This document shows positions 1-64,000 of a stretch of 64,000 nt of DNA, one piece after another. The notes below the pieces were generated by a model that worked only from the letters and a program-made list of their open reading frames with translations, was not told the origin of the DNA and searched no databases. The stretch is from an uncultured virus (IMG/VR IMGVR_UViG_3300008266_000011) (Duplodnaviria > Heunggongvirae > Uroviricota > Caudoviricetes), in IMG/VR virus record IMGVR_UViG_3300008266_000011. The stretch is one strand, 5' to 3'. Position 1 is the first letter of the stretch. Each line of letters begins with the position of its first letter. A program made the position numbers and the translations under genes.

Positions 1-2087
1 CTGTTTTTCCAATGTCCGCCTTCAAATCGAGCCCAGGTTGTTAAAGCCGCAACGTTTGCATCAGTAACAGGTGCTCCAAGACTTCCAAGAAGTTTAGATG
101 CCCAATTATTTTGACTTCCTGTTCCCATTTTTCCTGTGTAATTACCAGATGCTCCCGCGCTCGCGCTCGCGCCCATGTACCCTGATAATTTGTTTCCCAT
201 TTTTTCAATAACTATTGGGCTAACTCCAGTGGCTGTGTACGCTGTATTTAAAGAAGATGGGTCTACCGGATTGTTTTGTCCAAATCTAACTTCGTAGTGA
301 AGGTGTGGGCCTGTTGAGTTGCCTGTATCTCCAGATTTTGCAATCTTTTGTCCCTTTGAAACTTTATCTCCAAGGTTTACTAGGCGTTCACTTAAATGAC
401 CATAAACAGTTTGGTAGCCATTCCCATGGTCTAGCACTATAGAAGTACCGTACTCATTTCCAGCATTTGTGCTAGATACTGTGCCATCCATGGCTGCTTC
501 TACAGGAGTTCCTACTGGCATTGCAATATCTGTACCCGTGTGTTTTCCTCCTGAAGATGCCCATAGTGAGTTATCTTGGGCGCCAAACATTGCGGTAACC
601 ATGCCACCTGGTGCTGCGTATAAACCTCCGCCTTTTCCACCCAATCTTTGTGCATTAAATGATGCGCCATAACCGGATGACCCTCCACCTTGTGGTTTGT
701 CATCCATAATCTCAGTAAGTGAAGTAAATCCTGCTGCTACCGTTGCAAGACCTGCAGCAATTCCTGCTCCTGCTATTCCTGGAAAAAGACTGGTTAATGA
801 CTTAGCCATATCCTTTAATCCTGAAGCAATAAGAGGAACACCAGTAGATACGGCTTCTCCTACGTTTGTTCCACCAGCGCCTTGAATAACTCCCTTTAGT
901 TCTGCAAGTGGACCAACTACTTTTTCCATTGCTCTATTGAACGCATCAACAACTTTTGCTGCTCTGTTAAACCCTTCAACCATTCTGTCTTCTGAGGCTT
1001 CATATAATCTTGTTTGAGCATAATTCATTTGCCCAACACCTTCAAGAATAGGAATGGCTTCTTTCTCTCCACGCATTGCAAGGTCTGGATTTTTGCCTTT
1101 TGCAATATCCATCATGGCAACTTGCATTATGTCTCTTTCAGCGCCTGTTCCAAACAAGTCTGTTAAAGTTCCTGATAAAGTTCCTGATTGAATAGCAAAA
1201 GCAATTTGCTCTGGAGTTGCTCCTCTACCTGCAGTTAATGTACTCATTAACTCTTTAGCAATAGCACCAGTAGACTTAAATTTTCCAGTAGCAGCATCAT
1301 ATGTATTAATTCCAAGGTTATAAAGCGCTGCTCCTGTAGGCGCAGAACGCAGACTGGCTAACGCACTTGCTGCAGCAGCATTATCAATTCCTAAATATCT
1401 AAACGCTCCAGCCGTTTCACCTACCATCATTTTATAATTTGAGGTTCCTGGCATAAAACCACGGCTTGCAAGAATTGGAGCAACTATTGCATCAGAACCA
1501 ACGCTTGACATTGCATTTCTTAATCCACCAGTTAACTGTTGATTAAGCATCTGTCTATTACCAGTGCCAAGACGTAGTGCTTGCTCTAATCCAACGCTTC
1601 GTTGTCCAAGAAGAGATATGTCTGGAGCAGCAGCGTACATACCTGCAGCAACACCTAGCCCAACTTTTGCGGCACCTTTAAATCCAAATTTAAAAGCATC
1701 TACAGGACCAAAAAATCCGGTGCCACCGCCTCCTCCGCCACCTCCACCGCCAGCCTGCGAAGTCATTAAACTTGCTTCTGGATTTCCTTGTCTAAATTGC
1801 CATGAGAAACTAAAGTTTCCAAGACTTGATGGCATCATCTTGCCGCCAGAAGACGGCTGTGAAGTTGGGAATTTGGCGTTGTCTGAACCAAGGTTCATTG
1901 TTGTAGAACCTTGACCAACGCCTATCTGCCCACCAGATTGTAGGACGCCCTGCGCACCCCCTAGAGCCTCAGTTGCTTTACCTGAAACTTTATCTAGAGA
2001 GTTGTATAGGGCGTCAATTTTTTGTTGCAGTTGACCAACGGCAGTAGTCAGGTCACGAACGTTAGACAGCATTTTATTATTTGCCAT
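1..2087 (-). CDS. Tape-measure-like tail protein with M23 peptidase domain (runs off the window start; missing from the ORF track)
   Basis: ATG at 2087 (MANNKMLSNVRDLTTAVGQLQQK); Gly/Ala-rich; same-frame M23 motifs HTGTD...YGHLS...GNSTGPHLHYEV at ~540-290; follows tube and chaperone genes. Confidence 0.8.
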   Translation of the reverse strand, partial: MANNKMLSNVRDLTTAVGQLQQKIDALYNSLDKVSGKATEALGGAQGVLQSGGQIGVGQGSTTMNLGSDNAKFPTSQPSSGGKMMPSSLGNFSFSWQFRQGNPEASLMTSQAGGGGGGGGGGTGFFGPVDAFKFGFKGAAKVGLGVAAGMYAAAPDISLLGQRSVGLEQALRLGTGNRQMLNQQLTGGLRNAMSSVGSDAIVAPILASRGFMPGTSNYKMMVGETAGAFRYLGIDNAAAASALASLRSAPTGAALYNLGINTYDAATGKFKSTGAIAKELMSTLTAGRGATPEQIAFAIQSGTLSGTLTDLFGTGAERDIMQVAMMDIAKGKNPDLAMRGEKEAIPILEGVGQMNYAQTRLYEASEDRMVEGFNRAAKVVDAFNRAMEKVVGPLAELKGVIQGAGGTNVGEAVSTGVPLIASGLKDMAKSLTSLFPGIAGAGIAAGLATVAAGFTSLTEIMDDKPQGGGSSGYGASFNAQRLGGKGGGLYAAPGGMVTAMFGAQDNSLWASSGGKHTGTDIAMPVGTPVEAAMDGTVSSTNAGNEYGTSIVLDHGNGYQTVYGHLSERLVNLGDKVSKGQKIAKSGDTGNSTGPHLHYEVRFGQNNPVDPSSLNTAYTATGVSPIVIEKMGNKLSGYMGASASAGASGNYTGKMGTGSQNNWASKLLGSLGAPVTDANVAALTTWARFEGGHWKN

Positions 2088-2088
2088 A

Positions 2089-2235
2089 CTAATCCCTTTC
2101 CCTGACATAACGGGCTACTTCTAGCCAGTTCTTACGTTCTCGTGGAGATAACGCTTTTATCTCCGTTAGTGTCCAACCTTTAAAAGACCTAGTGAGCGCT
2201 GCCCACTCCGCAATGAGTGTTTCATAACTCGTCAC
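2089..2235 (-). CDS. Small tail-assembly-chaperone-like ORF (possible frameshift extension of the upstream gene)
   Basis: 48-aa ORF VTSYETLIAEWAALTRSFKGWTLTEIKALSPRERKNWLE between chaperone and tape measure; no obvious SD. Confidence 0.6.
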   Translation of the reverse strand: MTSYETLIAEWAALTRSFKGWTLTEIKALSPRERKNWLEVARYVRERD

Positions 2236-2236
2236 G

Positions 2237-3040
2237 TTAGAATCGAAATAAGGTCCCGAAATTAACGGGAACTCTTACCTCTTTTCCTGTATCAGGGTCA
2301 GTCACAGTGACATTGTCAAACTGTGGCCCTGGGAGCCTTTTATTGATTTCATCAATGATGATTTTACGGTCTTGAATTCCGAGAGTTTGTACCTGGGATT
2401 TACTTAAAACTGGTGTTCCGTTTATTTCTGTAACAGTTCCTTCTAACATTAGAGTGGTCAATTCAGCAGATGACTTTTCAGAGTTCTTAATCATTTCTCT
2501 GTGAGTCTTGCCTGTTGGCAGTTGCACGGTGTAAATGTTCTTTTTGCCCTTTACAGTAAAGTAACGGTCATTTACCTTGTCCGATAGAGTCTTGATTGGG
2601 ATATCCGCATCAAGGTCTACTTCAACTTCCTTCATTTCTCCATCAATGTATACAGGGATTATTGTTGTGTTTCCAAAAGTGGCTTTGAATATTGCAAGAA
2701 GAAGAACATCACGGTCTGCAGATAAGATGCTATCTAGGACCTTATCGTCTGCCCGTTCTTCTCCTATTCTTACAGTACCTCTTTGCAGAATAGTTAACAA
2801 CGCTCTTCCCACATTTGGGGCTTTTGCTATTGCTTCTTCATCTGCGCCAGTGAGTTCTCTTACCTCTGCTTCATCGATGACTTCCCCAGTGGCTGTTATG
2901 TAGCCACCAGGGAGAGTCACGATATTGTTCGAAGGAGAAGTAATCTTTATTTCTTTTTGCTGTGGTTTTTCTTCCACAACATCACTGAGCATTTTATTTG
3001 CCAATGCGGGATTAGCCGCTGCACTAATTGTTTTCGACAT
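2237..3040 (-). CDS. Tail assembly chaperone / baseplate hub-like protein
   Basis: Position between tube and tape measure; VRELTGADEE and DRDVLLLAI motifs. Confidence 0.55.
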   Translation of the reverse strand: MSKTISAAANPALANKMLSDVVEEKPQQKEIKITSPSNNIVTLPGGYITATGEVIDEAEVRELTGADEEAIAKAPNVGRALLTILQRGTVRIGEERADDKVLDSILSADRDVLLLAIFKATFGNTTIIPVYIDGEMKEVEVDLDADIPIKTLSDKVNDRYFTVKGKKNIYTVQLPTGKTHREMIKNSEKSSAELTTLMLEGTVTEINGTPVLSKSQVQTLGIQDRKIIIDEINKRLPGPQFDNVTVTDPDTGKEVRVPVNFGTLFRF

Positions 3041-3052
3041 TATGTTCCTTTG

Positions 3053-3685
3053 TTAGTCTGCGAAGTCTGGTGCTTGTCCTGCTGCTGTAAGCGCTGTACC
3101 CCAGTTGATATCAAAGCCTTCGTGTACGAAGGTAACTTGTTCAACTAGAAGTGCATTGTCACCTGCGTTGAGGTCAGAGTATGCCACAGATGTAGGCCAT
3201 GCGTTGTAGACCTCAATACGCTTTGCTACATGGTCAGTAGCGGCAGCATTTGGGTCTCCAGCACCTGAAGCAGGAATTGGATGTGAAAGAACAGATACTT
3301 CAATATTGCAACGGAAGTTTTCTGCAATTGAACGTGTGCTGCCACCTGCTGCAACTGTTGCAAACAGAAGGCGCATCCATTCCCAGTTCTGGTTTGTTCC
3401 AAGCATTACACCACGCTGTAGTGTGAGCGGTGTGAATGTAGTTTGACCAGGAATCTGGTGAACGGTTGTGTTGTACCCACCCTCACGGTATGGGATGGAG
3501 TCTGTTGTTACCGACAGACCAGATACAGAGGTAAACCCAAAAGAAACAGAGTTTACGGCTCCACTGCGTAACGTTCCGCCCAGTGCTCCTGGGAATCCCG
3601 TTAGAGGTTTAAACTGGACAAGGAACCGAAAGTTACGTAACGGGTCGGTTACCAGTGTCGAGCGGTTATTGATTATTGTTGGCAT
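3053..3685 (-). CDS. Tail tube protein (T4 gp19-like)
   Basis: DPLRNFRFLV, YREGG, LTLQRG, YNAWP motifs; directly after sheath. Confidence 0.9.
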   Translation of the reverse strand: MPTIINNRSTLVTDPLRNFRFLVQFKPLTGFPGALGGTLRSGAVNSVSFGFTSVSGLSVTTDSIPYREGGYNTTVHQIPGQTTFTPLTLQRGVMLGTNQNWEWMRLLFATVAAGGSTRSIAENFRCNIEVSVLSHPIPASGAGDPNAAATDHVAKRIEVYNAWPTSVAYSDLNAGDNALLVEQVTFVHEGFDINWGTALTAAGQAPDFAD

Positions 3686-3706
3686 TTATTTCATTTCTCC
3701 TTCGAA

Positions 3707-5218
3707 TTAATTCGCGGTCTTTTGACTTAGGTCAATGACAACGAATTCTGCTGGATACTGGAGTGCGACACCCACTTGGATGCGTACCTCTCCGTTTGCA
3801 ATTGATTGTGCGGTGTTGTTTTCTCCATCGCACTTGATAAAGAACGCATCTGAGTTTGTTGCGCCACGTAGACCACCCTGATTCTTATATTCAACTAAGA
3901 ATGAGGAGATTACGGTGCGAAGTGATGCCCATAGTTTTTCATCATTGTTTTCAAAGATTGCAAACTCTGTGAGGTTCTTTAGTTGCTTGCGAATGTAGAT
4001 AAGCGAACGACGCATGTTGACATACTTGTTTGCTGTTCCATCCTGCTTGAGCGTACGTGCGCCCATGACGCAGATGCCTGCACCTGGGAGAGCACGGATT
4101 GCGTTGACTGGCGATGTGCTTGCGTTCATCGTGTCAAGTTCAGTTGATGTGAAGGTTCTCTCCATGACAACGGCGCCTTGAAGAACCACTCCTACACCTG
4201 CTGGAGCCTTAAATACACCACGTGATGCATCGTTTGATAGGTAGATACCTGCAAGAGCACCTGATGGCCCAATTTTACGAAGCGCACCAGCGCCACGTCC
4301 TAGTGGGTCAGCAATGAAGTAATTTGGGTAATAGACGGCTGCGTAACTTGTATCTGCAAGTGCAGCAGCAGCGCTTACTGCGTTTGCTGGAGTTAAATCT
4401 GGGTCAGTATCTACAACAACGAATCCGTTGTTATCTTCTGCCCAAGAAGTTGCTGCATCAAAAACGCCTGTAGTTCCAGAAGCAAGAGCGTTAGCAACTG
4501 GAAGGAACATTACAAGTGGACGCTCAAGATTTGAGAATCTAGTAAATACTGATGAACCACTAGCCTTGTAGTTGGTGTAATCAGTAGATGCTGTTGCAGT
4601 TCCATTTGAACCACCTGCAAGTGGGTAGGTTGCAGAAGTCAATGACTGTCCTGAATAACCTGAGTCCACTGTTACTGTGATATTTGGCGAAACAACGTTG
4701 ATTACGGTTTCTGCATAATCACTAGAAGTATCATCATCAAAAACGATGTTTTCATATCGTTCAAGAAGGATATCGTCAGAAATGTCGTTTGCTACACCTG
4801 ACTCTTTGTACAGAGTAAGTGTGTATGTGCTGGCTACCTGACCTGCTGAAAGAACTGCACGAAGGTTGTTTCCATCCGTTCCTGCATTCTTTGATTGAAT
4901 ATTAACTTGTGCTGCGCTACCGCTATCGACTAGGTCGGTATCGGCTTTTACAGCGTTGGATGCGAGTAGGCGCTGAACATAAAGTTCGCGTCCACCGTTT
5001 TGAAAGAATGCTGCTACCTGAAATGTTGCTGGATAAGAAGCGTTATATCCACCAAAGTACTTGGTAAAGTCATACCAAGAAGTTACACGAGTTACCGTTT
5101 CTGGTCCCTGTGCAAAAGGCGCAACTACTGCACCAGCGGCATCCGCACTTGGTCCTTGCGGAAGTGTTGCTGGTAATAGGCGTTCTGTAATATAAACGCC
5201 TGGGCGACTAAATGACAT
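3707..5218 (-). CDS. Contractile tail sheath protein
   Basis: RPGVYITE N-terminus, FFQNGG, GARTL, YVNMRR, FENND, PAEFVVI motifs. Confidence 0.95.
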   Translation of the reverse strand: MSFSRPGVYITERLLPATLPQGPSADAAGAVVAPFAQGPETVTRVTSWYDFTKYFGGYNASYPATFQVAAFFQNGGRELYVQRLLASNAVKADTDLVDSGSAAQVNIQSKNAGTDGNNLRAVLSAGQVASTYTLTLYKESGVANDISDDILLERYENIVFDDDTSSDYAETVINVVSPNITVTVDSGYSGQSLTSATYPLAGGSNGTATASTDYTNYKASGSSVFTRFSNLERPLVMFLPVANALASGTTGVFDAATSWAEDNNGFVVVDTDPDLTPANAVSAAAALADTSYAAVYYPNYFIADPLGRGAGALRKIGPSGALAGIYLSNDASRGVFKAPAGVGVVLQGAVVMERTFTSTELDTMNASTSPVNAIRALPGAGICVMGARTLKQDGTANKYVNMRRSLIYIRKQLKNLTEFAIFENNDEKLWASLRTVISSFLVEYKNQGGLRGATNSDAFFIKCDGENNTAQSIANGEVRIQVGVALQYPAEFVVIDLSQKTAN

Positions 5219-5248
5219 CTTTTCTCCTAACTAGGTTGAGTTTGTTCC

Positions 5249-5971
5249 TTATGGTGCCGTAATAGTTATGCCTTGAATTGCAGTGAATTGACCACGACCA
5301 ATAACCTGACTTCCATCAGTATTGCCTTCGTCGTCTGTAACACCAGTGATAGTAAGTTCTTGCGCCTTATAGAGTTTGGTGAAGGTTTCTTGTGCAATCT
5401 CGGATGAGATACGCACAGTGATTGCATTGACAAACAACCGTTTGCCATTTTCTGACACATCGCGTTTTGCGATATCCAGAACATCCAAACGACGATGTGT
5501 GCCATAGACGGTATTTGGCCCCGTCAAAAGGACAGCAAATCGAAGTGGAATCTTTGTGTTTAGTAACTGCGCCAATATTTGGCGGTCATGACGTGGTTGA
5601 CGTGAATATGTAGTAATTTGATAGTCAATGTTTACTGGGATTGGATAATCAATTTCCCAGGCATGGTCATCATCATCAAAGTTTACTTGCTGAACAAACT
5701 GAACTGACTGAGTGCCTTGTACACCAGCAACCATAACGGTTGGGTCTTGGATATATGCAGGACGAACCTTGCCACGCATAGCACGTGTGAAATCTTCGGC
5801 AATATCAATCATATCGATTGTAATGTAGGGATACTTCTGCTCACGTAACTCTTGGTCAGGTTGACCAAACCATACGCCAACGTTACGAGCAGCGTTCTGC
5901 TTTTGGTCAGTTACGGTCATCCCAAGGAGTAAGTCTCTTAGGGCTTCATCTTCATCAAGTAGGAAACTCAT
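5249..5971 (-). CDS. Putative tail completion / terminator protein
   Basis: Immediately upstream of sheath; YPYITID motif; positional inference. Confidence 0.5.
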   Translation of the reverse strand: MSFLLDEDEALRDLLLGMTVTDQKQNAARNVGVWFGQPDQELREQKYPYITIDMIDIAEDFTRAMRGKVRPAYIQDPTVMVAGVQGTQSVQFVQQVNFDDDDHAWEIDYPIPVNIDYQITTYSRQPRHDRQILAQLLNTKIPLRFAVLLTGPNTVYGTHRRLDVLDIAKRDVSENGKRLFVNAITVRISSEIAQETFTKLYKAQELTITGVTDDEGNTDGSQVIGRGQFTAIQGITITAP

Positions 5972-6285
5972 AGGTCATCCTCGATATGCTTGAAGAGACG
6001 GTTTACAAAGAAGTGCTCTGCTTCTGCGGTGCGGTTGTTAAAACGACGAACGGCAGCCGTAGGCTGGGTATTTGGAGTGCCGTATTCAAAATCTCTTGCC
6101 TTATCAAAGTGCTTCTTACTCACATTAGATGTGAAGCCATCTTTTCCGTAGGTGACGTTCATAGAACTGACTACGTCTTCAGACCAGCCGCTCTTTCGCG
6201 CCTCCGTGCGCAGGTGCGCAGAAAGGAGCCTAGTCGTTTCTCGACTAGCCATATTTAGGGCGCTATTTAGTTTATTTTTATTCAA
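5968..6285 (-). CDS. Putative neck/tail-joining protein
   Basis: FEYGT motif, position. Confidence 0.45.
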   Translation of the reverse strand: MNKNKLNSALNMASRETTRLLSAHLRTEARKSGWSEDVVSSMNVTYGKDGFTSNVSKKHFDKARDFEYGTPNTQPTAAVRRFNNRTAEAEHFFVNRLFKHIEDDL

Positions 6286-6464
6286 TTCTTTTTGGCCTTT
6301 TTCACAGATGAGGCGGCAACTTTTCCACCGACATAGCCTGCGATAAGACCAGCAATTATTGGGCGTTTATCTTTTGGTTTCCAACCAAAAATGCCACGCA
6401 TGAACTCTTCTGCTTCTTTTCCGTTCATTTCAGCGGCACGTTCGTACCAAGGCTTCCAAGCCAT
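6282..6464 (-). CDS. Hypothetical small protein
   Basis: SD-like AAGGGG, 4-nt overlap with next gene. Confidence 0.55.
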   Translation of the reverse strand: MAWKPWYERAAEMNGKEAEEFMRGIFGWKPKDKRPIIAGLIAGYVGGKVAASSVKKAKKN

Positions 6465-6534
6465 TTAAATCCCCTTTATCGCAAGTAGTGGGTACTACAC
6501 GGAGTCCGCACGGATTTCCGATAAGGATAGGATA

Positions 6535-6562
6535 AACAAAAGGGGCCCCTTTCGAGGCCCCA
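6535..6562 (-). terminator. Rho-independent terminator
   Basis: Minus strand GGGGCCtcgaaaggGGCCCC followed by TTTTGTTT. Confidence 0.75.
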
Positions 6563-6567
6563 ACTTG

Positions 6568-6834
6568 TTACTTCTTTTCTTTCTTTTCTTTCTTCTTTTC
6601 CTCTTTTTCGCCCTTCTTGCCTTCCTTCTTTTCGTGGGCCTTTTCTTTCTTCTTTATGCCCTTGATAATCTTCTTATCGATGGCCTTGTCCTCTTCAAGA
6701 GTCTTTGGCTTCTTCTTTTTGCCGTGAGCCTTGTCTTTCTTTTCAAACTCTTCTTTTTGCTCTTTGTCAAAACCAGCCTTTTTTAATAGGCCCTTGTCTT
6801 TCTTTTCATCGGCCTCTTTGGTGTATTTAGCCAT
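6568..6834 (-). CDS. Lys/Glu-rich small protein
   Basis: ORF track; TAATG coupling to upstream ORF. Confidence 0.65.
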   Translation of the reverse strand: MAKYTKEADEKKDKGLLKKAGFDKEQKEEFEKKDKAHGKKKKPKTLEEDKAIDKKIIKGIKKKEKAHEKKEGKKGEKEEKKKEKKEKK

Positions 6835-6971
6835 TACATACCACGCTTTCTAGGTAGAGCCTGCTTTTTGCCTTTGGAGGCACGAAGAGCCTTAAAATCG
6901 GCCCCATCAATCTTCTTCTTGTTTCCAGCAACTGCAGCAATCTTCTTCTGCTTAGGAGATAGTTTTTTCAT
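6834..6971 (-). CDS. Lys-rich 45-aa protein
   Basis: Translated by hand: MKKLSPKQKKIAAVAGNKKKIDGADFKALRASKGKKQALPRKRGM. Confidence 0.6.
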   Translation of the reverse strand: MKKLSPKQKKIAAVAGNKKKIDGADFKALRASKGKKQALPRKRGM

Positions 6972-7037
6972 TTATTTTTTTCCTTTACAAACTTTGCATT
7001 TGCACTTGCAATTCTTCATATCACAGGAGAGAGCCAT
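6972..7037 (-). CDS. 21-aa Cys/Lys micro-protein
   Basis: MALSCDMKNCKCKCKVCKGKK, coupled on both sides. Confidence 0.45.
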   Translation of the reverse strand: MALSCDMKNCKCKCKVCKGKK

Positions 7038-7153
7038 TACTTCTTCTCCTTCTTCTTGTCCGCCTTCTTCTTGGCGTACTTTTTGTTAGCAGCGGCTAGA
7101 GTCTTTTCTCCGTGCTTATCTTTTGGTTTCATACATCCACATGTAGCACACAC
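7037..7153 (-). CDS. Lys-rich 38-aa protein with CxxCGC start
   Basis: MCATCGCMKPKDKHGEKTLAAANKKYAKKKADKKKEKK; TAGTG/TAATG coupling. Confidence 0.55.
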   Translation of the reverse strand: MCATCGCMKPKDKHGEKTLAAANKKYAKKKADKKKEKK

Positions 7154-7302
7154 TATTTCTTACCTGCTTTCTGTTTTGTTGGCTTTGCAATCTTGTTCCT
7201 GCCTGAACGGTCTGGAACACAGTTAGGTACTTTACGCCCATTCTTCATCTTCATGCCAACTTGGATGTAGCCATCCCAGCATGGGTCAGACTTCTTAGCC
7301 AT
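7153..7302 (-). CDS. Basic 49-aa protein with CW.GY...G.K.KNG..VPNCVP motif
   Basis: MAKKSDPCWDGYIQVGMKMKNGRKVPNCVPD...; motif recalled from aquatic phage proteins. Confidence 0.65.
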   Translation of the reverse strand: MAKKSDPCWDGYIQVGMKMKNGRKVPNCVPDRSGRNKIAKPTKQKAGKK

Positions 7303-7508
7303 TATTTTTCCTTCTTGTGAGGATTCTTTTTGTGCCAGTCCTTAACGGCCTTGACACCCTGCTTAATTGTCTTAGAACCACCCTTTTTAGTCAGGTTAAT
7401 CTTGTCCCATTTCCCAGCCTTAGCCTTGGCTTCGTGGTCAACGACTACATCGCCCTTCTTGTTCTTCTTAACGGTGTGCTTTACGCCACTGACTTTGACT
7501 GTCTTCAT
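7302..7508 (-). CDS. Lys-rich small protein
   Basis: ORF track; coupled. Confidence 0.6.
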   Translation of the reverse strand: MKTVKVSGVKHTVKKNKKGDVVVDHEAKAKAGKWDKINLTKKGGSKTIKQGVKAVKDWHKKNPHKKEK

Positions 7509-7690
7509 ATAACTACCTTTTTACGATGAGTGTATCTAATTGGTGGCTTTGGCTTACGTATGTAGCCGCCCTTCTTTTTACGTAGCCTTGCGCCACCTGA
7601 TGAAAATTTAGACTCAGTTAAATTAGTACGCACCTGTTTCTGTGGCGCTTTTCCAGCACGAGCACCAGGTGACTTCTTTCTACGTGGCAT
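7505..7690 (-). CDS. Arg/Lys-rich small protein
   Basis: ORF track; coupled. Confidence 0.55.
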   Translation of the reverse strand: MPRRKKSPGARAGKAPQKQVRTNLTESKFSSGGARLRKKKGGYIRKPKPPIRYTHRKKVVI

Positions 7691-7869
7691 TATTTCTTCT
7701 TCTTTTTAGCCATGCCTGCTTCGCTCATAGCGATAGCGACTGCCTGCTTACGTGATTTAACTACTGGTCCTTTACCTGGACCCTTTTTGCCTGACTTTAA
7801 TTTGCCAGACTTATACTCCTTCATGACCTTTTCAACTTTACCTTTTTGTTTTGCAGTTGCTTTAGCCAT
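7690..7869 (-). CDS. Basic small protein (DUF6496-like)
   Basis: KVEKVMKEYKSGKLKSG...VKSRKQAVAIAMSEA. Confidence 0.7.
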   Translation of the reverse strand: MAKATAKQKGKVEKVMKEYKSGKLKSGKKGPGKGPVVKSRKQAVAIAMSEAGMAKKKKK

Positions 7870-8006
7870 TACTCTTCCTCTTCCTCTAGGGCTTCATCAT
7901 CGTTGTAATGGTCATCATAGTCCTCAGCCATGTCGAATTCATGGTCAATTTCTGCTATCAAATCTTCGTCAAAAAGGTCTGGGTCTATCTCTGGTTCAAA
8001 GGACAT
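7869..8006 (-). CDS. Very acidic 45-aa protein
   Basis: MSFEPEIDPDLFDEDLIAEIDHEFDMAEDYDDHYNDDEALEEEEE; SD AGGAG. Confidence 0.6.
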   Translation of the reverse strand: MSFEPEIDPDLFDEDLIAEIDHEFDMAEDYDDHYNDDEALEEEEE

Positions 8007-8014
8007 ACAATCTC

Positions 8015-8548
8015 CTACTCTGCGTACTGCTGGAACTGTGGGTCATTTACAAGTTCTTCAGCGTTTACCTGGTTGCAGTCAATTGTAACAACAGAATAGC
8101 GTTCCTTATACCTTCCTCGTGGGTTCACGCGGGTGGGCGTGAACACAGTATTCTGGAAGACAATACGGTCCTTGATATGTGCTGTTGGGTCGCTAATCAT
8201 TGCAGGAAGAAGTCTATTGATATCATCAACGGCAACTACTAGGCGCAAAGTATCAACGGTATAAAAGCCTCGTTCATTTAATATATTTGAACCACGAACT
8301 TGTTGCGCCAACATAACGGGCAAATCAAATGGCTCATCCCAACGGCGACCAAGACCATCGGTCTGATTAGACACGTCATAGATTGGGTCTACATAGTCTG
8401 CGTAGTTATCATCAAACTCGGTTGGGTTCCAGACCCACCAATCGACTATCGTTCCTACAGGGTCGCGTAGTTCATCAATCATGCCCTCATCCATAGACTT
8501 GGTTTCGAAGTCTATTTTAAATCGGCCCTGAACTTTGCTTCCACGCAT
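8015..8548 (-). CDS. Putative head closure / neck protein
   Basis: Position; D.IYD..W..P pattern; inference. Confidence 0.45.
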   Translation of the reverse strand: MRGSKVQGRFKIDFETKSMDEGMIDELRDPVGTIVDWWVWNPTEFDDNYADYVDPIYDVSNQTDGLGRRWDEPFDLPVMLAQQVRGSNILNERGFYTVDTLRLVVAVDDINRLLPAMISDPTAHIKDRIVFQNTVFTPTRVNPRGRYKERYSVVTIDCNQVNAEELVNDPQFQQYAE

Positions 8549-8586
8549 AGGATTGATTATCCCCTACTGTTACTGGAAAGAAAGTA

Positions 8587-8814
8587 TTAAGCGCCAGCGA
8601 TTGCTGCTGCTTCTTCCTCAGTTAGACCTAGGGCAGCAAGTTTGACCAATGCTGAGGCTTTAGCCTCTGCCTTGGCCTGTGCTGCTAAGAGTTCTTGCTC
8701 CTTGAGAGCAAGGTATTCTGCTTGTCTTACTTCACGTTCGGCTACTTCTTCGGCAGTAAGTTCTACTTCAGTAGTAACACCTGTAGAGCAATCTACAACG
8801 AGTTTTGTTGGCAT
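8587..8814 (-). CDS. Small fibre-associated protein
   Basis: KLAALGLTEEEA C-terminus, typical of fibre chaperone-like ORFs. Confidence 0.55.
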   Translation of the reverse strand: MPTKLVVDCSTGVTTEVELTAEEVAEREVRQAEYLALKEQELLAAQAKAEAKASALVKLAALGLTEEEAAAIAGA

Positions 8815-8823
8815 TTTATCTCC

Positions 8824-9339
8824 TTATGACTTTACTATTCCGTATAGTGACGCTGAAGAGTTTGTCACTAATGGGGCATAGAACGGGTCAAGTTCTATGC
8901 TTGTAATGGCGGTTCCATTAACTACTTTATTAGAATGTACGAATAGACCATTATTACCTGTACTATCGTTTTCTTGCGCACCTGTTGAACCTATTGCTTT
9001 ATTATTGCTACTTTTATAATCAGGAATGTAAATGTCAGCAATACCAAATACATTAGCAGTTGCACTAGCAGCGGTGGCTTCTCCAACGATATTAAAACCA
9101 GAATTTCCTGGAGTGTTGGCTGCTTTAGTATTGTTTACAGAGTAAAAACCAAACCAATACCTACTTGATTCAGAGTTAAGAGTAATATCAGTATCAGAAT
9201 AAAAGGTTGCTTCGTTTGTTCTAGTACTCATTTTGATAACTAAATCATCATAAATCTGTGGTATGTTCAAAAATTGAATAACATTTTGCGTTGCGGCTGT
9301 AACTGTTACTGTCTGAATTAATTTATATGTTATTGGCAT
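8824..9339 (-). CDS. Virion beta-rich protein, paralog 1
   Basis: F.NIPQ.Y.DL...AITSI...SLYGI shared with two neighbours. Confidence 0.6.
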   Translation of the reverse strand: MPITYKLIQTVTVTAATQNVIQFLNIPQIYDDLVIKMSTRTNEATFYSDTDITLNSESSRYWFGFYSVNNTKAANTPGNSGFNIVGEATAASATANVFGIADIYIPDYKSSNNKAIGSTGAQENDSTGNNGLFVHSNKVVNGTAITSIELDPFYAPLVTNSSASLYGIVKS

Positions 9340-9341
9340 TT

Positions 9342-9845
9342 TTAGGCCGCCTTTATTCCGTATATGGTTAGAACCGAACCAACCGCAAAATCGTTGCTGG
9401 TGGGACTAGTAAAAGTGATTTGATTTATTGCAGCGTTATTAGCCCATACTCCAACGTCTAACTCTCCACCGTTTTGAGCGTTGTTTACTTGTGCAAATAC
9501 GGTTTTATATTTATTGGTAGCCGCATAGTCCATAACGTGAAGAATAACTAACGCAGTCTCATTTACTACCGAAGGCCCACCTACGGCGCGAGCGATAGAG
9601 ATAAATGAAGCATTTGTGTTATTATTAGAAGCAACAGAAGACCCAGAACCATACATTTGTCTACCACTATACCCTGTGCTACTTCCGTTAAAAGTTAATC
9701 TAAGAGTTGGGTTGTTTGTGCTATTAGACTTGTATGCCCACACCAAAATTAAGTCGGTATAAGCAGAACTAATAGAAGTAAACTCTACTGTTGAAGTTGC
9801 TGAAGCAATAGTGGTGGTTTGCACAGTTTCATATGTTCTTGGCAC
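9342..9845 (-). CDS. Virion beta-rich protein, paralog 2
   Basis: FTSISSAYTDL...TIYGI. Confidence 0.6.
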   Translation of the reverse strand: MPRTYETVQTTTIASATSTVEFTSISSAYTDLILVWAYKSNSTNNPTLRLTFNGSSTGYSGRQMYGSGSSVASNNNTNASFISIARAVGGPSVVNETALVILHVMDYAATNKYKTVFAQVNNAQNGGELDVGVWANNAAINQITFTSPTSNDFAVGSVLTIYGIKAA

Positions 9846-9848
9846 AAT

Positions 9849-10415
9849 CTACCCCCTAATTCCATAAAGAGCAATTTTTGATTTAGTATCTATTGTTGCA
9901 CCGCAGTCAACTCTAATAGAAGTTACTGCTGTAGTTACTTTATTCATACCTGATAATATTTGAAGAGTTCCGCCACCGTTCTCATCTTTTCCTGAAAGTG
10001 AGCGAATAGTTGTTATTTTATTGTCATTAGCGTAGTCAAAAATATCTACAATACCTACGGCAGGATAGGTTCCACTTGTCGCGTTAGTAGCAGCATACAT
10101 AAAAGTTGTTGAACCATTTCCAGTTGCAGAGGTGTCGGTTCCAGTACCACGAAGTTCGTGATAGGTGTAACTGCCTGCCGATGAAACACCATTAAATGTT
10201 AGAGTAACATCTGCATTAGTTGCGTTTGCAAGAATAGAGAAACGAATTTGTAAATGTTGAAATGTTTGTGGAATATCAGTAAAGTCTATAAAGTTAGCAC
10301 TGCCTGAAATTGTAGGAGTAGCAATAGATACAAATGCTGACTGTAAAGAGTCAGTTATGTTGCCAGCAAGTAACTTTCTACCAGAGGTCTTATTCTTTAA
10401 AGTAGTTATGGGCAT
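9849..10415 (-). CDS. Virion beta-rich protein, paralog 3
   Basis: FTDIPQTFQHL...ALYGI. Confidence 0.6.
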   Translation of the reverse strand: MPITTLKNKTSGRKLLAGNITDSLQSAFVSIATPTISGSANFIDFTDIPQTFQHLQIRFSILANATNADVTLTFNGVSSAGSYTYHELRGTGTDTSATGNGSTTFMYAATNATSGTYPAVGIVDIFDYANDNKITTIRSLSGKDENGGGTLQILSGMNKVTTAVTSIRVDCGATIDTKSKIALYGIRG

Positions 10416-12253
10416 TATAGACCTCCATGAGCGTTAGATAGTCCTGCGTTAGCCAGTCCAGCAGATAGTATGTCACCAAAATCGGTGGCGTTTCCAGTAG
10501 AAGCGATTGTAATATAGTCAATTACGTTGCTTGCACTGCTTCCATAAACGGTTCCACCAGCAAATAACCCACGAGTACTGCTAGAAGCACCAGATAAGTT
10601 GTATCTTGCAACTGTTAAATCGCCAAAGTCTGTGGCATTTCCTGTTGAGGCGATTGTTATGTACTCGATTACATTTTGGTTTTGGTCAGCACTTGTAAGG
10701 CCACCTGTCCAAATTCCACGAGTGCTACTTGAACAACTTGCTGAATTAAATCTAGCCACTGTGCTATCGCCAAAGTCTGTGGCATTTCCTGTTGAGGCAA
10801 TGGTCACATAGTCGATTACGTTAGAATCTGTGTTGCTTCCTAAGAATCGAGGACCAACAACTCCTCGTGTTGTGCTAGCACAAGCAGAGGCAAATCCATG
10901 ATTTTGCGTAGAGTCACCGAAGTCGGTGGCGTTTCCTGTGGTTGCTATTGTTACATATTCAATAATATTTGAATAACCAGAAGCACTAAGACCTAAAGTA
11001 ATTATTCCTCTTGTGCTATTTGAGCACGTTGATGGTTTTTGTGAAACATTTAGAAGGTCACCAAAATCGACTGCATTTGCTGCAGAAGCAAGTGTTATGT
11101 AATCAATAGTGTTTAAGTTTGAACCGTTGTTTCCTCCAGCAAATACTCCTCTAGTACTTGAACTGAGTCCACTTACAGAATTTCTTGCTTGACTTAAATC
11201 ACCAAAATAAGCAGTATTTCCAAGAGTAGCGATGTCAACAGTTTCTATAAGTCCTGAGTACGAACCGCCACCAGCAAAAAAGGCTTGAGCCGCTGCCAAA
11301 GAGTATGGAAGTGGTAACTCTATTCCACCGTGTCTATTAGAAACTCCAGCAATGGCGTAACGACTTGTAGTCAAATCGCCAAAATCAGTAGCATTACCTG
11401 TCGAGGCAATTGTAATATAGTCAATGGTATTTCCATTTCCACCAAAAGCGCCTCTAGTAGAATTTGACACTCCTGCGACATAACTACGACCAACTGTCAA
11501 ATCGCCAAAGTCGGTAGCATTTCCCGTAGATGCAAATGTTATGTACGCTATAGTATTTTGAGGTTCCGCATCTCCACCTCCAATTACTCCTCGTGTGCTA
11601 GAAGACACTGCTCCTGCTAACCACTGATTTTGTGTTAAGTCACCAAAATCGGTGGCATTACCTGTAGAAGCAATTGTGATGTAATCAATTTCGTTAGAAC
11701 CTGATGGGGAGGCTCCACCAGCCCATATACCTCTAGTTGGTGAAGAACAAGACGCTGGTCCTCTTTTACCAACAACCAAAGAACCGAAGTTAGTTACATT
11801 ACCAGTAGAAGCAATTGTGATGTATTCTATAACAGTTTGATGAGTACCTGCGCCACTTTCATTACTTCCACCACCAACGATTCCTCTAGTCTCACTTCCG
11901 CAGGACGCTGTTGTCTGTCTTACTCCACTTAAGTTTCCAAAATTTGTTCCATTACCAGTAGAAGCAATAGTAATGTATTCAATTTTGTCTGCACCTGCTG
12001 TTCCTACCTGTCTTCCAAAGATTACTCCTCTAGTCGAGGAACCAGTTCCCGATGAAAAACCGTTCGCATATAGCGAATCCCCAAAATCAACTGCATTTCC
12101 AGCAGAGGCAATGCTTATGTAGTCGATGGTATTATCATTGACATGTCCAGCAACAAACACTCCTCTACCAGAGGATACATTTGCGGGCCAGGAAGTGTTA
12201 GCAGCGAGCGCACTGCGAAGTTTGGTACGTCTTTTCAGACTAAGGATAGCCAA
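10415..12253 (-). CDS. Kelch-like beta-propeller repeat protein (probable virion protein)
   Basis: About 12 repeats of IDYITIASTGNATDFGDL...SSTRG. Confidence 0.7.
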   Translation of the reverse strand: MAILSLKRRTKLRSALAANTSWPANVSSGRGVFVAGHVNDNTIDYISIASAGNAVDFGDSLYANGFSSGTGSSTRGVIFGRQVGTAGADKIEYITIASTGNGTNFGNLSGVRQTTASCGSETRGIVGGGSNESGAGTHQTVIEYITIASTGNVTNFGSLVVGKRGPASCSSPTRGIWAGGASPSGSNEIDYITIASTGNATDFGDLTQNQWLAGAVSSSTRGVIGGGDAEPQNTIAYITFASTGNATDFGDLTVGRSYVAGVSNSTRGAFGGNGNTIDYITIASTGNATDFGDLTTSRYAIAGVSNRHGGIELPLPYSLAAAQAFFAGGGSYSGLIETVDIATLGNTAYFGDLSQARNSVSGLSSSTRGVFAGGNNGSNLNTIDYITLASAANAVDFGDLLNVSQKPSTCSNSTRGIITLGLSASGYSNIIEYVTIATTGNATDFGDSTQNHGFASACASTTRGVVGPRFLGSNTDSNVIDYVTIASTGNATDFGDSTVARFNSASCSSSTRGIWTGGLTSADQNQNVIEYITIASTGNATDFGDLTVARYNLSGASSSTRGLFAGGTVYGSSASNVIDYITIASTGNATDFGDILSAGLANAGLSNAHGGL

Positions 12254-12282
12254 GATGCGCTCTCTTTCTAACTAGTTATTTT

Positions 12283-12579
12283 TTACAGTTTTGCAAACAA
12301 ATACGCAGCAGCGTCTGCCTGTGACCAAGGACCCAAATCTTCTTTTGTTATTGGGTCAGTTTTTCTCCACTCAGATGTGTATGTGTTGAGGTAGGTAACT
12401 ACTGCCGCCTCATCTGCATACTCTGTGACTCCTGCTGGAAGAGTTGGGTTATCTACAGAGATTCCAAGGCAGACCATGTTAGGTGTGTCATTTGGGTCTT
12501 TGGCAAAATAACCACCATCAGAGACATAGGCTGGAATTGTGCCATTGTCTAGTTTGTAACTAATTACTTTCTTTGCCAC
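12283..12579 (-). CDS. Hypothetical protein
   Basis: ORF track; SD GGAG. Confidence 0.55.
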   Translation of the reverse strand: MAKKVISYKLDNGTIPAYVSDGGYFAKDPNDTPNMVCLGISVDNPTLPAGVTEYADEAAVVTYLNTYTSEWRKTDPITKEDLGPWSQADAAAYLFAKL

Positions 12580-13432
12580 TGGTAATCTCCTTTGCTAGTG
12601 ACTTCTTGTCGAGAGGTACGAACCCACGGCTTTCCGCAAATTTACGACCACAATCGGCAAACTTATCGGCGCAGGCTTCAAGCCACATTATAGTCATTTC
12701 ATGGGTCGGTTCGATGCCCTTCTTCATTAAATCATTTTCCATTTCAAGGTAAGCAAAGACCTCTGCTTGGGCCGCTGCTCCGTTGATACCCATATCAAAG
12801 AGATAGATATGGTTACCCTCATCAATGAGTCCCCCGCGTGTGCGTGCGGCATTGAGAGCCTGCTTCATCGCTGTCATAACGTGATGGCGGGATTCATTTA
12901 ATTCATAGTCCTCTTCAGTGATTTCAGTTTTGCCGAGTTTTTCTACAATGGCTTCATACTGAGTAGTAAAGAAGGACATCTTTCTAATTGCGCCCCTAAT
13001 TGAATTCTCAGTATTGGCAGTTTGTACAGCAAGTTCAACGATATCTACATTTAATAAATCTTTTTTGTAGTCATCAGTCTCTTTGTCATACTCTTCCTGC
13101 TTCTGCTTCATCTGAATCTGTTTACGCTTCAAGGCAATGTGGGCCTCTTCAAGAGCCATACGAGTACGGTCAAGAACTGCCAAGATATGCTTGAGAGAGC
13201 CCATTGGAGTCAAGTCAGTGACATCGAGTGTGACGCCCTTGAACTGAGATGCAGACTTATAGAAGTTCTCTGAATCTCTCTTGATTGCTGGCAGAGTGTT
13301 ACTGATATGTTGCAGCATGCCCTTGTATTCAGGGGAAATTGCAAGTTGATTACTTACCTCAACTAACGCAATATCACCGCCAACTACGACTGGGTCATGT
13401 AGTTCGATGTTATTTTCCATTGTGTTTTCCAA
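12560..13432 (-). CDS. Hypothetical coiled-coil protein between the propeller genes
   Basis: SD GGAGG before TTG at 13432. Confidence 0.6.
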   Translation of the reverse strand: MENTMENNIELHDPVVVGGDIALVEVSNQLAISPEYKGMLQHISNTLPAIKRDSENFYKSASQFKGVTLDVTDLTPMGSLKHILAVLDRTRMALEEAHIALKRKQIQMKQKQEEYDKETDDYKKDLLNVDIVELAVQTANTENSIRGAIRKMSFFTTQYEAIVEKLGKTEITEEDYELNESRHHVMTAMKQALNAARTRGGLIDEGNHIYLFDMGINGAAAQAEVFAYLEMENDLMKKGIEPTHEMTIMWLEACADKFADCGRKFAESRGFVPLDKKSLAKEITSGKESN

Positions 13433-13433
13433 T

Positions 13434-15296
13434 CTATACTCCTCCGTGTGTGTTTGATAGTCCTTGTACATCAGCCCTAGCAACAGTCAAATCTCCAAAA
13501 TCTGTACCATTACCTGTAGTTGCTATTGTAACGTATTCCATTGCATTTGAATACCCCGATTCTCCTCCAGCAAACACTGCTCGTATTTTAGAACCTGCTG
13601 CGCCTCTTCCAACTAAAGAAGATATTAAAGTACCAAAATTTGTAGTATTTCCTGTTGTTGCTATAGTTAGATACTCTACGACTGTTCTATCTCCACCAGT
13701 GGCTTGACCTAAATGTATAACGCCTCTCGTATCGCTAGACGTAGCACATGCTTCTTGAATTGTTCCATTTGCAGAGTCACCAAAGTCTGTGGCATTTCCT
13801 GTGGATGCAATTGTTACGTAGTCAATAGTATTTCCATTTCCAGCAAAAACAGCACGAGTTGGAGAAGCAAGAGATGCGGGATTAGTTCTTCCAACCGTTA
13901 AATCACCAAAATCAACGGCATTACCAATCGTTGCTATTGTAAAGTAGTCAATGACATTGGAACTACTGGCGCCTCCTGCAAAAAGGCAACGAGTATCATT
14001 GGCAGTTGCTCTAGGGCCTTCTCCCCCTCTACTTACGCTAGTGTTTCCAAATGAAATAGCATTTCCTTTTGAAGAAAAAGTAATGTAGTTTACAGAGGCA
14101 CCCATGTTATACCCAGCACCAATTAAACCACGAGTTTTTCCTCCTCCTGCACCGCCATCAGAACCTGAAGTAGTTAAATCTCCCCAATCTACTGCGTTAC
14201 CAAGACATTGAATGTCTACATAATCAATTACGTTGTTATTACTTCCAGCCCATCCTTGACCAAACACACCAAGTCCTTGGGTAGACTCTGTAAGTGCACC
14301 ATTACTATTTATAAACTGCAATTGTTCTCTGTCAATTCCACCATGAGCATTAGAGAGTGCAGATGACCCATATCTTGCAACTGTTAAATCACCAAAATCT
14401 ACTGCGTTGCCAGTGGTATCAATAGTTACATAATCAATAGTGTTAGTGACTGCTCCACCTCCCCAAAGTCCACGGGTAGAGTTAGACGTAGAACCTAGTT
14501 CATGTCTAGCAACTGTCAAATCACCAAAGTCTGTGGCATTTCCTGTCGAGGCGATTGTTACATAATCTATAGTGTTTACGACGGGGGTATCCCTGTTACC
14601 TCCACCAAACAACGCTCTTGTAGGAGAAGAACATCCAGCAAGACTGAATCTTCCTTGAGTTAAATTTCCAAAATTAGTAGCATTTCCAGTAGAAGCAATA
14701 GTTACGTATTCTATTTTAAGTAGTGCTGATGGATTATATGGTGGACCTCCACCTGCCCACAGTCCTCGTGTGGTAGATGAACAAGATGCCATATCTGAAA
14801 TTGAAGCACTCAAATCACCAAAGTCTGCGGCATTTCCTGTTGTTGCAATTGTAAAGTAGTCAATTGTATTGGTTTGTGCGTTTGAACCAGTTCTTCCACC
14901 ACCAATTATCCCACGAGTTTCACTACCGCATCCAAACATGCGTGCTCTACTAACGGTTAAATCACCAAAAGAAATGCCGTTTCCAGTGGAAGCAATAGTT
15001 ATGTATTGAGAAGCAGCCAAATATGTGCTAGCAGAAGTTCCTCCTCCAGCAAATAGTCCTCTAACACTAGAAGCACATGTTCCTGGCATATAGCGAACTG
15101 CTGACAAATCGCCAAAATCTATGGCATTACCTGCCGAAGAAATGGCTACATAATCAATTACATTTTGAGTAACATCACTGCTGTTATTTCCGCCACCCCA
15201 AATACCTCTACCAGAAGCCACATTTGTTAACCAGGAAACATTAGTTACATTTACGTCGTAACCATCATCGCCTGTCTTGACACTACTTACCGTCAT
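13434..15296 (-). CDS. Kelch-like beta-propeller repeat protein, paralog
   Basis: Same repeat unit and two-lobe layout (each lobe ends in a SNxHGG motif). Confidence 0.7.
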   Translation of the reverse strand: MTVSSVKTGDDGYDVNVTNVSWLTNVASGRGIWGGGNNSSDVTQNVIDYVAISSAGNAIDFGDLSAVRYMPGTCASSVRGLFAGGGTSASTYLAASQYITIASTGNGISFGDLTVSRARMFGCGSETRGIIGGGRTGSNAQTNTIDYFTIATTGNAADFGDLSASISDMASCSSTTRGLWAGGGPPYNPSALLKIEYVTIASTGNATNFGNLTQGRFSLAGCSSPTRALFGGGNRDTPVVNTIDYVTIASTGNATDFGDLTVARHELGSTSNSTRGLWGGGAVTNTIDYVTIDTTGNAVDFGDLTVARYGSSALSNAHGGIDREQLQFINSNGALTESTQGLGVFGQGWAGSNNNVIDYVDIQCLGNAVDWGDLTTSGSDGGAGGGKTRGLIGAGYNMGASVNYITFSSKGNAISFGNTSVSRGGEGPRATANDTRCLFAGGASSSNVIDYFTIATIGNAVDFGDLTVGRTNPASLASPTRAVFAGNGNTIDYVTIASTGNATDFGDSANGTIQEACATSSDTRGVIHLGQATGGDRTVVEYLTIATTGNTTNFGTLISSLVGRGAAGSKIRAVFAGGESGYSNAMEYVTIATTGNGTDFGDLTVARADVQGLSNTHGGV

Positions 15297-15314
15297 TTGG
15301 TAGGTCCTTTAAGA

Positions 15315-15644
15315 CTAGGAGATTTCAGAACCGTATGCGTGGAATACTAGATTTGCTGTTGATGCGTATACAGTGATTACATCAGTGGCATCTAGCGTGA
15401 TACCGACTGTGATGATTGTCGTATCGTTGGCGCCAACAGTTACGTCGTACGCAAGATAGTGCACGTTAGCAAGTGTTGCACCTGCTGGACGCACTGCAAT
15501 GCGGAATGCCGCATCTGAGGCCGCTAAGTTAGCAATCGAGATGCTAGAGACTACGGCATCTGTAGCCGATGGGACTGTATACAGCGAAGTTGCTGTTGTT
15601 GCTGATGGGTTTGATTGACCCAAGACTTTATATGCTGTTGGCAT
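15315..15644 (-). CDS. Putative virion protein
   Basis: Beta-rich 109 aa; SD AAGGAG. Confidence 0.55.
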   Translation of the reverse strand: MPTAYKVLGQSNPSATTATSLYTVPSATDAVVSSISIANLAASDAAFRIAVRPAGATLANVHYLAYDVTVGANDTTIITVGITLDATDVITVYASTANLVFHAYGSEIS

Positions 15645-15715
15645 GCTGCTCCTTCAGGAAAAGGTAAGCCTAGGTTAATTGGTTCTAGACTGATATGTGG
15701 GTTAAAGTGTACTCC

Positions 15716-16717
15716 ATGAATCTGGTGCATAAATCGGTATCTCAGGGCGGAAAATTAGCGCCTCTTATAGTACCTCATAACCTGCCTGATAACACGGGAA
15801 TTATGAACCCATCCATCTTTATTGACGACGATGGGGATATCCTGGTCAATGTCAGGTGTGTTAATTACACCCTCTACATTTCTGAAGAAGATGAAAGATT
15901 CTTTAGTCCTTGGGGGCCGCTTACTTACTTGCATCCAGAAAAGGACCAGAGGCTGGTCACCTTTAACTATATGTGCCGCCTTGATAAGGACTTAAATCTA
16001 ATTAACTCTACTCAGGTAGAGATGCTCAATCTTCATAAGCCTATCTGGGAATTCCACGGACTTGAAGATGCCAGAGTCGTTAGATGGGATGGCGACCTGT
16101 ACATGATTGGTGTGCGCCGTGATACCACGCCTAATGGACAAGGTCGTATGGAATACTCCAAGATTGATTTAGATAAAGACAAGTGGACTGCTAAGGAAGT
16201 CTCACGCGTGCGCATGCCCGCGCCCGTGCACGAGAACACTTCCTACTGTGAAAAGAATTGGATGCCCATTCTTGATTTCCCATATCACTTTGTTAAGTGG
16301 GCAATGCCTACAGAAGTTGTGTGGTCTAATCCTGAAAAGCCAGAGACTGTTCAAGAGTTCACACGAGAGACACCTACATCTCCTAAAGACCAACGTGGTG
16401 GCTCACACATAATTCCTTGGGGCGATTACTACATCTGCCTTACACATGAAGTAGCGTTATGGCGCAACTACCTTAATCAGAAAGACTCAGTTTATAGACA
16501 TCGCCTTATTGTTTGGGATAATGACTTTAACTTTTTAGGATTAAGTAAAGAGTTTGCATTTATGGATGTAAAGATTGAGTTTTGTACAGGAGCCGCAGTT
16601 AGAGATAACAACCTACTTGTGAGTTTTTCTGTCGCTGATAATGCTGCATTTATTCTTGAGATTCCACGCCATGTAGTTAATGGCCTGATTACGGAGGCTC
16701 TCTCGTATGTCGGTTAA
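15716..16717 (+). CDS. Five-bladed beta-propeller glycoside hydrolase/phosphorylase-like protein (GH130/GH32-like)
   Basis: NPSI, GLEDAR, EKNW.P, RGGS, IEFC.G motifs; TAAAGT 7 nt before ATG (leaderless). Confidence 0.65.
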   Translation: MNLVHKSVSQGGKLAPLIVPHNLPDNTGIMNPSIFIDDDGDILVNVRCVNYTLYISEEDERFFSPWGPLTYLHPEKDQRLVTFNYMCRLDKDLNLINSTQVEMLNLHKPIWEFHGLEDARVVRWDGDLYMIGVRRDTTPNGQGRMEYSKIDLDKDKWTAKEVSRVRMPAPVHENTSYCEKNWMPILDFPYHFVKWAMPTEVVWSNPEKPETVQEFTRETPTSPKDQRGGSHIIPWGDYYICLTHEVALWRNYLNQKDSVYRHRLIVWDNDFNFLGLSKEFAFMDVKIEFCTGAAVRDNNLLVSFSVADNAAFILEIPRHVVNGLITEALSYVG

Positions 16718-17270
16718 AGACCTTGCTATTGACCTTGCTTCTAATACACGAGATGCTAATAAAAACTTTGCATTAGCGGAAGAATATGAGAGGCTAAAAC
16801 AGCATGCTTCTGCTGCTGGATTCTTTCTTAGGGCAGCAGATTTAGGATATAAGACCAATCCGTTATTAACTTATACGGCCCTGTTAAAGATGGCTCTCTG
16901 CTTCTCTAGACAGAACGATAGAACCGCTACCGTATTAACTACTTTGCATAATGCTATTGCTTTCATGCCTTCACGACCAGAGGCGTACTTCATTCTTTCA
17001 CGATTCTATGAGCGCAACAAGGACTGGAATAAAGCCTATGCATTTGCCGAAATTGGTCTGCAATTTGCCATGGTTGCTAACCATTTACCTACGCCAGGTT
17101 ATGTGGAATACAATGGTGTCTACTGCCTTATGTTTGAAAAGGCCGTTACAGGCTGGTGGATTGGTCGCAAAGACGAAAGTAGAGCAATCTTTCAAGACCT
17201 ACTAGATAATCACAAGATGTCTCCAGAGTATGTCTATGGATGCCTTAGTAACATGAAGTTGTTTGCATAA
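16707..17270 (+). CDS. TPR-like protein
   Basis: Helical repeats, P.RPEAYF.L. Confidence 0.6.
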   Translation: MSVKDLAIDLASNTRDANKNFALAEEYERLKQHASAAGFFLRAADLGYKTNPLLTYTALLKMALCFSRQNDRTATVLTTLHNAIAFMPSRPEAYFILSRFYERNKDWNKAYAFAEIGLQFAMVANHLPTPGYVEYNGVYCLMFEKAVTGWWIGRKDESRAIFQDLLDNHKMSPEYVYGCLSNMKLFA

Positions 17271-17800
17271 TGTTTCCTAACTGGTTTAAAGATGTAGAAA
17301 AGTACTTTCGTCACGTTCCTAACGTGCCATTACGAGCCTTGCAGATTGGTACCTATACAGGTGATGCAACGGAGTGGTTACTTAAAAATCGAGAGATTGA
17401 ACGCTTACATGATGTAGATACTTGGGAAGGAAGCGAAGAGGCGGCCCATGAATCTATGGACTTTTCTTCAATAGAGTCTTATTACGATTCTAGATTTGAT
17501 GACTTGCGATTAGTCAAGTGCAAGATGACTAGCGACCAGTTCTTTAGTGATAATAAAGAGACATTTAACTTCATCTACATAGATGGAGACCATACAGCGC
17601 TACAGACCGCCCTAGATGGCCTCAATGCCTTTAAATGGCTAGAAACAGGTGGTGTGATGGCTTTTGATGACTATTTATGGAATTACAACGGCAATCCCTA
17701 TTTAGAGCCTAAACGGGGCGTAGACGCCGTTTTAGAGGTATGTAAAGGCCAGTATGTATTGATTGAGTCTGGCTATCAGGTATGGATACAGAAATGCTAA
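17270..17800 (+). CDS. Class I SAM-dependent methyltransferase (Methyltransf_24-like)
   Basis: LQIGTYTG, VDTWEG, FIYIDGDH, GGVMAFDDY. Confidence 0.85.
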   Translation: MFPNWFKDVEKYFRHVPNVPLRALQIGTYTGDATEWLLKNREIERLHDVDTWEGSEEAAHESMDFSSIESYYDSRFDDLRLVKCKMTSDQFFSDNKETFNFIYIDGDHTALQTALDGLNAFKWLETGGVMAFDDYLWNYNGNPYLEPKRGVDAVLEVCKGQYVLIESGYQVWIQKC

Positions 17801-18534
17801 ATAACGCATGCTTTGAAGTCTTTCATACCGATACTGGAAATGAAATACGAAATAAATCTTACGAGGGCATTTTAAACCGTATGTCATTCTTGCCAAGACT
17901 TGGCTCACCTACGATGTATCTAAATACTGCAGAAAAGGCAGAGAAGTTCATCAATGAAAATCCAGACTTCAAAGTAAACACGGTTGAAGATTACGCACAG
18001 CCTGGAGAGACTTTCCCACCTAGTTCAGGAGTAGTAGGAGTATGGGCAAGTAACTGGTTGGCATACAAAAAGTTCCTTGAAACAGATAAAGATGTATTGA
18101 TTATCTTTGAAGACGACATAGTTGTAAGCGCAAATTTTGAACCCATAATGAATTTCTACATGCAGCAGTTAATGCCTACTTGGGATTTCTTTTCTTTCTT
18201 TGTACCAGACGACTCGCTATTTGCTTACAACGAAGAAGAGCACGACATCTATGAAGAGCACGTCTGTCGTTCATATCAACAATGGTCATGTGCAGGTTAT
18301 GCAGTAAGTAAACGTGGGGCAGAAAAAGCGCTTAATGATGTAGCCACACGTGGCATCACAGCCCCTGTAGATTGGTATGTATTCAACTTTAGAATGAAGC
18401 AAGAAGAGAACCAGATGAAGTTTGCTACATACACTCTAAAGCCAAGAGTATATCGACCTATAAAATTCTTAATGCAGGCAGCAGTACATAGCCAAATTCA
18501 CAACGGCAGTACTGAGTTGCTACATACCACCTAG
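17794..18534 (+). CDS. Glycosyltransferase, family 25-like
   Basis: GVWAS, LIIFEDD, GYAVS..GA.K, PVD motifs. Confidence 0.7.
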   Translation: MLNNACFEVFHTDTGNEIRNKSYEGILNRMSFLPRLGSPTMYLNTAEKAEKFINENPDFKVNTVEDYAQPGETFPPSSGVVGVWASNWLAYKKFLETDKDVLIIFEDDIVVSANFEPIMNFYMQQLMPTWDFFSFFVPDDSLFAYNEEEHDIYEEHVCRSYQQWSCAGYAVSKRGAEKALNDVATRGITAPVDWYVFNFRMKQEENQMKFATYTLKPRVYRPIKFLMQAAVHSQIHNGSTELLHTT

Positions 18535-19791
18535 CATCAAGATATCTGGGATTGAGCCACCTGCTGCTGCAGTTCCTGTAGAACCCTGGACTCCACCAAT
18601 TCCTTGCGCACCCTGAGTACCTTGGGTTCCAGTTCCAGTTGTACCTTGAGTACCCTGCGTGCCTTGTGCACCAGTCGTACCAAGAGTTCCCTGAACTCCT
18701 TGAGTACCTTGAACTCCTTGAACTCCTTGAGCACCAACGGTTCCTTGAGTTCCTTGTGTACCGCCTGTACCTTGAACACCCTGTGTTCCCTGAGTTCCTT
18801 GTACGCCCTGTGAACCAACTGTGCCTTGAGCACCTATTGTTCCTTGAGTTCCCTGTGGTCCTGTAGGTCCTTGTACACCTAGGAAAGAAATAATAAAAGA
18901 GATAGTGTCATTGGTAGAAAAGTTTGTTGGAGAAGTTCCAGAACCAGTGTTAGATACTGGAATCTTTACATAACTATTTGTAACTACTGTTATCGCACCA
19001 GTGACATCAAATGTTTGATAGGAAGTAGAGTCGGCTTTCTTTTGAATAGTAATCTTGTCGCCCTGTTTAATCACTGAATACAGAACGTCATTGTCATTAC
19101 CAAGTTGGTCTAAATGACTTATGTACAAGAATGTAGCGCTAGTTTGTGTTGTATTGTTCCAACGCAAATTTCCACTTGATGGTTCTGAATCTGCTTGGCT
19201 AGCAGCGTCTGCTTTGTATTCAAAAATGCTTGAAGAAGAACCACTTTGACCAGCAAGACCTTGACTACCTTGAGCACCAATACTTCCTTGAGTTCCCTGT
19301 GCACCTGTAGTTCCTTGAGTTCCCTGTGTTCCTTGGACTCCTTGAGTTCCTTCGGTTCCTTGCGTTCCTTGAGAACCAATTACTCCCTGAGTTCCTTGAG
19401 TTCCTTGAATACCCTGTACTCCTTGAGAACCAACCGTTCCCTGGACTCCCTGTTGTCCTTCGGTTCCTTGTGTACCCTGAGTGCCTTGTGTTCCCTGTGT
19501 GCCTTGTGTTCCCTGTGTGCCTTGTGTTCCCTGAGCACCAGTTTCTCCAATAATTCCCTGGACTCCCTGGACTCCCTGAACACCTTGCGTACCTTGAACT
19601 CCCTGTACACCCTGTGTTCCTTGAATACCTTGTAATCCGCCATAAGCGAGTGAGTTCCAAGCAGTAGAACCATTACCAACTTTTAATTTCCCAGTATCGG
19701 TTTCAATACCAACTTCACCAGCGGCAAGTGTTGGATTATTATTACTCCAGTTGGTCGCTGTTCCACGACGTAACTTGATTGTAACTGCCAT
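18520..19791 (-). CDS. Collagen-like fibre with Mtd_N/hyaluronidase-N-like head
   Basis: IKLRRGT..W...NPTLAAGE.G.ETDTGK.KVGNG N-terminus; (G-X-Q)n tracts. Confidence 0.8.
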   Translation of the reverse strand: MAVTIKLRRGTATNWSNNNPTLAAGEVGIETDTGKLKVGNGSTAWNSLAYGGLQGIQGTQGVQGVQGTQGVQGVQGVQGIIGETGAQGTQGTQGTQGTQGTQGTQGTQGTEGQQGVQGTVGSQGVQGIQGTQGTQGVIGSQGTQGTEGTQGVQGTQGTQGTTGAQGTQGSIGAQGSQGLAGQSGSSSSIFEYKADAASQADSEPSSGNLRWNNTTQTSATFLYISHLDQLGNDNDVLYSVIKQGDKITIQKKADSTSYQTFDVTGAITVVTNSYVKIPVSNTGSGTSPTNFSTNDTISFIISFLGVQGPTGPQGTQGTIGAQGTVGSQGVQGTQGTQGVQGTGGTQGTQGTVGAQGVQGVQGTQGVQGTLGTTGAQGTQGTQGTTGTGTQGTQGAQGIGGVQGSTGTAAAGGSIPDILMLGGM

Positions 19792-20072
19792 TAGAGGACT
19801 CCTCCACCTTCATAAGAACTTGTGTATGTATCACTGCCACTTGCTTCATCTCCACCATCTGCTGTTGCAGTATAGGCATCGCTACCATCGGCTTCATCTC
19901 CACCTTCAATTATGTCAAATGAAGGTGTAGTAGCAATTTCTGTCCAAATAACTCCATCAAAAACATAAAGATTATGGTTATCTGGATTAAAGTACAGGTC
20001 CCCAGCATAGCGACCTACTGGCTCCGTATTCGAAGCCAGTACGTTAATGGGAACTAGTGCTCTTTTGCTCAT
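19791..20072 (-). CDS. Small virion protein
   Basis: GDLYFN...LYVFDG..W motif. Confidence 0.55.
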   Translation of the reverse strand: MSKRALVPINVLASNTEPVGRYAGDLYFNPDNHNLYVFDGVIWTEIATTPSFDIIEGGDEADGSDAYTATADGGDEASGSDTYTSSYEGGGVL

Positions 20073-20073
20073 A

Positions 20074-22734
20074 TTAAGCCTGGACTACCACCCTGTAGGT
20101 TTCTCCAGAGGCTGGAGCAACTGCAAATCTAATCTCTACAGTGTTTATTCCTGTTACATCGACATCTGTAACAACCTCTTCTTTGTTTGCTGTGTCGTAG
20201 ACCTTTACCTGAATATCTTCAGTGGCAAGGTTGTGTGTAATTGTGAAATCTGTTGCTGAGAACGGATTTACTGGAGTAATAGTTGCTGCAAATTTGCGAA
20301 CAACTACCGAAGTATCAATTGCAACTGTATCGGCTGCAACTGAGATGCCTGTTCCAGCACCAACATTAAACGTTGTGCCAGTCTGTGTGAGACCGTCACC
20401 AGCGGTGAACGCTCCCGCTCCTGAGAACTGTGTAAAGATAAGGTTAGTTGAGTTAAGAGTAATCGTCTCATTTGTTGAAAGAACCCAACCAGTGTCTGCT
20501 TGACCACCTTCCTCTACGAAGGTAAAGAGTCCTGCAGTAACTTCTCCAGTTGCGTTTGCATCTTCTGCACGAACAAGCACCCATGGAGTAGAGCCTGAAC
20601 CTTTGTGGTTAACTAGATAGATACCATGGTAAGCACGGTTTCCACCTGCTTCGTTCTTAACAAGGACTCGCTCGTTATCTTCAACTGCAACAGTGTCAAT
20701 TGTTAGGGCGCCATTTGCATTTGCAGTAAGCGTTCCACCATTAGCACTTGTGTAAGTGTATGCAGGAAGTGCTGCAGCAGTAGCGGCTCGTACAGACTCT
20801 TTAACATCAAGTCCCTGAGCAACTCCGTCTACATAGTCCTTTGTAGCAATAACTGCTGTGTCAACAGCAATGGTAAAGGTCTGCTGTGCACCGTTGTAGG
20901 TTGTTTGGATACCTGTTCCATCAACAACAACTGTGTTTAGCGCATCATTTACACGCTGTACTGAGAAGTAGAGATTGCCTGAACCTTCTGGAACGTCATC
21001 AGTATCAGCAATCGTTGCTGTGATGTCGCTGGTAAGAGCGATAGTACCTGCAGCATCTGGAAGACTGATATCTTGATTGGCAGTAGGTGTGATTGCTTTG
21101 AGGGTCGTTGTAAATTGAGCACCTTCAAATTTTGCACCTGTTGATGCAACAAAGGCATCAAATTTAATTTCATCGCCAGTTTTCTGTAACGCATAACCAG
21201 CAGTGATTGGGTCAGTGGTTCCTGTAGCACCCTGTGTACCTTGAACTCCCTGGACTCCCTGAACGCCTTGGGTGCCCTGTGTGCCCTGCGCACCGACTGT
21301 ACCCTGTGAACCCTGAGCACCATCAAGACCCTGAATACCATCAGTACCCTGAGTTCCCTGAGTTCCTTGGGCTCCTTCGGTACCTTGAGCACCATCAAGA
21401 CCTTGAATACCGTCTGTACCTTGCGTACCCTGGGTTCCTTGTGAACCGACAGTTCCCTGTGTTCCTTGAGAACCTACTGTGCCCTGTGCACCCTGTGCAC
21501 CTTCAGTGCCTTGAGTTCCTTGGGCTCCTTCAGTACCTTGAACACCCTGTTGACCTTCAACACCTTGAGCACCTTCGGTGCCCTGTGTTCCTTGAGCACC
21601 AAGAGTTCCCTGGGTTCCTTGAGAGCCGACAGTTCCTTGTACGCCTTGCGCACCAGTTGTACCTTGTAGACCAGTGTCACCCTTATCACCAACACGAGCA
21701 AATGTTAAGTAGATATTGTCGTTGTTAACAATAGTCAAAGTTCCTGATACGTATGCAACTGGAACTGTGTACCAAGTGCCCTGGTCAGTATGCGCATTAA
21801 CAATCTGGAAGAACGCATAGTTAAGTGGGTCTGTAGCGTCTGTTACTTTAATTGTTCCCTTGATACTTGATGTTGAGTCATCAATTGTTTCAAGGAATGA
21901 AGAAATATCTAAAGAATTAAAGTCAATATCATCAATGTACATCTCTGTAACTGAAGAGAATGTGGTGCTATCAAACTTTACGTTACCTGAACCTGGGTCT
22001 GTTTCACCAGTGTTTGTAAGGTAGTTGTACTCATGAGTTTCGCCACCGAATGAACCTGTAGCACCCTGTGTACCTTCAGTACCTTGAGCACCTTCTGCTC
22101 CTTGAGTTCCCTGTGTTCCTTGGGCGCCTTCTGCACCTTGCGTTCCTTGAGAACCTTCAGTTCCTTGTGCACCTTGCGCACCAAGAGTGCCTTGTACACC
22201 TTGTGTTCCTTGTGTGCCCTGGACTCCTTGTGCACCTACAGTGCCTTGCGTACCTTGCTGACCTTCAGTTCCTTGTGCACCCTCTGTTCCTTGAGTACCC
22301 TGCTGACCTTCAGTTCCTTGTGCACCCTCTGTTCCTTGTGTTCCTTGTGTTCCTTGCGCTCCTACAGTTCCTTGAGAACCAAGCGTTCCCTGAGTTCCTT
22401 GGGTTCCCTGAGCACCATTAGTTCCTTGCGTACCTTGAGTTCCCTGAGCACCGTTAGCACCGTCAAGACCTTGTGCACCAGCAGTACCCTGCGTTCCTTG
22501 AGTACCTTGTGCACCAGTATCGCCAGTTGCTCCTTGTGTACCTTGAGTTCCCTGAGCACCAGTACTGGTGTTAATCCATGAACTGCCATTCCAGGTGCGT
22601 AGATAACCAAGTACGGTATCAAAATAAATTTGACCTACAACAGGGCTCGATGGCGCTGTTGCTAGGTTCTGAATGCGAGCATTCTGTAATTCTAATTTAG
22701 ATAAATCAATCGGGGTTAAAAATTTACGTGCCAC
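20074..22734 (-). CDS. Long collagen-like tail fibre
   Basis: Two G-X-Q tracts, ATKDYVD knob motif, fibre-like C-terminus. Confidence 0.8.
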   Translation of the reverse strand: MARKFLTPIDLSKLELQNARIQNLATAPSSPVVGQIYFDTVLGYLRTWNGSSWINTSTGAQGTQGTQGATGDTGAQGTQGTQGTAGAQGLDGANGAQGTQGTQGTNGAQGTQGTQGTLGSQGTVGAQGTQGTQGTEGAQGTEGQQGTQGTEGAQGTEGQQGTQGTVGAQGVQGTQGTQGVQGTLGAQGAQGTEGSQGTQGAEGAQGTQGTQGAEGAQGTEGTQGATGSFGGETHEYNYLTNTGETDPGSGNVKFDSTTFSSVTEMYIDDIDFNSLDISSFLETIDDSTSSIKGTIKVTDATDPLNYAFFQIVNAHTDQGTWYTVPVAYVSGTLTIVNNDNIYLTFARVGDKGDTGLQGTTGAQGVQGTVGSQGTQGTLGAQGTQGTEGAQGVEGQQGVQGTEGAQGTQGTEGAQGAQGTVGSQGTQGTVGSQGTQGTQGTDGIQGLDGAQGTEGAQGTQGTQGTDGIQGLDGAQGSQGTVGAQGTQGTQGVQGVQGVQGTQGATGTTDPITAGYALQKTGDEIKFDAFVASTGAKFEGAQFTTTLKAITPTANQDISLPDAAGTIALTSDITATIADTDDVPEGSGNLYFSVQRVNDALNTVVVDGTGIQTTYNGAQQTFTIAVDTAVIATKDYVDGVAQGLDVKESVRAATAAALPAYTYTSANGGTLTANANGALTIDTVAVEDNERVLVKNEAGGNRAYHGIYLVNHKGSGSTPWVLVRAEDANATGEVTAGLFTFVEEGGQADTGWVLSTNETITLNSTNLIFTQFSGAGAFTAGDGLTQTGTTFNVGAGTGISVAADTVAIDTSVVVRKFAATITPVNPFSATDFTITHNLATEDIQVKVYDTANKEEVVTDVDVTGINTVEIRFAVAPASGETYRVVVQA

Positions 22735-22745
22735 TCAAGGTCTCC

Positions 22746-23066
22746 TTAAGATAGATAGGCTTTGCCACTGAACGCTGCTGTGAATGTGAGCACGATTTGA
22801 TTCCGATTGGTGTATGCGATTTCGCCCTCAACGATTGTACCACCTGAATCCTGAACTGTGACGTTAGGAAAAAAGTCAAGATTATGAAGTACAGTCCATG
22901 TTGCACTTGCTGTATTTTGGTTATGAGTATAAGCAAGGTCTGGAACTACTACCTCTGTTACTGACCCAGTCGTTCCATAAGAGGCTGTTCCTGAAGGCGT
23001 TGTAATACTAATGACGTCGTTTACATACGTCGTAGAATTAGCGCCTGGTCTTACATACTGGCTCAT
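22746..23066 (-). CDS. Small virion protein
   Basis: W.V.HNL...P.V.V.D..G motif, also at the end of the long fibre. Confidence 0.55.
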   Translation of the reverse strand: MSQYVRPGANSTTYVNDVISITTPSGTASYGTTGSVTEVVVPDLAYTHNQNTASATWTVLHNLDFFPNVTVQDSGGTIVEGEIAYTNRNQIVLTFTAAFSGKAYLS

Positions 23067-24127
23067 GGAACAGTCACCTCTTTAGTCAAGAAGATTTTAC
23101 CCGTAACGTACGTTTTTGTAACGCCGTTTGAATCCACCATTTGAATATCGTAGTACGACGTCTTTGGAAGGATACGAGTCTGGGCTTCAGTAAGGTCCAA
23201 CTGTAAAGTACGAAGCCCCGCTCCATCACCTGAACCAACGTCAGGTTTTGTAATGGTGAAAGAAGTTATTAAGGCAGAACTTCCAGGAAGCGCACGTATT
23301 TCTGCGGTTGCTGTGTAGGTATCGAGTTCAAAATCAAAGACCACGTTGAAGGTGTAGTCATCGCCTTCATAGATGTAAAGGTCTTGAACAACGGTTGTAA
23401 CAGGAACCTCAACTCCGCCATAGGTTGGGATAGGCACGTAAACTCTTGTTGGGGTCTCTCTATCATCGACTTCCATTGGCTCAAAGATTGGTACATAGCG
23501 ATTTGTAGTCTTTGAAATTCGGCGCAAACTAAAGACATCAATCTTGTACATACCGATGCCAAGTTGATTGCAGAGTTCCCTGTACTGATTCTGACGTGCC
23601 TGAATCATCTGCATTAACTGTTGATAACGTTCAGAACGTGGAATAGTTACACCATCTGGTGCAAACACGTTGATATCAAATGCCGCATCATTAGCCAAGG
23701 CATAAAGCGCCAAGGTAGACGCATATACAACTACTGGGTACTCTTCAAGAGCGGGCATATTAACTAAGGACACCGTGCGCCCGTACGCGTCCGTGTGATA
23801 AGCACTGTGTTCAGCAAATGCTGTGCTTATGTATTGCTCAATTTCTGATGTAGTGAAATATCTAAAGTAATTGCCAGCGACAACAATAACGTCGCCATCA
23901 GCAGGTGTTGTGTCAAAAACTATGTAGCCAGTGGCTTCTTCTACCTCAACATCATCTGACACATTTACGTTGTCTTGAATAATAGAAAGATTCGCGCCAT
24001 CAAGAGGCGAGTAAGGAACAAGAAAACGGTTAGTAGTTCCATCGGCTGTAAATTGATACACGAAGGACTTGGGGATATCGCCAATCTCATATCTGAGACG
24101 ACTGCCAAGGCTAGTTAAACTCGCCAC
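23063..24127 (-). CDS. Putative head-tail adaptor / neck protein with C-terminal BppU-like domain
   Basis: LRYEIGD N-terminus; downstream of capsid; IYEGDDY...YYDIQM C-domain. Confidence 0.55.
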   Translation of the reverse strand: MASLTSLGSRLRYEIGDIPKSFVYQFTADGTTNRFLVPYSPLDGANLSIIQDNVNVSDDVEVEEATGYIVFDTTPADGDVIVVAGNYFRYFTTSEIEQYISTAFAEHSAYHTDAYGRTVSLVNMPALEEYPVVVYASTLALYALANDAAFDINVFAPDGVTIPRSERYQQLMQMIQARQNQYRELCNQLGIGMYKIDVFSLRRISKTTNRYVPIFEPMEVDDRETPTRVYVPIPTYGGVEVPVTTVVQDLYIYEGDDYTFNVVFDFELDTYTATAEIRALPGSSALITSFTITKPDVGSGDGAGLRTLQLDLTEAQTRILPKTSYYDIQMVDSNGVTKTYVTGKIFLTKEVTVP

Positions 24128-24185
24128 ACTACCTCCGAAAATAAGTTGTAAGTATTGTCCCTTGTAACCGGAGATTTAACAGCGC

Positions 24186-24240
24186 AAAAAAGGTCCGACC
24201 CCCAACTGGGAGGAGGGCGGGAACCAGTTGAGGGTTGGAC
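24186..24240 (-). terminator. Rho-independent terminator
   Basis: Minus strand gtccaaccctcaactgg...ccagttggggtcggac followed by CTTTTTT. Confidence 0.7.
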
Positions 24241-24253
24241 TACTTGTGACGGC

Positions 24254-24637
24254 TTAGTTAGGCCGCCAAATGTATCCAAGTTGCTCTAGGTAATCAGCGA
24301 TGTGCCGTGGAACACGGTACTTAGCACCTGATTTAAAAGAGTAACTTTGCGGAGTCCCATTTACGACACCGAATGTCATGTCATCAATATCGGTGACGGT
24401 TCGAATGACTACGTATTCATTCGACACCGAAACTCCAACATCCTCAATGTCATCTAATACAAGAGGAGCATCGGGTTTCTTTGGGTCAAATACATCTCGC
24501 TCTAGGCTCTCGGCCTCTAACTGGTTAGCGATAGAAATTTCTTCTTGACGCTTCTTTAATTCAGCAGCATTCTTTTTTGCTGCTTTCTCGGCTGCAACTC
24601 CTGTTGCATCCAATGGACTTGTTGCTTTATTTGCCAC
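24254..24637 (-). CDS. Capsid-adjacent hypothetical protein
   Basis: ORF track; SD AGGAG. Confidence 0.6.
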   Translation of the reverse strand: MANKATSPLDATGVAAEKAAKKNAAELKKRQEEISIANQLEAESLERDVFDPKKPDAPLVLDDIEDVGVSVSNEYVVIRTVTDIDDMTFGVVNGTPQSYSFKSGAKYRVPRHIADYLEQLGYIWRPN

Positions 24638-24670
24638 GGTGTTTATTCTCCTAAGAATGTTGGTTGTTGT

Positions 24671-24705
24671 GTCTGGGGGTCAAAGAAGGAGTATGACCCC
24701 CAGAC
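24671..24705. terminator. Stem-loop after the major capsid gene
   Basis: GTCTGGGGGTCA / TGACCCCCAGAC perfect 12-bp inverted repeat. Confidence 0.6.
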
Positions 24706-24719
24706 GGTACTGCTAATTA

Positions 24720-25847
24720 CTAGTTGGTGTAGACCTTGACGATAGCCTGGTCTGTAATAACACCTAGACCCCAGATTGCGTACCAAGCAAGAGCGTGCTC
24801 ACGACCAAAGTCAAGAACACCACCATCACGAAGTTCAACTGGGAGAGAGATTGCGTGACCAAATGCATTGTCACCAATCATGATTGATTCGTAAACCTCA
24901 GCACCGTTACCAGTTGCAGAAGTTAAGTAACCCTTTTCAGCAGTGAAATCTGCAGACTCTGGGTTACCGCCTGAACCTGGACGAGTGTTAGCCTTAACAG
25001 GAACCTCAATCTGAGACGCAGGAACTCCTACGCTTGTTGAAGTTGTATAAGAAGCGTTAACAGCCAACTTCTTAACCTGTGTGGTTTCGATGAATACTAC
25101 GTCGTATAGACGTCCAATTTCACCGAGCATGAAGTTTCCTGGAGCAGCGTACTTTGTTACCTCGATGAACTCTGGGTTCGAACGGATATCGCGTGACTGC
25201 TTAGGGTGTACGAACTGTACGTATGTCTCACCGAGACGTGGGATGTTCTTACCAGCAAGGGTAAGAGCAGCATCCTTTACAGCACCTGTTGATAACTTGT
25301 AGTTACCATCTAGGTCTGAGAACTGTGTTGCTGCGGCACCTTCGTTGTACCAGTCATTGACACCCTGTAGTGCAGAGCGGTCATAACCAAATACTGCAGA
25401 TGTTGCTGCAGATAGTGTGTTACGTGCCTGTACATCTAGGTACTGTGCCATGTGGCGACCAAGAAGACGTGAGGCAGAAGCCATTACGTCATCGAAGGAT
25501 GCGTTGAGAAGAAGTTCAGAAACTGCTACTGCGTAGCCGTGTTCTGCAACAGTAATTGCAATCTGCTCTGCAGTAAGAGCGTTCGTTGTCATACGAACAC
25601 CTTCTGTTAGAGGAGATGGGTCTACTGCAAAGTTCTTGTAACGAAGGAAGTTCACACGAAGACCAGGAGCAACTCCTAGTTCAGTCTTCTTTACAGCAAA
25701 CTGTTCAAAACGAAGAATTGGCATTGCCTGGAAGAGGATTTCCTTCGACCAGATTGTTTGAATTGCTTGATTCAGGGATGTATTAGAGCCTGAATAAGCG
25801 GTAGGGGCGCTGGCTAGTTGACCAGTACCTGTAATTGCACTTGCCAT
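24720..25847 (-). CDS. Major capsid protein (N4-gp56 family)
   Basis: LTEGV, EHG.AV.VSE, FVHP.Q..D, GEIGRL..V.FIET, DFGR...AWY motifs. Confidence 0.9.
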   Translation of the reverse strand: MASAITGTGQLASAPTAYSGSNTSLNQAIQTIWSKEILFQAMPILRFEQFAVKKTELGVAPGLRVNFLRYKNFAVDPSPLTEGVRMTTNALTAEQIAITVAEHGYAVAVSELLLNASFDDVMASASRLLGRHMAQYLDVQARNTLSAATSAVFGYDRSALQGVNDWYNEGAAATQFSDLDGNYKLSTGAVKDAALTLAGKNIPRLGETYVQFVHPKQSRDIRSNPEFIEVTKYAAPGNFMLGEIGRLYDVVFIETTQVKKLAVNASYTTSTSVGVPASQIEVPVKANTRPGSGGNPESADFTAEKGYLTSATGNGAEVYESIMIGDNAFGHAISLPVELRDGGVLDFGREHALAWYAIWGLGVITDQAIVKVYTN

Positions 25848-25879
25848 TTAGGTCAAGTCCTTTCTAGATAGTTGTTGGA

Positions 25880-26644
25880 TTAACCGAACAGTCCCTGACC
25901 ACGATTGTTTGCTGCATTGCCAAGCAATTTGGCTCTTTGTTTCGCATAGTCTGCCAATGACATCTCCCTGATTGAATCAGGTGTTAACGATTGTGTGTCC
26001 GAATTGGTGTCGAGGGGTCCTGAGGCAGGCGCTGTTATGCGTGGTCCTGCCATTTGTGCTCTAGCAGACTGCATAGCCTGTTGAGCGGAATCGAGAATTC
26101 GAGCAGATTTTTCTTTAAGAGTTGAAATGCTCTGCTCAATTGCATCTTGTGTATCGCCTTCAATTAAATCAATAAGTTCAGGAATGATATTTTCTCTTTC
26201 CTGTTCCAATCGAGATTGACGGTAATTCATCAACTCTTGAAACTTGCGCTCTTGGTCTAAGAGTGCAATAGCACGTTCTCTTTCAAGACGTTCATTCTCT
26301 AATTGAGATTGAAATTCTTGCTCCTTCTTTTTGAGAAGGTCTTTGAAGGACAGTTCATTCTCTTCCTGTTCCTTCTTCAACTGTGCTGCACGACTTTCCT
26401 CTTCAGCAATGCGTGTTTGACGCTCTGCTTCACGGGCTGCCGTTTCCTCACGTTCTCTTTTCAGAGATGCGAGTTCTTCTTTCATCTTTTCAAGTTGTGG
26501 GTACAACTTTGCTTTTTCCTGTTCACGTGCCTTTGCAATATCATCGGCTGTATATCCAGGTAAAGACATAGTTGACTCGCTACTTTCAATTGGTGACAGA
26601 TTTGTGTCTGTCATTTCTACTGTGTTATCCATAGCAGTATTCAC
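25880..26644 (-). CDS. Capsid scaffolding protein
   Basis: Coiled-coil between portal and capsid; MSLADYAKQR C-terminal motif. Confidence 0.8.
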   Translation of the reverse strand: MNTAMDNTVEMTDTNLSPIESSESTMSLPGYTADDIAKAREQEKAKLYPQLEKMKEELASLKREREETAAREAERQTRIAEEESRAAQLKKEQEENELSFKDLLKKKEQEFQSQLENERLERERAIALLDQERKFQELMNYRQSRLEQERENIIPELIDLIEGDTQDAIEQSISTLKEKSARILDSAQQAMQSARAQMAGPRITAPASGPLDTNSDTQSLTPDSIREMSLADYAKQRAKLLGNAANNRGQGLFG

Positions 26645-26765
26645 TTATCTTTCTTGTCTCGTTGTCCGTATGCCTTGCGGCGTGTCCCTTGATTGTTATG
26701 AGATAATTGCATTACATTTATGCGTAATTGTCTCGTTATATTCCAAACTTTTTACAGTTGGAAAT

Positions 26766-28502
26766 CTACTCTCTATCTACCACCCGTCTTTGTGGAATCT
26801 TAGTTCCATAGGCTTGGGTTAGTAGGTCATTTCGGATACCAGCCTCGGCTTGGTCCTCAATCATCTTGGCCTCTTGAACTGCTGGGTCCTCTAGTTTTTT
26901 TGGAGTTTGTGGTCCTTCGATTCCATCTCCCATAACATCCCCATCGCCTAACTGCGTTGGAGCCAACGGAACCGCACTTGAACCATCAGGTCCTGGCATC
27001 ATTCCTGTTAAATCTTGGATTTGTTTCTGTATTTGAACGCGGATGAGAGAAAGAGCACCATCAGCCTTTGCATCCTCCATAAGTTCACGACGAATCTCTT
27101 GTAGTTTCTCTTCTGGGAACTCTTCGCCGAGTGTACGAAGTGCACCCTCTTTTGATTCAAGGCCCATACCAAGTTTGGTCTGGATTTCATTGAGGATAAT
27201 AAGTTTATCTAGAGGAAGTGGAGGTGGGAACTGCACATAGTTCATGTAAGAGATTGGGTCATTTGGGTCAAGGCGGTCTAATTGACCTACCTTAATAGGA
27301 CCATCTTCATCTGGATTGTAGAAGAACGTCTGTGGTTCCTTAATGGCAAGGGTGCGAAGTGCAAGTTCATTGATTCGCTCAAGACCTTTACCATATTGCG
27401 CTACTTTTTGAGAATAGCGGTTCATCAATGGTTGATACTGAATAGACAGAGCAACACCTGATGTGTTTGAGATTGGTTGGACTTGTCCAAGCGCAGTCTC
27501 AGGAATGTTCATTAGTTCGTGCATTGAGCGCTTTAGCAACTCAAGATACTTCAGTGCGCCGTCAACTCCTTGCGCACCACCTTCAAGATTGAAGACTTGG
27601 GCGTCTTTTGGAAGACCGCCCCAAACCTTCTTTGCACCTTTCTCAAGGTTAGAGGCTTTAGCACCTACGATAACTGTCACAGGAGAAGCGTGATAGTTAA
27701 TGATGTCTGCGACATCGGTGCTAATTTCGTTATATGCACGGTTGATAGTGATGATGTCGTGTGCGTCCGAGAGACCCCACGGTGAACCTGAAACAGGAAC
27801 ATTAGGAATATGTACCACTGGAATAAGACCAAGTGGGTTTGGACGTGAGTCGATGAGTTCATCGTTTATGTATTCTTCGATTACATCATCGGTCAAAATT
27901 TCAGTGTAAGTAAATACTTGTCTAGTACCTTCTAATGAGGTGCCCCAGAAACGATACTTTTGTTTGAATCTTAGTAGTCGAGTTCTATCATGTGGATGAA
28001 ACTCAGGGAAACAGAATGAGGAATTCATAGGAAGAATACGAACACGGCCTGGATGGAACATTCCAGCAGAGTCAGTCCAAGGCTCCTCGTATGCTACTTT
28101 AACAAATACATCGCCTGTGATGCCGCCTTGTTGTCCTATCTCAAGTAGGACACGCATCTTGTCATTATCAACTTCCCAGATACGTTCTAGACGGTCTGGA
28201 ACTATTGCTTCGGTAGATTTTGGAGAACGGAAATGAACACCACGACCAAAAACAAATCTTGCAAGGTAGTCATTAAATGCTCTGTAATAATTAACAGCAA
28301 TCTGCATTTCGCCTTGTTCACGGCGATAGCCCCAATGATGACCAAGGTACATTGCCCAGTTAAGGGAGTAACGGTTTAAACGAGGACCGTGAACCTCAAA
28401 TTCTTCGTCAGCAAGTTCTACAAGGCCAAGTGGTGAAATAGAAATAGTAAGGTCAGATGACGCCGCACGATACGACGGTGGCGTGAAATCAAGAAATGAC
28501 AT
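26766..28502 (-). CDS. Portal protein (SPP1 gp6-like)
   Basis: NPLG.IPVVHIPN..WGLSD, SGVAL motifs; size and position. Confidence 0.9.
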   Translation of the reverse strand: MSFLDFTPPSYRAASSDLTISISPLGLVELADEEFEVHGPRLNRYSLNWAMYLGHHWGYRREQGEMQIAVNYYRAFNDYLARFVFGRGVHFRSPKSTEAIVPDRLERIWEVDNDKMRVLLEIGQQGGITGDVFVKVAYEEPWTDSAGMFHPGRVRILPMNSSFCFPEFHPHDRTRLLRFKQKYRFWGTSLEGTRQVFTYTEILTDDVIEEYINDELIDSRPNPLGLIPVVHIPNVPVSGSPWGLSDAHDIITINRAYNEISTDVADIINYHASPVTVIVGAKASNLEKGAKKVWGGLPKDAQVFNLEGGAQGVDGALKYLELLKRSMHELMNIPETALGQVQPISNTSGVALSIQYQPLMNRYSQKVAQYGKGLERINELALRTLAIKEPQTFFYNPDEDGPIKVGQLDRLDPNDPISYMNYVQFPPPLPLDKLIILNEIQTKLGMGLESKEGALRTLGEEFPEEKLQEIRRELMEDAKADGALSLIRVQIQKQIQDLTGMMPGPDGSSAVPLAPTQLGDGDVMGDGIEGPQTPKKLEDPAVQEAKMIEDQAEAGIRNDLLTQAYGTKIPQRRVVDRE

Positions 28503-28774
28503 TACTTCTTGCCTTTATCCTTTTCGGATTTCTTGTCTTGTTTTTTGTTATCTTCTTTTTTAGTACTGCGTTTCTTTTCTTGTTCGTGTTGTTGTTTCTT
28601 TTGTGCCATCTTTCGACGACGGTCTGCTTCAGTTGTTTCTACGTACTGACCACCTGCTTGTTGATATTTTTTTGCAACCCAAGCACTAGCGCCAGGGTTA
28701 GGCCATTTAGAATATTTTGCTTTGGCCTGTGCAACAAACATTGCATACAGTTTTAAGTTAGCAGGTTTTCTCAC
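28502..28774 (-). CDS. Basic small protein
   Basis: LYA...QAK.KY.KWP...S.WV.K.Y...GG.Y motif. Confidence 0.6.
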   Translation of the reverse strand: MRKPANLKLYAMFVAQAKAKYSKWPNPGASAWVAKKYQQAGGQYVETTEADRRRKMAQKKQQHEQEKKRSTKKEDNKKQDKKSEKDKGKK

Positions 28775-28844
28775 TGAACTCCTCCAAATACATCCTGTTC
28801 CCGCCCATACACTACCGTATGAGCGGGTTCAGGTTGTCAAATAA

Positions 28845-29240
28845 CTAGTCGTTTACGACTGTTGGGGCTGGGCGCTGTTGACGTCCACCTGAGCGAACGA
28901 CAGTTTCAATCATCTGCTCTGCACGGTCTGTGTATGTGCCGTGAGCAAACTCGCCAAGCATTGTTGGTGCTTCAATCCAGGCAGCCGAACCAACATGTGC
29001 ACGCTCTGAGAGAGTTTCTGCGGCAGGCTTCTGCCATACAGGTGCATTGCGGTTTGGACGACCAGGAGCAACTGCTGAACCTTGTTGCATTCCTTTAACG
29101 AAATCGTTTGGAACGTCGGTGTCAGTTGCTACGCCTTCTTCAAAGCGTAGTGGTCCACGACGAACTGGGTTATCGCCCATCTTGCGTTCGTAGACATTAG
29201 GTGCACGCTCTGGAAAGCGAGGTGCTGGAGAAATAGCCAT
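28845..29240 (-). CDS. Hypothetical protein between terminase and portal
   Basis: SD AAGGAG; GPLRFEEG motif. Confidence 0.65.
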   Translation of the reverse strand: MAISPAPRFPERAPNVYERKMGDNPVRRGPLRFEEGVATDTDVPNDFVKGMQQGSAVAPGRPNRNAPVWQKPAAETLSERAHVGSAAWIEAPTMLGEFAHGTYTDRAEQMIETVVRSGGRQQRPAPTVVND

Positions 29241-29311
29241 TGGAGACTCCTTGTTTCTAGGTTTAGGTATACCTGGTAATAGTTTCCACCCTTTTATGCA
29301 CTTTGTGTGGC

Positions 29312-30889
29312 TTAACCAAAGAAAGGATTACTTGAAGCAACAACTTCTGGCATAACAAGGTCCTGAGTAAGAGAGCAGGCGATAGATAGTGAGTCCACAA
29401 AGTCATCGTGTGCGTAAGACTCGTCAGGAGCGGCTACAAGGAAATTAGGACCCTTGTATTGGACCTCTGCGTCTACCATCTGTTGATAGAACCGTTTCCA
29501 CGTTCTTAGGCGCCTAGTTTTTGCATGTGCAGGCCAAGACAGCATACGTCGTTGAAGCAGGGCCTGAAGATGTTTCCATCTCTTCGACTGCTCTGATGGA
29601 CTGGAGGTCAGAGACATAACCTCTGCTCTAGGCAAAAGAAGTTTTAATCTCTGTGCAACAGCATCGCCCACACCATTAGCGTCCACCCCAACAGCAAGCA
29701 CATCGTAGTTTTCTAAAAAGTTAACAATTTGATAGTACTGCTCTTCCCAATCATCTCCCTGCATTTCAAGCCAATTAAGAATACGATGGTCAAAGTAACC
29801 AAACTCATCTGGTCTATCCCAATCTACCCATACAACAGTTACAACAGTGCTGTCTGTTTTACGAGCAGGGTCAATACCAACAACTACTGGAGTCTTGTGC
29901 CAAGACTTTACTAACTCTTGTGATGTATCACCAAGTTCGTCCATTATTGATGATGTAACAAACATTCCACGTTCTAACAACCATTTACAGTTGTATGACA
30001 TTTGAAATTCATCGGAATCCTCACCAATACGCAACATTTCTTTTCTAATAAACTTTTCATAATTTTGATTAAACTTTGCTACGTCTTTCCAATCCCATTG
30101 GAAATGATTTTGACGAGAAGCACGACCTGTTTGTCGTCTACGGTTTAGTTGAATAGCGCGATAGAAGTTGTTTTTACTAGTTGTTGGTGTGCCAGTCTTT
30201 ACCATTGTTCCTGCATAGTAAGCCAACATAGGAGAAATAGATTTAGAAACAACAAAATCATCGGCTTCTTGACACTCATCAATGATTACAAGATGAAATG
30301 ATTTGGATTCAATTTTTGCTCTTGGGTTTGCAGTCATCATGGTGATAGTAGAGCCCGACTTCTTTAATCTAATCTGTCTAGTAACGCCTCCCACGCGTGC
30401 GGCTGAATCATCAATCTCAGGGTCATCCATAATTTCTAATGCACGTTCTGAACTAAGTCGTGTGACAGTTCTACCAAAAAGTGTTTCAGCCTGTGCTTCT
30501 GTTGGTGCAAATAATCCAACCCAAATTCCATCTTTAAACTTACCTAACAAGTCTGGGTATAACTTTGCAAGACGTGGAAGCAGAATCATCATTGTTGCAA
30601 CAGTGTCTGCAACAGTCTCTGACTTACCTGACTGACGAGATGCAAGCGCTGTAATCTCTTCGCCATCATTTATGATGACAGATTCCATAATGCGACGTGC
30701 TAAAGGTTTTTGATAAGGGTGTAAATCGTGTCCTACAAGTACCTTTAAGAACTCAAGCATCTTGTCTATAAGTTTGTCTACAAACTGTTGAGACAATTCG
30801 TCTAGGGGTGTGTCAGTTTCTTCTTCAACAGGCTGTTCTTCCTGAAGATAGAACTCAGGACTTATTTCTTCAAACTTATCGGTTTCCAT
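29312..30889 (-). CDS. terL: Terminase large subunit
   Basis: Walker A SRQSGKS, Walker B IIDECQ, GTP coupling motif, nuclease GIDPA, DANGVG, HDDFVDS. Confidence 0.95.
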   Translation of the reverse strand: METDKFEEISPEFYLQEEQPVEEETDTPLDELSQQFVDKLIDKMLEFLKVLVGHDLHPYQKPLARRIMESVIINDGEEITALASRQSGKSETVADTVATMMILLPRLAKLYPDLLGKFKDGIWVGLFAPTEAQAETLFGRTVTRLSSERALEIMDDPEIDDSAARVGGVTRQIRLKKSGSTITMMTANPRAKIESKSFHLVIIDECQEADDFVVSKSISPMLAYYAGTMVKTGTPTTSKNNFYRAIQLNRRRQTGRASRQNHFQWDWKDVAKFNQNYEKFIRKEMLRIGEDSDEFQMSYNCKWLLERGMFVTSSIMDELGDTSQELVKSWHKTPVVVGIDPARKTDSTVVTVVWVDWDRPDEFGYFDHRILNWLEMQGDDWEEQYYQIVNFLENYDVLAVGVDANGVGDAVAQRLKLLLPRAEVMSLTSSPSEQSKRWKHLQALLQRRMLSWPAHAKTRRLRTWKRFYQQMVDAEVQYKGPNFLVAAPDESYAHDDFVDSLSIACSLTQDLVMPEVVASSNPFFG

Positions 30890-30969
30890 ATGTCCCCATT
30901 AAACAGCGTGACCCACCTTTTGGGTGGGTCAACGCTAGACCTGTAGAGAGGCGAAGCATTAAAAGCATA

Positions 30970-31206
30970 TCATGAAACATGTCGTTTCTTTAATTCCTTA
31001 GCAATAGCATGAAACGCTTCTGCACCCATAAGGACCTCGTCAAGGTCTGCAGAACTATTTTGTTTTTGGTAAATCGTTATGTGTTTCCCTATCAGAAACA
31101 TCGAGTGCTCCATCCAGGCTATCAAGTCTGGGGTGGAAATTGTCGACACTCTCTTCTCTATCCGAGTCTGGGGCTGGTGTCCATCCCGCTTCTTCCGTAA
31201 AATCAT
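30970..31206 (-). CDS. Hypothetical helical protein (overlaps upstream ORF)
   Basis: ORF track; fills the gap before terL. Confidence 0.5.
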   Translation of the reverse strand: MILRKKRDGHQPQTRIEKRVSTISTPDLIAWMEHSMFLIGKHITIYQKQNSSADLDEVLMGAEAFHAIAKELKKRHVS

Positions 31207-31447
31207 CGTAAGTTACATCCCGCCTTTCTAGGGCAGAGTTTAGCGCGTCCTCTTCGTCTTTCGCACCAGTCCAACGGCCCATAACTAGCGCTTTATAGTT
31301 GGGAAGCCTAAATATCAAGGGTTCCGAAGTTCGGAAAGGCTCGTCTATCTCTTGAGTCCAACCTCTAACAACAAACTTTCCATCCCATTCATAGGGGAAT
31401 TTTGTAAGTTGTACAAATAGTGGTCCAATGTTGTGTGCCTTTGGCAT
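31055..31447 (-). CDS. Hypothetical protein
   Basis: ORF track; abuts KTSC gene. Confidence 0.6.
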   Translation of the reverse strand: MPKAHNIGPLFVQLTKFPYEWDGKFVVRGWTQEIDEPFRTSEPLIFRLPNYKALVMGRWTGAKDEEDALNSALERRDVTYDDFTEEAGWTPAPDSDREESVDNFHPRLDSLDGALDVSDRETHNDLPKTK

Positions 31448-32281
31448 TCATCGCTTTCTTGGTTTTTTAGCCGTTGGTGTCTTTGGAGTATTCCTTTTAG
31501 CCATACGGTCATACTGTTTGCGTTCGTTAGTTAACTGTATAGCACGAGTGAGTCTATACAAAGCCGTGCGTGCGTACGAGGGAAGACTATTCACGTTTGC
31601 TGCGCCACGTGGTTTAAAGTCTAAATACTTATAAATATACTGACCCTTGGATACTCTGCGTTTAAAGTCTTGCCATTCGTTGGTGTTTACTTCGTAATAG
31701 TTATAGTAGGTGCCGTCACGAAACACTACAGTCAATACTGACCTGTTACGGTCATACCCAGCCGCAACTGTACGAGGACGTTCTGGGTTTGTTGTGGATG
31801 TAGGAACTAAAGATAGTGGCGCTGGAGCGTCAGACTCTCCGAACTGTGGTCCCTTTTCACCAGGAATGATGACTTCACCAGTGTCTAAGTCTTCATCATA
31901 AATTTTACGACCAGCAGAACGGTCAACAAAGTTGCCTTGAGCGTCTACGTAATAAACATCTTCGCCTAAAGTTGGGAAGACTGCTTCACCAGCCTGATTA
32001 CGATAAGCCACTTCATCTGGAGTTTGTGGGTTGTAATAACGCATGGTATCGGTTGCGTTTAGCAGGGATACTGTTTCAAAAAACTCACCAGTAGATGCCG
32101 CTGTAGGAAGTGCTGCAAATGGACTTTGAAATCCGCCCTCTTGTGACAGGGCTTTCATCATTCCTGTAGTTGTTTTGGAGCCGAAGCCATAAGGCTTACC
32201 CATCGCTCCTAGTAATTCTTGAGCAGAGGGGAGGGCTGCAGGACGTTTGCCTGCTGCGCCTCCTCCCCTGATTCTTGCCAT
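31448..32281 (-). CDS. KTSC-domain protein
   Basis: AGYD....LTVVFRDG.YY.YY.V....W..F....SKG.YI. Confidence 0.8.
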   Translation of the reverse strand: MARIRGGGAAGKRPAALPSAQELLGAMGKPYGFGSKTTTGMMKALSQEGGFQSPFAALPTAASTGEFFETVSLLNATDTMRYYNPQTPDEVAYRNQAGEAVFPTLGEDVYYVDAQGNFVDRSAGRKIYDEDLDTGEVIIPGEKGPQFGESDAPAPLSLVPTSTTNPERPRTVAAGYDRNRSVLTVVFRDGTYYNYYEVNTNEWQDFKRRVSKGQYIYKYLDFKPRGAANVNSLPSYARTALYRLTRAIQLTNERKQYDRMAKRNTPKTPTAKKPRKR

Positions 32282-32286
32282 TTATT

Positions 32287-32952
32287 TTAAGATGCTGCGT
32301 AAGTGGTGATAGTAATTGCTGTTCCTGGAGCAACGCTAGAAGTAGAAGCCGCAATACTCTGAGCCTTTACTTTTCCAACCTTGCTTGAGTCAATAACAGT
32401 TCCGCTATCAGAAGTAGAACCTACGTTTGTAAAGCCAGTGTTAAACACTGTGAAAGTTGAACCAGATGCGTTAGATATTAACCAAGTTCCATTTAACTGA
32501 GTCTCGGTCAATCCTGAAACGGTAACTGTCTGTGCGCTTGGATTACCTGTGAATCCGTGTGCAGCAGTAGTTGTAAATGTTGCTGTTCCGCTTGCAATTG
32601 CAATGTTGTTAATAGTTGCCTTAAATCCAGAGGCATTCGCTGAAGAGGTTGCTGTTGTGACTGCTCCAAGACCCCAGTCTCTTAAAACATCTTCTGCAAC
32701 TGCTGCTGTAAGACCTAGTACGTTTGGAACTGAGACGTAGTCTGTTGGACCAAGTACATCAGAGCCTGGGTCATTAGGTGTGTAAAGAGGATAACCATTC
32801 CACTCTGATAGAGCACGAATGTGGTCATCCAAAGTTGCGTCTAAACGCGTTGTACGAACATCGTTTGGTTGCATAGGCACGTTGCCCCATACAAAATCAA
32901 CAGCGATGTTTCCTGCGGAATCAAGTAGATTCCCGTTGTCATTAACTGCCAT
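32287..32952 (-). CDS. Putative virion protein with split PASTA-like motif
   Basis: VPNVLGLT...A...L and V..QS.AA...V.PGT.ITIT around a beta-rich insert. Confidence 0.5.
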   Translation of the reverse strand: MAVNDNGNLLDSAGNIAVDFVWGNVPMQPNDVRTTRLDATLDDHIRALSEWNGYPLYTPNDPGSDVLGPTDYVSVPNVLGLTAAVAEDVLRDWGLGAVTTATSSANASGFKATINNIAIASGTATFTTTAAHGFTGNPSAQTVTVSGLTETQLNGTWLISNASGSTFTVFNTGFTNVGSTSDSGTVIDSSKVGKVKAQSIAASTSSVAPGTAITITTYAAS

Positions 32953-33188
32953 TATTCTTCTTCCTCACATGTGTGGTTGTCTAATTCAGTCTCAAAAAGA
33001 ACTTCTTCGCAGTCGCGACATTTGAAGAAGCGTACTTCGTCTAGTGCTGGATGTAAGGAATCCGAATGTTCATCGCCGTAAGCCATCTGAGGCCCTGCTA
33101 GGACTTCAGGTGGAAACGGTCCTCTTGGACTGTGTGATGCTGATGGTACAGCATGTCCTTGCACTGCGAACTTACGAATTACCTTCAT
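32952..33188 (-). CDS. Small zinc-finger-like protein
   Basis: Start refined to MKVIRKF; CRDC...HTC. Confidence 0.55.
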   Translation of the reverse strand: MKVIRKFAVQGHAVPSASHSPRGPFPPEVLAGPQMAYGDEHSDSLHPALDEVRFFKCRDCEEVLFETELDNHTCEEEE

Positions 33189-33429
33189 TATTTTCAGCCG
33201 CTTTCTTAGCCTTTTTCTTAGGCTTCTTTGGTTCCTCTGTTGATTGAACAGAGACCGTTTGTAGGGCTGCGGCTCTTTCAGCAGCAAACTCATCTGTAGT
33301 TTTGAGGTTTCCCGCACGCCTGCGAGAGTCCAAGAATTTGGGCAAGTGCTTACCGCAATAGAGGATTTCTTTCTCTAACGTTATTTGATAAACGAAGAGA
33401 GCCCCCGCCTCACAGTTCGCACACTTCAT
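33172..33429 (-). CDS. Small zinc-binding protein
   Basis: CANC...YCGKHLP. Confidence 0.6.
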   Translation of the reverse strand: MKCANCEAGALFVYQITLEKEILYCGKHLPKFLDSRRRAGNLKTTDEFAAERAAALQTVSVQSTEEPKKPKKKAKKAAENNEGNS

Positions 33430-33614
33430 TATTTAGCCTTCTTTGTGGCCTTCTTTGTAGCCTTCTTCTTTGCAGGAGCCTTCTTTGCTGGCTTCTTTAT
33501 AACTTTTACATTTTCAGATGGAAGTTTATTTAAATCCTCTATGAATTTAGCAAGAGTTGGTGCTTTCTTCTTGTCTTTAATAAGTCCTAATGCAATAAGT
33601 AGTTTCTTTAACAT
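33429..33614 (-). CDS. Histone-H1-like basic small protein
   Basis: KKPAKKAPAKKKATKKATKKAK tail. Confidence 0.6.
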   Translation of the reverse strand: MLKKLLIALGLIKDKKKAPTLAKFIEDLNKLPSENVKVIKKPAKKAPAKKKATKKATKKAK

Positions 33615-33893
33615 TTAACAGTCCCATGCTCGTAGTGATTTGTTTATCCGACTATTAGGGTCTCTAGCAGTCTTGGAAGAGGTGTTCTTTCTCTTCATGC
33701 CTTCCATCCTAGCGCAGAATGATTTGCGCCGTGCAGCAGACTTCTTTGACTTCTTTGCCTGCTCGCGCTTTACTGGTGGTTTTAGGTCAGACCCAGGGTT
33801 TGCACGTTCGTATGATTTGCGACCCTTCTCGTTCAGTCCGCCTTTAGCGTTCTTACCTTCTTTGCGTTGCCATGCTGCTGATTTCGTTGCCAT
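33615..33893 (-). CDS. Basic phage protein (DUF6321-like)
   Basis: WQRKEGKN..GGLNEKG...RRKSFCARM..MK...SLRAW.C. Confidence 0.7.
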   Translation of the reverse strand: MATKSAAWQRKEGKNAKGGLNEKGRKSYERANPGSDLKPPVKREQAKKSKKSAARRKSFCARMEGMKRKNTSSKTARDPNSRINKSLRAWDC

Positions 33894-34228
33894 TACCAGT
33901 TCACCCCATGTGAGAATTGTTTGCTGTCGAGTACTTGAGTTCCACCAGTCATAGGACCAGGGGTAGAAAACAGTTGACTAACTCTTCCACGAACTCTGTT
34001 GCTTAGATGTGGATGGTCTTTTACTGCCTCTAATTTTCTAAAATAGTCTACTGAGTTTAATCCAAACTTTGTATTGATAGCAATGTCTCTATCAACCGCA
34101 CTCTTAAACCGTCTAGCAGAGAACCTGATAAGGTCCTTATCTTTATCGGTTAATGGAGTAACTTGAGACGCAGAGCCTGCATTAAAGTGTTCGTATGACA
34201 TGTCATCCTTATTTAGTGATACGGGCAT
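33893..34228 (-). CDS. Hypothetical protein
   Basis: ORF track; C-terminal VLDSKQF resembles the tag of the 43-49 kb array. Confidence 0.55.
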   Translation of the reverse strand: MPVSLNKDDMSYEHFNAGSASQVTPLTDKDKDLIRFSARRFKSAVDRDIAINTKFGLNSVDYFRKLEAVKDHPHLSNRVRGRVSQLFSTPGPMTGGTQVLDSKQFSHGVNW

Positions 34229-34638
34229 TACATTCCACCTGTGAATTCAACTCTATGTGGGTTACCTTTAGCAGCGCCAACTGCTTCTTCAAAATGTTGA
34301 ATCTTTTTCTTTACTTCTCTATATTCTGGATTTGCTTCTAATCCACTCTTTCCTCTGCGAACAGATGGAACTCCTTCAAGACTCTTTGGTTTAGGCGGAA
34401 TAACTGGACCAAGCCATGCTTTGTGTCCTGCACCCTTTTGTGAAGGAGCATTGAGAGTTCCTTGGAAATGAACATCTAAAACTCCACCAGCCCTACTTGC
34501 AGTAGATTGAGTCTCAGTACTTTGTTGAGACCTCAACCCTTGACCTTCTTCATTTTTCTTTTGTGGTTTGGCAGGAGTTCTTAGTTTACTGCCAGCCCAA
34601 AGAAAGGGATTCCAGTCACGTGAAGGAATATCAACCAT
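34228..34638 (-). CDS. Hypothetical protein
   Basis: ORF track. Confidence 0.5.
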   Translation of the reverse strand: MVDIPSRDWNPFLWAGSKLRTPAKPQKKNEEGQGLRSQQSTETQSTASRAGGVLDVHFQGTLNAPSQKGAGHKAWLGPVIPPKPKSLEGVPSVRRGKSGLEANPEYREVKKKIQHFEEAVGAAKGNPHRVEFTGGM

Positions 34639-34658
34639 GAGCCTATCTTCCCGTAAAG

Positions 34659-35051
34659 TTACACCGATTGTTTGGTATCTTCAGAATTGCTTTTTGAAAT
34701 CTGGTCTTCTATGCTTATTAGGCGCTCTCCCATCTCAACAAAGGCCTCAAGCATCATATCTACCTTCTCTTCAATCTTCTCTTGTTTGTAGAACAGTTTA
34801 TTAACCACATCTTTGGTGGATTTTCCACCATTCTGGCTTAGTTCACCGTCTAGTTTGTTGAGGCGCTCCATAACGCCAGGAACAGCGTCTCTACCTGGAG
34901 CCTCTTCTTCTCCCATCCAATCGCGTTGGAAATGGTCAAACCAATTCCCTAACTCTTTTAACTTTTTATAACCTGGTCGAAAGATGACGCCCAAAGCGGT
35001 TGCTACTGATGCAACCAAAATTATTACACCAGCAGTTGTTTCGAACGCCAT
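34659..35051 (-). CDS. Membrane protein (lysis-cassette type)
   Basis: N-terminal TM; DW.GE...PG...PGVMERL...NGG.S.KD. Confidence 0.65.
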   Translation of the reverse strand: MAFETTAGVIILVASVATALGVIFRPGYKKLKELGNWFDHFQRDWMGEEEAPGRDAVPGVMERLNKLDGELSQNGGKSTKDVVNKLFYKQEKIEEKVDMMLEAFVEMGERLISIEDQISKSNSEDTKQSV

Positions 35052-35066
35052 CTCTCTCCCTTTTTA

Positions 35067-35261
35067 TTACTTCTTTTTGCCGAACCCGTATGATGGGTCT
35101 TTTGGATTTAATGCCTTTGCTAATGGGCCAAGTAGACCTGCAACAAATGCGTTAAGCAAGGTCTTTGGGTCAGTGATACCGCTCATGTACAGAGCGGCAA
35201 CGGCTGCTGCGGCTGCACGTAGGTACGTGGCTGCTGCTGCTTCTAGTGCTTTCTTATCCAT
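35067..35261 (-). CDS. Putative holin
   Basis: Two hydrophobic segments; LNPKD.SYG end. Confidence 0.65.
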   Translation of the reverse strand: MDKKALEAAAATYLRAAAAAVAALYMSGITDPKTLLNAFVAGLLGPLAKALNPKDPSYGFGKKK

Positions 35262-35303
35262 ATATCTCCTAGTTGAGATGCCCTTCTCAAGGTAAATAGT
35301 CTC

Positions 35304-35471
35304 TTAATCTTCGCGGTTGCGCAAGGGATACGTTGCAATCCATGCAACTAAAGTTCCGACTGTTGCCCAACCAACCACGGTCTTTGCGCTTCCATCAAGC
35401 ACAACCCAGGCAATAAACATACCCAGTAGTGTCCATAATTGGTCTAACATGTCTCTAAAGAACTTAATCAT
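35304..35471 (-). CDS. Small two-TM membrane protein
   Basis: MIKFFRDMLDQLWTLLGMFIAWVVLDGSAKTVVGW...; ATGA coupling to the 871-aa gene. Confidence 0.65.
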   Translation of the reverse strand: MIKFFRDMLDQLWTLLGMFIAWVVLDGSAKTVVGWATVGTLVAWIATYPLRNRED

Positions 35472-38083
35472 GTACGTCTTCTCCTAACGGCCTTCATATC
35501 TCCAGTTGGCGCTCCGCCACCTGTACTGCCACCTCTTGTTGTGCCTCCAGTAGTAGTTGTTGCCGCTGCAACTGCCGCTGCGTTAATAGCAGCACCTGCT
35601 GCAACCACAGTTGCTACAACAGTCTTTGTTGCTTCTTCACGTTCTTCTTCTGACATATCAGCGCCAATACTTCCCAATGCAAGAAGAACTTGACCTGGGT
35701 CTTCAAATATGGCGCCAATTAATTCAGAAGGATTTTCAATAAGTGTTAGGGCCGCTGCAACTTCTGCAGTAATGATAACTTCATTACCGTCTTCATCTGT
35801 TCTAACATCAACAGGCGTTTCTGGTGGCAGGTCTTCAAACTTAATTCCAGCCTCTATTAGAGTCTCTACGGATACAGCCTCACCTGGGGCTAACTCAGCA
35901 ACAATGGCTGTGACAACTGCCTCTTTTTCTTCGGCTGTTAATTTGCCGTCAGCAAGTGCATTCGAGATAACGGTTTCTGGTGTAGGCTCTGGGGTACTTG
36001 GTTCAACGATAGGAGTATCTTGTGATTCTTCAGACTGATTTTCTTGCTCTTGGCTGTCTTGTTCTGGCTCTTCTGATTCTTCAGAAGGGGGTGCGTCCTC
36101 AGAGTCCTCGCTTTCGTCAGTTTCTTCGGGCGATGTGGGCTCTGACTCTTCTTCTGTGGGGGTCGGCTCTGTTTCTGTATCTGAATCAGTAGGCTCTTCT
36201 GATGGCTCCTCACTGGGCGTATCATCGTCTTCAGATTCAGTTGGAGGATTGTCTGTACTCTCTTCATTCTCTGAGGCAGGCTCATCTTCAGGAGACTCCT
36301 CTGAGTCCTCTTCCTGATTTTCTGTTTCCTCTTCAGAAGACTCTTCAGGATTCTCTGGAGCAACTTCAGGTTCTTCAGGGTCCTCTTCTTCCGTCACAGG
36401 AGGCTCAGGCTCTGGTTCGGGTTGCGGTACAACGGGCTCTGGTTGAGGTTGAGGCTCAGGTTGAGGTTCTGGAACCGGGGCAGGTTCAGGATTTGGATTG
36501 GTTGGCGCAGGGTCGGTTGACGGAGTTGTAGGTTCAGGTTGTGGTGTTGGCTGTGGTTCAGGATTAGGAGTTGGTTGAGGTGAAGGTTCGGGTTGTGGTG
36601 TTGGCTGTGGTTGCGGCTCTGGCTGCGGCTGTGGTGTTGGTTCTGGTTGCGGTGCGGGAGTTGGCTCAGGTGTTGGAGTCGGCGGAGTTTGAGGAATCGG
36701 AGTTTGAAGAACTGTAACAGCAGTCTCTACTTTTTCTACCGCAGTATTTGCTAAAGCATTTGCAGTAGCAAGTGTTGTTGCTGCTGTTTCTTGGGCCGCA
36801 GCAATAGTCTCATTAGTTACATTTGTCATTGCTTGAACTGATTGACCTGCAGTTTCACGCACGCCTGTTCGAGGCCCATTCCAAAGATTGGTTGTGTTTC
36901 CAGAAATAGTTCCAATACCAGTCCATTCACCAGTACTTGGGTTTACAGTCATCTTCCAGTTAATGTTAGTTAAAGGCCCATTAGGGTCTGCAAATTTATG
37001 TAGTGTCCAATCAACTTCTAAGGTTGTTTCTGTTGTAGTAACAACTGTAGATGCTCCTGGTCCTGCATTTTGGTAGTCACTTGCAAAAACAGAGATATTT
37101 GGAGCGTTGGGAAAATCCCACCAGTTGTAGTCTCCAGTGCCAAAGGTAATTGTGGCTTTAGAAGTTACAAAAATTTGACTGTTTGGTCCTTGACCGTTGT
37201 ATACAACGTCACCCATCTTTATATCAAAAGGTGTTTCAATTTTAGTAGCAGCGTCATACATGACTGGAAGAGTTGTTGTTGTGACTGTGGGCGTTTGTGG
37301 AGCAACAGGTGCTACATAGCCATCAGTTGTATAAACTTTTGTATTTTCTGGAGCATCTAAAAGAGCGTTAACAGTAGCCTGTGCAGCAACAGCAGTAACC
37401 GTGGCACTTTCTGCTACAGTGATAGCAGTTTGAGCCTCAACAACTTGAGTAGTAGCAGCGCTTTGTTGTTCAGGACTTGAGGCTGCAATTGCTGTATTTA
37501 GCGTTACAGTTGCTGTTTCAATTTTTTCTTGAACGGAGGTTACAGTTGGAGTTTCTGGGGTCGTGGCAGGGGTGGGTGTGGTCGTTGTACTGTCTGTTGA
37601 CGGGGTGGGTTGTGGGCTGGCTTCAGACGAGGGAGCCGTTGATTCGGAAGGTGAAGGCTCTGGAGTCGGTGATTGAGTTGGACTCGGCTCAGAAGATGGA
37701 GCGGGTGTTGGCGCTGGAGTCGAGGTCTCGGTTGGAGTCGGAGAAGGTTCAGGAGTTGGAGTCGGAGTTGAAGTGGAAGCAGGCGAAGATTCTGGCGTTG
37801 GAGTTGGACTTGGAGCGGGCTCAGTCGAAGTGGATGTGGAAGGAGTAGGAGATGGAGCAGGTTCTGTGGTTTCTGCTGGGGCTGGGCCTAGGTCTGGCTC
37901 TGGACTTTGTATTGGTGAAGGTGATGCTTCGCTCGGTGTTGGAGAGGGTGTCGGTTCTGGAGCAGGCTCGCTCGCGTGCGCAGGAGAAAATATTAGAAGA
38001 AGATAAATAAAACCTGCACCAATTAAGAAAGATAAGCGACTAAGAAGACCAGATTGTTCTGCGGATGCACGCAGTAAATTCAA
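35468..38083 (-). CDS. Large secreted Pro/Thr/Glu-rich, C-terminally anchored surface protein
   Basis: Signal peptide ending PAHA; PT/PE linkers; central globular domain; acidic tract; hydrophobic Ala segment and RRRR end. Confidence 0.7.
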   Translation of the reverse strand: MNLLRASAEQSGLLSRLSFLIGAGFIYLLLIFSPAHASEPAPEPTPSPTPSEASPSPIQSPEPDLGPAPAETTEPAPSPTPSTSTSTEPAPSPTPTPESSPASTSTPTPTPEPSPTPTETSTPAPTPAPSSEPSPTQSPTPEPSPSESTAPSSEASPQPTPSTDSTTTTPTPATTPETPTVTSVQEKIETATVTLNTAIAASSPEQQSAATTQVVEAQTAITVAESATVTAVAAQATVNALLDAPENTKVYTTDGYVAPVAPQTPTVTTTTLPVMYDAATKIETPFDIKMGDVVYNGQGPNSQIFVTSKATITFGTGDYNWWDFPNAPNISVFASDYQNAGPGASTVVTTTETTLEVDWTLHKFADPNGPLTNINWKMTVNPSTGEWTGIGTISGNTTNLWNGPRTGVRETAGQSVQAMTNVTNETIAAAQETAATTLATANALANTAVEKVETAVTVLQTPIPQTPPTPTPEPTPAPQPEPTPQPQPEPQPQPTPQPEPSPQPTPNPEPQPTPQPEPTTPSTDPAPTNPNPEPAPVPEPQPEPQPQPEPVVPQPEPEPEPPVTEEEDPEEPEVAPENPEESSEEETENQEEDSEESPEDEPASENEESTDNPPTESEDDDTPSEEPSEEPTDSDTETEPTPTEEESEPTSPEETDESEDSEDAPPSEESEEPEQDSQEQENQSEESQDTPIVEPSTPEPTPETVISNALADGKLTAEEKEAVVTAIVAELAPGEAVSVETLIEAGIKFEDLPPETPVDVRTDEDGNEVIITAEVAAALTLIENPSELIGAIFEDPGQVLLALGSIGADMSEEEREEATKTVVATVVAAGAAINAAAVAAATTTTGGTTRGGSTGGGAPTGDMKAVRRRRT

Positions 38084-38122
38084 GAAACCCCTCGGAATCC
38101 TTTTGTACCCCTCAGGTATTGA

Positions 38123-38356
38123 TTATACTGGTTTCCAATTTCTTCGCACTATAAATTTAGAAGCAACATTTTGTGAATTAACAGATTCACCTTGTACACC
38201 TCTGCCACGGTTTGACCATGACACAACACTTGGTTCTGCTTTTGATTTGTAACCTAAGTTTGCATTGTAACCAAAGTGTTGTTTAATTCCACGACGTTGA
38301 TTAACACGTAGTGTTTGTCTCTGCATTTTGGGAGAACCAAATACTTCATCCATCAA
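38123..38356 (-). CDS. Hypothetical basic protein
   Basis: ORF track. Confidence 0.5.
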   Translation of the reverse strand: MMDEVFGSPKMQRQTLRVNQRRGIKQHFGYNANLGYKSKAEPSVVSWSNRGRGVQGESVNSQNVASKFIVRRNWKPV

Positions 38357-38709
38357 CTTACTCCTGCCGCTCCATTGAATGTTGTGCCACCAATTCCCAT
38401 AGTATCTGCAGCAGTTGCTGTCTTCTTTGAGTTACTCATCTTCTTTGGTGGATTAGGGACTTCACTTCTAACATCGCCAGAGCCCATTGCTCCAATCATG
38501 TTTGGGTAGTTACCATACCAATATCCGGCACCTGTATATCCTGATTCTTTTTTTCGTCCAAATCTACGCATCTGTTGTGCTTCAACATTTGGCATCATAT
38601 TAAACTGAGAAGCCAATCCACTTACTCGTGGACCAATGCTGTATCGACCATAGGTGCCTTTTACTCCGCCCATCATGCCAACGCCAACTCTATAGAGATT
38701 GCTTGCCAT
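38353..38709 (-). CDS. Hypothetical Gly-rich protein
   Basis: Start refined to MASNLYRV. Confidence 0.5.
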   Translation of the reverse strand: MASNLYRVGVGMMGGVKGTYGRYSIGPRVSGLASQFNMMPNVEAQQMRRFGRKKESGYTGAGYWYGNYPNMIGAMGSGDVRSEVPNPPKKMSNSKKTATAADTMGIGGTTFNGAAGVS

Positions 38710-38899
38710 AATTAAACACACCTTCTGGGTCGTAGACCTCAATAGATTTTAAAACTAAAGAGGTAGCAACTTTGCGAGCATGATGCCCACAAAAATACAA
38801 CTCTCCAGTTAATAGCGTTGCACGAACCATTGCTGCCGCTCCACACTTGTCACATCTATCCTGAGCGGTTAGAGGTGCTCTTGTGTCGATAGCGGTCAC
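38690..38899 (-). CDS. Small actinobacterial-type zinc-binding protein
   Basis: LTA.DRCD.CGA.A...L.FCGHH motif. Confidence 0.7.
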   Translation of the reverse strand: MTAIDTRAPLTAQDRCDKCGAAAMVRATLLTGELYFCGHHARKVATSLVLKSIEVYDPEGVFNYGKQSL

Positions 38900-39471
38900 T
38901 ACAGAGGTCGCTTACACTCACTACAGACCTTGGCTTCAGCAGCAGGTGCTGCAGCCTCAGTCTTTGCCGCTCCTTTAAACTTTGGACGACCAAAACCTAC
39001 AATTGAGATTTGTACATTGGCCTTGTTCTTTTTGTAAGCACGAAGTTTCTTTACAACTTCTCCACCATTACGCTGTGATTTCTTTGGGTCGCCAGAAGTG
39101 TTGCCTTCAATGCACCAGACAGTGCCATCTTCATTATCTTTGATAACAATACCTACGTGACTAATCCTCTCAACACCATCTCCAGGGAAATCAAAATACG
39201 CAATATCTCCTGGTTCTGGGTCGCAAATCTGTGCGTCGTACCAACGACCTGCTTTCTTAAATGCTGCAGCGCCACCTGGTGTATAGACAGTATTAGGAAC
39301 TTTCACTCCAGCCTTGTCTGCACACCACATAACGAAACTTCCACACCATGGTTGAAAGTTAGCCTTAGTAAAGGCGCCATACTTTGTTTCGTTATCTTTT
39401 GGACCTTCAATAGTTCCAATTTCTTCTTTGGCAATCTCAATAAGTTTTGCCGCTGTTCCCATGTCTGCCAT
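38899..39471 (-). CDS. Endolysin, CHAP/NlpC-type amidase
   Basis: PWCGSFV.W, PGDI..F, SHVGIV, IEGNT. Confidence 0.85.
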   Translation of the reverse strand: MADMGTAAKLIEIAKEEIGTIEGPKDNETKYGAFTKANFQPWCGSFVMWCADKAGVKVPNTVYTPGGAAAFKKAGRWYDAQICDPEPGDIAYFDFPGDGVERISHVGIVIKDNEDGTVWCIEGNTSGDPKKSQRNGGEVVKKLRAYKKNKANVQISIVGFGRPKFKGAAKTEAAAPAAEAKVCSECKRPL

Positions 39472-39860
39472 TAGTCTTTGTCCCATTCTTCGTCAATGTC
39501 TTGTTCTTCTGGCATTTGAGCATTGTCTTTTCCAGTTGGTTCTGGTTCAGTAGGTGTTGGTTCAACTGCTACTGGTGCCTCTGGTTCTTCTTCTGAACTA
39601 ATGGCAGATGATGAACTATCAGAGCCACTCTTTCCAATCAAGAGTCCAGCCAATGTTCCAGTAATAAAGGTTGCTACGCTACCCAACACATTGAAGAACA
39701 TCTTGTCATTCTCTGACTGAGCGCCAATTGGTTGGGTTACAAATATAAGAGCGTAAAGAATTCCCATTGTTGTAAACAAAAGGATTGTCCCAAGAACAAT
39801 GCCAAGAATAAATTTAAGGCGAGCGTCTAGGTCAGATGGTGTTAGTCGTTGTTTACTCAT
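39471..39860 (-). CDS. Two-TM membrane protein
   Basis: Two hydrophobic helices, acidic tail. Confidence 0.65.
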   Translation of the reverse strand: MSKQRLTPSDLDARLKFILGIVLGTILLFTTMGILYALIFVTQPIGAQSENDKMFFNVLGSVATFITGTLAGLLIGKSGSDSSSSAISSEEEPEAPVAVEPTPTEPEPTGKDNAQMPEEQDIDEEWDKD

Positions 39861-40071
39861 TAGTTGTTTCCTCAATTGGTTCGTCAGTTGTTGTCACGTC
39901 TGTATTAATAAGGTCCTTTGTACATGTGCCAGTTGCTTCGCAGATGGGCGGATTGCACTCCGCCTTCTCCCAATTAGCAGGGTCCTGGCATGGGTAACGG
40001 TAGTGCCCATCATACCCACAGCCTGAAAGAAGGGCTGTTAAAGCCACTGCAATAGGAATTAGTTTTAGCAC
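39853..40071 (-). CDS. Lipoprotein
   Basis: Lipobox LLSGC; RYPCQDPANW...C.PP.C...C. Confidence 0.7.
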   Translation of the reverse strand: MLKLIPIAVALTALLSGCGYDGHYRYPCQDPANWEKAECNPPICEATGTCTKDLINTDVTTTDEPIEETTNE

Positions 40072-40081
40072 AGACCAATTA

Positions 40082-40345
40082 TCAGTCCTGTTGGATGCCA
40101 AGTCTTTCTAAGTACTTCTCTTTTTCGGTCATCAGGTAATCTTCTAGGCGCTTGTACTGCTCTTGAGCCTTCTCTTCCGTTGCCTTTACCTGTTCTTCTG
40201 TTAACTCACCCATGGCATCCTTAAATGACTCTAATGCTAAGTCCAAATTGGTCTTTGCAAGGGCAGCATTAAGTTGTGCCTGCTCCCATAAAAATTCTGC
40301 GTGTTCGATTCTTCTTTGCTTTCTCTTATCCTGTGTTTTAGACAT
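40082..40345 (-). CDS. Hypothetical coiled-coil protein
   Basis: ORF track; SD GAGG. Confidence 0.55.
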   Translation of the reverse strand: MSKTQDKRKQRRIEHAEFLWEQAQLNAALAKTNLDLALESFKDAMGELTEEQVKATEEKAQEQYKRLEDYLMTEKEKYLERLGIQQD

Positions 40346-40844
40346 GAATTTCCTCTGGTATCGAGTCGTTAAACTCGGTTAGCGGAATTCTCCATGAACC
40401 TTCTGGTGCATACTTCCATTCGTCTCGCTGTACATCTTCCATACGAAGCCAACCATACACCTCTACCTCTGAGTAGTAGTCACGGTCAAGTACGCGTGCG
40501 CCCACGAGAAGGCGACCAGGCTTTATATCTTTAGGAAAGACTGGAATCTCATCACGGGTTCTAACGCTCTTTACTTCAACATGCGCACCAACATCAGGAA
40601 TATGTTGGCGATAGACATGCTCTTCATTTGGATAGAACGGAAATGTTAGTGGCATCTTATAAAGTTTGGCTACAGCATACTCTGCAACGATAGTTCTAAC
40701 GTTTGCTGCAATCTCTGGTTCCAGTTTAAACTTATTATCACCTGCATAGTTTGGGCGGTCAACACTGCCCCACTTCATCATCCAACGATTTAAAGCAATA
40801 TCTGCACAGGCGCGTACTTCTTCTTTATTTAGGTTAACAATCAT
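40338..40844 (-). CDS. Hypothetical protein, PD-(D/E)XK-like
   Basis: AEYAVAK...PDVG..VEVKS. Confidence 0.5.
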   Translation of the reverse strand: MIVNLNKEEVRACADIALNRWMMKWGSVDRPNYAGDNKFKLEPEIAANVRTIVAEYAVAKLYKMPLTFPFYPNEEHVYRQHIPDVGAHVEVKSVRTRDEIPVFPKDIKPGRLLVGARVLDRDYYSEVEVYGWLRMEDVQRDEWKYAPEGSWRIPLTEFNDSIPEEIHV

Positions 40845-40895
40845 ATAGGCCCCTACCTTTTGTGGAGGTAGGAGCCTATCAGACGTTTTGGACTA

Positions 40896-41978
40896 CTAGA
40901 TAGTCTTGAACTTAAACTTCTTAGCCATCTTGTTGTATGCCTTCTTGATGTCAGCAACAGCCTTTGTGAGGGCGGTCACTTGTGCAGTCAATTCGGCAAT
41001 TGCTTTGTCAGAAGCAGCCTTGGCAACAGCAGCGTCAGCAGCAGCCTTATCGGCAGCGGCCTTAGCATCTGCAGCGGCTTTGGCAGCAGCAGCATCTGCA
41101 GCAGCCTTGGCAGTTGCAGCAGCAGCGGTTGCAATTGCAGCATCAGCAGCACGAGCCGTCTTTTCAGCGGCTAGGTCAGCCTTTGCTTTTGCAATGTCAG
41201 CAGCAAGACCTGCATTGATTGTTGCAAGGTCAGCAATATCAATAAATGCAGTCTTTGTTTTAGCGGCAGCAGCAAAGCCAGTCACATCAGTTGCAGTGAC
41301 AGCAAGTGCTACAGCAGCACGTCCAGCAGTTGCTGGGAATGTTAGGGCGACTTCTGTTGTGCCGTCTGCTGCAGTAGCAGCGATAGTTCCAACAGTTAGA
41401 CCAACAGCAGCAGCGGTTGGTGTTACGCCTGCAACAGCATTACCAAATGCATCGGTGACCTTTGCAATTACTTTTGTAGAGGAAGATGTATTAGCGCTAG
41501 CGGCTGGTTCAAATGCCAAGTTATAGGCTGCACCAGCAGTTCCCTTTACATAATAGATAAAGGAGTTGCCTTTGCTTGTGATAGTTACAGAGCCAAGAGC
41601 GGTTGTCTTTGTAAAGACATAGAAGTCAACGGTAGTTCCAGTTCCGGTGCTTACAGAGTATGAAGCAGCGCCTGCAGAGGCGGTTACTGGAGCAGTGGTG
41701 GTTGCAAGAGCAGGAACAATGAATGCGTTAACAGTAACTACTGAAACAACAGTTCCAGTTTCAATTCCAGTTAGTGCAAATTTAACAGCGTCTGCTGCAT
41801 CTACAGAGTTATCTGCAGGAACAGTTACAGTTGCTGGTGTGTTAGCCACAGTAGCGGTTGTTACAGCAGTTCCATTTATAGACACTGCAATAGTTGGGAC
41901 GTTTGCTGATGCTGGGGCTACTGAGAGGAAAGAACCTGCTAATGCTGCAGCAACTAGCAGAGATAGTTTCTTAATCAA
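40896..41978 (-). CDS. Secreted Ig-like protein with Ala-rich coiled-coil C-terminus
   Basis: Signal peptide ending APASA; VTDAFGNAV Big-like motif. Confidence 0.65.
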   Translation of the reverse strand: MIKKLSLLVAAALAGSFLSVAPASANVPTIAVSINGTAVTTATVANTPATVTVPADNSVDAADAVKFALTGIETGTVVSVVTVNAFIVPALATTTAPVTASAGAASYSVSTGTGTTVDFYVFTKTTALGSVTITSKGNSFIYYVKGTAGAAYNLAFEPAASANTSSSTKVIAKVTDAFGNAVAGVTPTAAAVGLTVGTIAATAADGTTEVALTFPATAGRAAVALAVTATDVTGFAAAAKTKTAFIDIADLATINAGLAADIAKAKADLAAEKTARAADAAIATAAAATAKAAADAAAAKAAADAKAAADKAAADAAVAKAASDKAIAELTAQVTALTKAVADIKKAYNKMAKKFKFKTI

Positions 41979-42064
41979 GGAGTCTCCTTAGTTCGTGAAT
42001 GAAAGATGGGCAGTTTTTGCGTGCTCATGCCCAGGAGCCTCTTATTAAATTGTGCTTGCGAAGG

Positions 42065-42559
42065 TTACTGGATATCTATGGTTCTTGGCTTCTTATGCTC
42101 AGGAATTTCTCGTTCTAAGCGAATTGACAGGATTCCATCTCTCATTGAGGCTGAGATGACCTTAACGTCATCTGCCAGAGCGAAGTTCTGTTCAAAGTCA
42201 CGAGCGGCTATACCTTTGTGAACATAGTCAGCGGCATCAGAATCCTTCTTACCTGTAACAGTAAGTTGATTCTCTTTGTAGACGATGTCGATGTCTTCTT
42301 TAGTGAAGCCAGCGGCAGCAATCTCGATTAGATAAGTCTCTTCGTCATCAATCTGGATAATGTTGTATGGGGGATACGTTGATTTGCTTGCATTACGCAA
42401 CTCCTCAAGAAGTTGGAAGTGTCTGTCAAATCCGACAGTCCAAGAACTTAAGAATGGATTGAGAAGTTGAAATGGGTCGGTTGGTTTATTTACAGGGTTT
42501 CCGTAATTGTAATCTGGATATTTTTTGTATTGCTTTTTAGATACTTCATAGGGTGTCAT
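42065..42559 (-). CDS. Small heat-shock protein (Hsp20/IbpA-like)
   Basis: YPPYNI, A.AGF..EDI, HKGIA.R.F...F.L, DGIL.I.L. Confidence 0.95.
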   Translation of the reverse strand: MTPYEVSKKQYKKYPDYNYGNPVNKPTDPFQLLNPFLSSWTVGFDRHFQLLEELRNASKSTYPPYNIIQIDDEETYLIEIAAAGFTKEDIDIVYKENQLTVTGKKDSDAADYVHKGIAARDFEQNFALADDVKVISASMRDGILSIRLEREIPEHKKPRTIDIQ

Positions 42560-42649
42560 AATCTCTCCTTAGACGAGACTAGGTTTAATGGCTCCCGAAT
42601 GGCAAGCCATATAAGTAACAATAGCAGACTGTGATTTATTTCACAGAAG

Positions 42650-43201
42650 TTACTTCTTGTACTGTTGCTCTATCTGAAACGGCCCAGAAGTATTTACATC
42701 TATCTTCTCAGCAACAGCCATGGCCTTTTCTGGCTTTACTCCGCCATATAAAGCGCCCAAAGCATATGGAGAACCAGAGCCAACGCCATAGAACCCTGCA
42801 TCTGACATACAGACCGATAAGTCATCGGCAATATCAAATATCTGACCATTAGCGGCAACTAACAAATTGAACCTGGATTCACCAGATTTACCATCAGATT
42901 TGCCCTCATCAAAGTCGTAGCCATTAGTCTCTAGGCATTTACGAAGTGATGGCATCAATTTAGCAATAACAAAGTGATATGTATCTTTTCTATCTTTGGC
43001 AGTCATAGCAGGTGGATTCCATAGATGTTGTGCGATATCGCATGGTGCAACTTCACCAGAACCTGCAACAAGATAATCGCCGACCTTGCTAATCTTCTTC
43101 ATATCTGGATGTTTGTAACGGCGCCCACCATCAAGTGTTACTTGATTGTCTGCCATAAACAAGCAGTGGTCCTCGTATTGGACTCCAATGATTGTTGTCA
43201 T
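42650..43201 (-). CDS. HslV/proteasome-like Ntn-hydrolase peptidase
   Basis: Start MTTII (N-terminal Thr nucleophile), D.QVT, KI, GSGS.YALGAL, D.NT.GP. Confidence 0.8.
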   Translation of the reverse strand: MTTIIGVQYEDHCLFMADNQVTLDGGRRYKHPDMKKISKVGDYLVAGSGEVAPCDIAQHLWNPPAMTAKDRKDTYHFVIAKLMPSLRKCLETNGYDFDEGKSDGKSGESRFNLLVAANGQIFDIADDLSVCMSDAGFYGVGSGSPYALGALYGGVKPEKAMAVAEKIDVNTSGPFQIEQQYKK

Positions 43202-43390
43202 GGTCTTCCCTTCGCTTAGGGCTAAGGATACCAAATGGCCCTAGAGGGACTCCAACCTAAAGAGATGTCCGTTTTGCGCCCTTTGAATGCTTTTTCTTCC
43301 TTGTATAGACCTTCTTAGAGGGAATGGGGGTAGCAGCGCTAGAGCGCCTCAACTCCTGGACCTTCTTGACCCTGGCAGGATTGGGGCTCT

Positions 43391-43834
43391 TCATCCCTCT
43401 TCAGCCCAACGTTTGCGTCTCTTTTCAGGGGTCTCTTTAACTCTTTCAAGGATTTTATTGTCTGTAACTATAACGGGATGATTATGCATCGCCTCTAAAC
43501 TTTCGACCTTGAAGCCCTTCTTAGATACATAGATATTGGGGATATCTTTTGCAAGACGCAAGTTCTTCTTTACTGGGTCATTTCTCCATGGCTCTGTCTC
43601 TGCATGCATTTCCTTTGCATCAACAGGACTGACTTTGTAGAGATAAGTAAATAATGACTTTGGGTCTCTAGTGTAGTCGCGTTCAGCATCTAGGTGCGAG
43701 AAGTTATCTGCATACGCTCTATCTGTCGTAGCGTGAGCATGGTCCATCTCCATTGGCTTAATAATATCGCCCTTGTTAAATGGATGACTAGAACCATGAA
43801 ACAATGGTTGAGATAAGTTATCTGATGCGCTCAT
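43391..43834 (-). CDS. ADP-ribosyltransferase-like (Arr-type fold), tagged
   Basis: MSASDNLSQPLFHGS...GDIIKP...AHATT...LYKV.P. Confidence 0.6.
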   Translation of the reverse strand: MSASDNLSQPLFHGSSHPFNKGDIIKPMEMDHAHATTDRAYADNFSHLDAERDYTRDPKSLFTYLYKVSPVDAKEMHAETEPWRNDPVKKNLRLAKDIPNIYVSKKGFKVESLEAMHNHPVIVTDNKILERVKETPEKRRKRWAEEG

Positions 43835-44259
43835 GCCTTCATCTCTCTAGGCGGGTTGTACTTACGGGTACGTGACTTCAATTGTGTGCCACTGTTTATA
43901 TTATCTTTCACGTTATAGACACGACGGTGCTTAGTAACACCAGTTACTCTAACCTTTGCGCCCTCTTGAACTGGGACCTCCTTCTCACCAAATGGGTCCT
44001 TGTTTCCAAAGTTTGCAAATCCTCTATCACGTAGTCGAGTAAAGTCAGTCTCTACAGCAGATACAGGAATCTGGGCATGATATGTCTCGCCTCGTTCCCA
44101 ATTAGGCCAGTGGATATGCTTTGTAGCGAATTCGTCGGCCTTGTCTCTGTCAGCAGACCAGTGCATGCCCAACTCGCCCTTGTCGACTGTCTCTTTACCT
44201 TTGAAGCGCAGGCCGCGATGTGCCTCAAAGAACAACTCGTTAGATAGTGGAGAACTCAT
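43831..44259 (-). CDS. ADP-ribosyltransferase-like (R-S-ExE type), tagged
   Basis: Start refined to MSSPLSNELFFEAHRG; GMHWS; EKEV. Confidence 0.55.
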   Translation of the reverse strand: MSSPLSNELFFEAHRGLRFKGKETVDKGELGMHWSADRDKADEFATKHIHWPNWERGETYHAQIPVSAVETDFTRLRDRGFANFGNKDPFGEKEVPVQEGAKVRVTGVTKHRRVYNVKDNINSGTQLKSRTRKYNPPREMKA

Positions 44260-44453
44260 ATGCTCCACCAGCCACGTATGGTGCCGCCTTGTGGACAGAT
44301 GTTCCAATCCGCTTTGCCATCTGCAATCCATTGCTTATGTGCAAGATTAACTGTCGTCCAATTAGTCTCATGCGTATCGCGCCCGCACGCGAGGCATACT
44401 TCCGCCCCGATATCTTTATACACATGTTCGCAGGTCAGAGTTAAGTTACTCAT
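44256..44453 (-). CDS. Small zinc-binding protein
   Basis: MSNLTLTCEH...CLACG; coupled on both sides. Confidence 0.55.
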   Translation of the reverse strand: MSNLTLTCEHVYKDIGAEVCLACGRDTHETNWTTVNLAHKQWIADGKADWNICPQGGTIRGWWSI

Positions 44454-44827
44454 TACTGCTCCGGAACTTCGGTACGCCGCGGTGGCAATTTACCGCCGAC
44501 TGCTTTTGCCCATACATTTCCTGTATCAGTTCTATCTTTAGAATGTTGTGGCGCCTTTATTCCAGTATCGGCTGCTAACTTATGTGCCTTCTCCCATAGA
44601 GAGGTAGCAAGACCAAGGCCACGATAGTCTTGATGAGTACGTATCCAGTCGACATTGCCACTCTTCTTATGCCAGATTATTGTTCCTAGTTGATGAGCAG
44701 GATTGGCTTCGTTATATGCGGAAAGAGTATGCATTGAATCTCTGCCTTCTGGTGGAAAATATCTAAATTGAACGCCTGATAAGTTTCTTGGCTTTCTTGG
44801 GTCGGATGGCTTTGGCGTCTGCTTCAT
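44453..44827 (-). CDS. GNAT acetyltransferase-like, tagged
   Basis: HQDYRGLGLATSLW...HS.DRT..G..WA; RNLSGVQF. Confidence 0.75.
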   Translation of the reverse strand: MKQTPKPSDPRKPRNLSGVQFRYFPPEGRDSMHTLSAYNEANPAHQLGTIIWHKKSGNVDWIRTHQDYRGLGLATSLWEKAHKLAADTGIKAPQHSKDRTDTGNVWAKAVGGKLPPRRTEVPEQ

Positions 44828-45327
44828 GTCACATCTCTTCTTAAAGCACGAGAAATCTTTTTGCTGAATGGTCTTGTCTTCTTGCCCTCTGTATACAGGT
44901 CAGCATGTTCGGCAGGAGTGCTAAGTGTCCTAAAGCCTTTCATACCACTGCGCTCTTGAAACTTCTTTAGCGGCTCTATTAGAGGCATATCTGCAGTCTT
45001 ATCGAATTGTCTATGAGTTAGGTCTACAGCATGCATGCCCTCCGTTGTGGGCACGTGATGTATGAAGTGGTTGCTATACCAGTCTGCTTCGTTAGTTGAT
45101 TTTGGATTATAGTGCTTACCACCGTATACAGCCACGTGAGAGCCGTGAGGCATGCTTCCATGTACTAGACAGGTAGCGTCATAACATTGACCACCTGGTT
45201 CTCTTTGAATGCTCTCCATAGTTGTCTTGTATGGAGTATCTTTAATTGCGCCCTTAACATGTTCTGTTAATTCTTTTGGCGTCATGATTAGTGGGTCTTG
45301 TACCCATTGCTTACCTAGGTTACTCAT
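44824..45327 (-). CDS. Cys-His-Asp (papain/transglutaminase-like) enzyme, tagged
   Basis: Start refined to MSNLGKQW; GQCYDA...NHF...VDLT.RQFD. Confidence 0.5.
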   Translation of the reverse strand: MSNLGKQWVQDPLIMTPKELTEHVKGAIKDTPYKTTMESIQREPGGQCYDATCLVHGSMPHGSHVAVYGGKHYNPKSTNEADWYSNHFIHHVPTTEGMHAVDLTHRQFDKTADMPLIEPLKKFQERSGMKGFRTLSTPAEHADLYTEGKKTRPFSKKISRALRRDVT

Positions 45328-45644
45328 AAGTCTTCTTCCTCTACCACGTTCTCTGGTGGCTTCTCTGCTAATCCTTTGCGATAGAGGGACCAAGACCAAT
45401 CATCTCCTGCTTGAGAACGAGTCATTGAATGACTTGGATTAAGGCCAACTTCTTGGGCGTGCTTCCACATTCCTGTGGCGATTCCTTTATTTTGGTGTTC
45501 TTCTTTAACGTAGACATCTTCTACTACACCACTGTCTTTACCTAAGTGCAGCCAACCTACTGGTTCATTTTTTAAATGGGCAGAAACTGTATTGATTTGA
45601 CCATCGGTTTGATGTTTAAATTGAATTGGAGATAAGTTACTCAT
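45324..45644 (-). CDS. GNAT acetyltransferase-like, tagged
   Basis: MSNLSPIQF; V.EEHQNKGIATGMW...HS..RS.AG..W. Confidence 0.75.
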   Translation of the reverse strand: MSNLSPIQFKHQTDGQINTVSAHLKNEPVGWLHLGKDSGVVEDVYVKEEHQNKGIATGMWKHAQEVGLNPSHSMTRSQAGDDWSWSLYRKGLAEKPPENVVEEEDL

Positions 45645-46180
45645 CAGTCCCTACTAAAATCAATCATGCCCTGCATTTGTCGGGCGCTTAATAAACGACC
45701 ACGTTTTGGCAATTCTCCGCCAATCTTCTTGGCCCACTCTTCTCCCTCTTTGGTTCTCATGCTTGAATGCTTTGGTTCTGGAATTCCCATATCAGAGCGC
45801 TCTTTTGCGTAGTTCCATAACTTTGTTGCAAGTCCTTTACGGCGATAATCTGGATGCGTTTCTACGCCTTGTACTTTGCCTTCGGCATCAAGGTTCATAT
45901 TAGCGAGCATCTTGCCGCTCTTCTTATCACTTAATATAAAGAAGTGAGGATGCTGTCTAGTGAAGTAGTGATGATAATCAATACGATGCTCTTCATCTTC
46001 TGCAGAGTGGCTATATGGTTGACCTGGATGTTTTGTTTGGACATGTTCTACATATCTGTCGCCAAAGAATCTAGCAGGGCAATGAGGACAGGCTAACCCT
46101 GGAAAACGCATAAGCGTCCGACCATTCTCCATCCTTGGGATTGGAGCGTCACCGCCGTGTGCTACAGATTCGTCGCTCAT
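45644..46180 (-). CDS. C2H2 zinc finger plus GNAT acetyltransferase-like
   Basis: CPHC...HVQTKH; HPDYRRKGLATKLW...HS.MRT.EG..WA. Confidence 0.75.
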   Translation of the reverse strand: MSDESVAHGGDAPIPRMENGRTLMRFPGLACPHCPARFFGDRYVEHVQTKHPGQPYSHSAEDEEHRIDYHHYFTRQHPHFFILSDKKSGKMLANMNLDAEGKVQGVETHPDYRRKGLATKLWNYAKERSDMGIPEPKHSSMRTKEGEEWAKKIGGELPKRGRLLSARQMQGMIDFSRD

Positions 46181-46632
46181 TGGTAACCTCTATCCTGCTT
46201 TGCTTGTTCGAGACTGTCGAAATATTTTACTGGGAAGATATGGCTTTTGAATTGTTCATTTGATAGGGCCACTCTATGGTGACCTCCAAGTATCTCTGGG
46301 GCATACGCATCTATTGAAACAAATCCTTCAGGGGCGCCCTTCTTCTTTGTTATTGATTCAAGAGATTCTTTTGGCTGAATTCCTTGGCGACGAAGAATTG
46401 GTTCATTGATGCTACGTCCAGGTTGAAATGCATCTTTGCCAAAACGTTCTTCACCAGTCATCTTGGCTTCTTTTAACTTGCGTTGCCAGGTATCTGTAGA
46501 GTATTCGTGTTCTTCTATATCTCCAGAGTAAACGCGATGGTTCTTTATAATCTCTGGTCCAGTCATGAACATGGGGCGATAACCAGATTCGATGGCCTTT
46601 GTTAAATCTTTGGGCGGATTACGACGCTTCAT
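46177..46632 (-). CDS. ParB/Srx-like domain protein
   Basis: L.SI.K.G...ILGGHHRV. Confidence 0.55.
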   Translation of the reverse strand: MKRRNPPKDLTKAIESGYRPMFMTGPEIIKNHRVYSGDIEEHEYSTDTWQRKLKEAKMTGEERFGKDAFQPGRSINEPILRRQGIQPKESLESITKKKGAPEGFVSIDAYAPEILGGHHRVALSNEQFKSHIFPVKYFDSLEQAKQDRGYQ

Positions 46633-47102
46633 GCTGTCATCTGCCTTGGTGGGTTGTATCTGCGAGTACGTGGCTTTGTTTTTACTTCTTTTGATATTCC
46701 AGGTATTGCACTTGGCGCTTGACTTGGGCGTTCTATTCTTCGATATTTTGTTCTACCTGTCACCAGTACAGGTGCGCCAGGGCGAACTGATATCTCTTTC
46801 TCGTGTTCAGCAAGGCCGCGAAATTGTGCGCTAGAAGAGTTAGGGTCAAAGACGCCACGAGAACCTAAAACTTTTCTACTAGTCTCTACAGAACTTATAG
46901 GCACCTTGGCATGGATTACTGTATTTGGTTGAGGCCTATCTGAAGCATGCCAGACATTTGGGGTATATCTCTTTCCGCCACCAGAGAAGCCGAATGCTAC
47001 AGATTTATCTGCAGACCAGTGCATACCTAGTCCACGGTCTTTACTGGGAGAATCTTTTAATCCTCTATGGGCTTCAAAAAATAATTCGTTAGAGATGCTC
47101 AT
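46629..47102 (-). CDS. ADP-ribosyltransferase-like (R-S-ExE type), paralog of 43831-44259
   Basis: MSISNELFFEAHRG, GMHWSAD, EKEI, RTRRYNPPR. Confidence 0.55.
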   Translation of the reverse strand: MSISNELFFEAHRGLKDSPSKDRGLGMHWSADKSVAFGFSGGGKRYTPNVWHASDRPQPNTVIHAKVPISSVETSRKVLGSRGVFDPNSSSAQFRGLAEHEKEISVRPGAPVLVTGRTKYRRIERPSQAPSAIPGISKEVKTKPRTRRYNPPRQMTA

Positions 47103-47383
47103 GCTTCACCTACTATCTTGAATCCTGTAGGAGAGCCGTAATTAACTTCTCCCTCATAATAAGGATGTTCTCCAGAAATCATGTCTTTTGCTGGTTCAAC
47201 TTGATAAATTTTTAATGGGCCGACTTCTCCAAATGGCATCTTTGTACTGCCATACTCTTTTGCAGCATCTCTTGATGTAGTTGCCCAGGCTAATCCTCTG
47301 CTATCAGGCAGAATATGGGTTCCCTTGATAACGGCCTTAGTTCCGTGGAACAATGCTTTAGAGAGATTATCAGAGGCTGCCAT
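47099..47383 (-). CDS. ADP-ribosyltransferase-like (Arr-type fold), tagged
   Basis: MAASDNLSKALFHGT...AWATT...IYQVEP. Confidence 0.6.
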   Translation of the reverse strand: MAASDNLSKALFHGTKAVIKGTHILPDSRGLAWATTSRDAAKEYGSTKMPFGEVGPLKIYQVEPAKDMISGEHPYYEGEVNYGSPTGFKIVGEA

Positions 47384-47410
47384 ACGCCAAGTATGAGGCC
47401 ATTACTGAGA
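47384..47410 (-). promoter_or_regulatory. Leaderless promoter
   Basis: CAGTAATGGCCT-CATACT-6 nt-ATG. Confidence 0.6.
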
Positions 47411-47423
47411 AAATTTGGGTTGA

Positions 47424-47870
47424 TTAAGAAAACTGCTGAGGATTAAGGTTATTGCTCTTCATTAAGCCCTCAAATCTTTCGCCTAACTCCTTGTCATGAG
47501 TCTCAGTATGTTGACGATAGTGGTCTAGTTCAGAACGAAGTTTTGGCATATGTCTAGAAAACGCCTTAGTAATGGGATGCTTTTCACCTAAGTTGTAATG
47601 CGCTACCTGATGACCTGACGAAAGAGCATCATAGACGTGTCCCATGTGAGTTGAGGCTTCTGAGTAGTTCCTCTCTTCATGTGCCTGATTAGCAAAAGTA
47701 TGATGCATGTTGGCTGCATCTAAATACTTTTTTAAATAGACTGAGGTAACTGCGGCATGAGTGCCCTGTGTAAGTTTGTTATTTTCTAACGAATATTGGA
47801 TACCCCCGACCAAGGCTCCGAATCTCCAGTGAGCCTTGTCTTTATCCATAGGACCGCTAAGAGGATTCAC
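47424..47870 (-). CDS. His-rich helical protein with C-terminal tag
   Basis: Ends NNLNPQQFS. Confidence 0.6.
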   Translation of the reverse strand: MNPLSGPMDKDKAHWRFGALVGGIQYSLENNKLTQGTHAAVTSVYLKKYLDAANMHHTFANQAHEERNYSEASTHMGHVYDALSSGHQVAHYNLGEKHPITKAFSRHMPKLRSELDHYRQHTETHDKELGERFEGLMKSNNLNPQQFS

Positions 47871-48050
47871 TTATTCCCCTTCGTAACCTCTGTTATAAGA
47901 ACTTTCGTACTCATCAAAGTCACGTTCACTGGCGCCAAATTTGTGAGGAATCTTCAAAGCCTCAGAGAGGTCTTCGCCATAAGGCAACTTGGAAATCTCA
48001 TCAGGGTTGTTGTAATCCTCAAACTGAGGACCTAGGTTTCTGTTTGACAT
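47871..48050 (-). CDS. Acidic 59-aa tagged protein (not in the ORF track)
   Basis: MSNRNLGPQFEDYNNPDEISKLPYGEDLSEALKIPHKFGASERDFDEYESSYNRGYEGE. Confidence 0.65.
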   Translation of the reverse strand: MSNRNLGPQFEDYNNPDEISKLPYGEDLSEALKIPHKFGASERDFDEYESSYNRGYEGE

Positions 48051-48075
48051 CCCCCAAGTATGAGGCTACTGCCTC
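48051..48075 (-). promoter_or_regulatory. Leaderless promoter
   Basis: AGGCAGTAGCCT-CATACT-6 nt-ATG. Confidence 0.6.
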
Positions 48076-48094
48076 AAAAAGTTAGCGTGAAATC

Positions 48095-48232
48095 TTATTT
48101 CTTAGGGGAGGTAACCTTATATGGCTCTAATTTGGAGCGAATTTTGCCATCCTTATTTAATCTAACTATCCAGCCATCTTTAATCTGGGTCTTATTGAAT
48201 CCACGATGTGGTTTAAATTTGCCGCTACTCAC
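48095..48232 (-). CDS. Small basic protein
   Basis: SD GGAGG before GTG; SSGKFKPHRGFN.TQIKDGWIVRL.KDG. Confidence 0.55.
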   Translation of the reverse strand: MSSGKFKPHRGFNKTQIKDGWIVRLNKDGKIRSKLEPYKVTSPKK

Positions 48233-48406
48233 TATTCCTCCTAAATAATCCCCAATACTCGATACTGAACCAGAAGAAGCCCAAATCAACTGATGTCCAG
48301 GAGGAGTTAATCTCAAATCCGATGGCTAATCTTCTAAATGAAGAGCCGCCATATAGCCAGACCTTGCCCGCTTTAAATTCAAAACTCATAGAAAGAGCCT
48401 ACCACA

Positions 48407-48736
48407 TCAATGCTGGACATGAATCTTGCCATCCTTCATCGTTACATTGAAGCCAGATTCTTGTAGAGCATCATGTACCCGTTTATTCTGGCCCTGAAGA
48501 TACTCAGCGCTAGGTCTAGTCAATGATTCTCCTTGCCAATGAACGATAGTAGTATTCTCATCAACAGGGGTATATACAACTCCAGAGGACAAACGAGATG
48601 GTCCTCTGCCACTTATCTTCCTACGGGGGCCCAATAACTTAGGGTTCAAGGCACGAGTCAACCTGACTTGGTTGTTTTTGATGCTTCTAGCCTTCTGGAG
48701 GGCATCACCATCAAACTGCTGGCTCAGGTTGCTCAT
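48407..48736 (-). CDS. Hypothetical tagged protein
   Basis: MSNLSQQF start. Confidence 0.6.
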   Translation of the reverse strand: MSNLSQQFDGDALQKARSIKNNQVRLTRALNPKLLGPRRKISGRGPSRLSSGVVYTPVDENTTIVHWQGESLTRPSAEYLQGQNKRVHDALQESGFNVTMKDGKIHVQH

Positions 48737-49041
48737 GTGGTCTCTCGTATTTTAGCCCGTATCTCATCTGGAGATACTTCTCCCTTAACTTGAAAGCCTT
48801 CACCAGATACATAATGACTACCCTCCCATTGCATTTGCTCTGAAGAGGGGTTAACCTCGTACACACGGGAGCCATGACCAGCAGCATGTAAGATATCGGT
48901 AGTTGCATGAGCCACTTTGTAGTCTGGCTCTTGCTCTTCATCCACCGCTTTTGAGTACTTAGGGTCAACCCAGTCTCCTGGCTTCAAAACTGCATTAGTC
49001 CCGTGGAATAACCTAACGCTGAGGTTGTCTGAGGCTGCCAT
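48733..49041 (-). CDS. ADP-ribosyltransferase-like (Arr-type fold), tagged
   Basis: MAASDNLSVRLFHGT...LKPGD.V.P...AHATT...VYEV.P. Confidence 0.6.
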   Translation of the reverse strand: MAASDNLSVRLFHGTNAVLKPGDWVDPKYSKAVDEEQEPDYKVAHATTDILHAAGHGSRVYEVNPSSEQMQWEGSHYVSGEGFQVKGEVSPDEIRAKIRETT

Positions 49042-49065
49042 TAGCCCAGTTTAGGCTACTGCCTA
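49042..49065 (-). promoter_or_regulatory. Leaderless promoter
   Basis: AGGCAGTAGCC-TAAACT-6 nt-ATG. Confidence 0.6.
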
Positions 49066-49119
49066 GCCAAAAACACCTCAACCATGTGTCTCACCTGGGG
49101 GTTCTGCTGCGGTTTTTCA

Positions 49120-49860
49120 CTTAATGGTGGGGGGTGTTGTTGTAATTATTATTTGTAACTCAACCACCTGACTACTAATCAGGTGGTAATTGTTCAACTC
49201 ATGCTTTGTTATCAGGTGTGACAAATAACTTGATGACAATAATGATGACGATAACAATAAATAACTTTGGCTACTGTATTTATAGCGACATGGCTTGTGC
49301 GGATACCACCAAGCCAACAGGTCACTTGGCTAGTTGTTATCACATAGTTATTAGTTATCTGATTCAGGTATCTATTGGGTTATGTAGTTACTTAATAGTT
49401 GTTACAACTATCTATCTCTATCAACTGACTATGACTAACTCAGTTGGTCTTTTCTCCTTGTAGCGACTATCTATCTCTGGCGGATTCTCTTCAGGTGATA
49501 GTTAGTTAGTAAGTAACTCTCTGGCGTGTAGTCGGACTTACTTACTTTATCCACACAGTAACTCGCTTGTTTGTGACAGCAGATGACTATTAGTTACTTA
49601 TTTAGGTATCTATGTGGCTATTACAAACTTCTTTATTTGTATTAGTTATTTATCTATTCTTCTATCTAACTTATTACATTCTTTGTATTAGTCATTACTG
49701 AAAAGAAAAACTCTTGGCGCGATTAGTTATGTGGGGGCGCACGCTCAAGGGGCTAAGTAACTTGGGTGGAACAGGTAGAAGACGAGTTGGGGGGGTGGGG
49801 GCTCTAGGCTCAAAAAGCCCTATAAACGCCTGTTATCGGGGGTGGCGAACTGAGTCGGTC
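49120..49860. other. AT-rich non-coding region between divergent modules (candidate genome end or origin)
   Basis: No credible ORF; many TAGTTA/TAACT/CTATCT words; G-runs at both edges; compositional boundary. Confidence 0.5.
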
Positions 49861-49863
49861 AGT

Positions 49864-49881
49864 TATGGCATAATTGGGGCA
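49864..49881 (+). promoter_or_regulatory. Putative promoter for the large RNA and early operon
   Basis: CATAAT at 49869-49874 then TGGGGC-A; same geometry as the leaderless promoters. Confidence 0.5.
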
Positions 49882-50525
49882 TGCCTTCGGGTGGCTCTTA
49901 GCGGAAAAGCCCCTAGCGCATTTGAACCTAGAAAATTACATAGTGACTAAGAAACCGCGATTTAGTTTCTCAATCGTAAAAACTGTTTAGACGATTCATA
50001 GAAAATGATTTTACTTTTCTTATGACGGCAGTTATTCAGTAATAGGTCATCAGACCGCGAACAATGTTCAACTGACGAAAAAGATTTACGCATTACGCGA
50101 CTAAATGATTGAAACCAATGGAACGCACGAAATGATTTCTATGCGAAGACCTTGTTATCCGCGATAACTAATTCAGTTGCTCAAACTTACCGCGCAACTA
50201 ATTACGAGCGATTAAAGATACAAGCGAGCAGAGCGCAATCCTAAATGTTTCTTTTAACGATAATGAAAATTATTGTGAATAGCGGTCTGACTTAGAAGAG
50301 AGTTACGGAAAGTTGAATAACTCAACTACTCATTACTTATGGATTGCTAACTATTAGTTAGTGCCGTCAGTAACCAATCTGAAATAAGAACAATGACAGT
50401 AGTGAGCAAGTGAGTTATACATACTTAGTAATTCCGCTATGTGTTTTAAGAACTTATGTTCTTACTGTGATTGTCATTCATACCGATTCAGCGAATGAGA
50501 TTGAATGACAATCGCGGTAGTCACA
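49881..50525 (+). ncRNA. Large, highly structured non-coding RNA (~640 nt; family unassigned)
   Basis: Seven 7-9-bp long-range complementary pairs, local hairpins, and an 18-bp stem with G-U pairs; no credible ORF. Confidence 0.75.
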
Positions 50526-50546
50526 TAACAGGAAAGAGGCAACACA

Positions 50547-50726
50547 ATGGCTACACAAAACACATACACAATCGGTGATTTATTCACCTCTACTAAATCG
50601 AGAGTTACAGGAATTATCGAAGAGATAGTTCCTATTAGTAACACAGTAGTAAAAGTCAGACTAAATGTTGAAGGCGAATCTCGCTGGACTACATGGACAC
50701 CTGATGTTGAACCTATAACTGAATAA
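50547..50726 (+). CDS. 59-aa hypothetical protein
   Basis: SD GAGG; MATQNTYTIGDLFTSTKSRVTGIIEEIVP... Confidence 0.65.
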   Translation: MATQNTYTIGDLFTSTKSRVTGIIEEIVPISNTVVKVRLNVEGESRWTTWTPDVEPITE

Positions 50727-50764
50727 CAACTACATACCGATACAAGAAAGAAAGAGGGCTCTTC

Positions 50765-50872
50765 ATGGGGCGAATTGTTATCTGCTCAATCTGTAAAAAA
50801 CAAATAGAAGTGCGTAGCACTTTCGCCTATGAAACTCTCAATCGTCACCTACAAACCCATAAGGAGAAATAA
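50765..50872 (+). CDS. 35-aa C2H2 zinc-finger micro-protein
   Basis: MGRIVICSICKKQIEVRSTFAYETLNRHLQTHKEK. Confidence 0.55.
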   Translation: MGRIVICSICKKQIEVRSTFAYETLNRHLQTHKEK

Positions 50873-50964
50873 TGAAAACCCAATGCGAAAGAGCCCCATT
50901 CGATAAAGAGAGTTGGTATTGCTTAACGCACAACACTCTTGAACCAAGAAGGGAAAGCAACTAA
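50872..50964 (+). CDS. 30-aa micro-protein
   Basis: SD AAGGAG; TAATG coupling at both ends. Confidence 0.5.
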   Translation: MKTQCERAPFDKESWYCLTHNTLEPRRESN

Positions 50965-51251
50965 TGAATCCAATGTATGAGTTCAACGATAGAGAGATTG
51001 GGCTATTGGACATGGCTCTTCAAGCAATCGCACACACAACTCAAATGGCTATCGAGCAAGGCGCAACGCCACCTGACGGATTAGTTGAAGCACTTGAATC
51101 AACTATTGAAAAACTTAATCAAGTTATCCAAAAGCGTTGTGATGATTTCAACTTGTTTGGAGAGATAGTCAAAGATTCGCTATCTGATGTAGAAGCAATT
51201 AGCGACAAGATAGTTAGCAATCCTGATTTACCGATTAACGAATACAACTAA
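50964..51251 (+). CDS. Acidic hypothetical protein
   Basis: ORF track. Confidence 0.6.
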   Translation: MNPMYEFNDREIGLLDMALQAIAHTTQMAIEQGATPPDGLVEALESTIEKLNQVIQKRCDDFNLFGEIVKDSLSDVEAISDKIVSNPDLPINEYN

Positions 51252-51298
51252 ATAACAACTAAATACCGAATACAAACTCACCTAGAGAAAGAAAATAA

Positions 51299-52657
51299 AT
51301 GACTACAACGCAATACGGCGTATTACTCGCCTCACAACCAACTGATGTATCACTTACACGACAAGTTGTTATCGCAAACATTGACAACAAACTTGTCTGC
51401 TACTCACGCCTTACCAATGGCAAGCAAGGAAAACAGAACGCATGGCAGGAAGGCAGATTCAATTACGATAGTGGCGAACCACTAATCGGTGAGCCTGTCG
51501 CAATTCCTGTATCACAGAATGATGTTGATGATTACAACGACAATGGATTCCCACGAGTTCTAATTCAGAAACTCATTCGTAAGCACTCACTATCTGACCA
51601 AACAATTACTGATGAAGCGATTACTGTCGCAGATTCAATTTGGGAAGCGTTCGATAATGACCCTTCATCACTTGCTACATACTTTGTTGATAATCGCGGT
51701 CAGCGTTCAACAAAAGGTTCTGTTGTATCTCACGATTCTGTTATTCAGATTCGTAGCGCAACAACACAAGTAGCACAATCACTTGTTGAAGAGCGTTCGC
51801 TCTATCTACCAAGTGTTACTGAGTTCTCTCACTACATCTCACGCAAGTTTGCTGGTGATGTTGATGAATTAACTATGTATCAGTTCGCACTTGCTAACAA
51901 GATGAATGTTCTTCTTTACGGAGAAGCAGGAACAGGTAAGACTTCCTCAACAATGTGGATTGCTTCTTTACTTGGACTTCCATACTTTGCGATTCCTTCT
52001 AACTCAGCACTTGATTACACACAGATTGTTGGCGGTTATGTTCCAAACGCTAATGGTTCTTTATCTTGGGTTGATGGCGCAGTTACTCGCTTAGTTCGTA
52101 ATGGCGGTGTTCTTCTTATCGGTGAAGTAAATACACTCGCTAAGAATGTTCAACAGTTCTTAATGCCATTACTTGATTACCGCCGTTCAATTACTGTCAT
52201 GGAGAATGGCAACGAAGTTATCAAGGCGCATGACAACTTGTTAATTATCGCTGACATGAATCCAAATTATCGTGGCACACAACTTCTTAACGAAGCATGG
52301 AAAGACCGCTTTGAGATTAAGTTGAACTTTGGTTATGACCGCGACATTGAGAAGAAGATTCTTAAATCTGAATCTCTATTGGAACTTGCTTATGGCATGA
52401 GGTCGCGTTCTCGTGGTGCTGATTCACATTACTCAGGTGATAGCAACACTATCTTTGATACTCCTGTATCAACTCGTATTCTCAAAACCTTTGAGAAGTT
52501 AGCAACTGAATTGTCATTCGAGTTTGCTTGTGAAGTATTCGCAAACAACTTTGATGAGAATGAGCGACCAGCAGTTAAGTTGTTGCTGGAAGCAAACACT
52601 TACAACCTTCAAGCAGATTTAGGTTTGCTTGAATCTGTTACCAATACTTCTGTTTAG
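51299..52657 (+). CDS. MoxR/CbbQ-NorQ-type AAA+ ATPase
   Basis: GEAGTGKT, W.DG, LLIGEVN (Walker B variant), MNP.YRGT..LN.A..DRF. Confidence 0.9.
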   Translation: MTTTQYGVLLASQPTDVSLTRQVVIANIDNKLVCYSRLTNGKQGKQNAWQEGRFNYDSGEPLIGEPVAIPVSQNDVDDYNDNGFPRVLIQKLIRKHSLSDQTITDEAITVADSIWEAFDNDPSSLATYFVDNRGQRSTKGSVVSHDSVIQIRSATTQVAQSLVEERSLYLPSVTEFSHYISRKFAGDVDELTMYQFALANKMNVLLYGEAGTGKTSSTMWIASLLGLPYFAIPSNSALDYTQIVGGYVPNANGSLSWVDGAVTRLVRNGGVLLIGEVNTLAKNVQQFLMPLLDYRRSITVMENGNEVIKAHDNLLIIADMNPNYRGTQLLNEAWKDRFEIKLNFGYDRDIEKKILKSESLLELAYGMRSRSRGADSHYSGDSNTIFDTPVSTRILKTFEKLATELSFEFACEVFANNFDENERPAVKLLLEANTYNLQADLGLLESVTNTSV

Positions 52658-52667
52658 AAAGGTAATC

Positions 52668-54617
52668 ATGTCACTACCCGAACTTACCGAGTTCGCTAAG
52701 TTAGCGAATGATTTATTGGTAGAAGAAGAGGAACGCAATCGCGCACGCATTGAGCGATTGACTCGTTACTTCTCTCGCGTTAATTCCGCACTTACATTCC
52801 GCGAAATTAAAGTGTCAGTTGAATCTTCTTTGATTGAAGCACCTGCTTGGTCGGGTGCTTCTGACATAACACTTAACTCACGACTCATTAACGACTTTAA
52901 CAATGGCGTTAGTGTTGCGAATCTTCGTGGTCTTAACTTCCACGAGTTATCGCACATTCTCTATACCCCACGACATGGTTCAGAGATTGTTACTTGGGTC
53001 AATGAGAAGGGTTATCGTAGAGCGTTTAATGCGTTAGAAGACCAGCGCATTGAAACTCTATTCACCGCACGCTTTCCTTCTACAACAGATTGGTTTGTTG
53101 TAACGATTCTGACTTACTTTGTTAATGACGAAAAACAATTCCAAACTTCTTATCCGTTGCTTCGTGGTCGTAAGTATCTGCCACTAGCAATTCGTGAGAA
53201 GTCGCGTGAGTTGTTTCCGTTCCAAGATAAGTTAGATGAGATTTGTGAAATCGTTGATGAATACAGAACTCTTATCTATCCAATGGATACAGAGATTGGA
53301 AAAGTTCTTGTTGAGCGATTCCATAATCTAATTGACTCACTTCCTCAGCATGGTGACGGAGAAGGTAAGAGTGGTAATGGTGAATCCAAAGAAGGAGAAT
53401 CCAATACTGTTGATTACAACGACCTTGCTGATTGGGAAAAAGAACTGTTAAAAGAAGCGACACCTGCTAATCCAAATAGCGGTAAGCCGACTACAACAAT
53501 TCTTAATTGCCCATTCGGTCACGAAACACGACCAACAGAAGGCATTGAGCCAACGATTCTGTCACGACCACAGACCGCTAAGAATCAGAAGCGTGATAGC
53601 GAACGCGCCAAGCAATTAGATAAGACGATTGCTGATGAAGCAAAACCACAATCACAATCACAATCTAATTCGCAACCACAACCACAAACAGACTCACCTT
53701 CACAAGAAGGTGGTAACTCTGCTGGCAATACAGGCTCTCTTATCGAGATACTAAAGACCGCGATAACTGATGTTATGGATAAAGAAAGTGTTGCTAAAGA
53801 AGTCACCGAGATTATTCGTGTGATGAAGGGGCTTCCTTCTTTATCTAGTAACAATCTTGAAGAGCCTGAACTTGCTCACTACACAAAACAAAATCCTGAC
53901 AGTAAAACACTTTCTTCTTCTCTCTCTTTCGCTCGTGAGTTAGAGAGATTGAAAGCAAAGTTTGACCCTGCTTGGGATAAGTATGAATCGCGTGGCAAAT
54001 TAAATGCTTCACGATTCATTCGTGGTGATGATTTAGATACTGTATTTGATACATGGAATGAAGGTAGAGAAGACGCTACTGAAATTGAGTGCGTAATCAT
54101 TCTCGACAATTCAGGTTCAATGTCAGGTCGCAAATCAACTCAGGCTTATCGTGCTATGTATGCCATTAAGTATGCGCTCGATAAAATTGGTGCTAACTGT
54201 TCTGTTATCACTTTCAATCATGAAACCAATGTTCTTTATCGGGCAACTGATAGAGCAAACAATGTCATTCGTGATAGTGGCGCAACAGGTGGCACTAATG
54301 CTGAATACGCAGTTCGTTACGCAACTAAGTTGCTCGCTGAATCAGATAAACCTGTCAAACTGTTCTACGCCATTACTGACGGCGAATGGTCTGATAGTGA
54401 AGTGTGTGATGAAGAGATAAAGAAGTTATCTCGTGCTGGTGTTCTCACCGCGTTCGCATACATACCTGATAGTCACGAAGAAATGATTGGATTAACTCAT
54501 GAGAAAGCGCATTACTCAGATGTTGCTTCTGTGATTAACAATCCATTCGATTTAGTTGGTATGGCTCGCACAATCGTTCGCAACGCGATTGCTCGCAGAG
54601 TTACTTCCAACTCATAG
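52668..54617 (+). CDS. vWA/MIDAS protein with N-terminal HExxH domain (CobT/NorD-like partner)
   Basis: FHELSH, NALED.RIE, DNSGSM, GGT, ITDG; start refined to ATG 52668. Confidence 0.85.
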   Translation: MSLPELTEFAKLANDLLVEEEERNRARIERLTRYFSRVNSALTFREIKVSVESSLIEAPAWSGASDITLNSRLINDFNNGVSVANLRGLNFHELSHILYTPRHGSEIVTWVNEKGYRRAFNALEDQRIETLFTARFPSTTDWFVVTILTYFVNDEKQFQTSYPLLRGRKYLPLAIREKSRELFPFQDKLDEICEIVDEYRTLIYPMDTEIGKVLVERFHNLIDSLPQHGDGEGKSGNGESKEGESNTVDYNDLADWEKELLKEATPANPNSGKPTTTILNCPFGHETRPTEGIEPTILSRPQTAKNQKRDSERAKQLDKTIADEAKPQSQSQSNSQPQPQTDSPSQEGGNSAGNTGSLIEILKTAITDVMDKESVAKEVTEIIRVMKGLPSLSSNNLEEPELAHYTKQNPDSKTLSSSLSFARELERLKAKFDPAWDKYESRGKLNASRFIRGDDLDTVFDTWNEGREDATEIECVIILDNSGSMSGRKSTQAYRAMYAIKYALDKIGANCSVITFNHETNVLYRATDRANNVIRDSGATGGTNAEYAVRYATKLLAESDKPVKLFYAITDGEWSDSEVCDEEIKKLSRAGVLTAFAYIPDSHEEMIGLTHEKAHYSDVASVINNPFDLVGMARTIVRNAIARRVTSNS

Positions 54618-54618
54618 A

Positions 54619-54676
54619 TGTCACTCTCTAGGTGACAAGTGTGGGGCGTGTAGTTACGAGATTCGCACGCCCCACA
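54619..54676 (+). other. Intergenic tandem hairpins
   Basis: TGTCAC/GTGACA and TGTGGGGCGTG/CACGCCCCACA. Confidence 0.55.
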
Positions 54677-54725
54677 TTCCAATTACAAATAATCCAAATA
54701 CAAATACAAACAATTAGGAGAAATC

Positions 54726-55337
54726 ATGAAGTTCAATGAATTACAAGTTGGTGTTGAATACGCAGTTATTCCGTCATGGCAGTATTCATCACGCGATAAG
54801 AAAGACCCACAACGAGTTCATAAGGCAGATGTTGAGAAAGCAACTCTCGTCAATCTAACTAAATACGAATACAAGGTGTATCGCTCTGACATTCAGAATC
54901 ACCCTGAGTTCGTTAAAGCACCACAGGGCTCTCGCTCTGTTGGTTATCTAGTGACCGCTAAGAACGGCACACAAGATGTCTATTGGCTCGCACGCCCACA
55001 AGACATTGTTGAGTGTTGGTCTGTTCTTGAACCGCGTTGGGCAGAAGAGGAACGCAAACAAAATGAAGAGCGTGAGCAAGCAAAGAGAGAACAAGAGCAA
55101 CGCGACCTAGAACGCAAGATGATTCAAGAGCAACGCGCTAGATTAGAGAAGTCAGTTCTTGATTCGTTTCAATCCATTCTTGGTGGTCGCGGTAACTCAA
55201 ACAATCTAAAGTTTGATACACGCTCTATTCGTGACCAACAAGGTAATTACAAAGAAATAAACATTGTTCAACTCGACATTGAGTTGGCGCAAATCCTTAT
55301 CGAGAAAGTATTAGAAGCAAGAGAGGTAATGGGCTAA
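54726..55337 (+). CDS. Hypothetical protein
   Basis: SD AGGAG; ORF track. Confidence 0.65.
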   Translation: MKFNELQVGVEYAVIPSWQYSSRDKKDPQRVHKADVEKATLVNLTKYEYKVYRSDIQNHPEFVKAPQGSRSVGYLVTAKNGTQDVYWLARPQDIVECWSVLEPRWAEEERKQNEEREQAKREQEQRDLERKMIQEQRARLEKSVLDSFQSILGGRGNSNNLKFDTRSIRDQQGNYKEINIVQLDIELAQILIEKVLEAREVMG

Positions 55338-55960
55338 TGACAACTGAACTACAAGTTGAAGAAACTCAATCTTCTGTTAATACAAATGTTCCTAATGAAT
55401 CTTTTTATTTAGACAGATTCAAGAGGTGCGTTGAAGACAGAAACTATGTCAATGGTCGTGTGATTGACGAAGACTATAACTGTGAAATCTACAAAGGTTT
55501 CGCAATAGTTACTTGGAAGCAGGAATGGCAACAACCAAATAACAAAACTCGAATCTCATTCAATAGTTATGTGTGGGAAGTTGGCGGTGTCTTTGATGAA
55601 CTGATACATCTCGCTTGGCTTGGTCAGGGTGTTATTAGCACAGGTCACAACTCAACTACCTATGAACAAGCAATTAAGAAGATGAGAAAGAGAGTTGATT
55701 TACTATCTGAGGTCTATGCTCACAAGGCAGAACTTCGAGCCCTCTCTATTTCTTACAGAGGTCGTATTGCTAACGCAAACCCTCTATACAACGCACTAAT
55801 CGGTGATGTAGTTGCTATTCGTGCGTTTGGTAGAACAAGACTTGGAAAGATTGTGAAGTTAGTTGGTAGTCGGTTTGTTGTTGCTTACATGACTCCAAGT
55901 AACGCCCAAGATGTTCATTACAAAACACTTCCCCTATCTCAAATCTATCCAAAGGATTAA
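55337..55960 (+). CDS. Hypothetical protein
   Basis: TAATG coupling. Confidence 0.65.
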   Translation: MTTELQVEETQSSVNTNVPNESFYLDRFKRCVEDRNYVNGRVIDEDYNCEIYKGFAIVTWKQEWQQPNNKTRISFNSYVWEVGGVFDELIHLAWLGQGVISTGHNSTTYEQAIKKMRKRVDLLSEVYAHKAELRALSISYRGRIANANPLYNALIGDVVAIRAFGRTRLGKIVKLVGSRFVVAYMTPSNAQDVHYKTLPLSQIYPKD

Positions 55961-55963
55961 ATC

Positions 55964-56143
55964 ATGGCTACCAAATTAACTCGTAGAGGTTGGATTGTTC
56001 TCGTAATAATTCCAGCAATTCTTTTAACAATACTTATGTCATGGGCTACTCGTGATGTTTGTTATGTAGGCGATAAACCTTACGCAAACGCTTTCGGTTA
56101 TGGCTCATGCCAAAAGTTAATAGATGAGGCGGTGAATAAATGA
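55964..56143 (+). CDS. Small membrane protein
   Basis: MATKLTRRGWIVLVIIPAILLTILMSW... Confidence 0.6.
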   Translation: MATKLTRRGWIVLVIIPAILLTILMSWATRDVCYVGDKPYANAFGYGSCQKLIDEAVNK

Positions 56144-56280
56144 AAAAGTTAGTAATTCAGTTTGAGTTGCGTAATCATGACCTAGAAGAGTTTGAGGGCT
56201 CTTTAGAAGGTTGGATTGCCGATTTCATGGATTCAGAACTTGCTGATGATTTAACTTACACAATCTTGGAAAGGAAATAA
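56140..56280 (+). CDS. Acidic 46-aa protein
   Basis: MKKLVIQFELRNHDLEEFEGSLEGWIADFMDSELADDLTYTILERK. Confidence 0.5.
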   Translation: MKKLVIQFELRNHDLEEFEGSLEGWIADFMDSELADDLTYTILERK

Positions 56281-56282
56281 TC

Positions 56283-56444
56283 ATGGGTTATGTAGAAGCA
56301 ATCAGAGTGACACCTGACCAATTAACTAACTGTGATTCATGCCAGCAAGACGGACTAACAACTTCGGGTAAGTATGTAAGTGATTCATACGGCGTTCCTG
56401 TGTTGTGGTTCTGTTTTAATTGCGTGAATAAAGTTCTCAACTAG
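56283..56444 (+). CDS. Zinc-ribbon micro-protein
   Basis: CDSC...WFCFNC; SD AAGGA. Confidence 0.55.
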   Translation: MGYVEAIRVTPDQLTNCDSCQQDGLTTSGKYVSDSYGVPVLWFCFNCVNKVLN

Positions 56445-56452
56445 GAGAAATA

Positions 56453-57004
56453 ATGAAAACAAAAGTTTGTAGTCATTGTAAAACTAAAAAACCATTGACT
56501 TCATTCAATAAGAAGCGTTCAACTCGTGGCGTTGTCGGTAATACACAACCCTATTGCCGACCATGCCAAAGCGAGCGACAGAGGGCTTACTATCGAAAGA
56601 ATACAAACGCTCAATTACAAAGAATGTATCGGAATAGAAGAAGGCGTAAGAAAGAGATTCATGCTTTCTTAGCGACTTACTTTGCTAAACATACTTGCGT
56701 TGATTGCGCCAAAAAGAAACTTCGCATTAAGAAGTTACTTAAAGGCAAAGTTCCTAATTCCACAATTAACCAAATAGTTAAGATTACTGATTCCGACATT
56801 CGTAGTCTGACCTTTGACCACCTACACACTAGGGGCGATAAGGAATACACAATCGCTGACATGATTCGTGACATTCAACCATTACACAAGATTAAAAAGG
56901 AAATACAAAAGTGTGTAGTGCGTTGTCATAACTGTCACGACATTATTACTGTGAAGCGTGCCAAGAGTTGGAGATACCACGCACACAAACAATTAACTAA
57001 ATAA
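56453..57004 (+). CDS. HNH endonuclease-like protein with N-terminal zinc finger
   Basis: CSHC..KP...F...YCRPC; CVDC...FDH...KC.VRCHNCH. Confidence 0.8.
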   Translation: MKTKVCSHCKTKKPLTSFNKKRSTRGVVGNTQPYCRPCQSERQRAYYRKNTNAQLQRMYRNRRRRKKEIHAFLATYFAKHTCVDCAKKKLRIKKLLKGKVPNSTINQIVKITDSDIRSLTFDHLHTRGDKEYTIADMIRDIQPLHKIKKEIQKCVVRCHNCHDIITVKRAKSWRYHAHKQLTK

Positions 57005-57012
57005 ACAAATGT

Positions 57013-57159
57013 ATCTAGTGGGGGTCAAAGTTAATGACCTTTGTAGGTTTCTTCATTCCCTACAAACTATTCAAGACCAAAGAGCAACCATGACCCTATG
57101 AGGGGCTTCATGAACTCCTTTCGACCTTGTTAGGCGAGTTGTATCTGCCCCCACTAGAT
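57013..57159 (+). ncRNA. Putative multibranch structured RNA element
   Basis: 12-bp closing stem enclosing three hairpins. Confidence 0.5.
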
Positions 57160-57184
57160 TCCTAAAACAAAGAAAGGAAAATAA

Positions 57185-57796
57185 ATGCCTAATTGGTGCT
57201 ATAACAATCTTTACATTACTTCCGAAGATAACAAACAATTAGAAAAAGTTATTCAAGGTATTACAAACAATTCAGAACAATTATTCGACTTCAATCGAAT
57301 TATTGAAATGCCCGAAGAACTCCAAAATACAAAATCACCCAACAATGTTAATCCTGATGAAATGAAAGCAAAGTATGGATTTTCTGATTGGTATGATTGG
57401 AGAAGTCGTAATTGGGGAACTAAGTGGAACGCAAAAGATGTTGAATTAAATCTTGATACGCCACAACAGATTCACATTCGATTCAGCACCGCATGGTCAC
57501 CGCCTATGCCTGTCATTACAAAGATTGCCGAGATGTTTCCATTCACTTACATAACTTTGGATTGGGAAGAAGAGAGTGGCTTCTACGGCAAAACAGAGTA
57601 TGAGAAAGGCATAAGAGTTTCTGACATTGAAGGCGAAATAGATTGTGTCTATCGTTGGGAAAATTGGGGCGATTGTATTCCTGATTGTGAAGATTGTGGC
57701 GAGTGCGATTGTGAAGTTTGTAATTGCTCTAACCGCACCCAACAAACACTTTGTAATGATTGTAATGAAGGAAAACATGGAGAGGAAAAAGAATGA
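57185..57796 (+). CDS. DUF1281/YubB-like ferredoxin-fold protein
   Basis: MPNWC.N, FDFN.II.MP, WYDWR..NWGTKW, F.TAWSPP. Confidence 0.8.
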   Translation: MPNWCYNNLYITSEDNKQLEKVIQGITNNSEQLFDFNRIIEMPEELQNTKSPNNVNPDEMKAKYGFSDWYDWRSRNWGTKWNAKDVELNLDTPQQIHIRFSTAWSPPMPVITKIAEMFPFTYITLDWEEESGFYGKTEYEKGIRVSDIEGEIDCVYRWENWGDCIPDCEDCGECDCEVCNCSNRTQQTLCNDCNEGKHGEEKE

Positions 57797-58122
57797 CTTA
57801 CATTAAACGATTGCCCTCAGCACAACCCAAGAGAGCGACTAAGAATCCTGTATTCAATCTCAAAGTGCCAACACCGCGTGACATGGATAAAACTCCATGC
57901 CAAAAGAATGACCCTGAGATTTGGTTTCCTAGTGGAGAGAATCTTCCCGAAGATACTAAAAAGATTAAGTTGGCAAAATCATTATGCGCTCAATGCCACG
58001 AATCAACTAAGTGTCTTTCTTTCGCAGTAACGAATCGTGTTCGTTATGGGATTTGGGGTGGCACTACTGAAATTGAGCGACAAAGTTTAATTCGCAAAGC
58101 AGAAAGGAGTAAGGACAAATGA
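57793..58122 (+). CDS. whiB: WhiB-family transcription regulator
   Basis: C...DPEIWFP...AK.LC..C.....CL...YGIWGGTTE.ER. Confidence 0.92.
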   Translation: MTYIKRLPSAQPKRATKNPVFNLKVPTPRDMDKTPCQKNDPEIWFPSGENLPEDTKKIKLAKSLCAQCHESTKCLSFAVTNRVRYGIWGGTTEIERQSLIRKAERSKDK

Positions 58123-58295
58123 CACCTACCTATTGGGTAACAACCGATACAACAACCTTCTATTCACTAAAGATAGAAGCCGATTCTGAAACTCATGCCG
58201 AAGAGATTGCGGAAATGACTCCGCTTGAAAATTGGCATGAAGACAACACCGAAGGTTCGCACTTCTACGAAGTAGAGGAAATAAATAATGGTTAA
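58119..58295 (+). CDS. Acidic 58-aa protein
   Basis: MTPTYWVTTDTTTFYSLKIEADSETHAEEIAE... Confidence 0.55.
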   Translation: MTPTYWVTTDTTTFYSLKIEADSETHAEEIAEMTPLENWHEDNTEGSHFYEVEEINNG

Positions 58296-58731
58296 TACAT
58301 TCCTGCCTTATCCCGACTTTGTTAAGTCGGCTCAGGCTCTTGATTACAAGCGACTTGGTAAGCAACGAGTAGAGGCGTGGCAGATACTACGCGCCTTGCG
58401 TGGCGAAACTAAGGGTTGGCGTAATCACCCTGCCACTAACTTGTGGCGCGGTCATGAGAAGTTACTTTGTGAATACGGAATCGCAATCTGTGATGAATGG
58501 ATTGCTCGTGGTTACAAAGATTCAATGCGTGAAAGATTTGTTGCGCTTCATTCAACTTATCCTGATTGTGAATTACCGAAATGGTTTGGCAATACAAACT
58601 TTCACAATTCACATCAGAGCAATCTCAATCGCAAAGATTCAACTTACTATCACTTCAACATCACAAATGATTTACCTTATTTGTGGTTCGACAACACAAC
58701 AGAACAACTCTATGAAAAGGAAACAAAGTGA
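58288..58731 (+). CDS. Pyrimidine-dimer DNA glycosylase-like protein (DenV/MSMEG_6728 family)
   Basis: TFLPY.DF..SA..LD.KRLGKQRVE..QIL, W.NHPA..W.G, H.SH.SNL.RK. Confidence 0.85.
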   Translation: MVNTFLPYPDFVKSAQALDYKRLGKQRVEAWQILRALRGETKGWRNHPATNLWRGHEKLLCEYGIAICDEWIARGYKDSMRERFVALHSTYPDCELPKWFGNTNFHNSHQSNLNRKDSTYYHFNITNDLPYLWFDNTTEQLYEKETK

Positions 58732-58955
58732 GTGGGCAATCAGAATGGCTAACAAACGACCAAGTAAGCGAGTTGTTAGGGTTGAAGTATTCAACTCTTT
58801 ACACTTATCGAAAAAGAAACACCCTTCCCGAACCCGATACATACATAGGAAGAACTCCTGTATGGAATCGAAAGACAATCGAAGAATGGAATCAGAATCG
58901 AAAACAAACTGAAATTGAATTAGTAGATGAATCTGATTCAATAACTAACACATAG
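58728..58955 (+). CDS. AlpA/excisionase-like HTH protein
   Basis: WLT..QVSELLGL...TLY.Y.....LPEPD..IG..P.W....I.EW. Confidence 0.75.
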   Translation: MSGQSEWLTNDQVSELLGLKYSTLYTYRKRNTLPEPDTYIGRTPVWNRKTIEEWNQNRKQTEIELVDESDSITNT

Positions 58956-58996
58956 CGGAACTACAACTCTCTTCTAAGTTACTTAGCCACTATGTG

Positions 58997-59030
58997 AGCC
59001 CTCATTCTCAATCGGGAATGGGGGCTTTTT
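58997..59030 (+). terminator. Rho-independent terminator
   Basis: AGCCCTCATTCTC-aatc-GGGAATGGGGGCT followed by TTTT. Confidence 0.75.
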
Positions 59031-59042
59031 CATGCCCGCTAA

Positions 59043-59136
59043 GTTACTCGTCAGTAGAGGGGGCTTCCAATTTGACCTAGATGTTACTCGTGGGTAACTT
59101 ACCCGTCAGTAGGTTACTCGTCAGTAGAGGGGGCTT
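59043..59136 (+). repeat. Direct repeats upstream of the recombinase
   Basis: 24-bp GTTACTCGTCAGTAGAGGGGGCTT at 59043 and 59113; variants at 59083 and 59099. Confidence 0.85.
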
Positions 59137-59138
59137 TC

Positions 59139-60416
59139 ATGGCGTATGTGGTCAGGCGTGGCGCACGCTATACAGGCTATTACCGCAAGGGCTCTAAACG
59201 CCTTTCTGCTGGCACTTGGGGCTCTTTCAAGGAAGCGCAGTATCAAGCCCTACGCATGGAGAATGGGGGCTCTAAGGGGCTTTCAAGGGCTAATTTGAGC
59301 CTTTCTGAGTATGCCGAAAAATGGCTTAGAACCGCCGAATTACTGCCTATCACAAAGAAGGGGTATGAATCCCTATGGAAGCGGTATCTAGCCCCTCAAA
59401 TCGGCTCTAAAGGCGTATTAGAGGTATCAACGCTAGAGATAAGGGAAATCTTGGGCGAATTGAAGGCTCAGGGGGTCGGTGGGGCAACGCTGGCTCAAAT
59501 CAAGGCGTGTCTAGGCTCTCTGTATAAATGGCTCATAGAGGGTCAAATCACCCAAATCAACCCGACTCATGGCATAAAGGTCAAAACAGGCAAATCGGAC
59601 ATCACAGGAATCCTAGAGCCTGACGATTTCAAGAAGATAGTTATTCACCTTCCTTCAGAGGGCGCAAAGTTACTTGCGAAGTTCCTAGTTGCTTCAGGAG
59701 CGAGATTCGGTGAAGCGAGTGAGATTCGATTAAAAGATTTTAATTTCAATACAAAAGAAGTTTTTATACAAAGGCGAGTAAGCGAACTAGGCAAGAAGCG
59801 TAACAATGGCAACAGATTCCTAGTCGTAGATGGCACTAAGTCGGGCTACAAGCGTGTAGTCGTGTTACCGGAAGCCCTAATACAAGAGATTCAGGCGTAT
59901 GTCAGGCTAAATCGCATAGGGAAAGAAGACCTAGTGTTTGAGAAAAGCAAAGTCATACCAAAAGATAAACTAAAGGATTCTCGTGGCATAGCAAAGTCTT
60001 CACGACCATTCGTGAAAGACGGAAAACTGTTCCAACATGGCACGCTCAGGGCTTACGCAAGTGGGTCTTGTAGGTGTGATGAGTGTAAAGCGATAGTTCG
60101 AGAGTATCGAAGGTCGCAAAGAGCAAAGTCATACCAAAAGGGTGAGGTCATACTTAAAGAACCGAGCCACTTGCCACGAGATACATGGAGAACCATCTGG
60201 AACAAAGCAATAGCCAAATCAGGAATGGGTTGGAGTCCAAGAACTCACGACTTACGGCATGCGAACGCAACGCAGTTGTTAAAGAACGGCGTTGATGTCC
60301 ATGAAGTAAAAGAGCGATTGGGTCATCAATCCATCAAAACTACCGAACGCTATCTCCACCGCGTTCGTCACCAGAAATCAAAGGCGAGTGAAGTTGTCAA
60401 TGATTTTCTGGGTTAG
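59139..60416 (+). CDS. int: Tyrosine recombinase / integrase
   Basis: SGARFGE (R), TKSG (K), HDLRH, LGHQS, ERYLH catalytic set; N-terminal SAM-like domain. Confidence 0.92.
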   Translation: MAYVVRRGARYTGYYRKGSKRLSAGTWGSFKEAQYQALRMENGGSKGLSRANLSLSEYAEKWLRTAELLPITKKGYESLWKRYLAPQIGSKGVLEVSTLEIREILGELKAQGVGGATLAQIKACLGSLYKWLIEGQITQINPTHGIKVKTGKSDITGILEPDDFKKIVIHLPSEGAKLLAKFLVASGARFGEASEIRLKDFNFNTKEVFIQRRVSELGKKRNNGNRFLVVDGTKSGYKRVVVLPEALIQEIQAYVRLNRIGKEDLVFEKSKVIPKDKLKDSRGIAKSSRPFVKDGKLFQHGTLRAYASGSCRCDECKAIVREYRRSQRAKSYQKGEVILKEPSHLPRDTWRTIWNKAIAKSGMGWSPRTHDLRHANATQLLKNGVDVHEVKERLGHQSIKTTERYLHRVRHQKSKASEVVNDFLG

Positions 60417-60424
60417 GAGAACTG

Positions 60425-60970
60425 ATGAAACTAGAAACACAGAATCGAATAGTTGTGTTGGTCTTATCCTTTGCGTTCCTTTCAGGGGCGTTAGGAATAG
60501 GTCGAGTGACTCCAGCATTTAGTCCAACTAAAGCCGAAGCACTAGAAGCACAAGTAGTCGAGAAGGAGTCCAACTCCGGTAAGTTACTTGCCAAGTTCGA
60601 GAACGCTCACAAGTTGAGTGACCAAGAACTAATAGCCCTACTGAAAGCAGTAGGCTTCGAAGGCAAAGCCTTACGAGAAGCGTGGGCAATCGCAAAGAAA
60701 GAATCAACAGGCAGACCGCTCGCACACAATGGGAACGCCTCGACAGGCGACAACTCATACGGCTTGTTTCAAATAAACATGCTAGGAGAGTTGGGAGAAG
60801 CAAGACGAGCGAAGTTTGGATTGGATTCCAATGCCGAACTGCTAAACCCTGTGGTTAATGCTCAAATCGCTTATCACATGAGCGATGGGGGCAAGAAGTG
60901 GGGCGCATGGAAGGGAATCACACCTCGAACCAAAGAATGGATAGAGAAGTTCCCGGAAGGCAAGCCATAA
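60425..60970 (+). CDS. Secreted lysozyme-like / lytic transglycosylase
   Basis: Signal/TM; AIAKKES, SYGLFQIN, L.NP..NA..A, W.AW. Confidence 0.8.
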   Translation: MKLETQNRIVVLVLSFAFLSGALGIGRVTPAFSPTKAEALEAQVVEKESNSGKLLAKFENAHKLSDQELIALLKAVGFEGKALREAWAIAKKESTGRPLAHNGNASTGDNSYGLFQINMLGELGEARRAKFGLDSNAELLNPVVNAQIAYHMSDGGKKWGAWKGITPRTKEWIEKFPEGKP

Positions 60971-61067
60971 GCCAAAGCAATAGCAAAAGGCAAAGGCAAA
61001 AAGTAATAGGTAAAGTGATAGGTAAAGGCTAGTAAAGCAAAGTCATACCAGAAGCAATACCAAAAGA

Positions 61068-61094
61068 GAAAGCCCCCTTAATTGGGGGCTTTTT
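61068..61094. terminator. Bidirectional terminator between convergent genes
   Basis: AAAGCCCCC-ttaatt-GGGGGCTTTTT. Confidence 0.8.
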
Positions 61095-61106
61095 CCACAG
61101 TGCTTG

Positions 61107-63119
61107 CTATGTGTTTGAGATTAACTTTATCTCACACGCATCAGTTGTGCAATACGCTTCACCAATAGCGTCAGCAGCCATTCCAGCATAGACGCCACTG
61201 AAATCAATGGGGAAGATTTCCATAGTTGCATCTTCGTAATACTCTTCATCTATCTGTGTGTATGGCATCTGCGGATAGACGTGGTTACCACTTGGCAAGA
61301 AGGATACGGTCTTGAGTTGACCGTCATACATATGCAAAGCCGTACCAATAGCCGAAGCCTCTTTCTCAGGGTCAAAACTGATAGTCACACTTACAGAGTT
61401 ATCTGACCAATATCTCTGTGCAGTAGCAGCAAGAGCCATCTTCTCGTAGATACTTACATCCTTCTCAGAACGTATAGCGTTAGACTTTACAGGGAAGAAG
61501 ACAACAGAAGTCGTATCAGGAGATTCATTTGCAGGCTCAACTTTATATTGCGCCATTTTGAATAGAGGAAGCATTGGGTCATTGTTTGCAAAACGAATTG
61601 CACGCAAGAAGTATTGACCACCTACAGACCAGTGAACTCCAGGAGATTCACCAGCAAGAATAGAGACCGTGCCTGATGGTTTAACGGTGGTCATCTTGAT
61701 TGATTCACGAATACCAAGCCATTCAGAGTAAGTCTTGTCGTAGCCCTTAATTACTTCGTAACCTTGGTTCATCCACTCACGCAAAACAGGTAAGCCCTTT
61801 ATATCTGCAAAGTTTGCAATGCCAGATATAGAAGTTCCAATACGGCGATTGCGTTGCATGATTGCATTGGTATCTTCCCAATGTGTAGGCAAGAGCGTTA
61901 CAGTCTTTGCATAGAGATATGCAAACTTTAGAGTGCGCTTGAAGTCTTCTATATCATCGTGACGATTGAGGTAGGTCTCTACAAGAGTGCAACATTCGTA
62001 AGACTCTAGGGACTGTTCAGCGCATGGGTTATAACCTACCGCTCTCCAATCCTTGTTGTTCTCTGGGTCTGCAAGGCGACCATACTTACGAGTAACATCC
62101 ATCCAGATAACTCCAGGCTCACCATTACGGGCAATGCCATCAATGATTGGGCTTAGGTCTTGACCTACAGATACCTCAACAGAGTTGTTTGACATCCAGC
62201 CATGAGCCATACGCTCTGGGTGCTTCTCGTAGTTCTTTAGATTTAGAAAGTCTTCATCATCTAGTCTGCCCATCAATAACTCAGCAGAGCGACGAACATT
62301 TCCAGATACAACGCAAACACCAATCATGTTGCCGATGTCAGCAATATCTCTACGGGTTAGTTTCTGTCCTGCACGACCACTAAACATTCCACTAATTAAG
62401 TTATGTAACTTAATTAGTGGGTCTGGTCCTGCTGCTGTTCCTCCAAACGTTTTGATTGGTTCGCCTGCTGGACGGATTGCTTCATAATTAAATACTGGAT
62501 TCTTCGAATCTGGTCGTAGGTAGGCATTGATGAGGGTGGCTGTCGATTCGACCCAGCCCTCTCTGGTATCTGGGATGTCATAAGGTTGTTCTCCTTGTGG
62601 TTCATAGATATTGAACTCTTTGTCTGCGCCCTTATCGTCAAAGCCAACTCCAACACCAAGCATTGATGCCTCCATTAAGAAAGCAAATGGCTTTGCTGGG
62701 TCGGTCTTTGTCATAGAGCCAGTTGATACAAATGCACAATTTTGTAGGGCTGCTGAATTTCGTTGGACATTTACTAGCGGTGTGCCCATGACCCACAGAC
62801 CACGTCCAGGTGGAGTCCACTTCAAGTTGAATAGTCTGTCAAAGGCCTCCTTTGCCGAGGCTGCTGCTTTGGCATCAGACCATGGAAGTCTCTGACTTTT
62901 AGCATGGTCCTTCTGCAACGAATACATGCCATTGATTACGCGTTCGCATACATCTGTCCATGTCTCTTTACGACCATTCTCCTTTAGACGAGAATAGGTG
63001 CGCAAGAAAGTTATCTCCCCTACCGAATTGCCACCAGCATCTTGATAACCAAATGGAGCCTTTTTGTCCTTGTACTGACCAACAAAGTCTTCAGCCAACT
63101 TAAAAGAAAAGTAATTCAT
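61107..63119 (-). CDS. nrdJ: Class II (adenosylcobalamin-dependent) ribonucleotide reductase, monomeric RTPR type
   Basis: PPGRGLW, NCAF, GNVRRSA, NPCAEQ.L...ECC.LVE, TVKPSGT, C-terminal CTTDAC. Confidence 0.92.
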   Translation of the reverse strand: MNYFSFKLAEDFVGQYKDKKAPFGYQDAGGNSVGEITFLRTYSRLKENGRKETWTDVCERVINGMYSLQKDHAKSQRLPWSDAKAAASAKEAFDRLFNLKWTPPGRGLWVMGTPLVNVQRNSAALQNCAFVSTGSMTKTDPAKPFAFLMEASMLGVGVGFDDKGADKEFNIYEPQGEQPYDIPDTREGWVESTATLINAYLRPDSKNPVFNYEAIRPAGEPIKTFGGTAAGPDPLIKLHNLISGMFSGRAGQKLTRRDIADIGNMIGVCVVSGNVRRSAELLMGRLDDEDFLNLKNYEKHPERMAHGWMSNNSVEVSVGQDLSPIIDGIARNGEPGVIWMDVTRKYGRLADPENNKDWRAVGYNPCAEQSLESYECCTLVETYLNRHDDIEDFKRTLKFAYLYAKTVTLLPTHWEDTNAIMQRNRRIGTSISGIANFADIKGLPVLREWMNQGYEVIKGYDKTYSEWLGIRESIKMTTVKPSGTVSILAGESPGVHWSVGGQYFLRAIRFANNDPMLPLFKMAQYKVEPANESPDTTSVVFFPVKSNAIRSEKDVSIYEKMALAATAQRYWSDNSVSVTISFDPEKEASAIGTALHMYDGQLKTVSFLPSGNHVYPQMPYTQIDEEYYEDATMEIFPIDFSGVYAGMAADAIGEAYCTTDACEIKLISNT

Positions 63120-63278
63120 TTCCCCTACCATTTCATCATATTGTCAAATACCCTCAAAAGGAAGGCTTATTGTGAAGGCACGAAACCTATCATGCACTTG
63201 TTAACTTCGTTTAATACTTTTGGCAATCTTTACAGGTTGAACCATGTTTCATAGCCTGATAACTTCTGTTATCAGATA

Positions 63279-64000
63279 CTACTCTTCTATTGACTCAGAG
63301 ATAATCTTTGTAACTGTATCTTCTTTCAATGTCTCTGGTAACTCACGAAGCGCCTGTGCACGGTCACCAAAGATGGCTGAAAGCACTCCACCAGCACTCT
63401 GACGCTGGGCTGTAATCTGTATAAACTCTTTATTAGTTTCCATCTCTTTAACCTGATTGACCAATTTAAATAGACGGTCTATCTCCTGAGATACGTTAGG
63501 GTCTGCGTATCCACCGTTCATTTCTTCGGCAAATCGCATGAAGGCTACACGCTGACCTTGCATCTCAATTATGGCTGTGAGCAGGGCTTTTAGTTGTTCT
63601 TTGGTCTTAACTTCTACGGGAAGATTGAAGGCACAAGAGTTATTAGGCTTGAAAGCAGGACAGTTAGAAGCGACAAAGCAAGTATTGCACTGACGAATCG
63701 AACTACTCTGCGTTTGGACGACTGGTACATCTTTGAGGACATCTCTTCCATTCTCATCCGTTTCTACTACAGTCTTTATATTAAAGCCAAAGACAGGTAA
63801 GTTTTGCATCTCTTCAGGGTCTCTTTGAACCACTTCACTTCGCTCCACTTTCCTCCCTTCTACTCCACTGTTATCAGAAGGTACCCCCATCAATTCCATC
63901 AAACCCGACATAAGGGGCGTATCGCTATTATCAGATACTTCTTCAGTTTTGCCACCTTCGATAATATGTAAATCGGGCTTCTTCTTATCCATTGACTCTT
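63279..64000 (-). CDS. Hypothetical protein with Cys cluster (probably extends beyond the window)
   Basis: RQCNTC....CPAF.....C; frame stays open to the window edge. Confidence 0.65.
   Translation of the reverse strand, partial: ESMDKKKPDLHIIEGGKTEEVSDNSDTPLMSGLMELMGVPSDNSGVEGRKVERSEVVQRDPEEMQNLPVFGFNIKTVVETDENGRDVLKDVPVVQTQSSSIRQCNTCFVASNCPAFKPNNSCAFNLPVEVKTKEQLKALLTAIIEMQGQRVAFMRFAEEMNGGYADPNVSQEIDRLFKLVNQVKEMETNKEFIQITAQRQSAGGVLSAIFGDRAQALRELPETLKEDTVTKIISESIEE

Follow-up and report, generated by a model that had tools for sequence, protein, structure and literature searches.

Encapsulin cargo-loading peptides are short, lie at either terminus and direct unrelated enzymes into a shell of the HK97 fold; the locus described here likewise carries a short terminal peptide, at either end, on unrelated enzymes, whereas the shell would in this case be a DNA-filled phage head. 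In the available portions of PMC3012670, the internal proteins of T-even phages are described as diverse and as having only the capsid targeting sequence (CTS) in common, a short N-terminal peptide that is the sole thing uniting small proteins of a variable locus, as it is here, and, as far as the accessible part of PMC5512222 describes them, one cargo class is in both cases an ADP-ribosyltransferase (ART). The present locus differs from T4 in phage lineage, probably in tag sequence, and in tag placement, some tags being C-terminal or lying 14 residues from the start; the tag also partly overlaps a catalytic strand, and a classical prohead protease is absent. Polyvalent proteins (Iyer et al. 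2017) are predicted, in the accessible part of PMC5512222, to undergo packaging and delivery together with the DNA. They have an Arr-type ART, a putative R-S-E ART, a GNAT and a ParB-like candidate in common with the array, and one pair of such giants adjoins a terminase gene. In contrast, the array modules are separate genes with their own terminal tag, which the giants lack, no array polypeptide combines two or more effector domains, and a zincin peptidase module is missing.

The window, that is, the whole 64-kb stretch of DNA analyzed, comes from a myovirus (~97 kb) of low-GC freshwater actinobacteria, in which the first minus-strand genes make up a rapidly changing array of effector modules that stand alone. 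The array lies ~14 kb upstream of the head genes, beside a divergent regulatory region, a place in which early genes would be expected, and this early-type location was counted against virion loading. Neighboring genes overlap by ATGA, and some have upstream DNA elements in common. An intergenic element, GCCTCATACTTGG (47384..47413, minus strand), contains an xAxxxT hexamer ending 6 nt before the A6 ATG and recurs ahead of A4 (48051-48080), while a variant of it precedes A1 (49042-49075); on sequence grounds, elements of this type are possible leaderless promoters. With ≤3 mismatches allowed, the 21-nt upstream element has no match but itself, and its 13-nt core is found only before A4 and A6, plus one 1-mismatch site elsewhere. 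A strong hairpin at 40879-40845 may mark the end of the array operon. Small shares of the region were present in four metatranscriptome runs, with contigs identical to the window covering 46846-47150 and 47615-47870; these indicate presence in RNA libraries rather than timing or level, and uncovered parts of the array are uninformative. A nucleotide search of cultured phages gave no match, and the host search in genomes returned one MAG contig only, which looks mis-binned.

All array genes lie on the minus strand and encode single-module proteins of 45-178 aa. Three are Arr-like ARTs of a family designated F1: A1 (48733..49041, 102 aa, with tag MAASDNLSVRLF at 49006-49041), A6 (47099..47383, 94 aa, tag MAASDNLSKALF) and A15 (43391..43834, 147 aa, tag MSASDNLSQPLF). 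Two are putative R-S-ExE ARTs of a second family, F2, namely A7 (46629..47102, 157 aa), the start of which, MSISNELFF, is a degenerate tag fused to a domain-intrinsic segment, and A14 (43831..44259, 142 aa, start MSSPLSNELFF). Among the three GNATs, A10 (45324..45644, 106 aa) starts with the tag MSNLSPIQF, A12 (44453..44827, 124 aa) bears RNLSGVQF at residues 14-21 (44765-44788) behind a Pro/Lys-rich leader, a position kept in 6 orthologs, and A9 (45644..46180, 178 aa) has a zinc-finger-like N-terminal part and no tag. The basic A2 (48407..48736, 109 aa) begins MSNLSQQF, its ortholog in locus L013 MSNLGPQF; the acidic A4 (47871..48050, 59 aa) begins MSNRNLGPQF, A11 (44824..45327, 167 aa) MSNLGKQW, and the Cys-rich A13 (44256..44453, 65 aa) MSNLT, which is half a tag only. 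The His-rich A5 (47424..47870, 148 aa) has a weak MNPLSGPM at its N-terminus and carries its tag at the C-terminus (...KSNNLNPQQFS, 47427-47456), which is identical in its L020 ortholog. The array genes without any tag are A8 (46177..46632, 151 aa, with a GGHHR motif), A9 and the very basic A16 (43257..43394, 45 aa, pI 11.9; phrog_11957, E 2e-9), the conserved last gene of the array; the existence of three untagged genes was also counted against virion loading.

An initial annotation had proposed that proteins of different predicted folds carry the same short motif near a terminus, and all the termini it listed were indeed found on the minus strand. The flexible terminal peptide has the general form M-S-(A-[SQE]-D)-N-L-[SG]-x-(x)-[QL]-[FW], and searches used the strict pattern NL[SGN].{1,2}[QL][FW]. 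Across the six frames of the window this pattern yields 9 matches, all within the minus-strand array genes at 43391-49041 (8 at gene starts and 1 C-terminal). Since the pattern was derived from the window, it was also tried elsewhere: the six frames of 29 related loci (366,143 bases) contain 64 matches. The strand that encodes the peptidase discussed below accounts for 58 of them, nearly all 2-5 or 14 residues past an in-frame Met, and the remaining 6 are in short frames of the other strand. Many of the loci are nearly identical copies, and the non-identical tag instances number 58. When three related genomes of ~97 kb were shuffled by mononucleotide, 2.2-2.4 matches per genome arose by chance. 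Within the window and the 29 loci, 67 of 834 same-strand products contain the strict tag, which is terminal in every one of them (first 26 residues in 61, last 24 in 6, never internal). The tagged bodies comprise 19 N-terminal and 3 C-terminal unrelated families, at least 10 of them non-ART, and no strict tag occurs outside the array in other genes of the window or of three complete relatives. In the tags, Leu is encoded by each of its six codons and Ser by codons of both its families, roughly as in the background; because synonymous codons vary freely at background frequency, selection acts on the peptide and not on DNA or RNA. A DNA-level repeat was rejected on account of this codon freedom and of the restricted occurrence of the upstream element given above; an N-glycosylation sequon (N-x-S) was also dismissed, since the third position is often Gly or Asn. 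No tag of this kind was found described in the limited literature searched.

The initial interpretation was supported in part, and its labels for the bodies mostly stood: five ART-like proteins in two families (F1, n = 3; F2, n = 2) and three GNATs were borne out, whereas the ParB-like label of A8 and the Cys-His-Asp label of A11 are language-model leads only. A8 is possibly ParB/sulfiredoxin-like and has no Pfam match. The GNATs match Pfam Acetyltransf_1 at 31.2 (A9), 31.0 (A10) and 22.2 bits (A12), above the cut-off of 20.7. Sequence and model comparisons predict A1, A6 and A15 to be Arr-like ARTs: A1 scores 18.1 bits against Pfam Arr-ms (PF12120), below the 25-bit cut-off, and A6 and A15 do not match it, but the F1 profile reaches PDB 2hw2 at E 0.011, the best three Foldseek matches are all Arr (E 6e-4 to 8e-4, TM 0.59), and the His of the HGT strand is invariant in 27 sequences. 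F2 shows its motifs in order (R13 invariant, HWS present, E101/E103 nearly invariant). By structure its best VIA match is TreX (Z 7.1, rmsd 3.8, 101 aligned), with all 50 of the listed matches being ART-fold or NAD-binding relatives, and Foldseek gave E 0.1 or weaker; a sequence search of PDB with F2 gave no match. With tblastn, A6 found nothing and A7 only weak matches (E ~0.08), to a mycobacteriophage protein of 772 aa (Bixzunavirus). In AF2 models the residues before the last two of the tag are disordered, and the caveat raised at the outset, that the final LF/FF of the ART-like proteins is also their first strand, is borne out for A1 (residues 11-15, LFHGT) and A7 (residues 8-15, FFEAHRGL), in which only the preceding residues are disordered. 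Because the last tag residues sit in this catalytic strand, a T4-like cut after the final F would damage the F1 or F2 enzyme, and this overlap was counted against virion loading with such a cut. In several F1/F2 members, the tag is separate from the domain (NLSEQQF-GPMYHGT; NLGRQW-HQPELSWEVHRG).

The link to polyvalent proteins, which the initial annotation had drawn from recurring domains, proved much stronger than it could know. The best 150 matches of the F1 profile comprise 121 small and 29 giant proteins. Among the small ones, 60 start with the strict tag and 76 with a loose version; the giants (400-3995 aa), from other actinobacterial elements, contain the array modules fused and without a tag, with 92 F1 domains in 29, 19 F2 domains in 13 and 23 GNAT domains in 11 of them. 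Their 50,573 residues hold zero strict tags, and other linkers precede the F1 copies inside them. A label is therefore found where a module is a polypeptide of its own, and the array is a polyvalent repertoire in unbundled form, each polypeptide having one label. Pfam scans of two giants and an L061 relative identified Arr-ms (E 1e-19 to 1e-36), NUDIX, 2'-5' RNA ligase, GNAT and ART-PolyVal domains, and in L061 two giants with array-type modules come after a terminase gene. A search of viral contigs with the giant P0039 gave no match.

Downstream of the array lies a gene for an HslV-family Ntn peptidase (42650..43201, minus strand; MTTIIGV...; phrog_1040, E 2.4e-28; Pfam Proteasome, 24.1 bits against a cut-off of 22.4), with a Thr directly after the initiator Met and the start MTTI as in E. 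coli HslV. The next gene, present in the window's own clade only, encodes an Hsp20 small heat-shock protein (42065..42559, minus strand). The peptidase gene is downstream of the array in every tag-bearing locus, an adjacency that is biased because the peptidase served in part to find these loci, and in the sister clade the two are 3.7 kb apart, with other genes in between. Peptidase homologues of 34-56% identity occur without a nearby tag, and in Phapecoctavirus the gene is found among metabolic genes; both observations were counted against virion loading. In two tag-less relatives, L037 and E7 (a cultured Ca. Planktophila phage), the peptidase gene directly follows the portal gene, and the cultured phages E7 and F5 carry no tag. 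Giants of 1655-1764 aa beside the L037 and E7 peptidases were considered as polyproteins cleaved at the tag, which was rejected as they hold neither a strict tag nor array modules. None of the 80 peptidase-matching records listed is from a Streptomyces phage, which was likewise counted against virion loading, and the limited literature searched yielded no description of an HslV prohead protease.

Our best explanation, offered tentatively and at somewhat less than even probability, is that the tag is a virion-loading address label analogous to the T4 CTS. The terminal peptide would dock every module on one common partner, and its likeliest purpose would be to have the modules co-loaded into the procapsid and enter the next cell with the DNA, in a manner resembling the action of the CTS for the T4 polymorphic internal proteins and Alt. 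The neighboring HslV-like peptidase, the best candidate for a head-associated enzyme of this kind, might read or trim the label in the head. In favor of this reading stand the strictly terminal tag on unrelated families, its free codon use and predicted disorder, the tag-less fused counterparts and the predicted packaging of such proteins, the terminase gene beside the L061 giants, the portal gene beside the peptidase in E7 and L037, and the T-even precedent. The tag, its terminal position, selection on the peptide, the identity of the modules and their fused tag-less counterparts are shown, whereas the single reader, its place in the head and any cleavage are inferred. A broader proposal, which we hold to be doubtful, is that the tag is a portable loading and ejection signal replacing covalent fusion, so that a phage could split a giant polyvalent protein into single-effector cassettes that are freely exchanged and self-addressed to the head, and the orphan HslV-like Thr peptidase would be a hitherto unrecognised head-associated protease for the cargo. 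Further observations count against virion loading: the head, scaffold, portal and tail proteins carry no tag, and relatives sharing the capsid protein family are annotated with portal, scaffold and capsid in succession, without a protease. Scaffold mimicry was also considered, as the scaffold starts with MTDTNLSPIE, and was rejected, the NLS not being conserved in 5 relatives.

The constant presence of the peptidase gene after the array would also suit a tag that is a cytoplasmic docking peptide or degron for an orphan HslV-like peptidase, with no packaging, whereby effectors of toxic potential would be destroyed on a timer, or tags would activate the peptidase in place of HslU tails. The tag end, Q/L-F/W, is a plausible site for a chymotrypsin-like Thr protease such as HslV, and no HslU-like ATPase was detected among those window proteins that were compared with PHROGs and Pfam. 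The E. coli HslU tail (...EDLSRFIL) loosely resembles SDNLSRQF, both being D/N-L-S...aromatic terminal peptides, but HslU-tail mimicry was set aside as resemblance only: the spacing differs, and the HslU tail needs a free carboxylate whereas most array tags are N-terminal. Together with the biased adjacency, the untagged peptidase homologues and the 3.7-kb separation in the sister clade, this makes a degron quite unlikely. Bacterial hub-binding motifs are terminal, flexible and short, and the tag, tolerated at either end, could be a short linear motif for a host or phage-made cytoplasmic hub, gathering the modules at one cellular site or in a non-covalent 'polyvalent' complex after synthesis. 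Such a hub would fit an array with its own promoter-like elements placed where early host-takeover genes are expected, and would explain equally well why only separate polypeptides need a tag. Fused polyvalent modules are, however, thought to act at invasion in the accessible part of PMC5512222, which argues for delivery and not later synthesis, and we regard a hub as unlikely.

The tag might also have no common reader, if it is a structural cap (inherited or convergent), a scar left at gene boundaries by the shuffling of cassettes, or an aid to translation restart. L-S-x-x-Q-F fits a helix N-cap with a hydrophobic staple, the motif is partly domain-intrinsic in F1/F2 (Arr has YLHGT, and a fused F2 copy ELPEEVHRG), the ATGA overlaps and common upstream elements suit shuffling or restart, and an in-frame Met precedes all three C-terminal tags by 3-6 residues, as expected of a leftover gene start. 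This is nevertheless distinctly improbable: background codon use makes a DNA or RNA constraint unlikely, the tag occurs on non-ART families, it lies 14 residues in within the A12 family and apart from the domain in several F1/F2 members, and the C-terminal cases are in frame in 3 of 3, with no out-of-frame remnants seen.

If the tag is an address label, effectors that are injected or co-targeted by freshwater actinophages, which are abundant and mostly uncultured, could be picked out by a simple rule on sequence, and foreign proteins could be loaded by means of a portable handle. Phage HslV-like peptidases may, on the same evidence, have a role in morphogenesis. The pairing of tagged single modules with tag-less giants bears on why polyvalent proteins are fused, and suggests as the reason that one address then serves each polypeptide.

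The window is phage DNA, encoding a major capsid protein (24720-25847), a portal (26766-28502) and a large terminase (29312-30889) along with tail sheath and tube, tail fibres, an endolysin, WhiB, an integrase-like gene and ribonucleotide reductase. Its capsid protein shares 60-62% identity with those of the Streptomyces phages BRock and LuckySocke. G+C makes up only about 44% of the window, the best matches to the HslV-like peptidase (42-43% identity) are in E7 and F5, described as cultured Ca. Planktophila phages (PMC10202952), and the near relatives are complete IMG/VR genomes of about 96-100 kb with terminal repeats; together these point to a low-GC freshwater actinobacterium as the probable host. 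The minus strand also encodes two signal-peptide proteins, one of 871 aa (35468-38083), rich in Pro, Thr and Glu and ending in a hydrophobic stretch plus RRRRT, and an Ala-rich one of 360 aa (40896-41978) whose gene is absent from relatives and is skipped by one RNA-library contig, which joins 40844 to 42004.

Fifteen tightly packed minus-strand genes run from 49041 down to 43257, followed by an HslV-family Ntn peptidase (42650-43201) and Hsp20. The initial annotation had quoted a series of similar protein termini from this region, all of which are present in the array. This tag, a short terminal peptide of the form M-S-(A-[SQE]-D)-N-L-[SG]-x-(x)-[QL]-[FW], was searched for with the strict pattern NL[SGN]-x(1-2)-[QL][FW], which matches nine times across the six frames of the window, each time inside the array. 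Because the pattern was derived from the window itself, it was tested on 29 non-redundant related loci (366 kb), where 64 matches were found; 58 share the peptidase gene's strand, nearly all of them 2-5 or 14 residues past a Met. Many of these loci are closely related, and non-identical instances of the tag number 58. By chance, about 2.3 matches are expected per shuffled relative of ~97 kb. With gene starts assigned by one simple criterion and BLAST (1e-4) used to delimit families, the motif is carried by 67 of 834 same-strand products, within the first 26 residues in 61 and the last 24 in six, and is internal in none of the 67. At the BLAST level, N-terminal tags occur in 19 families and C-terminal tags in 3; a looser pattern marks 31 of 267 families, of which at least three are spurious cases. 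When the window and three complete genomes were scanned with a position matrix, none of the structural genes showed a tag. Tag codons include all six for Leu and both families for Ser, at about background frequency, and selection on the tag thus operates at the level of the peptide.

With array genes numbered from A1 (48733-49041), BLAST groups the encoded proteins into an F1 family (A1, A6, A15), an F2 family (A7, A14) and GNATs (A9, A10, A12), the others being singletons. The domain labels proposed earlier held to different degrees. All three GNATs pass the Pfam cut-off. A1 falls below threshold against Pfam Arr-ms; a 27-sequence F1 profile matches the rifampin ADP-ribosyltransferase 2hw2 (E 0.011), and the three best Foldseek hits of the F1 AF2 model (pLDDT 82) are Arr proteins (E 6e-4 to 8e-4), so that F1 is Arr-like. 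F2 retains Arg, Ser and Glu-x-Glu, ordered as in R-S-E transferases, and its model (pLDDT 74) finds its best structural alignments among ART toxin domains (VIA Z at most 7.1), giving moderate support to a predicted R-S-E-type ART fold. The labels of A8 (46177-46632), which carries a GGHHR motif, and A11 (44824-45327) come from language-model neighbours only and serve as leads. The initial annotation had cautioned that the tag ends in the first ART strand; the models indeed place its final two residues there in both ART families, the preceding residues being disordered. In some ART members the tag is separate from the domain (NLSEQQF-GPMYHGT, NLGRQW-HQPELSWEVHRG). Contigs from RNA libraries match 46846-47150 and 47615-47870 identically, which establishes no more than that DNA or RNA of these segments was present in such libraries.

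The same modules also occur fused. Searching 1.84 billion representatives with the F1 profile returned 1396 matches at E ≤ 0.001, the best 150 of which divide into 121 small proteins and 29 giants, the latter 400-3995 residues long and holding 2-8 F1 copies apiece. The tag stands at the start of 60 (strict) or 76 (loose) of the 121 small proteins, and many others start with near variants such as SDHLN..LF. The strict tag is absent from the 50,573 residues of the 29 giants, where linkers such as [RK][TE]A[AS]...GP precede the F1 copies. Profiles of array families, with E-values relative to this 29-sequence set, identified 92 F1 domains in all 29 giants, 19 F2 domains in 13, 23 GNAT domains in 11 and 10 domains of the FAM19 family in 8; the A11 family profile found none. 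Pfam detects Arr-ms (E 1e-19 to 1e-36), NUDIX, 2'-5' RNA ligase, GNAT and ART-PolyVal in two of the giants (P0036, P0039) and in two on a 69.5% G+C contig (L061). This contig, which holds a relative of one giant, encodes a terminase followed by its two giants of 2510 and 2805 residues, both with F1, F2 and GNAT modules. The giants are polyvalent proteins of the kind that Iyer et al. described as invasion-stage effectors, those of phages being predicted to be carried in the capsid (PMC5512222). Since its modules recur fused in tag-less giants, the array is a polyvalent repertoire in unbundled form; the tag accompanies the separate-polypeptide state.

Several further features of these proteins were recorded. 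Seven of the 29 giants (P0043, P0083, P0084, P0126, P0133, P0143, P0176) start with M-x-[DE]-L-x-x-H-F, e.g. MPDLLRHF, a form that resembles M-S-N-L-S-x-Q-F, observed post hoc, and that may be an N-terminal signal present once per polypeptide. The F2 proteins encoded at 46629-47102 and 43831-44259 of the window, like those of relatives, have the C-terminus ...YNPPR-x-M-[KT]-A, and ...G-[EK]-A closes several F1 proteins, both coinciding with the position of the giants' linker [RK][TEK]AA; these gene ends may be related to the fusion linkers. Gene 89 of Mycobacterium phage Dandelion (L060 5668-7986; 772 aa) weakly matches the F2 profile at residues 109-183 and FAM19 or an A8-like GNHR region at 239-301, the order of window genes A7-A8. 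In a sister clade, the tag is also found on a Gly-rich protein of ~100 residues adjoining a large secreted protein; the window homologue (38353-38742, minus) has only an internal GLASQF. This Gly/Tyr/Met-rich protein looks like the products of two sister-clade genes (L029 13241-13698) fused into one; the second of these genes starts with a full tag, MSNLSHQF.

The array adjoins a 1.5-kb AT-rich non-coding gap (49042-50546) that separates divergent gene blocks, contains many short repeats (e.g. ataactaat, agttac) and might serve in regulation or as an origin. Beyond it, a CobS/CobT-type pair (51299-54617), an AAA_5 ATPase followed by a VWA/CobT-like protein, is the first large unit on the plus strand. 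A minus-strand element shared before A6 (47384-47413) and A4 (48051-48080), with a variant before A1 (49042-49075), consists of a T-run, a 5-bp hairpin with an AGTA loop and CATACT/TAAACT ending 6 nt ahead of the ATG; its stem changes from GAGGC/GCCTC to TAGGC/GCCTA with pairing preserved. These elements look like promoters for leaderless mRNAs.

The peptidase lies downstream of the array in every tag-bearing locus, an adjacency that is biased because the loci were partly collected through the peptidase. Tag-less loci encode homologues at 34-56% identity, and the 80 records that match the peptidase include no Streptomyces phage. In phage E7 (L059 5698-8036) and in L037 (8181-10546) its gene directly follows that of the portal, where a head protease is usually encoded; in Phapecoctavirus it is situated among metabolic genes, and LuckySocke is annotated as portal-scaffold-capsid. 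E7 and L037, small phages without tags, each also encode a giant protein (1655-1764 aa) after the peptidase. The tag might act as a degron for this peptidase or as its activator, a reading we consider improbable; the tail of E. coli HslU (...EDLSRFIL) bears only a loose resemblance to the tag.

Since the motif is found on about 20 unrelated families, and on separate polypeptides only, one common reader is the simplest account of its flexible, terminal, peptide-level character, and little weight is given to a tag that has no such reader. That the reader is a cytoplasmic hub seems unlikely. Recognition as a virion-loading signal is our tentative preference, somewhat short of an even chance. Three points weaken it: the array adjoins the regulatory region, a terminator may lie at 40879-40845, and tag and catalytic strand overlap. 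It fits the T4 precedent described in PMC3012670, what polyvalent proteins are predicted to do and the location of the peptidase beside the portal in relatives. Under virion loading, the tag reader would bring the tagged modules of this unbundled repertoire into the phage head.

What the first reader, a model, noticed from the sequence alone, without database searches (positions are those of the whole stretch)
49881..50525. ~640-nt ornate non-coding RNA at the head of the early operon
Seen, exact reverse complements: 49899-49906 TAGCGGAA / 50432-50439; 49943-49949 GTGACTA / 50518-50524; 49954-49962 ACCGCGATT / 50510-50518; 50023-50030 TGACGGCA / 50362-50369; 50030-50038 AGTTATTCA / 50314-50322; 50050-50058 TCAGACCGC / 50282-50290 (extendable via 50061-50070 / 50264-50276); 50235-50241 GCAATCC / 50341-50347, which crosses the previous helix (pseudoknot). 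Several partners lie in loops of local hairpins (AGAAAC/GTTTCT; AGTTGA/TCAACT). A CATAAT -10 box precedes it and there is no credible ORF. Known: ROOL and GOLLD are phage-associated large ornate RNAs of this size class. Inference: a member of, or a new family parallel to, these RNAs, expressed first in infection.
Basis: partly seen in the sequence, partly recalled or inferred. Interest (0 to 1): 0.88.

Follow-up and report, generated by a model that had tools for sequence, protein, structure and literature searches.

The report
Large phage leader RNA pairing trailer
A folded, untranslated RNA of about 650 bases heads an operon of an uncultured lake phage, fits no described RNA family, and three of its core stretches match a short sequence at the operon's far end, which points to an unusual RNA-to-RNA control.

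Summary
All seven exact reverse complements sit at the stated coordinates, the region has no ORF over 43 aa, and a CATAAT box precedes it. The region is a plus-strand structured RNA of about 650 nt (about 49881-50530). It is conserved upstream of the first small ORF of the rightward operon in 42 of 42 related phage loci that hold enough upstream DNA. On 26 sequences, 74 consensus pairs are 93% paired and 46 of them show compensatory changes. The RNA is not ROOL or GOLLD and matches nothing in Rfam. RNA-library contigs from three studies cover 49900-50312. Three core segments of the leader are complementary to one 49-nt stretch (58947-58995) just before the operon's terminator, 8.4 kb downstream. 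This pairing co-varies across clades. The scan reported this family and this pairing before on other DNA (e1-6072196, e1-6029817/8), and I re-tested it here. Best reading: a new large leader RNA that works as one half of a leader-trailer RNA pair. What it regulates is unknown.

The parts
49866..49874 (+). Promoter-like extended -10 (TGG CATAAT). The predicted transcript start is about 49881.
   Evidence: Sequence. A TGn-plus-hexamer box sits at the homologous place by regex in 24 of 28 relatives (L148 none; L009, L152 and L011 ambiguous). RNA-library contigs of two studies begin at 49900 and 49902, which is only a weak hint.
49881..49921 (+). 5' hairpin domain of the window-type leader. It is short here and about 170-200 nt in most other lineages.
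   Evidence: RNAalifold on 3 window-type sequences gives 13 pairs, 4 of them with changes on both sides. In 19 sequences of the other lineages one 6-pair helix of the longer 5' domain has 4 pairs with compensatory changes.
49938..49951 (+). Segment S3 (ACATAGTGACTAAG), the universal junction motif. Its CTAAG (49947-51) pairs with CTTAG 50291-95. The whole segment is complementary to trailer 58982-58995 with 1 mismatch.
   Evidence: The motif was found by HMM in 26 of 28 sequences. Helix 1. Trailer match.
49955..49958 (+). 5' strand (CCGC) of the long-range helix with GCGG 50282-50285.
   Evidence: helix 2: 100% of cells paired, and 3 of 4 pairs carry compensatory changes (CG/AU/UA). Window coordinates.
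49960..50250 (+). Lineage-specific middle domain. It is about 290 nt here and 100-160 nt in distant lineages, and it holds a second, duplicated copy of the junction motif at 50041-50062.
   Evidence: Alignments. Within the 4 window-type sequences its local hairpins keep pairing through compensatory changes. This contributes to the 22 of 87 predicted pairs with compensatory changes, which also include the 5' hairpin domain.
50257..50276 (+). Hairpin with an invariant GAAA (GNRA) tetraloop at 50265-68.
   Evidence: helix 4: 8 pairs, 4 with compensatory changes. The loop letters are invariant in 26 of 26 sequences.
50282..50304 (+). 3' strand of the long-range helices (GCGG 50282-85, CTTAG 50291-95) together with segment S2 (50290-50304, ACTTAGAAGAGAGTT), which is complementary to trailer 58965-58979.
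50300..50434 (+). Core of the 3' domain. Helix 50300-14/50422-34 has a conserved GGA(A/G)A bulge. Nested in it are 50334-37/50398-402, ATTG 50343-46/CAAT 50391-94, 50347-49/50359-61 and 50366-70/50379-84.
   Evidence: helices 5-11 (29 pairs, 22 with compensatory changes). Coordinates.
50432..50445 (+). Segment S1 (TTCCGCTATGTGTT). It is complementary to trailer 58947-58960. Its TATGTG (50438-43) pairs inside the leader with CACATA 50522-27.
   Evidence: Helix 12 is nearly invariant, so it is neither supported nor refuted by covariation.
50462..50520 (+). Long terminal hairpin.
   Evidence: helix 13: 17 pairs, 12 with compensatory changes, 98% of cells paired.
50531..50549 (+). Shine-Dalgarno-like GGAAAGAGG and the ATG (50547) of the first small ORF (59 aa), 20 nt after the last leader helix.
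   Evidence: In the 28 relatives examined, the first ORF of 30 aa or more that is listed begins within about 100 nt after the conserved ACATA.
58947..58995 (+). Trailer ('anti-leader'). T1 58947-60, T2 58965-79 and T3 58982-95 are complementary to S1, S2 and S3 in antiparallel order.
   Evidence: Each leader segment has exactly one reverse-complement match in the 64-kb window. Co-variation. Cofold.
58996..59030 (+). Intrinsic terminator of the operon: a 13-bp G+C-rich hairpin followed by TTTTT. The integrase gene starts at 59139.
   Evidence: MFE structure, z -5.1. An equivalent hairpin plus T-run is visible before int in all 16 genomes printed.

Best explanation
The region encodes a plus-strand, untranslated, multi-domain structured RNA of about 650 nt (about 49881-50530). 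It is the 5' leader of the 9-kb rightward operon (small ORFs, CobS-like AAA+ ATPase, VWA protein, HNH and others) of an uncultured, integrase-bearing freshwater myophage. It belongs to an RNA family that is not in Rfam. Shown here: a conserved 3' domain of about 280 nt, a universal junction motif, long-range helices that close the molecule, and variable peripheral domains. Also shown: three core segments (S3 49938-51, S2 50290-304, S1 50432-45) are complementary to one contiguous 49-nt trailer (58947-58995) that ends one base before the operon's intrinsic terminator. These segments are partly unpaired linkers and partly strands of the core helices, and the complementarity co-varies between phage clades. 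Inferred: the leader first folds on its own. When the trailer has been transcribed, either as the 3' end of the same 9-kb message or as a released terminator-bearing small RNA, it invades the leader core through the unpaired linkers and replaces three core helices with about 45 intermolecular pairs. That would couple completion or abundance of the operon transcript to the leader's conformation, and so to translation, stability or processing at the operon's 5' end. Equally possible, it could modulate termination or read-through in front of the integrase gene. Which output is controlled is not known.
For: Conservation: the 3' domain is found by nhmmer in 42 of 47 loci fished with the neighbouring CobS-like protein. 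The other 5 are cut less than 760 nt upstream. A motif scan of viral contigs that is independent of CobS gave 24 hits, of which 22 are true homologues. Structure: 46 pairs, 28 compensatory, on 27 sequences. On 26 sequences, 74 pairs have 93.2% of cells paired, against 77.6% in shuffles (0 of 500) and 31-46% when partners are slid. 46 pairs have changes on both sides, and the covariation score is 0.533 against 0.235. Strand: 223 G-U cells against 37 A-C cells. Non-coding: no ORF over 43 aa, and indels are not multiples of three. Expression: RNA-library contigs at 99% identity or more from three studies lie on 49900-50312, and a 604-nt RNA contig comes from a relative. Leader-trailer pairing: 15-nt and 14-nt perfect complements and one 14-nt complement with one mismatch, each unique in the 64-kb window. 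Homologous three-block complementarity with different letters occurs in relatives, for example S1 TTCGCTTATGTGTTTTC in L002, TGATTCTGCTTATGTA in L017 and ATCTACTTATGTGTTT in L021. The summed duplex energy is -67.8 kcal/mol for cognate pairs, -46.1 +/- 10.1 between clades and -36.0 for a control stretch. For 13 of 16 leaders no trailer of another clade binds as well. Cofolding the full leader with the trailer gives 48 intermolecular pairs in exactly these three blocks and a net gain of -22.5 kcal/mol. Six relatives give -19 to -47, and foreign trailers on the window leader give -7 to -13.5. An integrase orthologue with such a trailer and terminator in front of it is present in 15 of 15 related records searched.
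Against: No strand-specific reads, ends or joints are available, so the transcript start, the 3' end, a single 9-kb transcript and a released trailer RNA are all unproven. The consensus structure was predicted on the same alignment on which it was counted, and the sequences are related (about 8 clades), which inflates the shuffle control. The slid-partner control is the fairer one. The leader-trailer complementarity is almost all Watson-Crick and is strand-neutral: -67.8 for the plus strand against -67.6 for the minus strand, with plus better in only 7 of 16. It therefore does not by itself exclude a DNA-level inverted repeat. For the two most divergent genomes (L024, L209) the cognate trailer is not better than foreign ones (10 and 7 of 15 bind as well). 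The helix TATGTG/CACATA next to the ribosome site never varies, so it is unsupported. The paired blocks end 86 nt before the Shine-Dalgarno sequence, so a simple masking of the start site is not evident.
Confidence: 0.6

Rival explanations
1. A stand-alone ornate non-coding RNA of the ROOL/GOLLD kind. It would be made from its own promoter (or cut from the operon's 5' end), accumulate as a stable particle and act in trans, possibly as an RNA-only assembly. The trailer match would merely titrate or tune it.
For: Its size and complexity far exceed those of known cis-regulators. It has an invariant GAAA tetraloop, long-range closing helices, and a conserved 3' half with a variable 5' half, as the GOLLD paper describes for GOLLD. 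The DNA is better conserved than the flanking small proteins. RNA-library contigs lie on it in three studies.
Against: No terminator or conserved 3' end separates it from the first ORF, which starts 14-100 nt downstream in every lineage. There is no covariance-model similarity to ROOL or GOLLD. There are no tRNA genes in the window. The co-varying trailer complementarity needs a reason of its own.
Confidence: 0.2
2. A conventional cis-regulatory leader (a riboswitch-like, protein-binding or antitermination element) that senses a ligand or a phage or host protein and sets expression of the downstream operon. On this reading the trailer complementarity is secondary.
For: It always sits directly upstream of the first small ORF with a Shine-Dalgarno sequence next to the last helix. 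Distant lineages have an alternative hairpin (GAATACAT..ATGTATTC) that uses the same ACATA letters as the terminal clamp. This resembles an expression platform.
Against: No Rfam family matches. Its 530-670 nt with several variable domains is far larger than known aptamer-platform units. No intrinsic terminator lies within or just after it.
Confidence: 0.12
3. A DNA-level element. The leader and trailer blocks would be inverted DNA repeats used by the adjacent tyrosine recombinase (for example to invert the 8.6-kb segment), or the region would be part of a replication origin or operator field.
For: The leader-trailer complementarity is strand-neutral and the trailer lies 150 nt from an integrase gene. 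The left half of the same intergenic gap (49047-49445) does look like a field of protein-binding DNA sites with almost no covariation.
Against: The three blocks are contiguous in the trailer but lie 340 and 130 nt apart in the leader, unlike recombination sites. Inside the leader, pairing tolerates G-U six times more often than A-C, and dozens of local helices covary, which DNA sites do not require. RNA-library contigs cover the region. No contig showed a strand-changing joint.
Confidence: 0.05

Closest known systems
GOLLD RNA (Rfam RF02032)
   Same: It is a phage-encoded, very large structured RNA first seen in lake metagenomes. [quoted passage not shown] Its function is unknown.
   Different: No covariance-model match: 0 of 5 related records at E up to 10, and nothing in the window at E up to 10. 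This RNA is not next to tRNAs in the window. It is fixed at the 5' end of an operon and has a co-varying partner sequence 8.4 kb away. Assembly into cages is unknown.
ROOL RNA (Rfam RF03087)
   Same: It is of the same size class (the model has 574 positions), occurs in phages and prophages, has multiple long-range helices, and has no known protein partner.
   Different: No match in 0 of 4 records. The tool's control genomes did not ring either, so that call is weak. There is also no match in cmscan of the window or of 8 relatives. The genomic setting differs.
5'UTR-3'UTR pairing within one mRNA: icaR of Staphylococcus aureus (PMC3868564, abstract read) and hbs of Bacillus subtilis (PMC5737220, abstract read)
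   Same: Complementary stretches lie at the two ends of one transcription unit. The hbs interaction is 14 bp, like each block here. The proposed effects are on translation or RNase access.
   Different: Those are single short contacts on monocistronic mRNAs of about 1 kb or less, and the icaR contact covers the Shine-Dalgarno sequence. Here three blocks (about 45 pairs) span about 9 kb. They target the core of a 650-nt folded leader and stop 86 nt before the Shine-Dalgarno sequence.
3'UTR-derived autoregulatory small RNAs OppZ and CarZ of Vibrio cholerae (PMC7398697, abstract read)
   Same: An RNA made from the operon's 3' end, terminator included, base-pairs with the operon's own transcript for feedback. 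The trailer here folds as a hairpin followed by a terminator, like such small RNAs.
   Different: OppZ and CarZ block translation of an operon gene, and OppZ also triggers Rho-dependent termination. Here the target is a structured leader, not a start site. Release of a small RNA has not been shown.
P4 CI RNA immunity (passage in PMC4825925)
   Same: In a temperate phage, an untranslated leader-derived RNA pairs with complementary sites elsewhere in the same operon, and the outcome is transcription termination. Here the target adjoins a terminator in front of int.
   Different: CI RNA is small and its sites (seqA, seqC) lie close by in the leader. Here the leader is 650 nt, the partner is 8.4 kb away, and no effect on termination has been shown.

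Membership tests
ROOL (RF03087) | Scores at or above the family's covariance-model gathering score (99.1 bits) | tested here: not met
   No match in the window at gathering score or at E up to 10 over 48900-50700. 0 of 4 related records matched at E up to 10, but the control genomes did not ring either.
ROOL / GOLLD | Encoded in phages or prophages, often beside tRNA islands (passages) | tested here: inconclusive
   Phage-encoded: yes. tRNAs: none in the 64-kb window. Four tRNA genes lie about 1.2 kb upstream in one distant relative, L164.
GOLLD (RF02032) | Scores at or above the gathering score (150 bits) | tested here: not met
   0 of 5 related records matched at E up to 10, while weak sub-threshold hits appeared in 5 control genomes.
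GOLLD (RF02032) | Universally conserved 3' region with a less conserved 5' region | tested here: met
   Alignments. This is a resemblance in layout only, not homology.
ROOL / GOLLD / OLE | Homo-oligomeric RNA-only assembly | not testable with these tools
   This needs cryo-EM or SEC-MALS on the transcript.
5'UTR-3'UTR interaction (icaR, hbs type) | Complementary sequences in the leader and the trailer of one transcription unit, kept by compensatory change | tested here: met
   13 of 16 genomes prefer their own trailer over those of other clades.
5'UTR-3'UTR interaction (icaR type) | Pairing covers the Shine-Dalgarno region of the regulated gene | tested here: not met
   The paired blocks end at 50445 and the Shine-Dalgarno sequence is at 50531-39.
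5'UTR-3'UTR interaction | Both partners lie on one RNA molecule | not testable with these tools
   All genes from 50547 to 58912 are on the plus strand, and only weak terminator-like sites lie between them. No transcript data are available.
3'UTR-derived autoregulatory sRNA (OppZ/CarZ type) | A stable small RNA comprising the operon's last nucleotides and its terminator | not testable with these tools
   The trailer folds as a hairpin plus terminator.
3'UTR-derived autoregulatory sRNA (OppZ/CarZ type) | Targets a translation start region within its own operon | tested here: not met
   The only matches of the trailer blocks in the window are the three leader segments.
Riboswitch or other curated cis-regulatory RNA | Match to a curated Rfam model | tested here: not met

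The most novel reading that the evidence does not exclude
A previously undescribed kind of phage gene control. A 650-nt self-folding leader RNA would act as a conformational timer or sensor whose effector is another piece of RNA written 8.4 kb further along the same operon. Only when RNA polymerase reaches the operon's end does a tripartite anti-leader appear. It unzips the leader's core by strand invasion, switching the 5' end of the message (or read-through into the integrase gene) from an early to a late state. The large ornate fold would exist to hold three distant segments side by side as a composite docking site.
Probability: 0.3. Interest if true: 0.92.

Novelty: new variant of a known kind. 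Interest (0 to 1): 0.8.

Why it matters
Very few large, highly structured bacterial or phage RNAs are known (ROOL, GOLLD, OLE, raiA, HEARO), and the function of most is still open. This one comes with something the others lack, an obvious and evolutionarily verified partner sequence. That turns 'what does it do?' into concrete experiments: bind, mutate, compensate. If the leader-trailer contact forms, it would be the longest-range and most elaborate 5'-3' RNA contact described for a bacterial-type operon. It would also be a natural example of an RNA switch triggered by strand invasion from a distal part of the same transcription unit. The family is confined to abundant, uncultured freshwater phages that are probably temperate, so it may bear on how these phages time early genes or integrase expression.

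Tried and rejected
1. Rfam. The whole window at gathering score gave 0 matches. The region 48900-50700 at E up to 10 gave four chance-level hits. Eight relatives at E up to 1 gave only tRNAs and junk away from the leader.
2. I recalled a wrong accession for GOLLD. RF01998 proved to be a group II intron domain and gave only sub-threshold noise. I repeated the search with RF02032.
3. blastn of the intergenic gap against 50,697 phage records found no match. The nearest held virus record, G001, does not hold the region, and the window's own assembly is not held.
4. A 14-mer scan of viral contigs gave 120 stretches. Of the 80 fetched, only 3 were real, and those lay on contigs already held. It was too unspecific.
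5. A degenerate 27-mer scan of 185,579 species genomes gave 33 hits, about the number I had estimated by hand for chance, and 0 extended beyond the pattern by nhmmer. So no cellular or prophage copy and no host were found this way.
6. Coding potential of the left block 49047-49445. All six frames match relatives about equally, with frame switches, and only 2 of 41 RNAalifold pairs covary. I reject it as part of the RNA.
7. Parts without RNA-contig cover. The flanking genes and 50313-50546 have no contigs in runs X15-X17. The depth of 93 on one 220-nt contig of X18 is likewise not used.
8. Strand of the leader-trailer duplex. The test was neutral.
9. A promoter for an independent trailer RNA. 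TGATTCAAT at 58932-40 looks like the leader's box, but it is not kept in L002, L004 or the distant clades, so this is undecided.
10. The trailer hairpin pairing T1 with T3 is not obviously kept in clade B by eye.
11. Scripts stopped on my own regex errors and were corrected.
12. Pfam and PHROGs gave nothing for the small ORFs next to the RNA.
13. Literature searches found no description of this RNA. Fremin et al. 2023 (PMC10690425, passages read) list viral candidate structures of only 29-151 nt. Their supplementary models were not examined, so a fragment of this RNA could be among them.
Full report
**Setting.** The window is phage DNA. It carries a tail sheath, major head protein, portal and large terminase on the minus strand. 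On the plus strand it carries a CobS-like AAA+ ATPase (51299-52657), a VWA/CobT-like protein, an HNH nuclease and an integrase (59139-60416). A ribonucleotide reductase gene (61107-63131) lies on the minus strand beyond it. A related record is a complete 97-kb genome with direct terminal repeats. The finding lies in a 1.5-kb ORF-free gap (49042-50546) between the leftward and rightward gene blocks. No cultured phage holds similar DNA. The CobS-like protein's best cultured relatives are actinobacteriophage proteins at under 60% identity. DNA runs that hold 84-89% of the sampled words are lake and freshwater metagenomes from four studies other than the possible source.

**The observation.** The count of exact inverted repeats exceeds dinucleotide shuffles: 28 against 13.4 +/- 3.6 at 7 nt or more, with 0 of 60 shuffles as high. 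The plus strand folds 4.2 sd better than shuffles, and the minus strand 3.5 sd better. The CATAAT box (49869-74) is preceded by TGG, so it reads as an extended -10. No ORF over 43 aa lies inside the region.

**Conservation.**
- I fished relatives with the CobS-like protein, which gave 24 viral and 23 metagenomic loci. L145 is the window's own contig.
- An nhmmer profile of the 3' part found a plus-strand homologue upstream of the gene in 42 of 47 loci. The 5 without are cut less than 760 nt upstream.
- There were 32 distinct sequences. I dropped 4 near-duplicates (L008, L156, L161, L023), leaving 28.
- A scan with a degenerate hairpin motif, independent of CobS, gave 24 hits in viral contigs. 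22 were true homologues, 8 of them on contigs not held before. 18 of the 22 show the CobS-like gene downstream, 3 are cut, and L209 shows none within 2.3 kb.
- The same motif found no true copy in one genome of each of 185,579 prokaryote species: 33 hits, 0 real.
- The non-coding DNA is better kept than the flanking small proteins.

**Anatomy.**
- A promoter-like box: TGGCATAAT here, and TGGTTCAAT, TGGTTTAAT, TGCCATACT or TGTTACTAT in other lineages. It sits at the homologous place in 24 of 28 sequences.
- A 5' domain that is short here (49881-49921) and 170-200 nt in most lineages.
- A universal junction motif, ACATAGTGACTAAG (49938-51).
- A lineage-specific middle domain (49960-50250). In the window-type phages it holds a duplicated copy of the junction motif.
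- A strongly conserved 3' domain (50255-50530).
- 14-20 nt further on in 15 of 28 sequences, and within 100 nt in all, the Shine-Dalgarno sequence and start of a small ORF.

**Structure.** RNAalifold on 27 sequences of the 3' domain gave 46 pairs, 28 with compensatory changes. On 26 sequences running from the junction motif to the end (A3; L020 and L022 were left out because the motif profile did not find them), the 74-pair consensus was counted with controls.

| Measure | Consensus | Column shuffles | Partners slid 1-3 columns |
|---|---|---|---|
| Cells paired | 93.2% | 77.6% (0 of 500 as high) | 31-46% |
| Pairs with changes on both sides | 46 | 35 | 16-19 |
| Covariation score | 0.533 | 0.235 | at most 0.116 |

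The structure was predicted on the same alignment and the sequences are related, so the slid control is the more honest one. G-U cells outnumber A-C cells 223 to 37, which assigns the fold to the plus strand.

The best-supported helices, in window coordinates, are:
- the GAAA-tetraloop hairpin 50257-76;
- 50300-14/50422-34, with a conserved GGA(A/G)A bulge;
- ATTG 50343-46/CAAT 50391-94;
- 50366-70/50379-84;
- the 17-pair terminal hairpin 50462-80/50502-20;
- the long-range pair of helices CTAAG 49947-51/CTTAG 50291-95 and CCGC 49955-58/GCGG 50282-85. The second is 100% paired, with CG, AU and UA alternatives.

The 5' domain of other lineages has at least one covarying helix, with 4 of 6 pairs compensatory. 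The window-type 5' hairpin and middle domain keep their hairpins through compensatory changes among 3-4 sequences. The whole roughly 650 nt therefore behaves as one folded RNA.

- R6 pairs 50282-90 with the duplicated motif copy. Among the three other sequences that hold that 5' arm it fails in L002 (4 of 8 pairs) and is weakened in L148 and L149 (6 and 7 of 9). The homologous, covarying partner is 49955-58.
- R3's 3' arm is the 3' strand of the terminal hairpin, whose changes are compensated locally and not by R3's 5' arm.
- R7's ATTG is taken by the covarying ATTG/CAAT helix.
- R2 is not kept.
- R1's TTC is part of helix 50300-14/50422-34.
- R4 and R5 can be judged in only four sequences, where they keep 7-9 of 8-9 pairs. 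They overlap covarying helices and remain open as lineage-specific tertiary or alternative pairings.

**Known families.** Nothing in Rfam 15 matches the window, the region at E up to 10, or eight relatives. GOLLD (RF02032) matched 0 of 5 related records and ROOL (RF03087) matched 0 of 4 at E up to 10. The ROOL call had no ringing control, so it is weak. My first GOLLD query used a wrongly recalled accession. The layout of a conserved 3' half and a variable 5' half resembles what the cryo-EM paper says of GOLLD, but that is a resemblance and not membership. Full-text searches found no description of this RNA. The large viral screen of Fremin et al. reports structures of only 29-151 nt, and I did not examine its supplements.

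**Expression.** Of 6 runs on record as RNA I laid 4. Contigs at 99% identity or more from three different studies lie on 49900-50312. Two of them begin at 49900 and 49902, 20 nt after the predicted start. A fourth run holds a 604-nt contig of a relative's leader. Contigs show neither strand nor ends, and DNA carry-over cannot be excluded. I make nothing of the uncovered flanks.

**The trailer.** Earlier notes of this scan on other genomes (e1-6072196, e1-6072206; e1-6029818, e1-6029817) reported the same family and a leader-trailer match, and I tested that here.
- In the window, 58947-58960 is the perfect complement of 50432-45 (S1). 58965-58979 is the perfect complement of 50290-304 (S2). 58982-58995 is the complement of 49938-51 (S3) with one mismatch. 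Each leader segment has exactly one such match in the 64 kb.
- The three trailer blocks are contiguous, lie in antiparallel order, and end one base before a 13-bp terminator hairpin followed by a T-run. The integrase gene starts 110 nt later.
- All 15 related records searched have the integrase orthologue. All 16 genomes show an equivalent stretch and terminator in front of it.
- The complementary letters differ between clades yet stay complementary, indels included.
- The summed duplex energy of S1-S3 with the cognate trailer averages -67.8 kcal/mol. With trailers of other clades it is -46.1 +/- 10.1, and with a control stretch of the same genome it is -36.0.
- For 13 of 16 leaders no foreign-clade trailer binds as well. 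For L017, 1 of 15 does, for L209 7 of 15 do, and for L024 10 of 15 do.
- Cofolding the 666-nt leader with the 57-nt trailer predicts 48 intermolecular pairs in exactly the three blocks, with a net gain of -22.5 kcal/mol after paying for the lost internal helices. Six relatives give -19 to -47, and foreign trailers on the window leader give -7 to -13.5.
- The duplexes are nearly all Watson-Crick and therefore strand-neutral. The RNA reading rests on the leader's own plus-strand fold, the shared operon strand, the adjoining terminator, and the dispersed-versus-contiguous geometry.

**How it probably works.** S1-S3 are each half helix strand and half conserved unpaired linker (ACATAGTGA, AAGA, CGC). 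The linkers would serve as toeholds. Full pairing would displace CTAAG/CTTAG, 50300-14/50422-34 and TATGTG/CACATA, which are the helices that tie the domains together and sit next to the ribosome site. I therefore read the leader as a two-state RNA whose second state is imposed by the operon's own 3' end, in cis or as a released small RNA. The output may be translation or stability at the 5' end, processing by a double-strand RNase, or termination and read-through before int. This is inference. The steps that are shown are conservation, fold, strand, presence in RNA libraries, and co-varying complementarity.

**Verdict.** This is a real, new family of large structured phage RNA. The leader-trailer pairing, already noted by this scan on other DNA and confirmed here independently, makes it unusually tractable and interesting.

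Noticed in passing
window 49047-49445: A second conserved non-coding block in the same gap. It is kept in nearly all relatives at 70-76% identity, but equally in all six frames and with almost no covariation (2 of 41 pairs). It holds an invariant palindrome CACCTGACTACTAATCAGGTG (49164-84), GGCTACTG at 49054 and 49269, a tandem TGATGACAA/TGATGACGA (49231-54) and TTGTTATCAGGTG (49206-18). It looks like a field of protein-binding sites (operators or an origin), not RNA.
   Followed up: partly
window 49830-49862 and the homologous places in L010, L017, L021, L157: Just upstream of the leader's -10 box lies the TGTTATC(A/G)GG motif again, followed by an inverted repeat. Its two half-sites change together between lineages (TGTCG..CGACA, TGTAC..GTACA, TGTCC..GGACA). 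This looks like an operator for a dimeric regulator that co-evolves with its site.
   Followed up: no
window 59034-59135: Between the operon terminator and the integrase start, GTTACTCGTCAGTAG(AGGGGGCTT) occurs twice (59043, 59113). Relatives carry GTTACT..AGTAAC palindromes there, and an AAGTTACTTC motif directly precedes the trailer in the distant clades. These are possible integrase-arm or regulator sites.
   Followed up: no
L148:197-412 and an RNA contig of run X18: One lineage carries an insertion of about 190 nt inside the leader's junction motif, with the letters ATAG duplicated at both ends. The RNA contig shows that this longer form occurs in an RNA library.
   Followed up: no
window 50445-50463: A small optional hairpin (AAGAAC..GTTCTT) of 18-19 nt is present in 4 of the 10 close relatives (window, L001, L006, L007) and absent from the other 22 sequences of alignment A3.
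   Followed up: no
window 48733-49041 (minus strand): The first gene of the leftward block (102 aa) has a weak, sub-threshold Pfam hit to Arr-ms rifampin ADP-ribosyltransferase (E 0.003, 18.1 bits against a cut-off of 25). It may be an early ADP-ribosylating enzyme.
   Followed up: no
L164:123-582: Four tRNA genes lie on the opposite strand about 1.2 kb upstream of the leader in the most divergent lineage. The window itself has no tRNA gene.
   Followed up: no
window 50041-50062: The window-type phages hold a second, diverged copy of the junction motif (TAGGTCATCAGACCGCGAAC). Its partner, if any, is unknown. In the window it can pair perfectly with 50282-90, but not in L002.
   Followed up: partly
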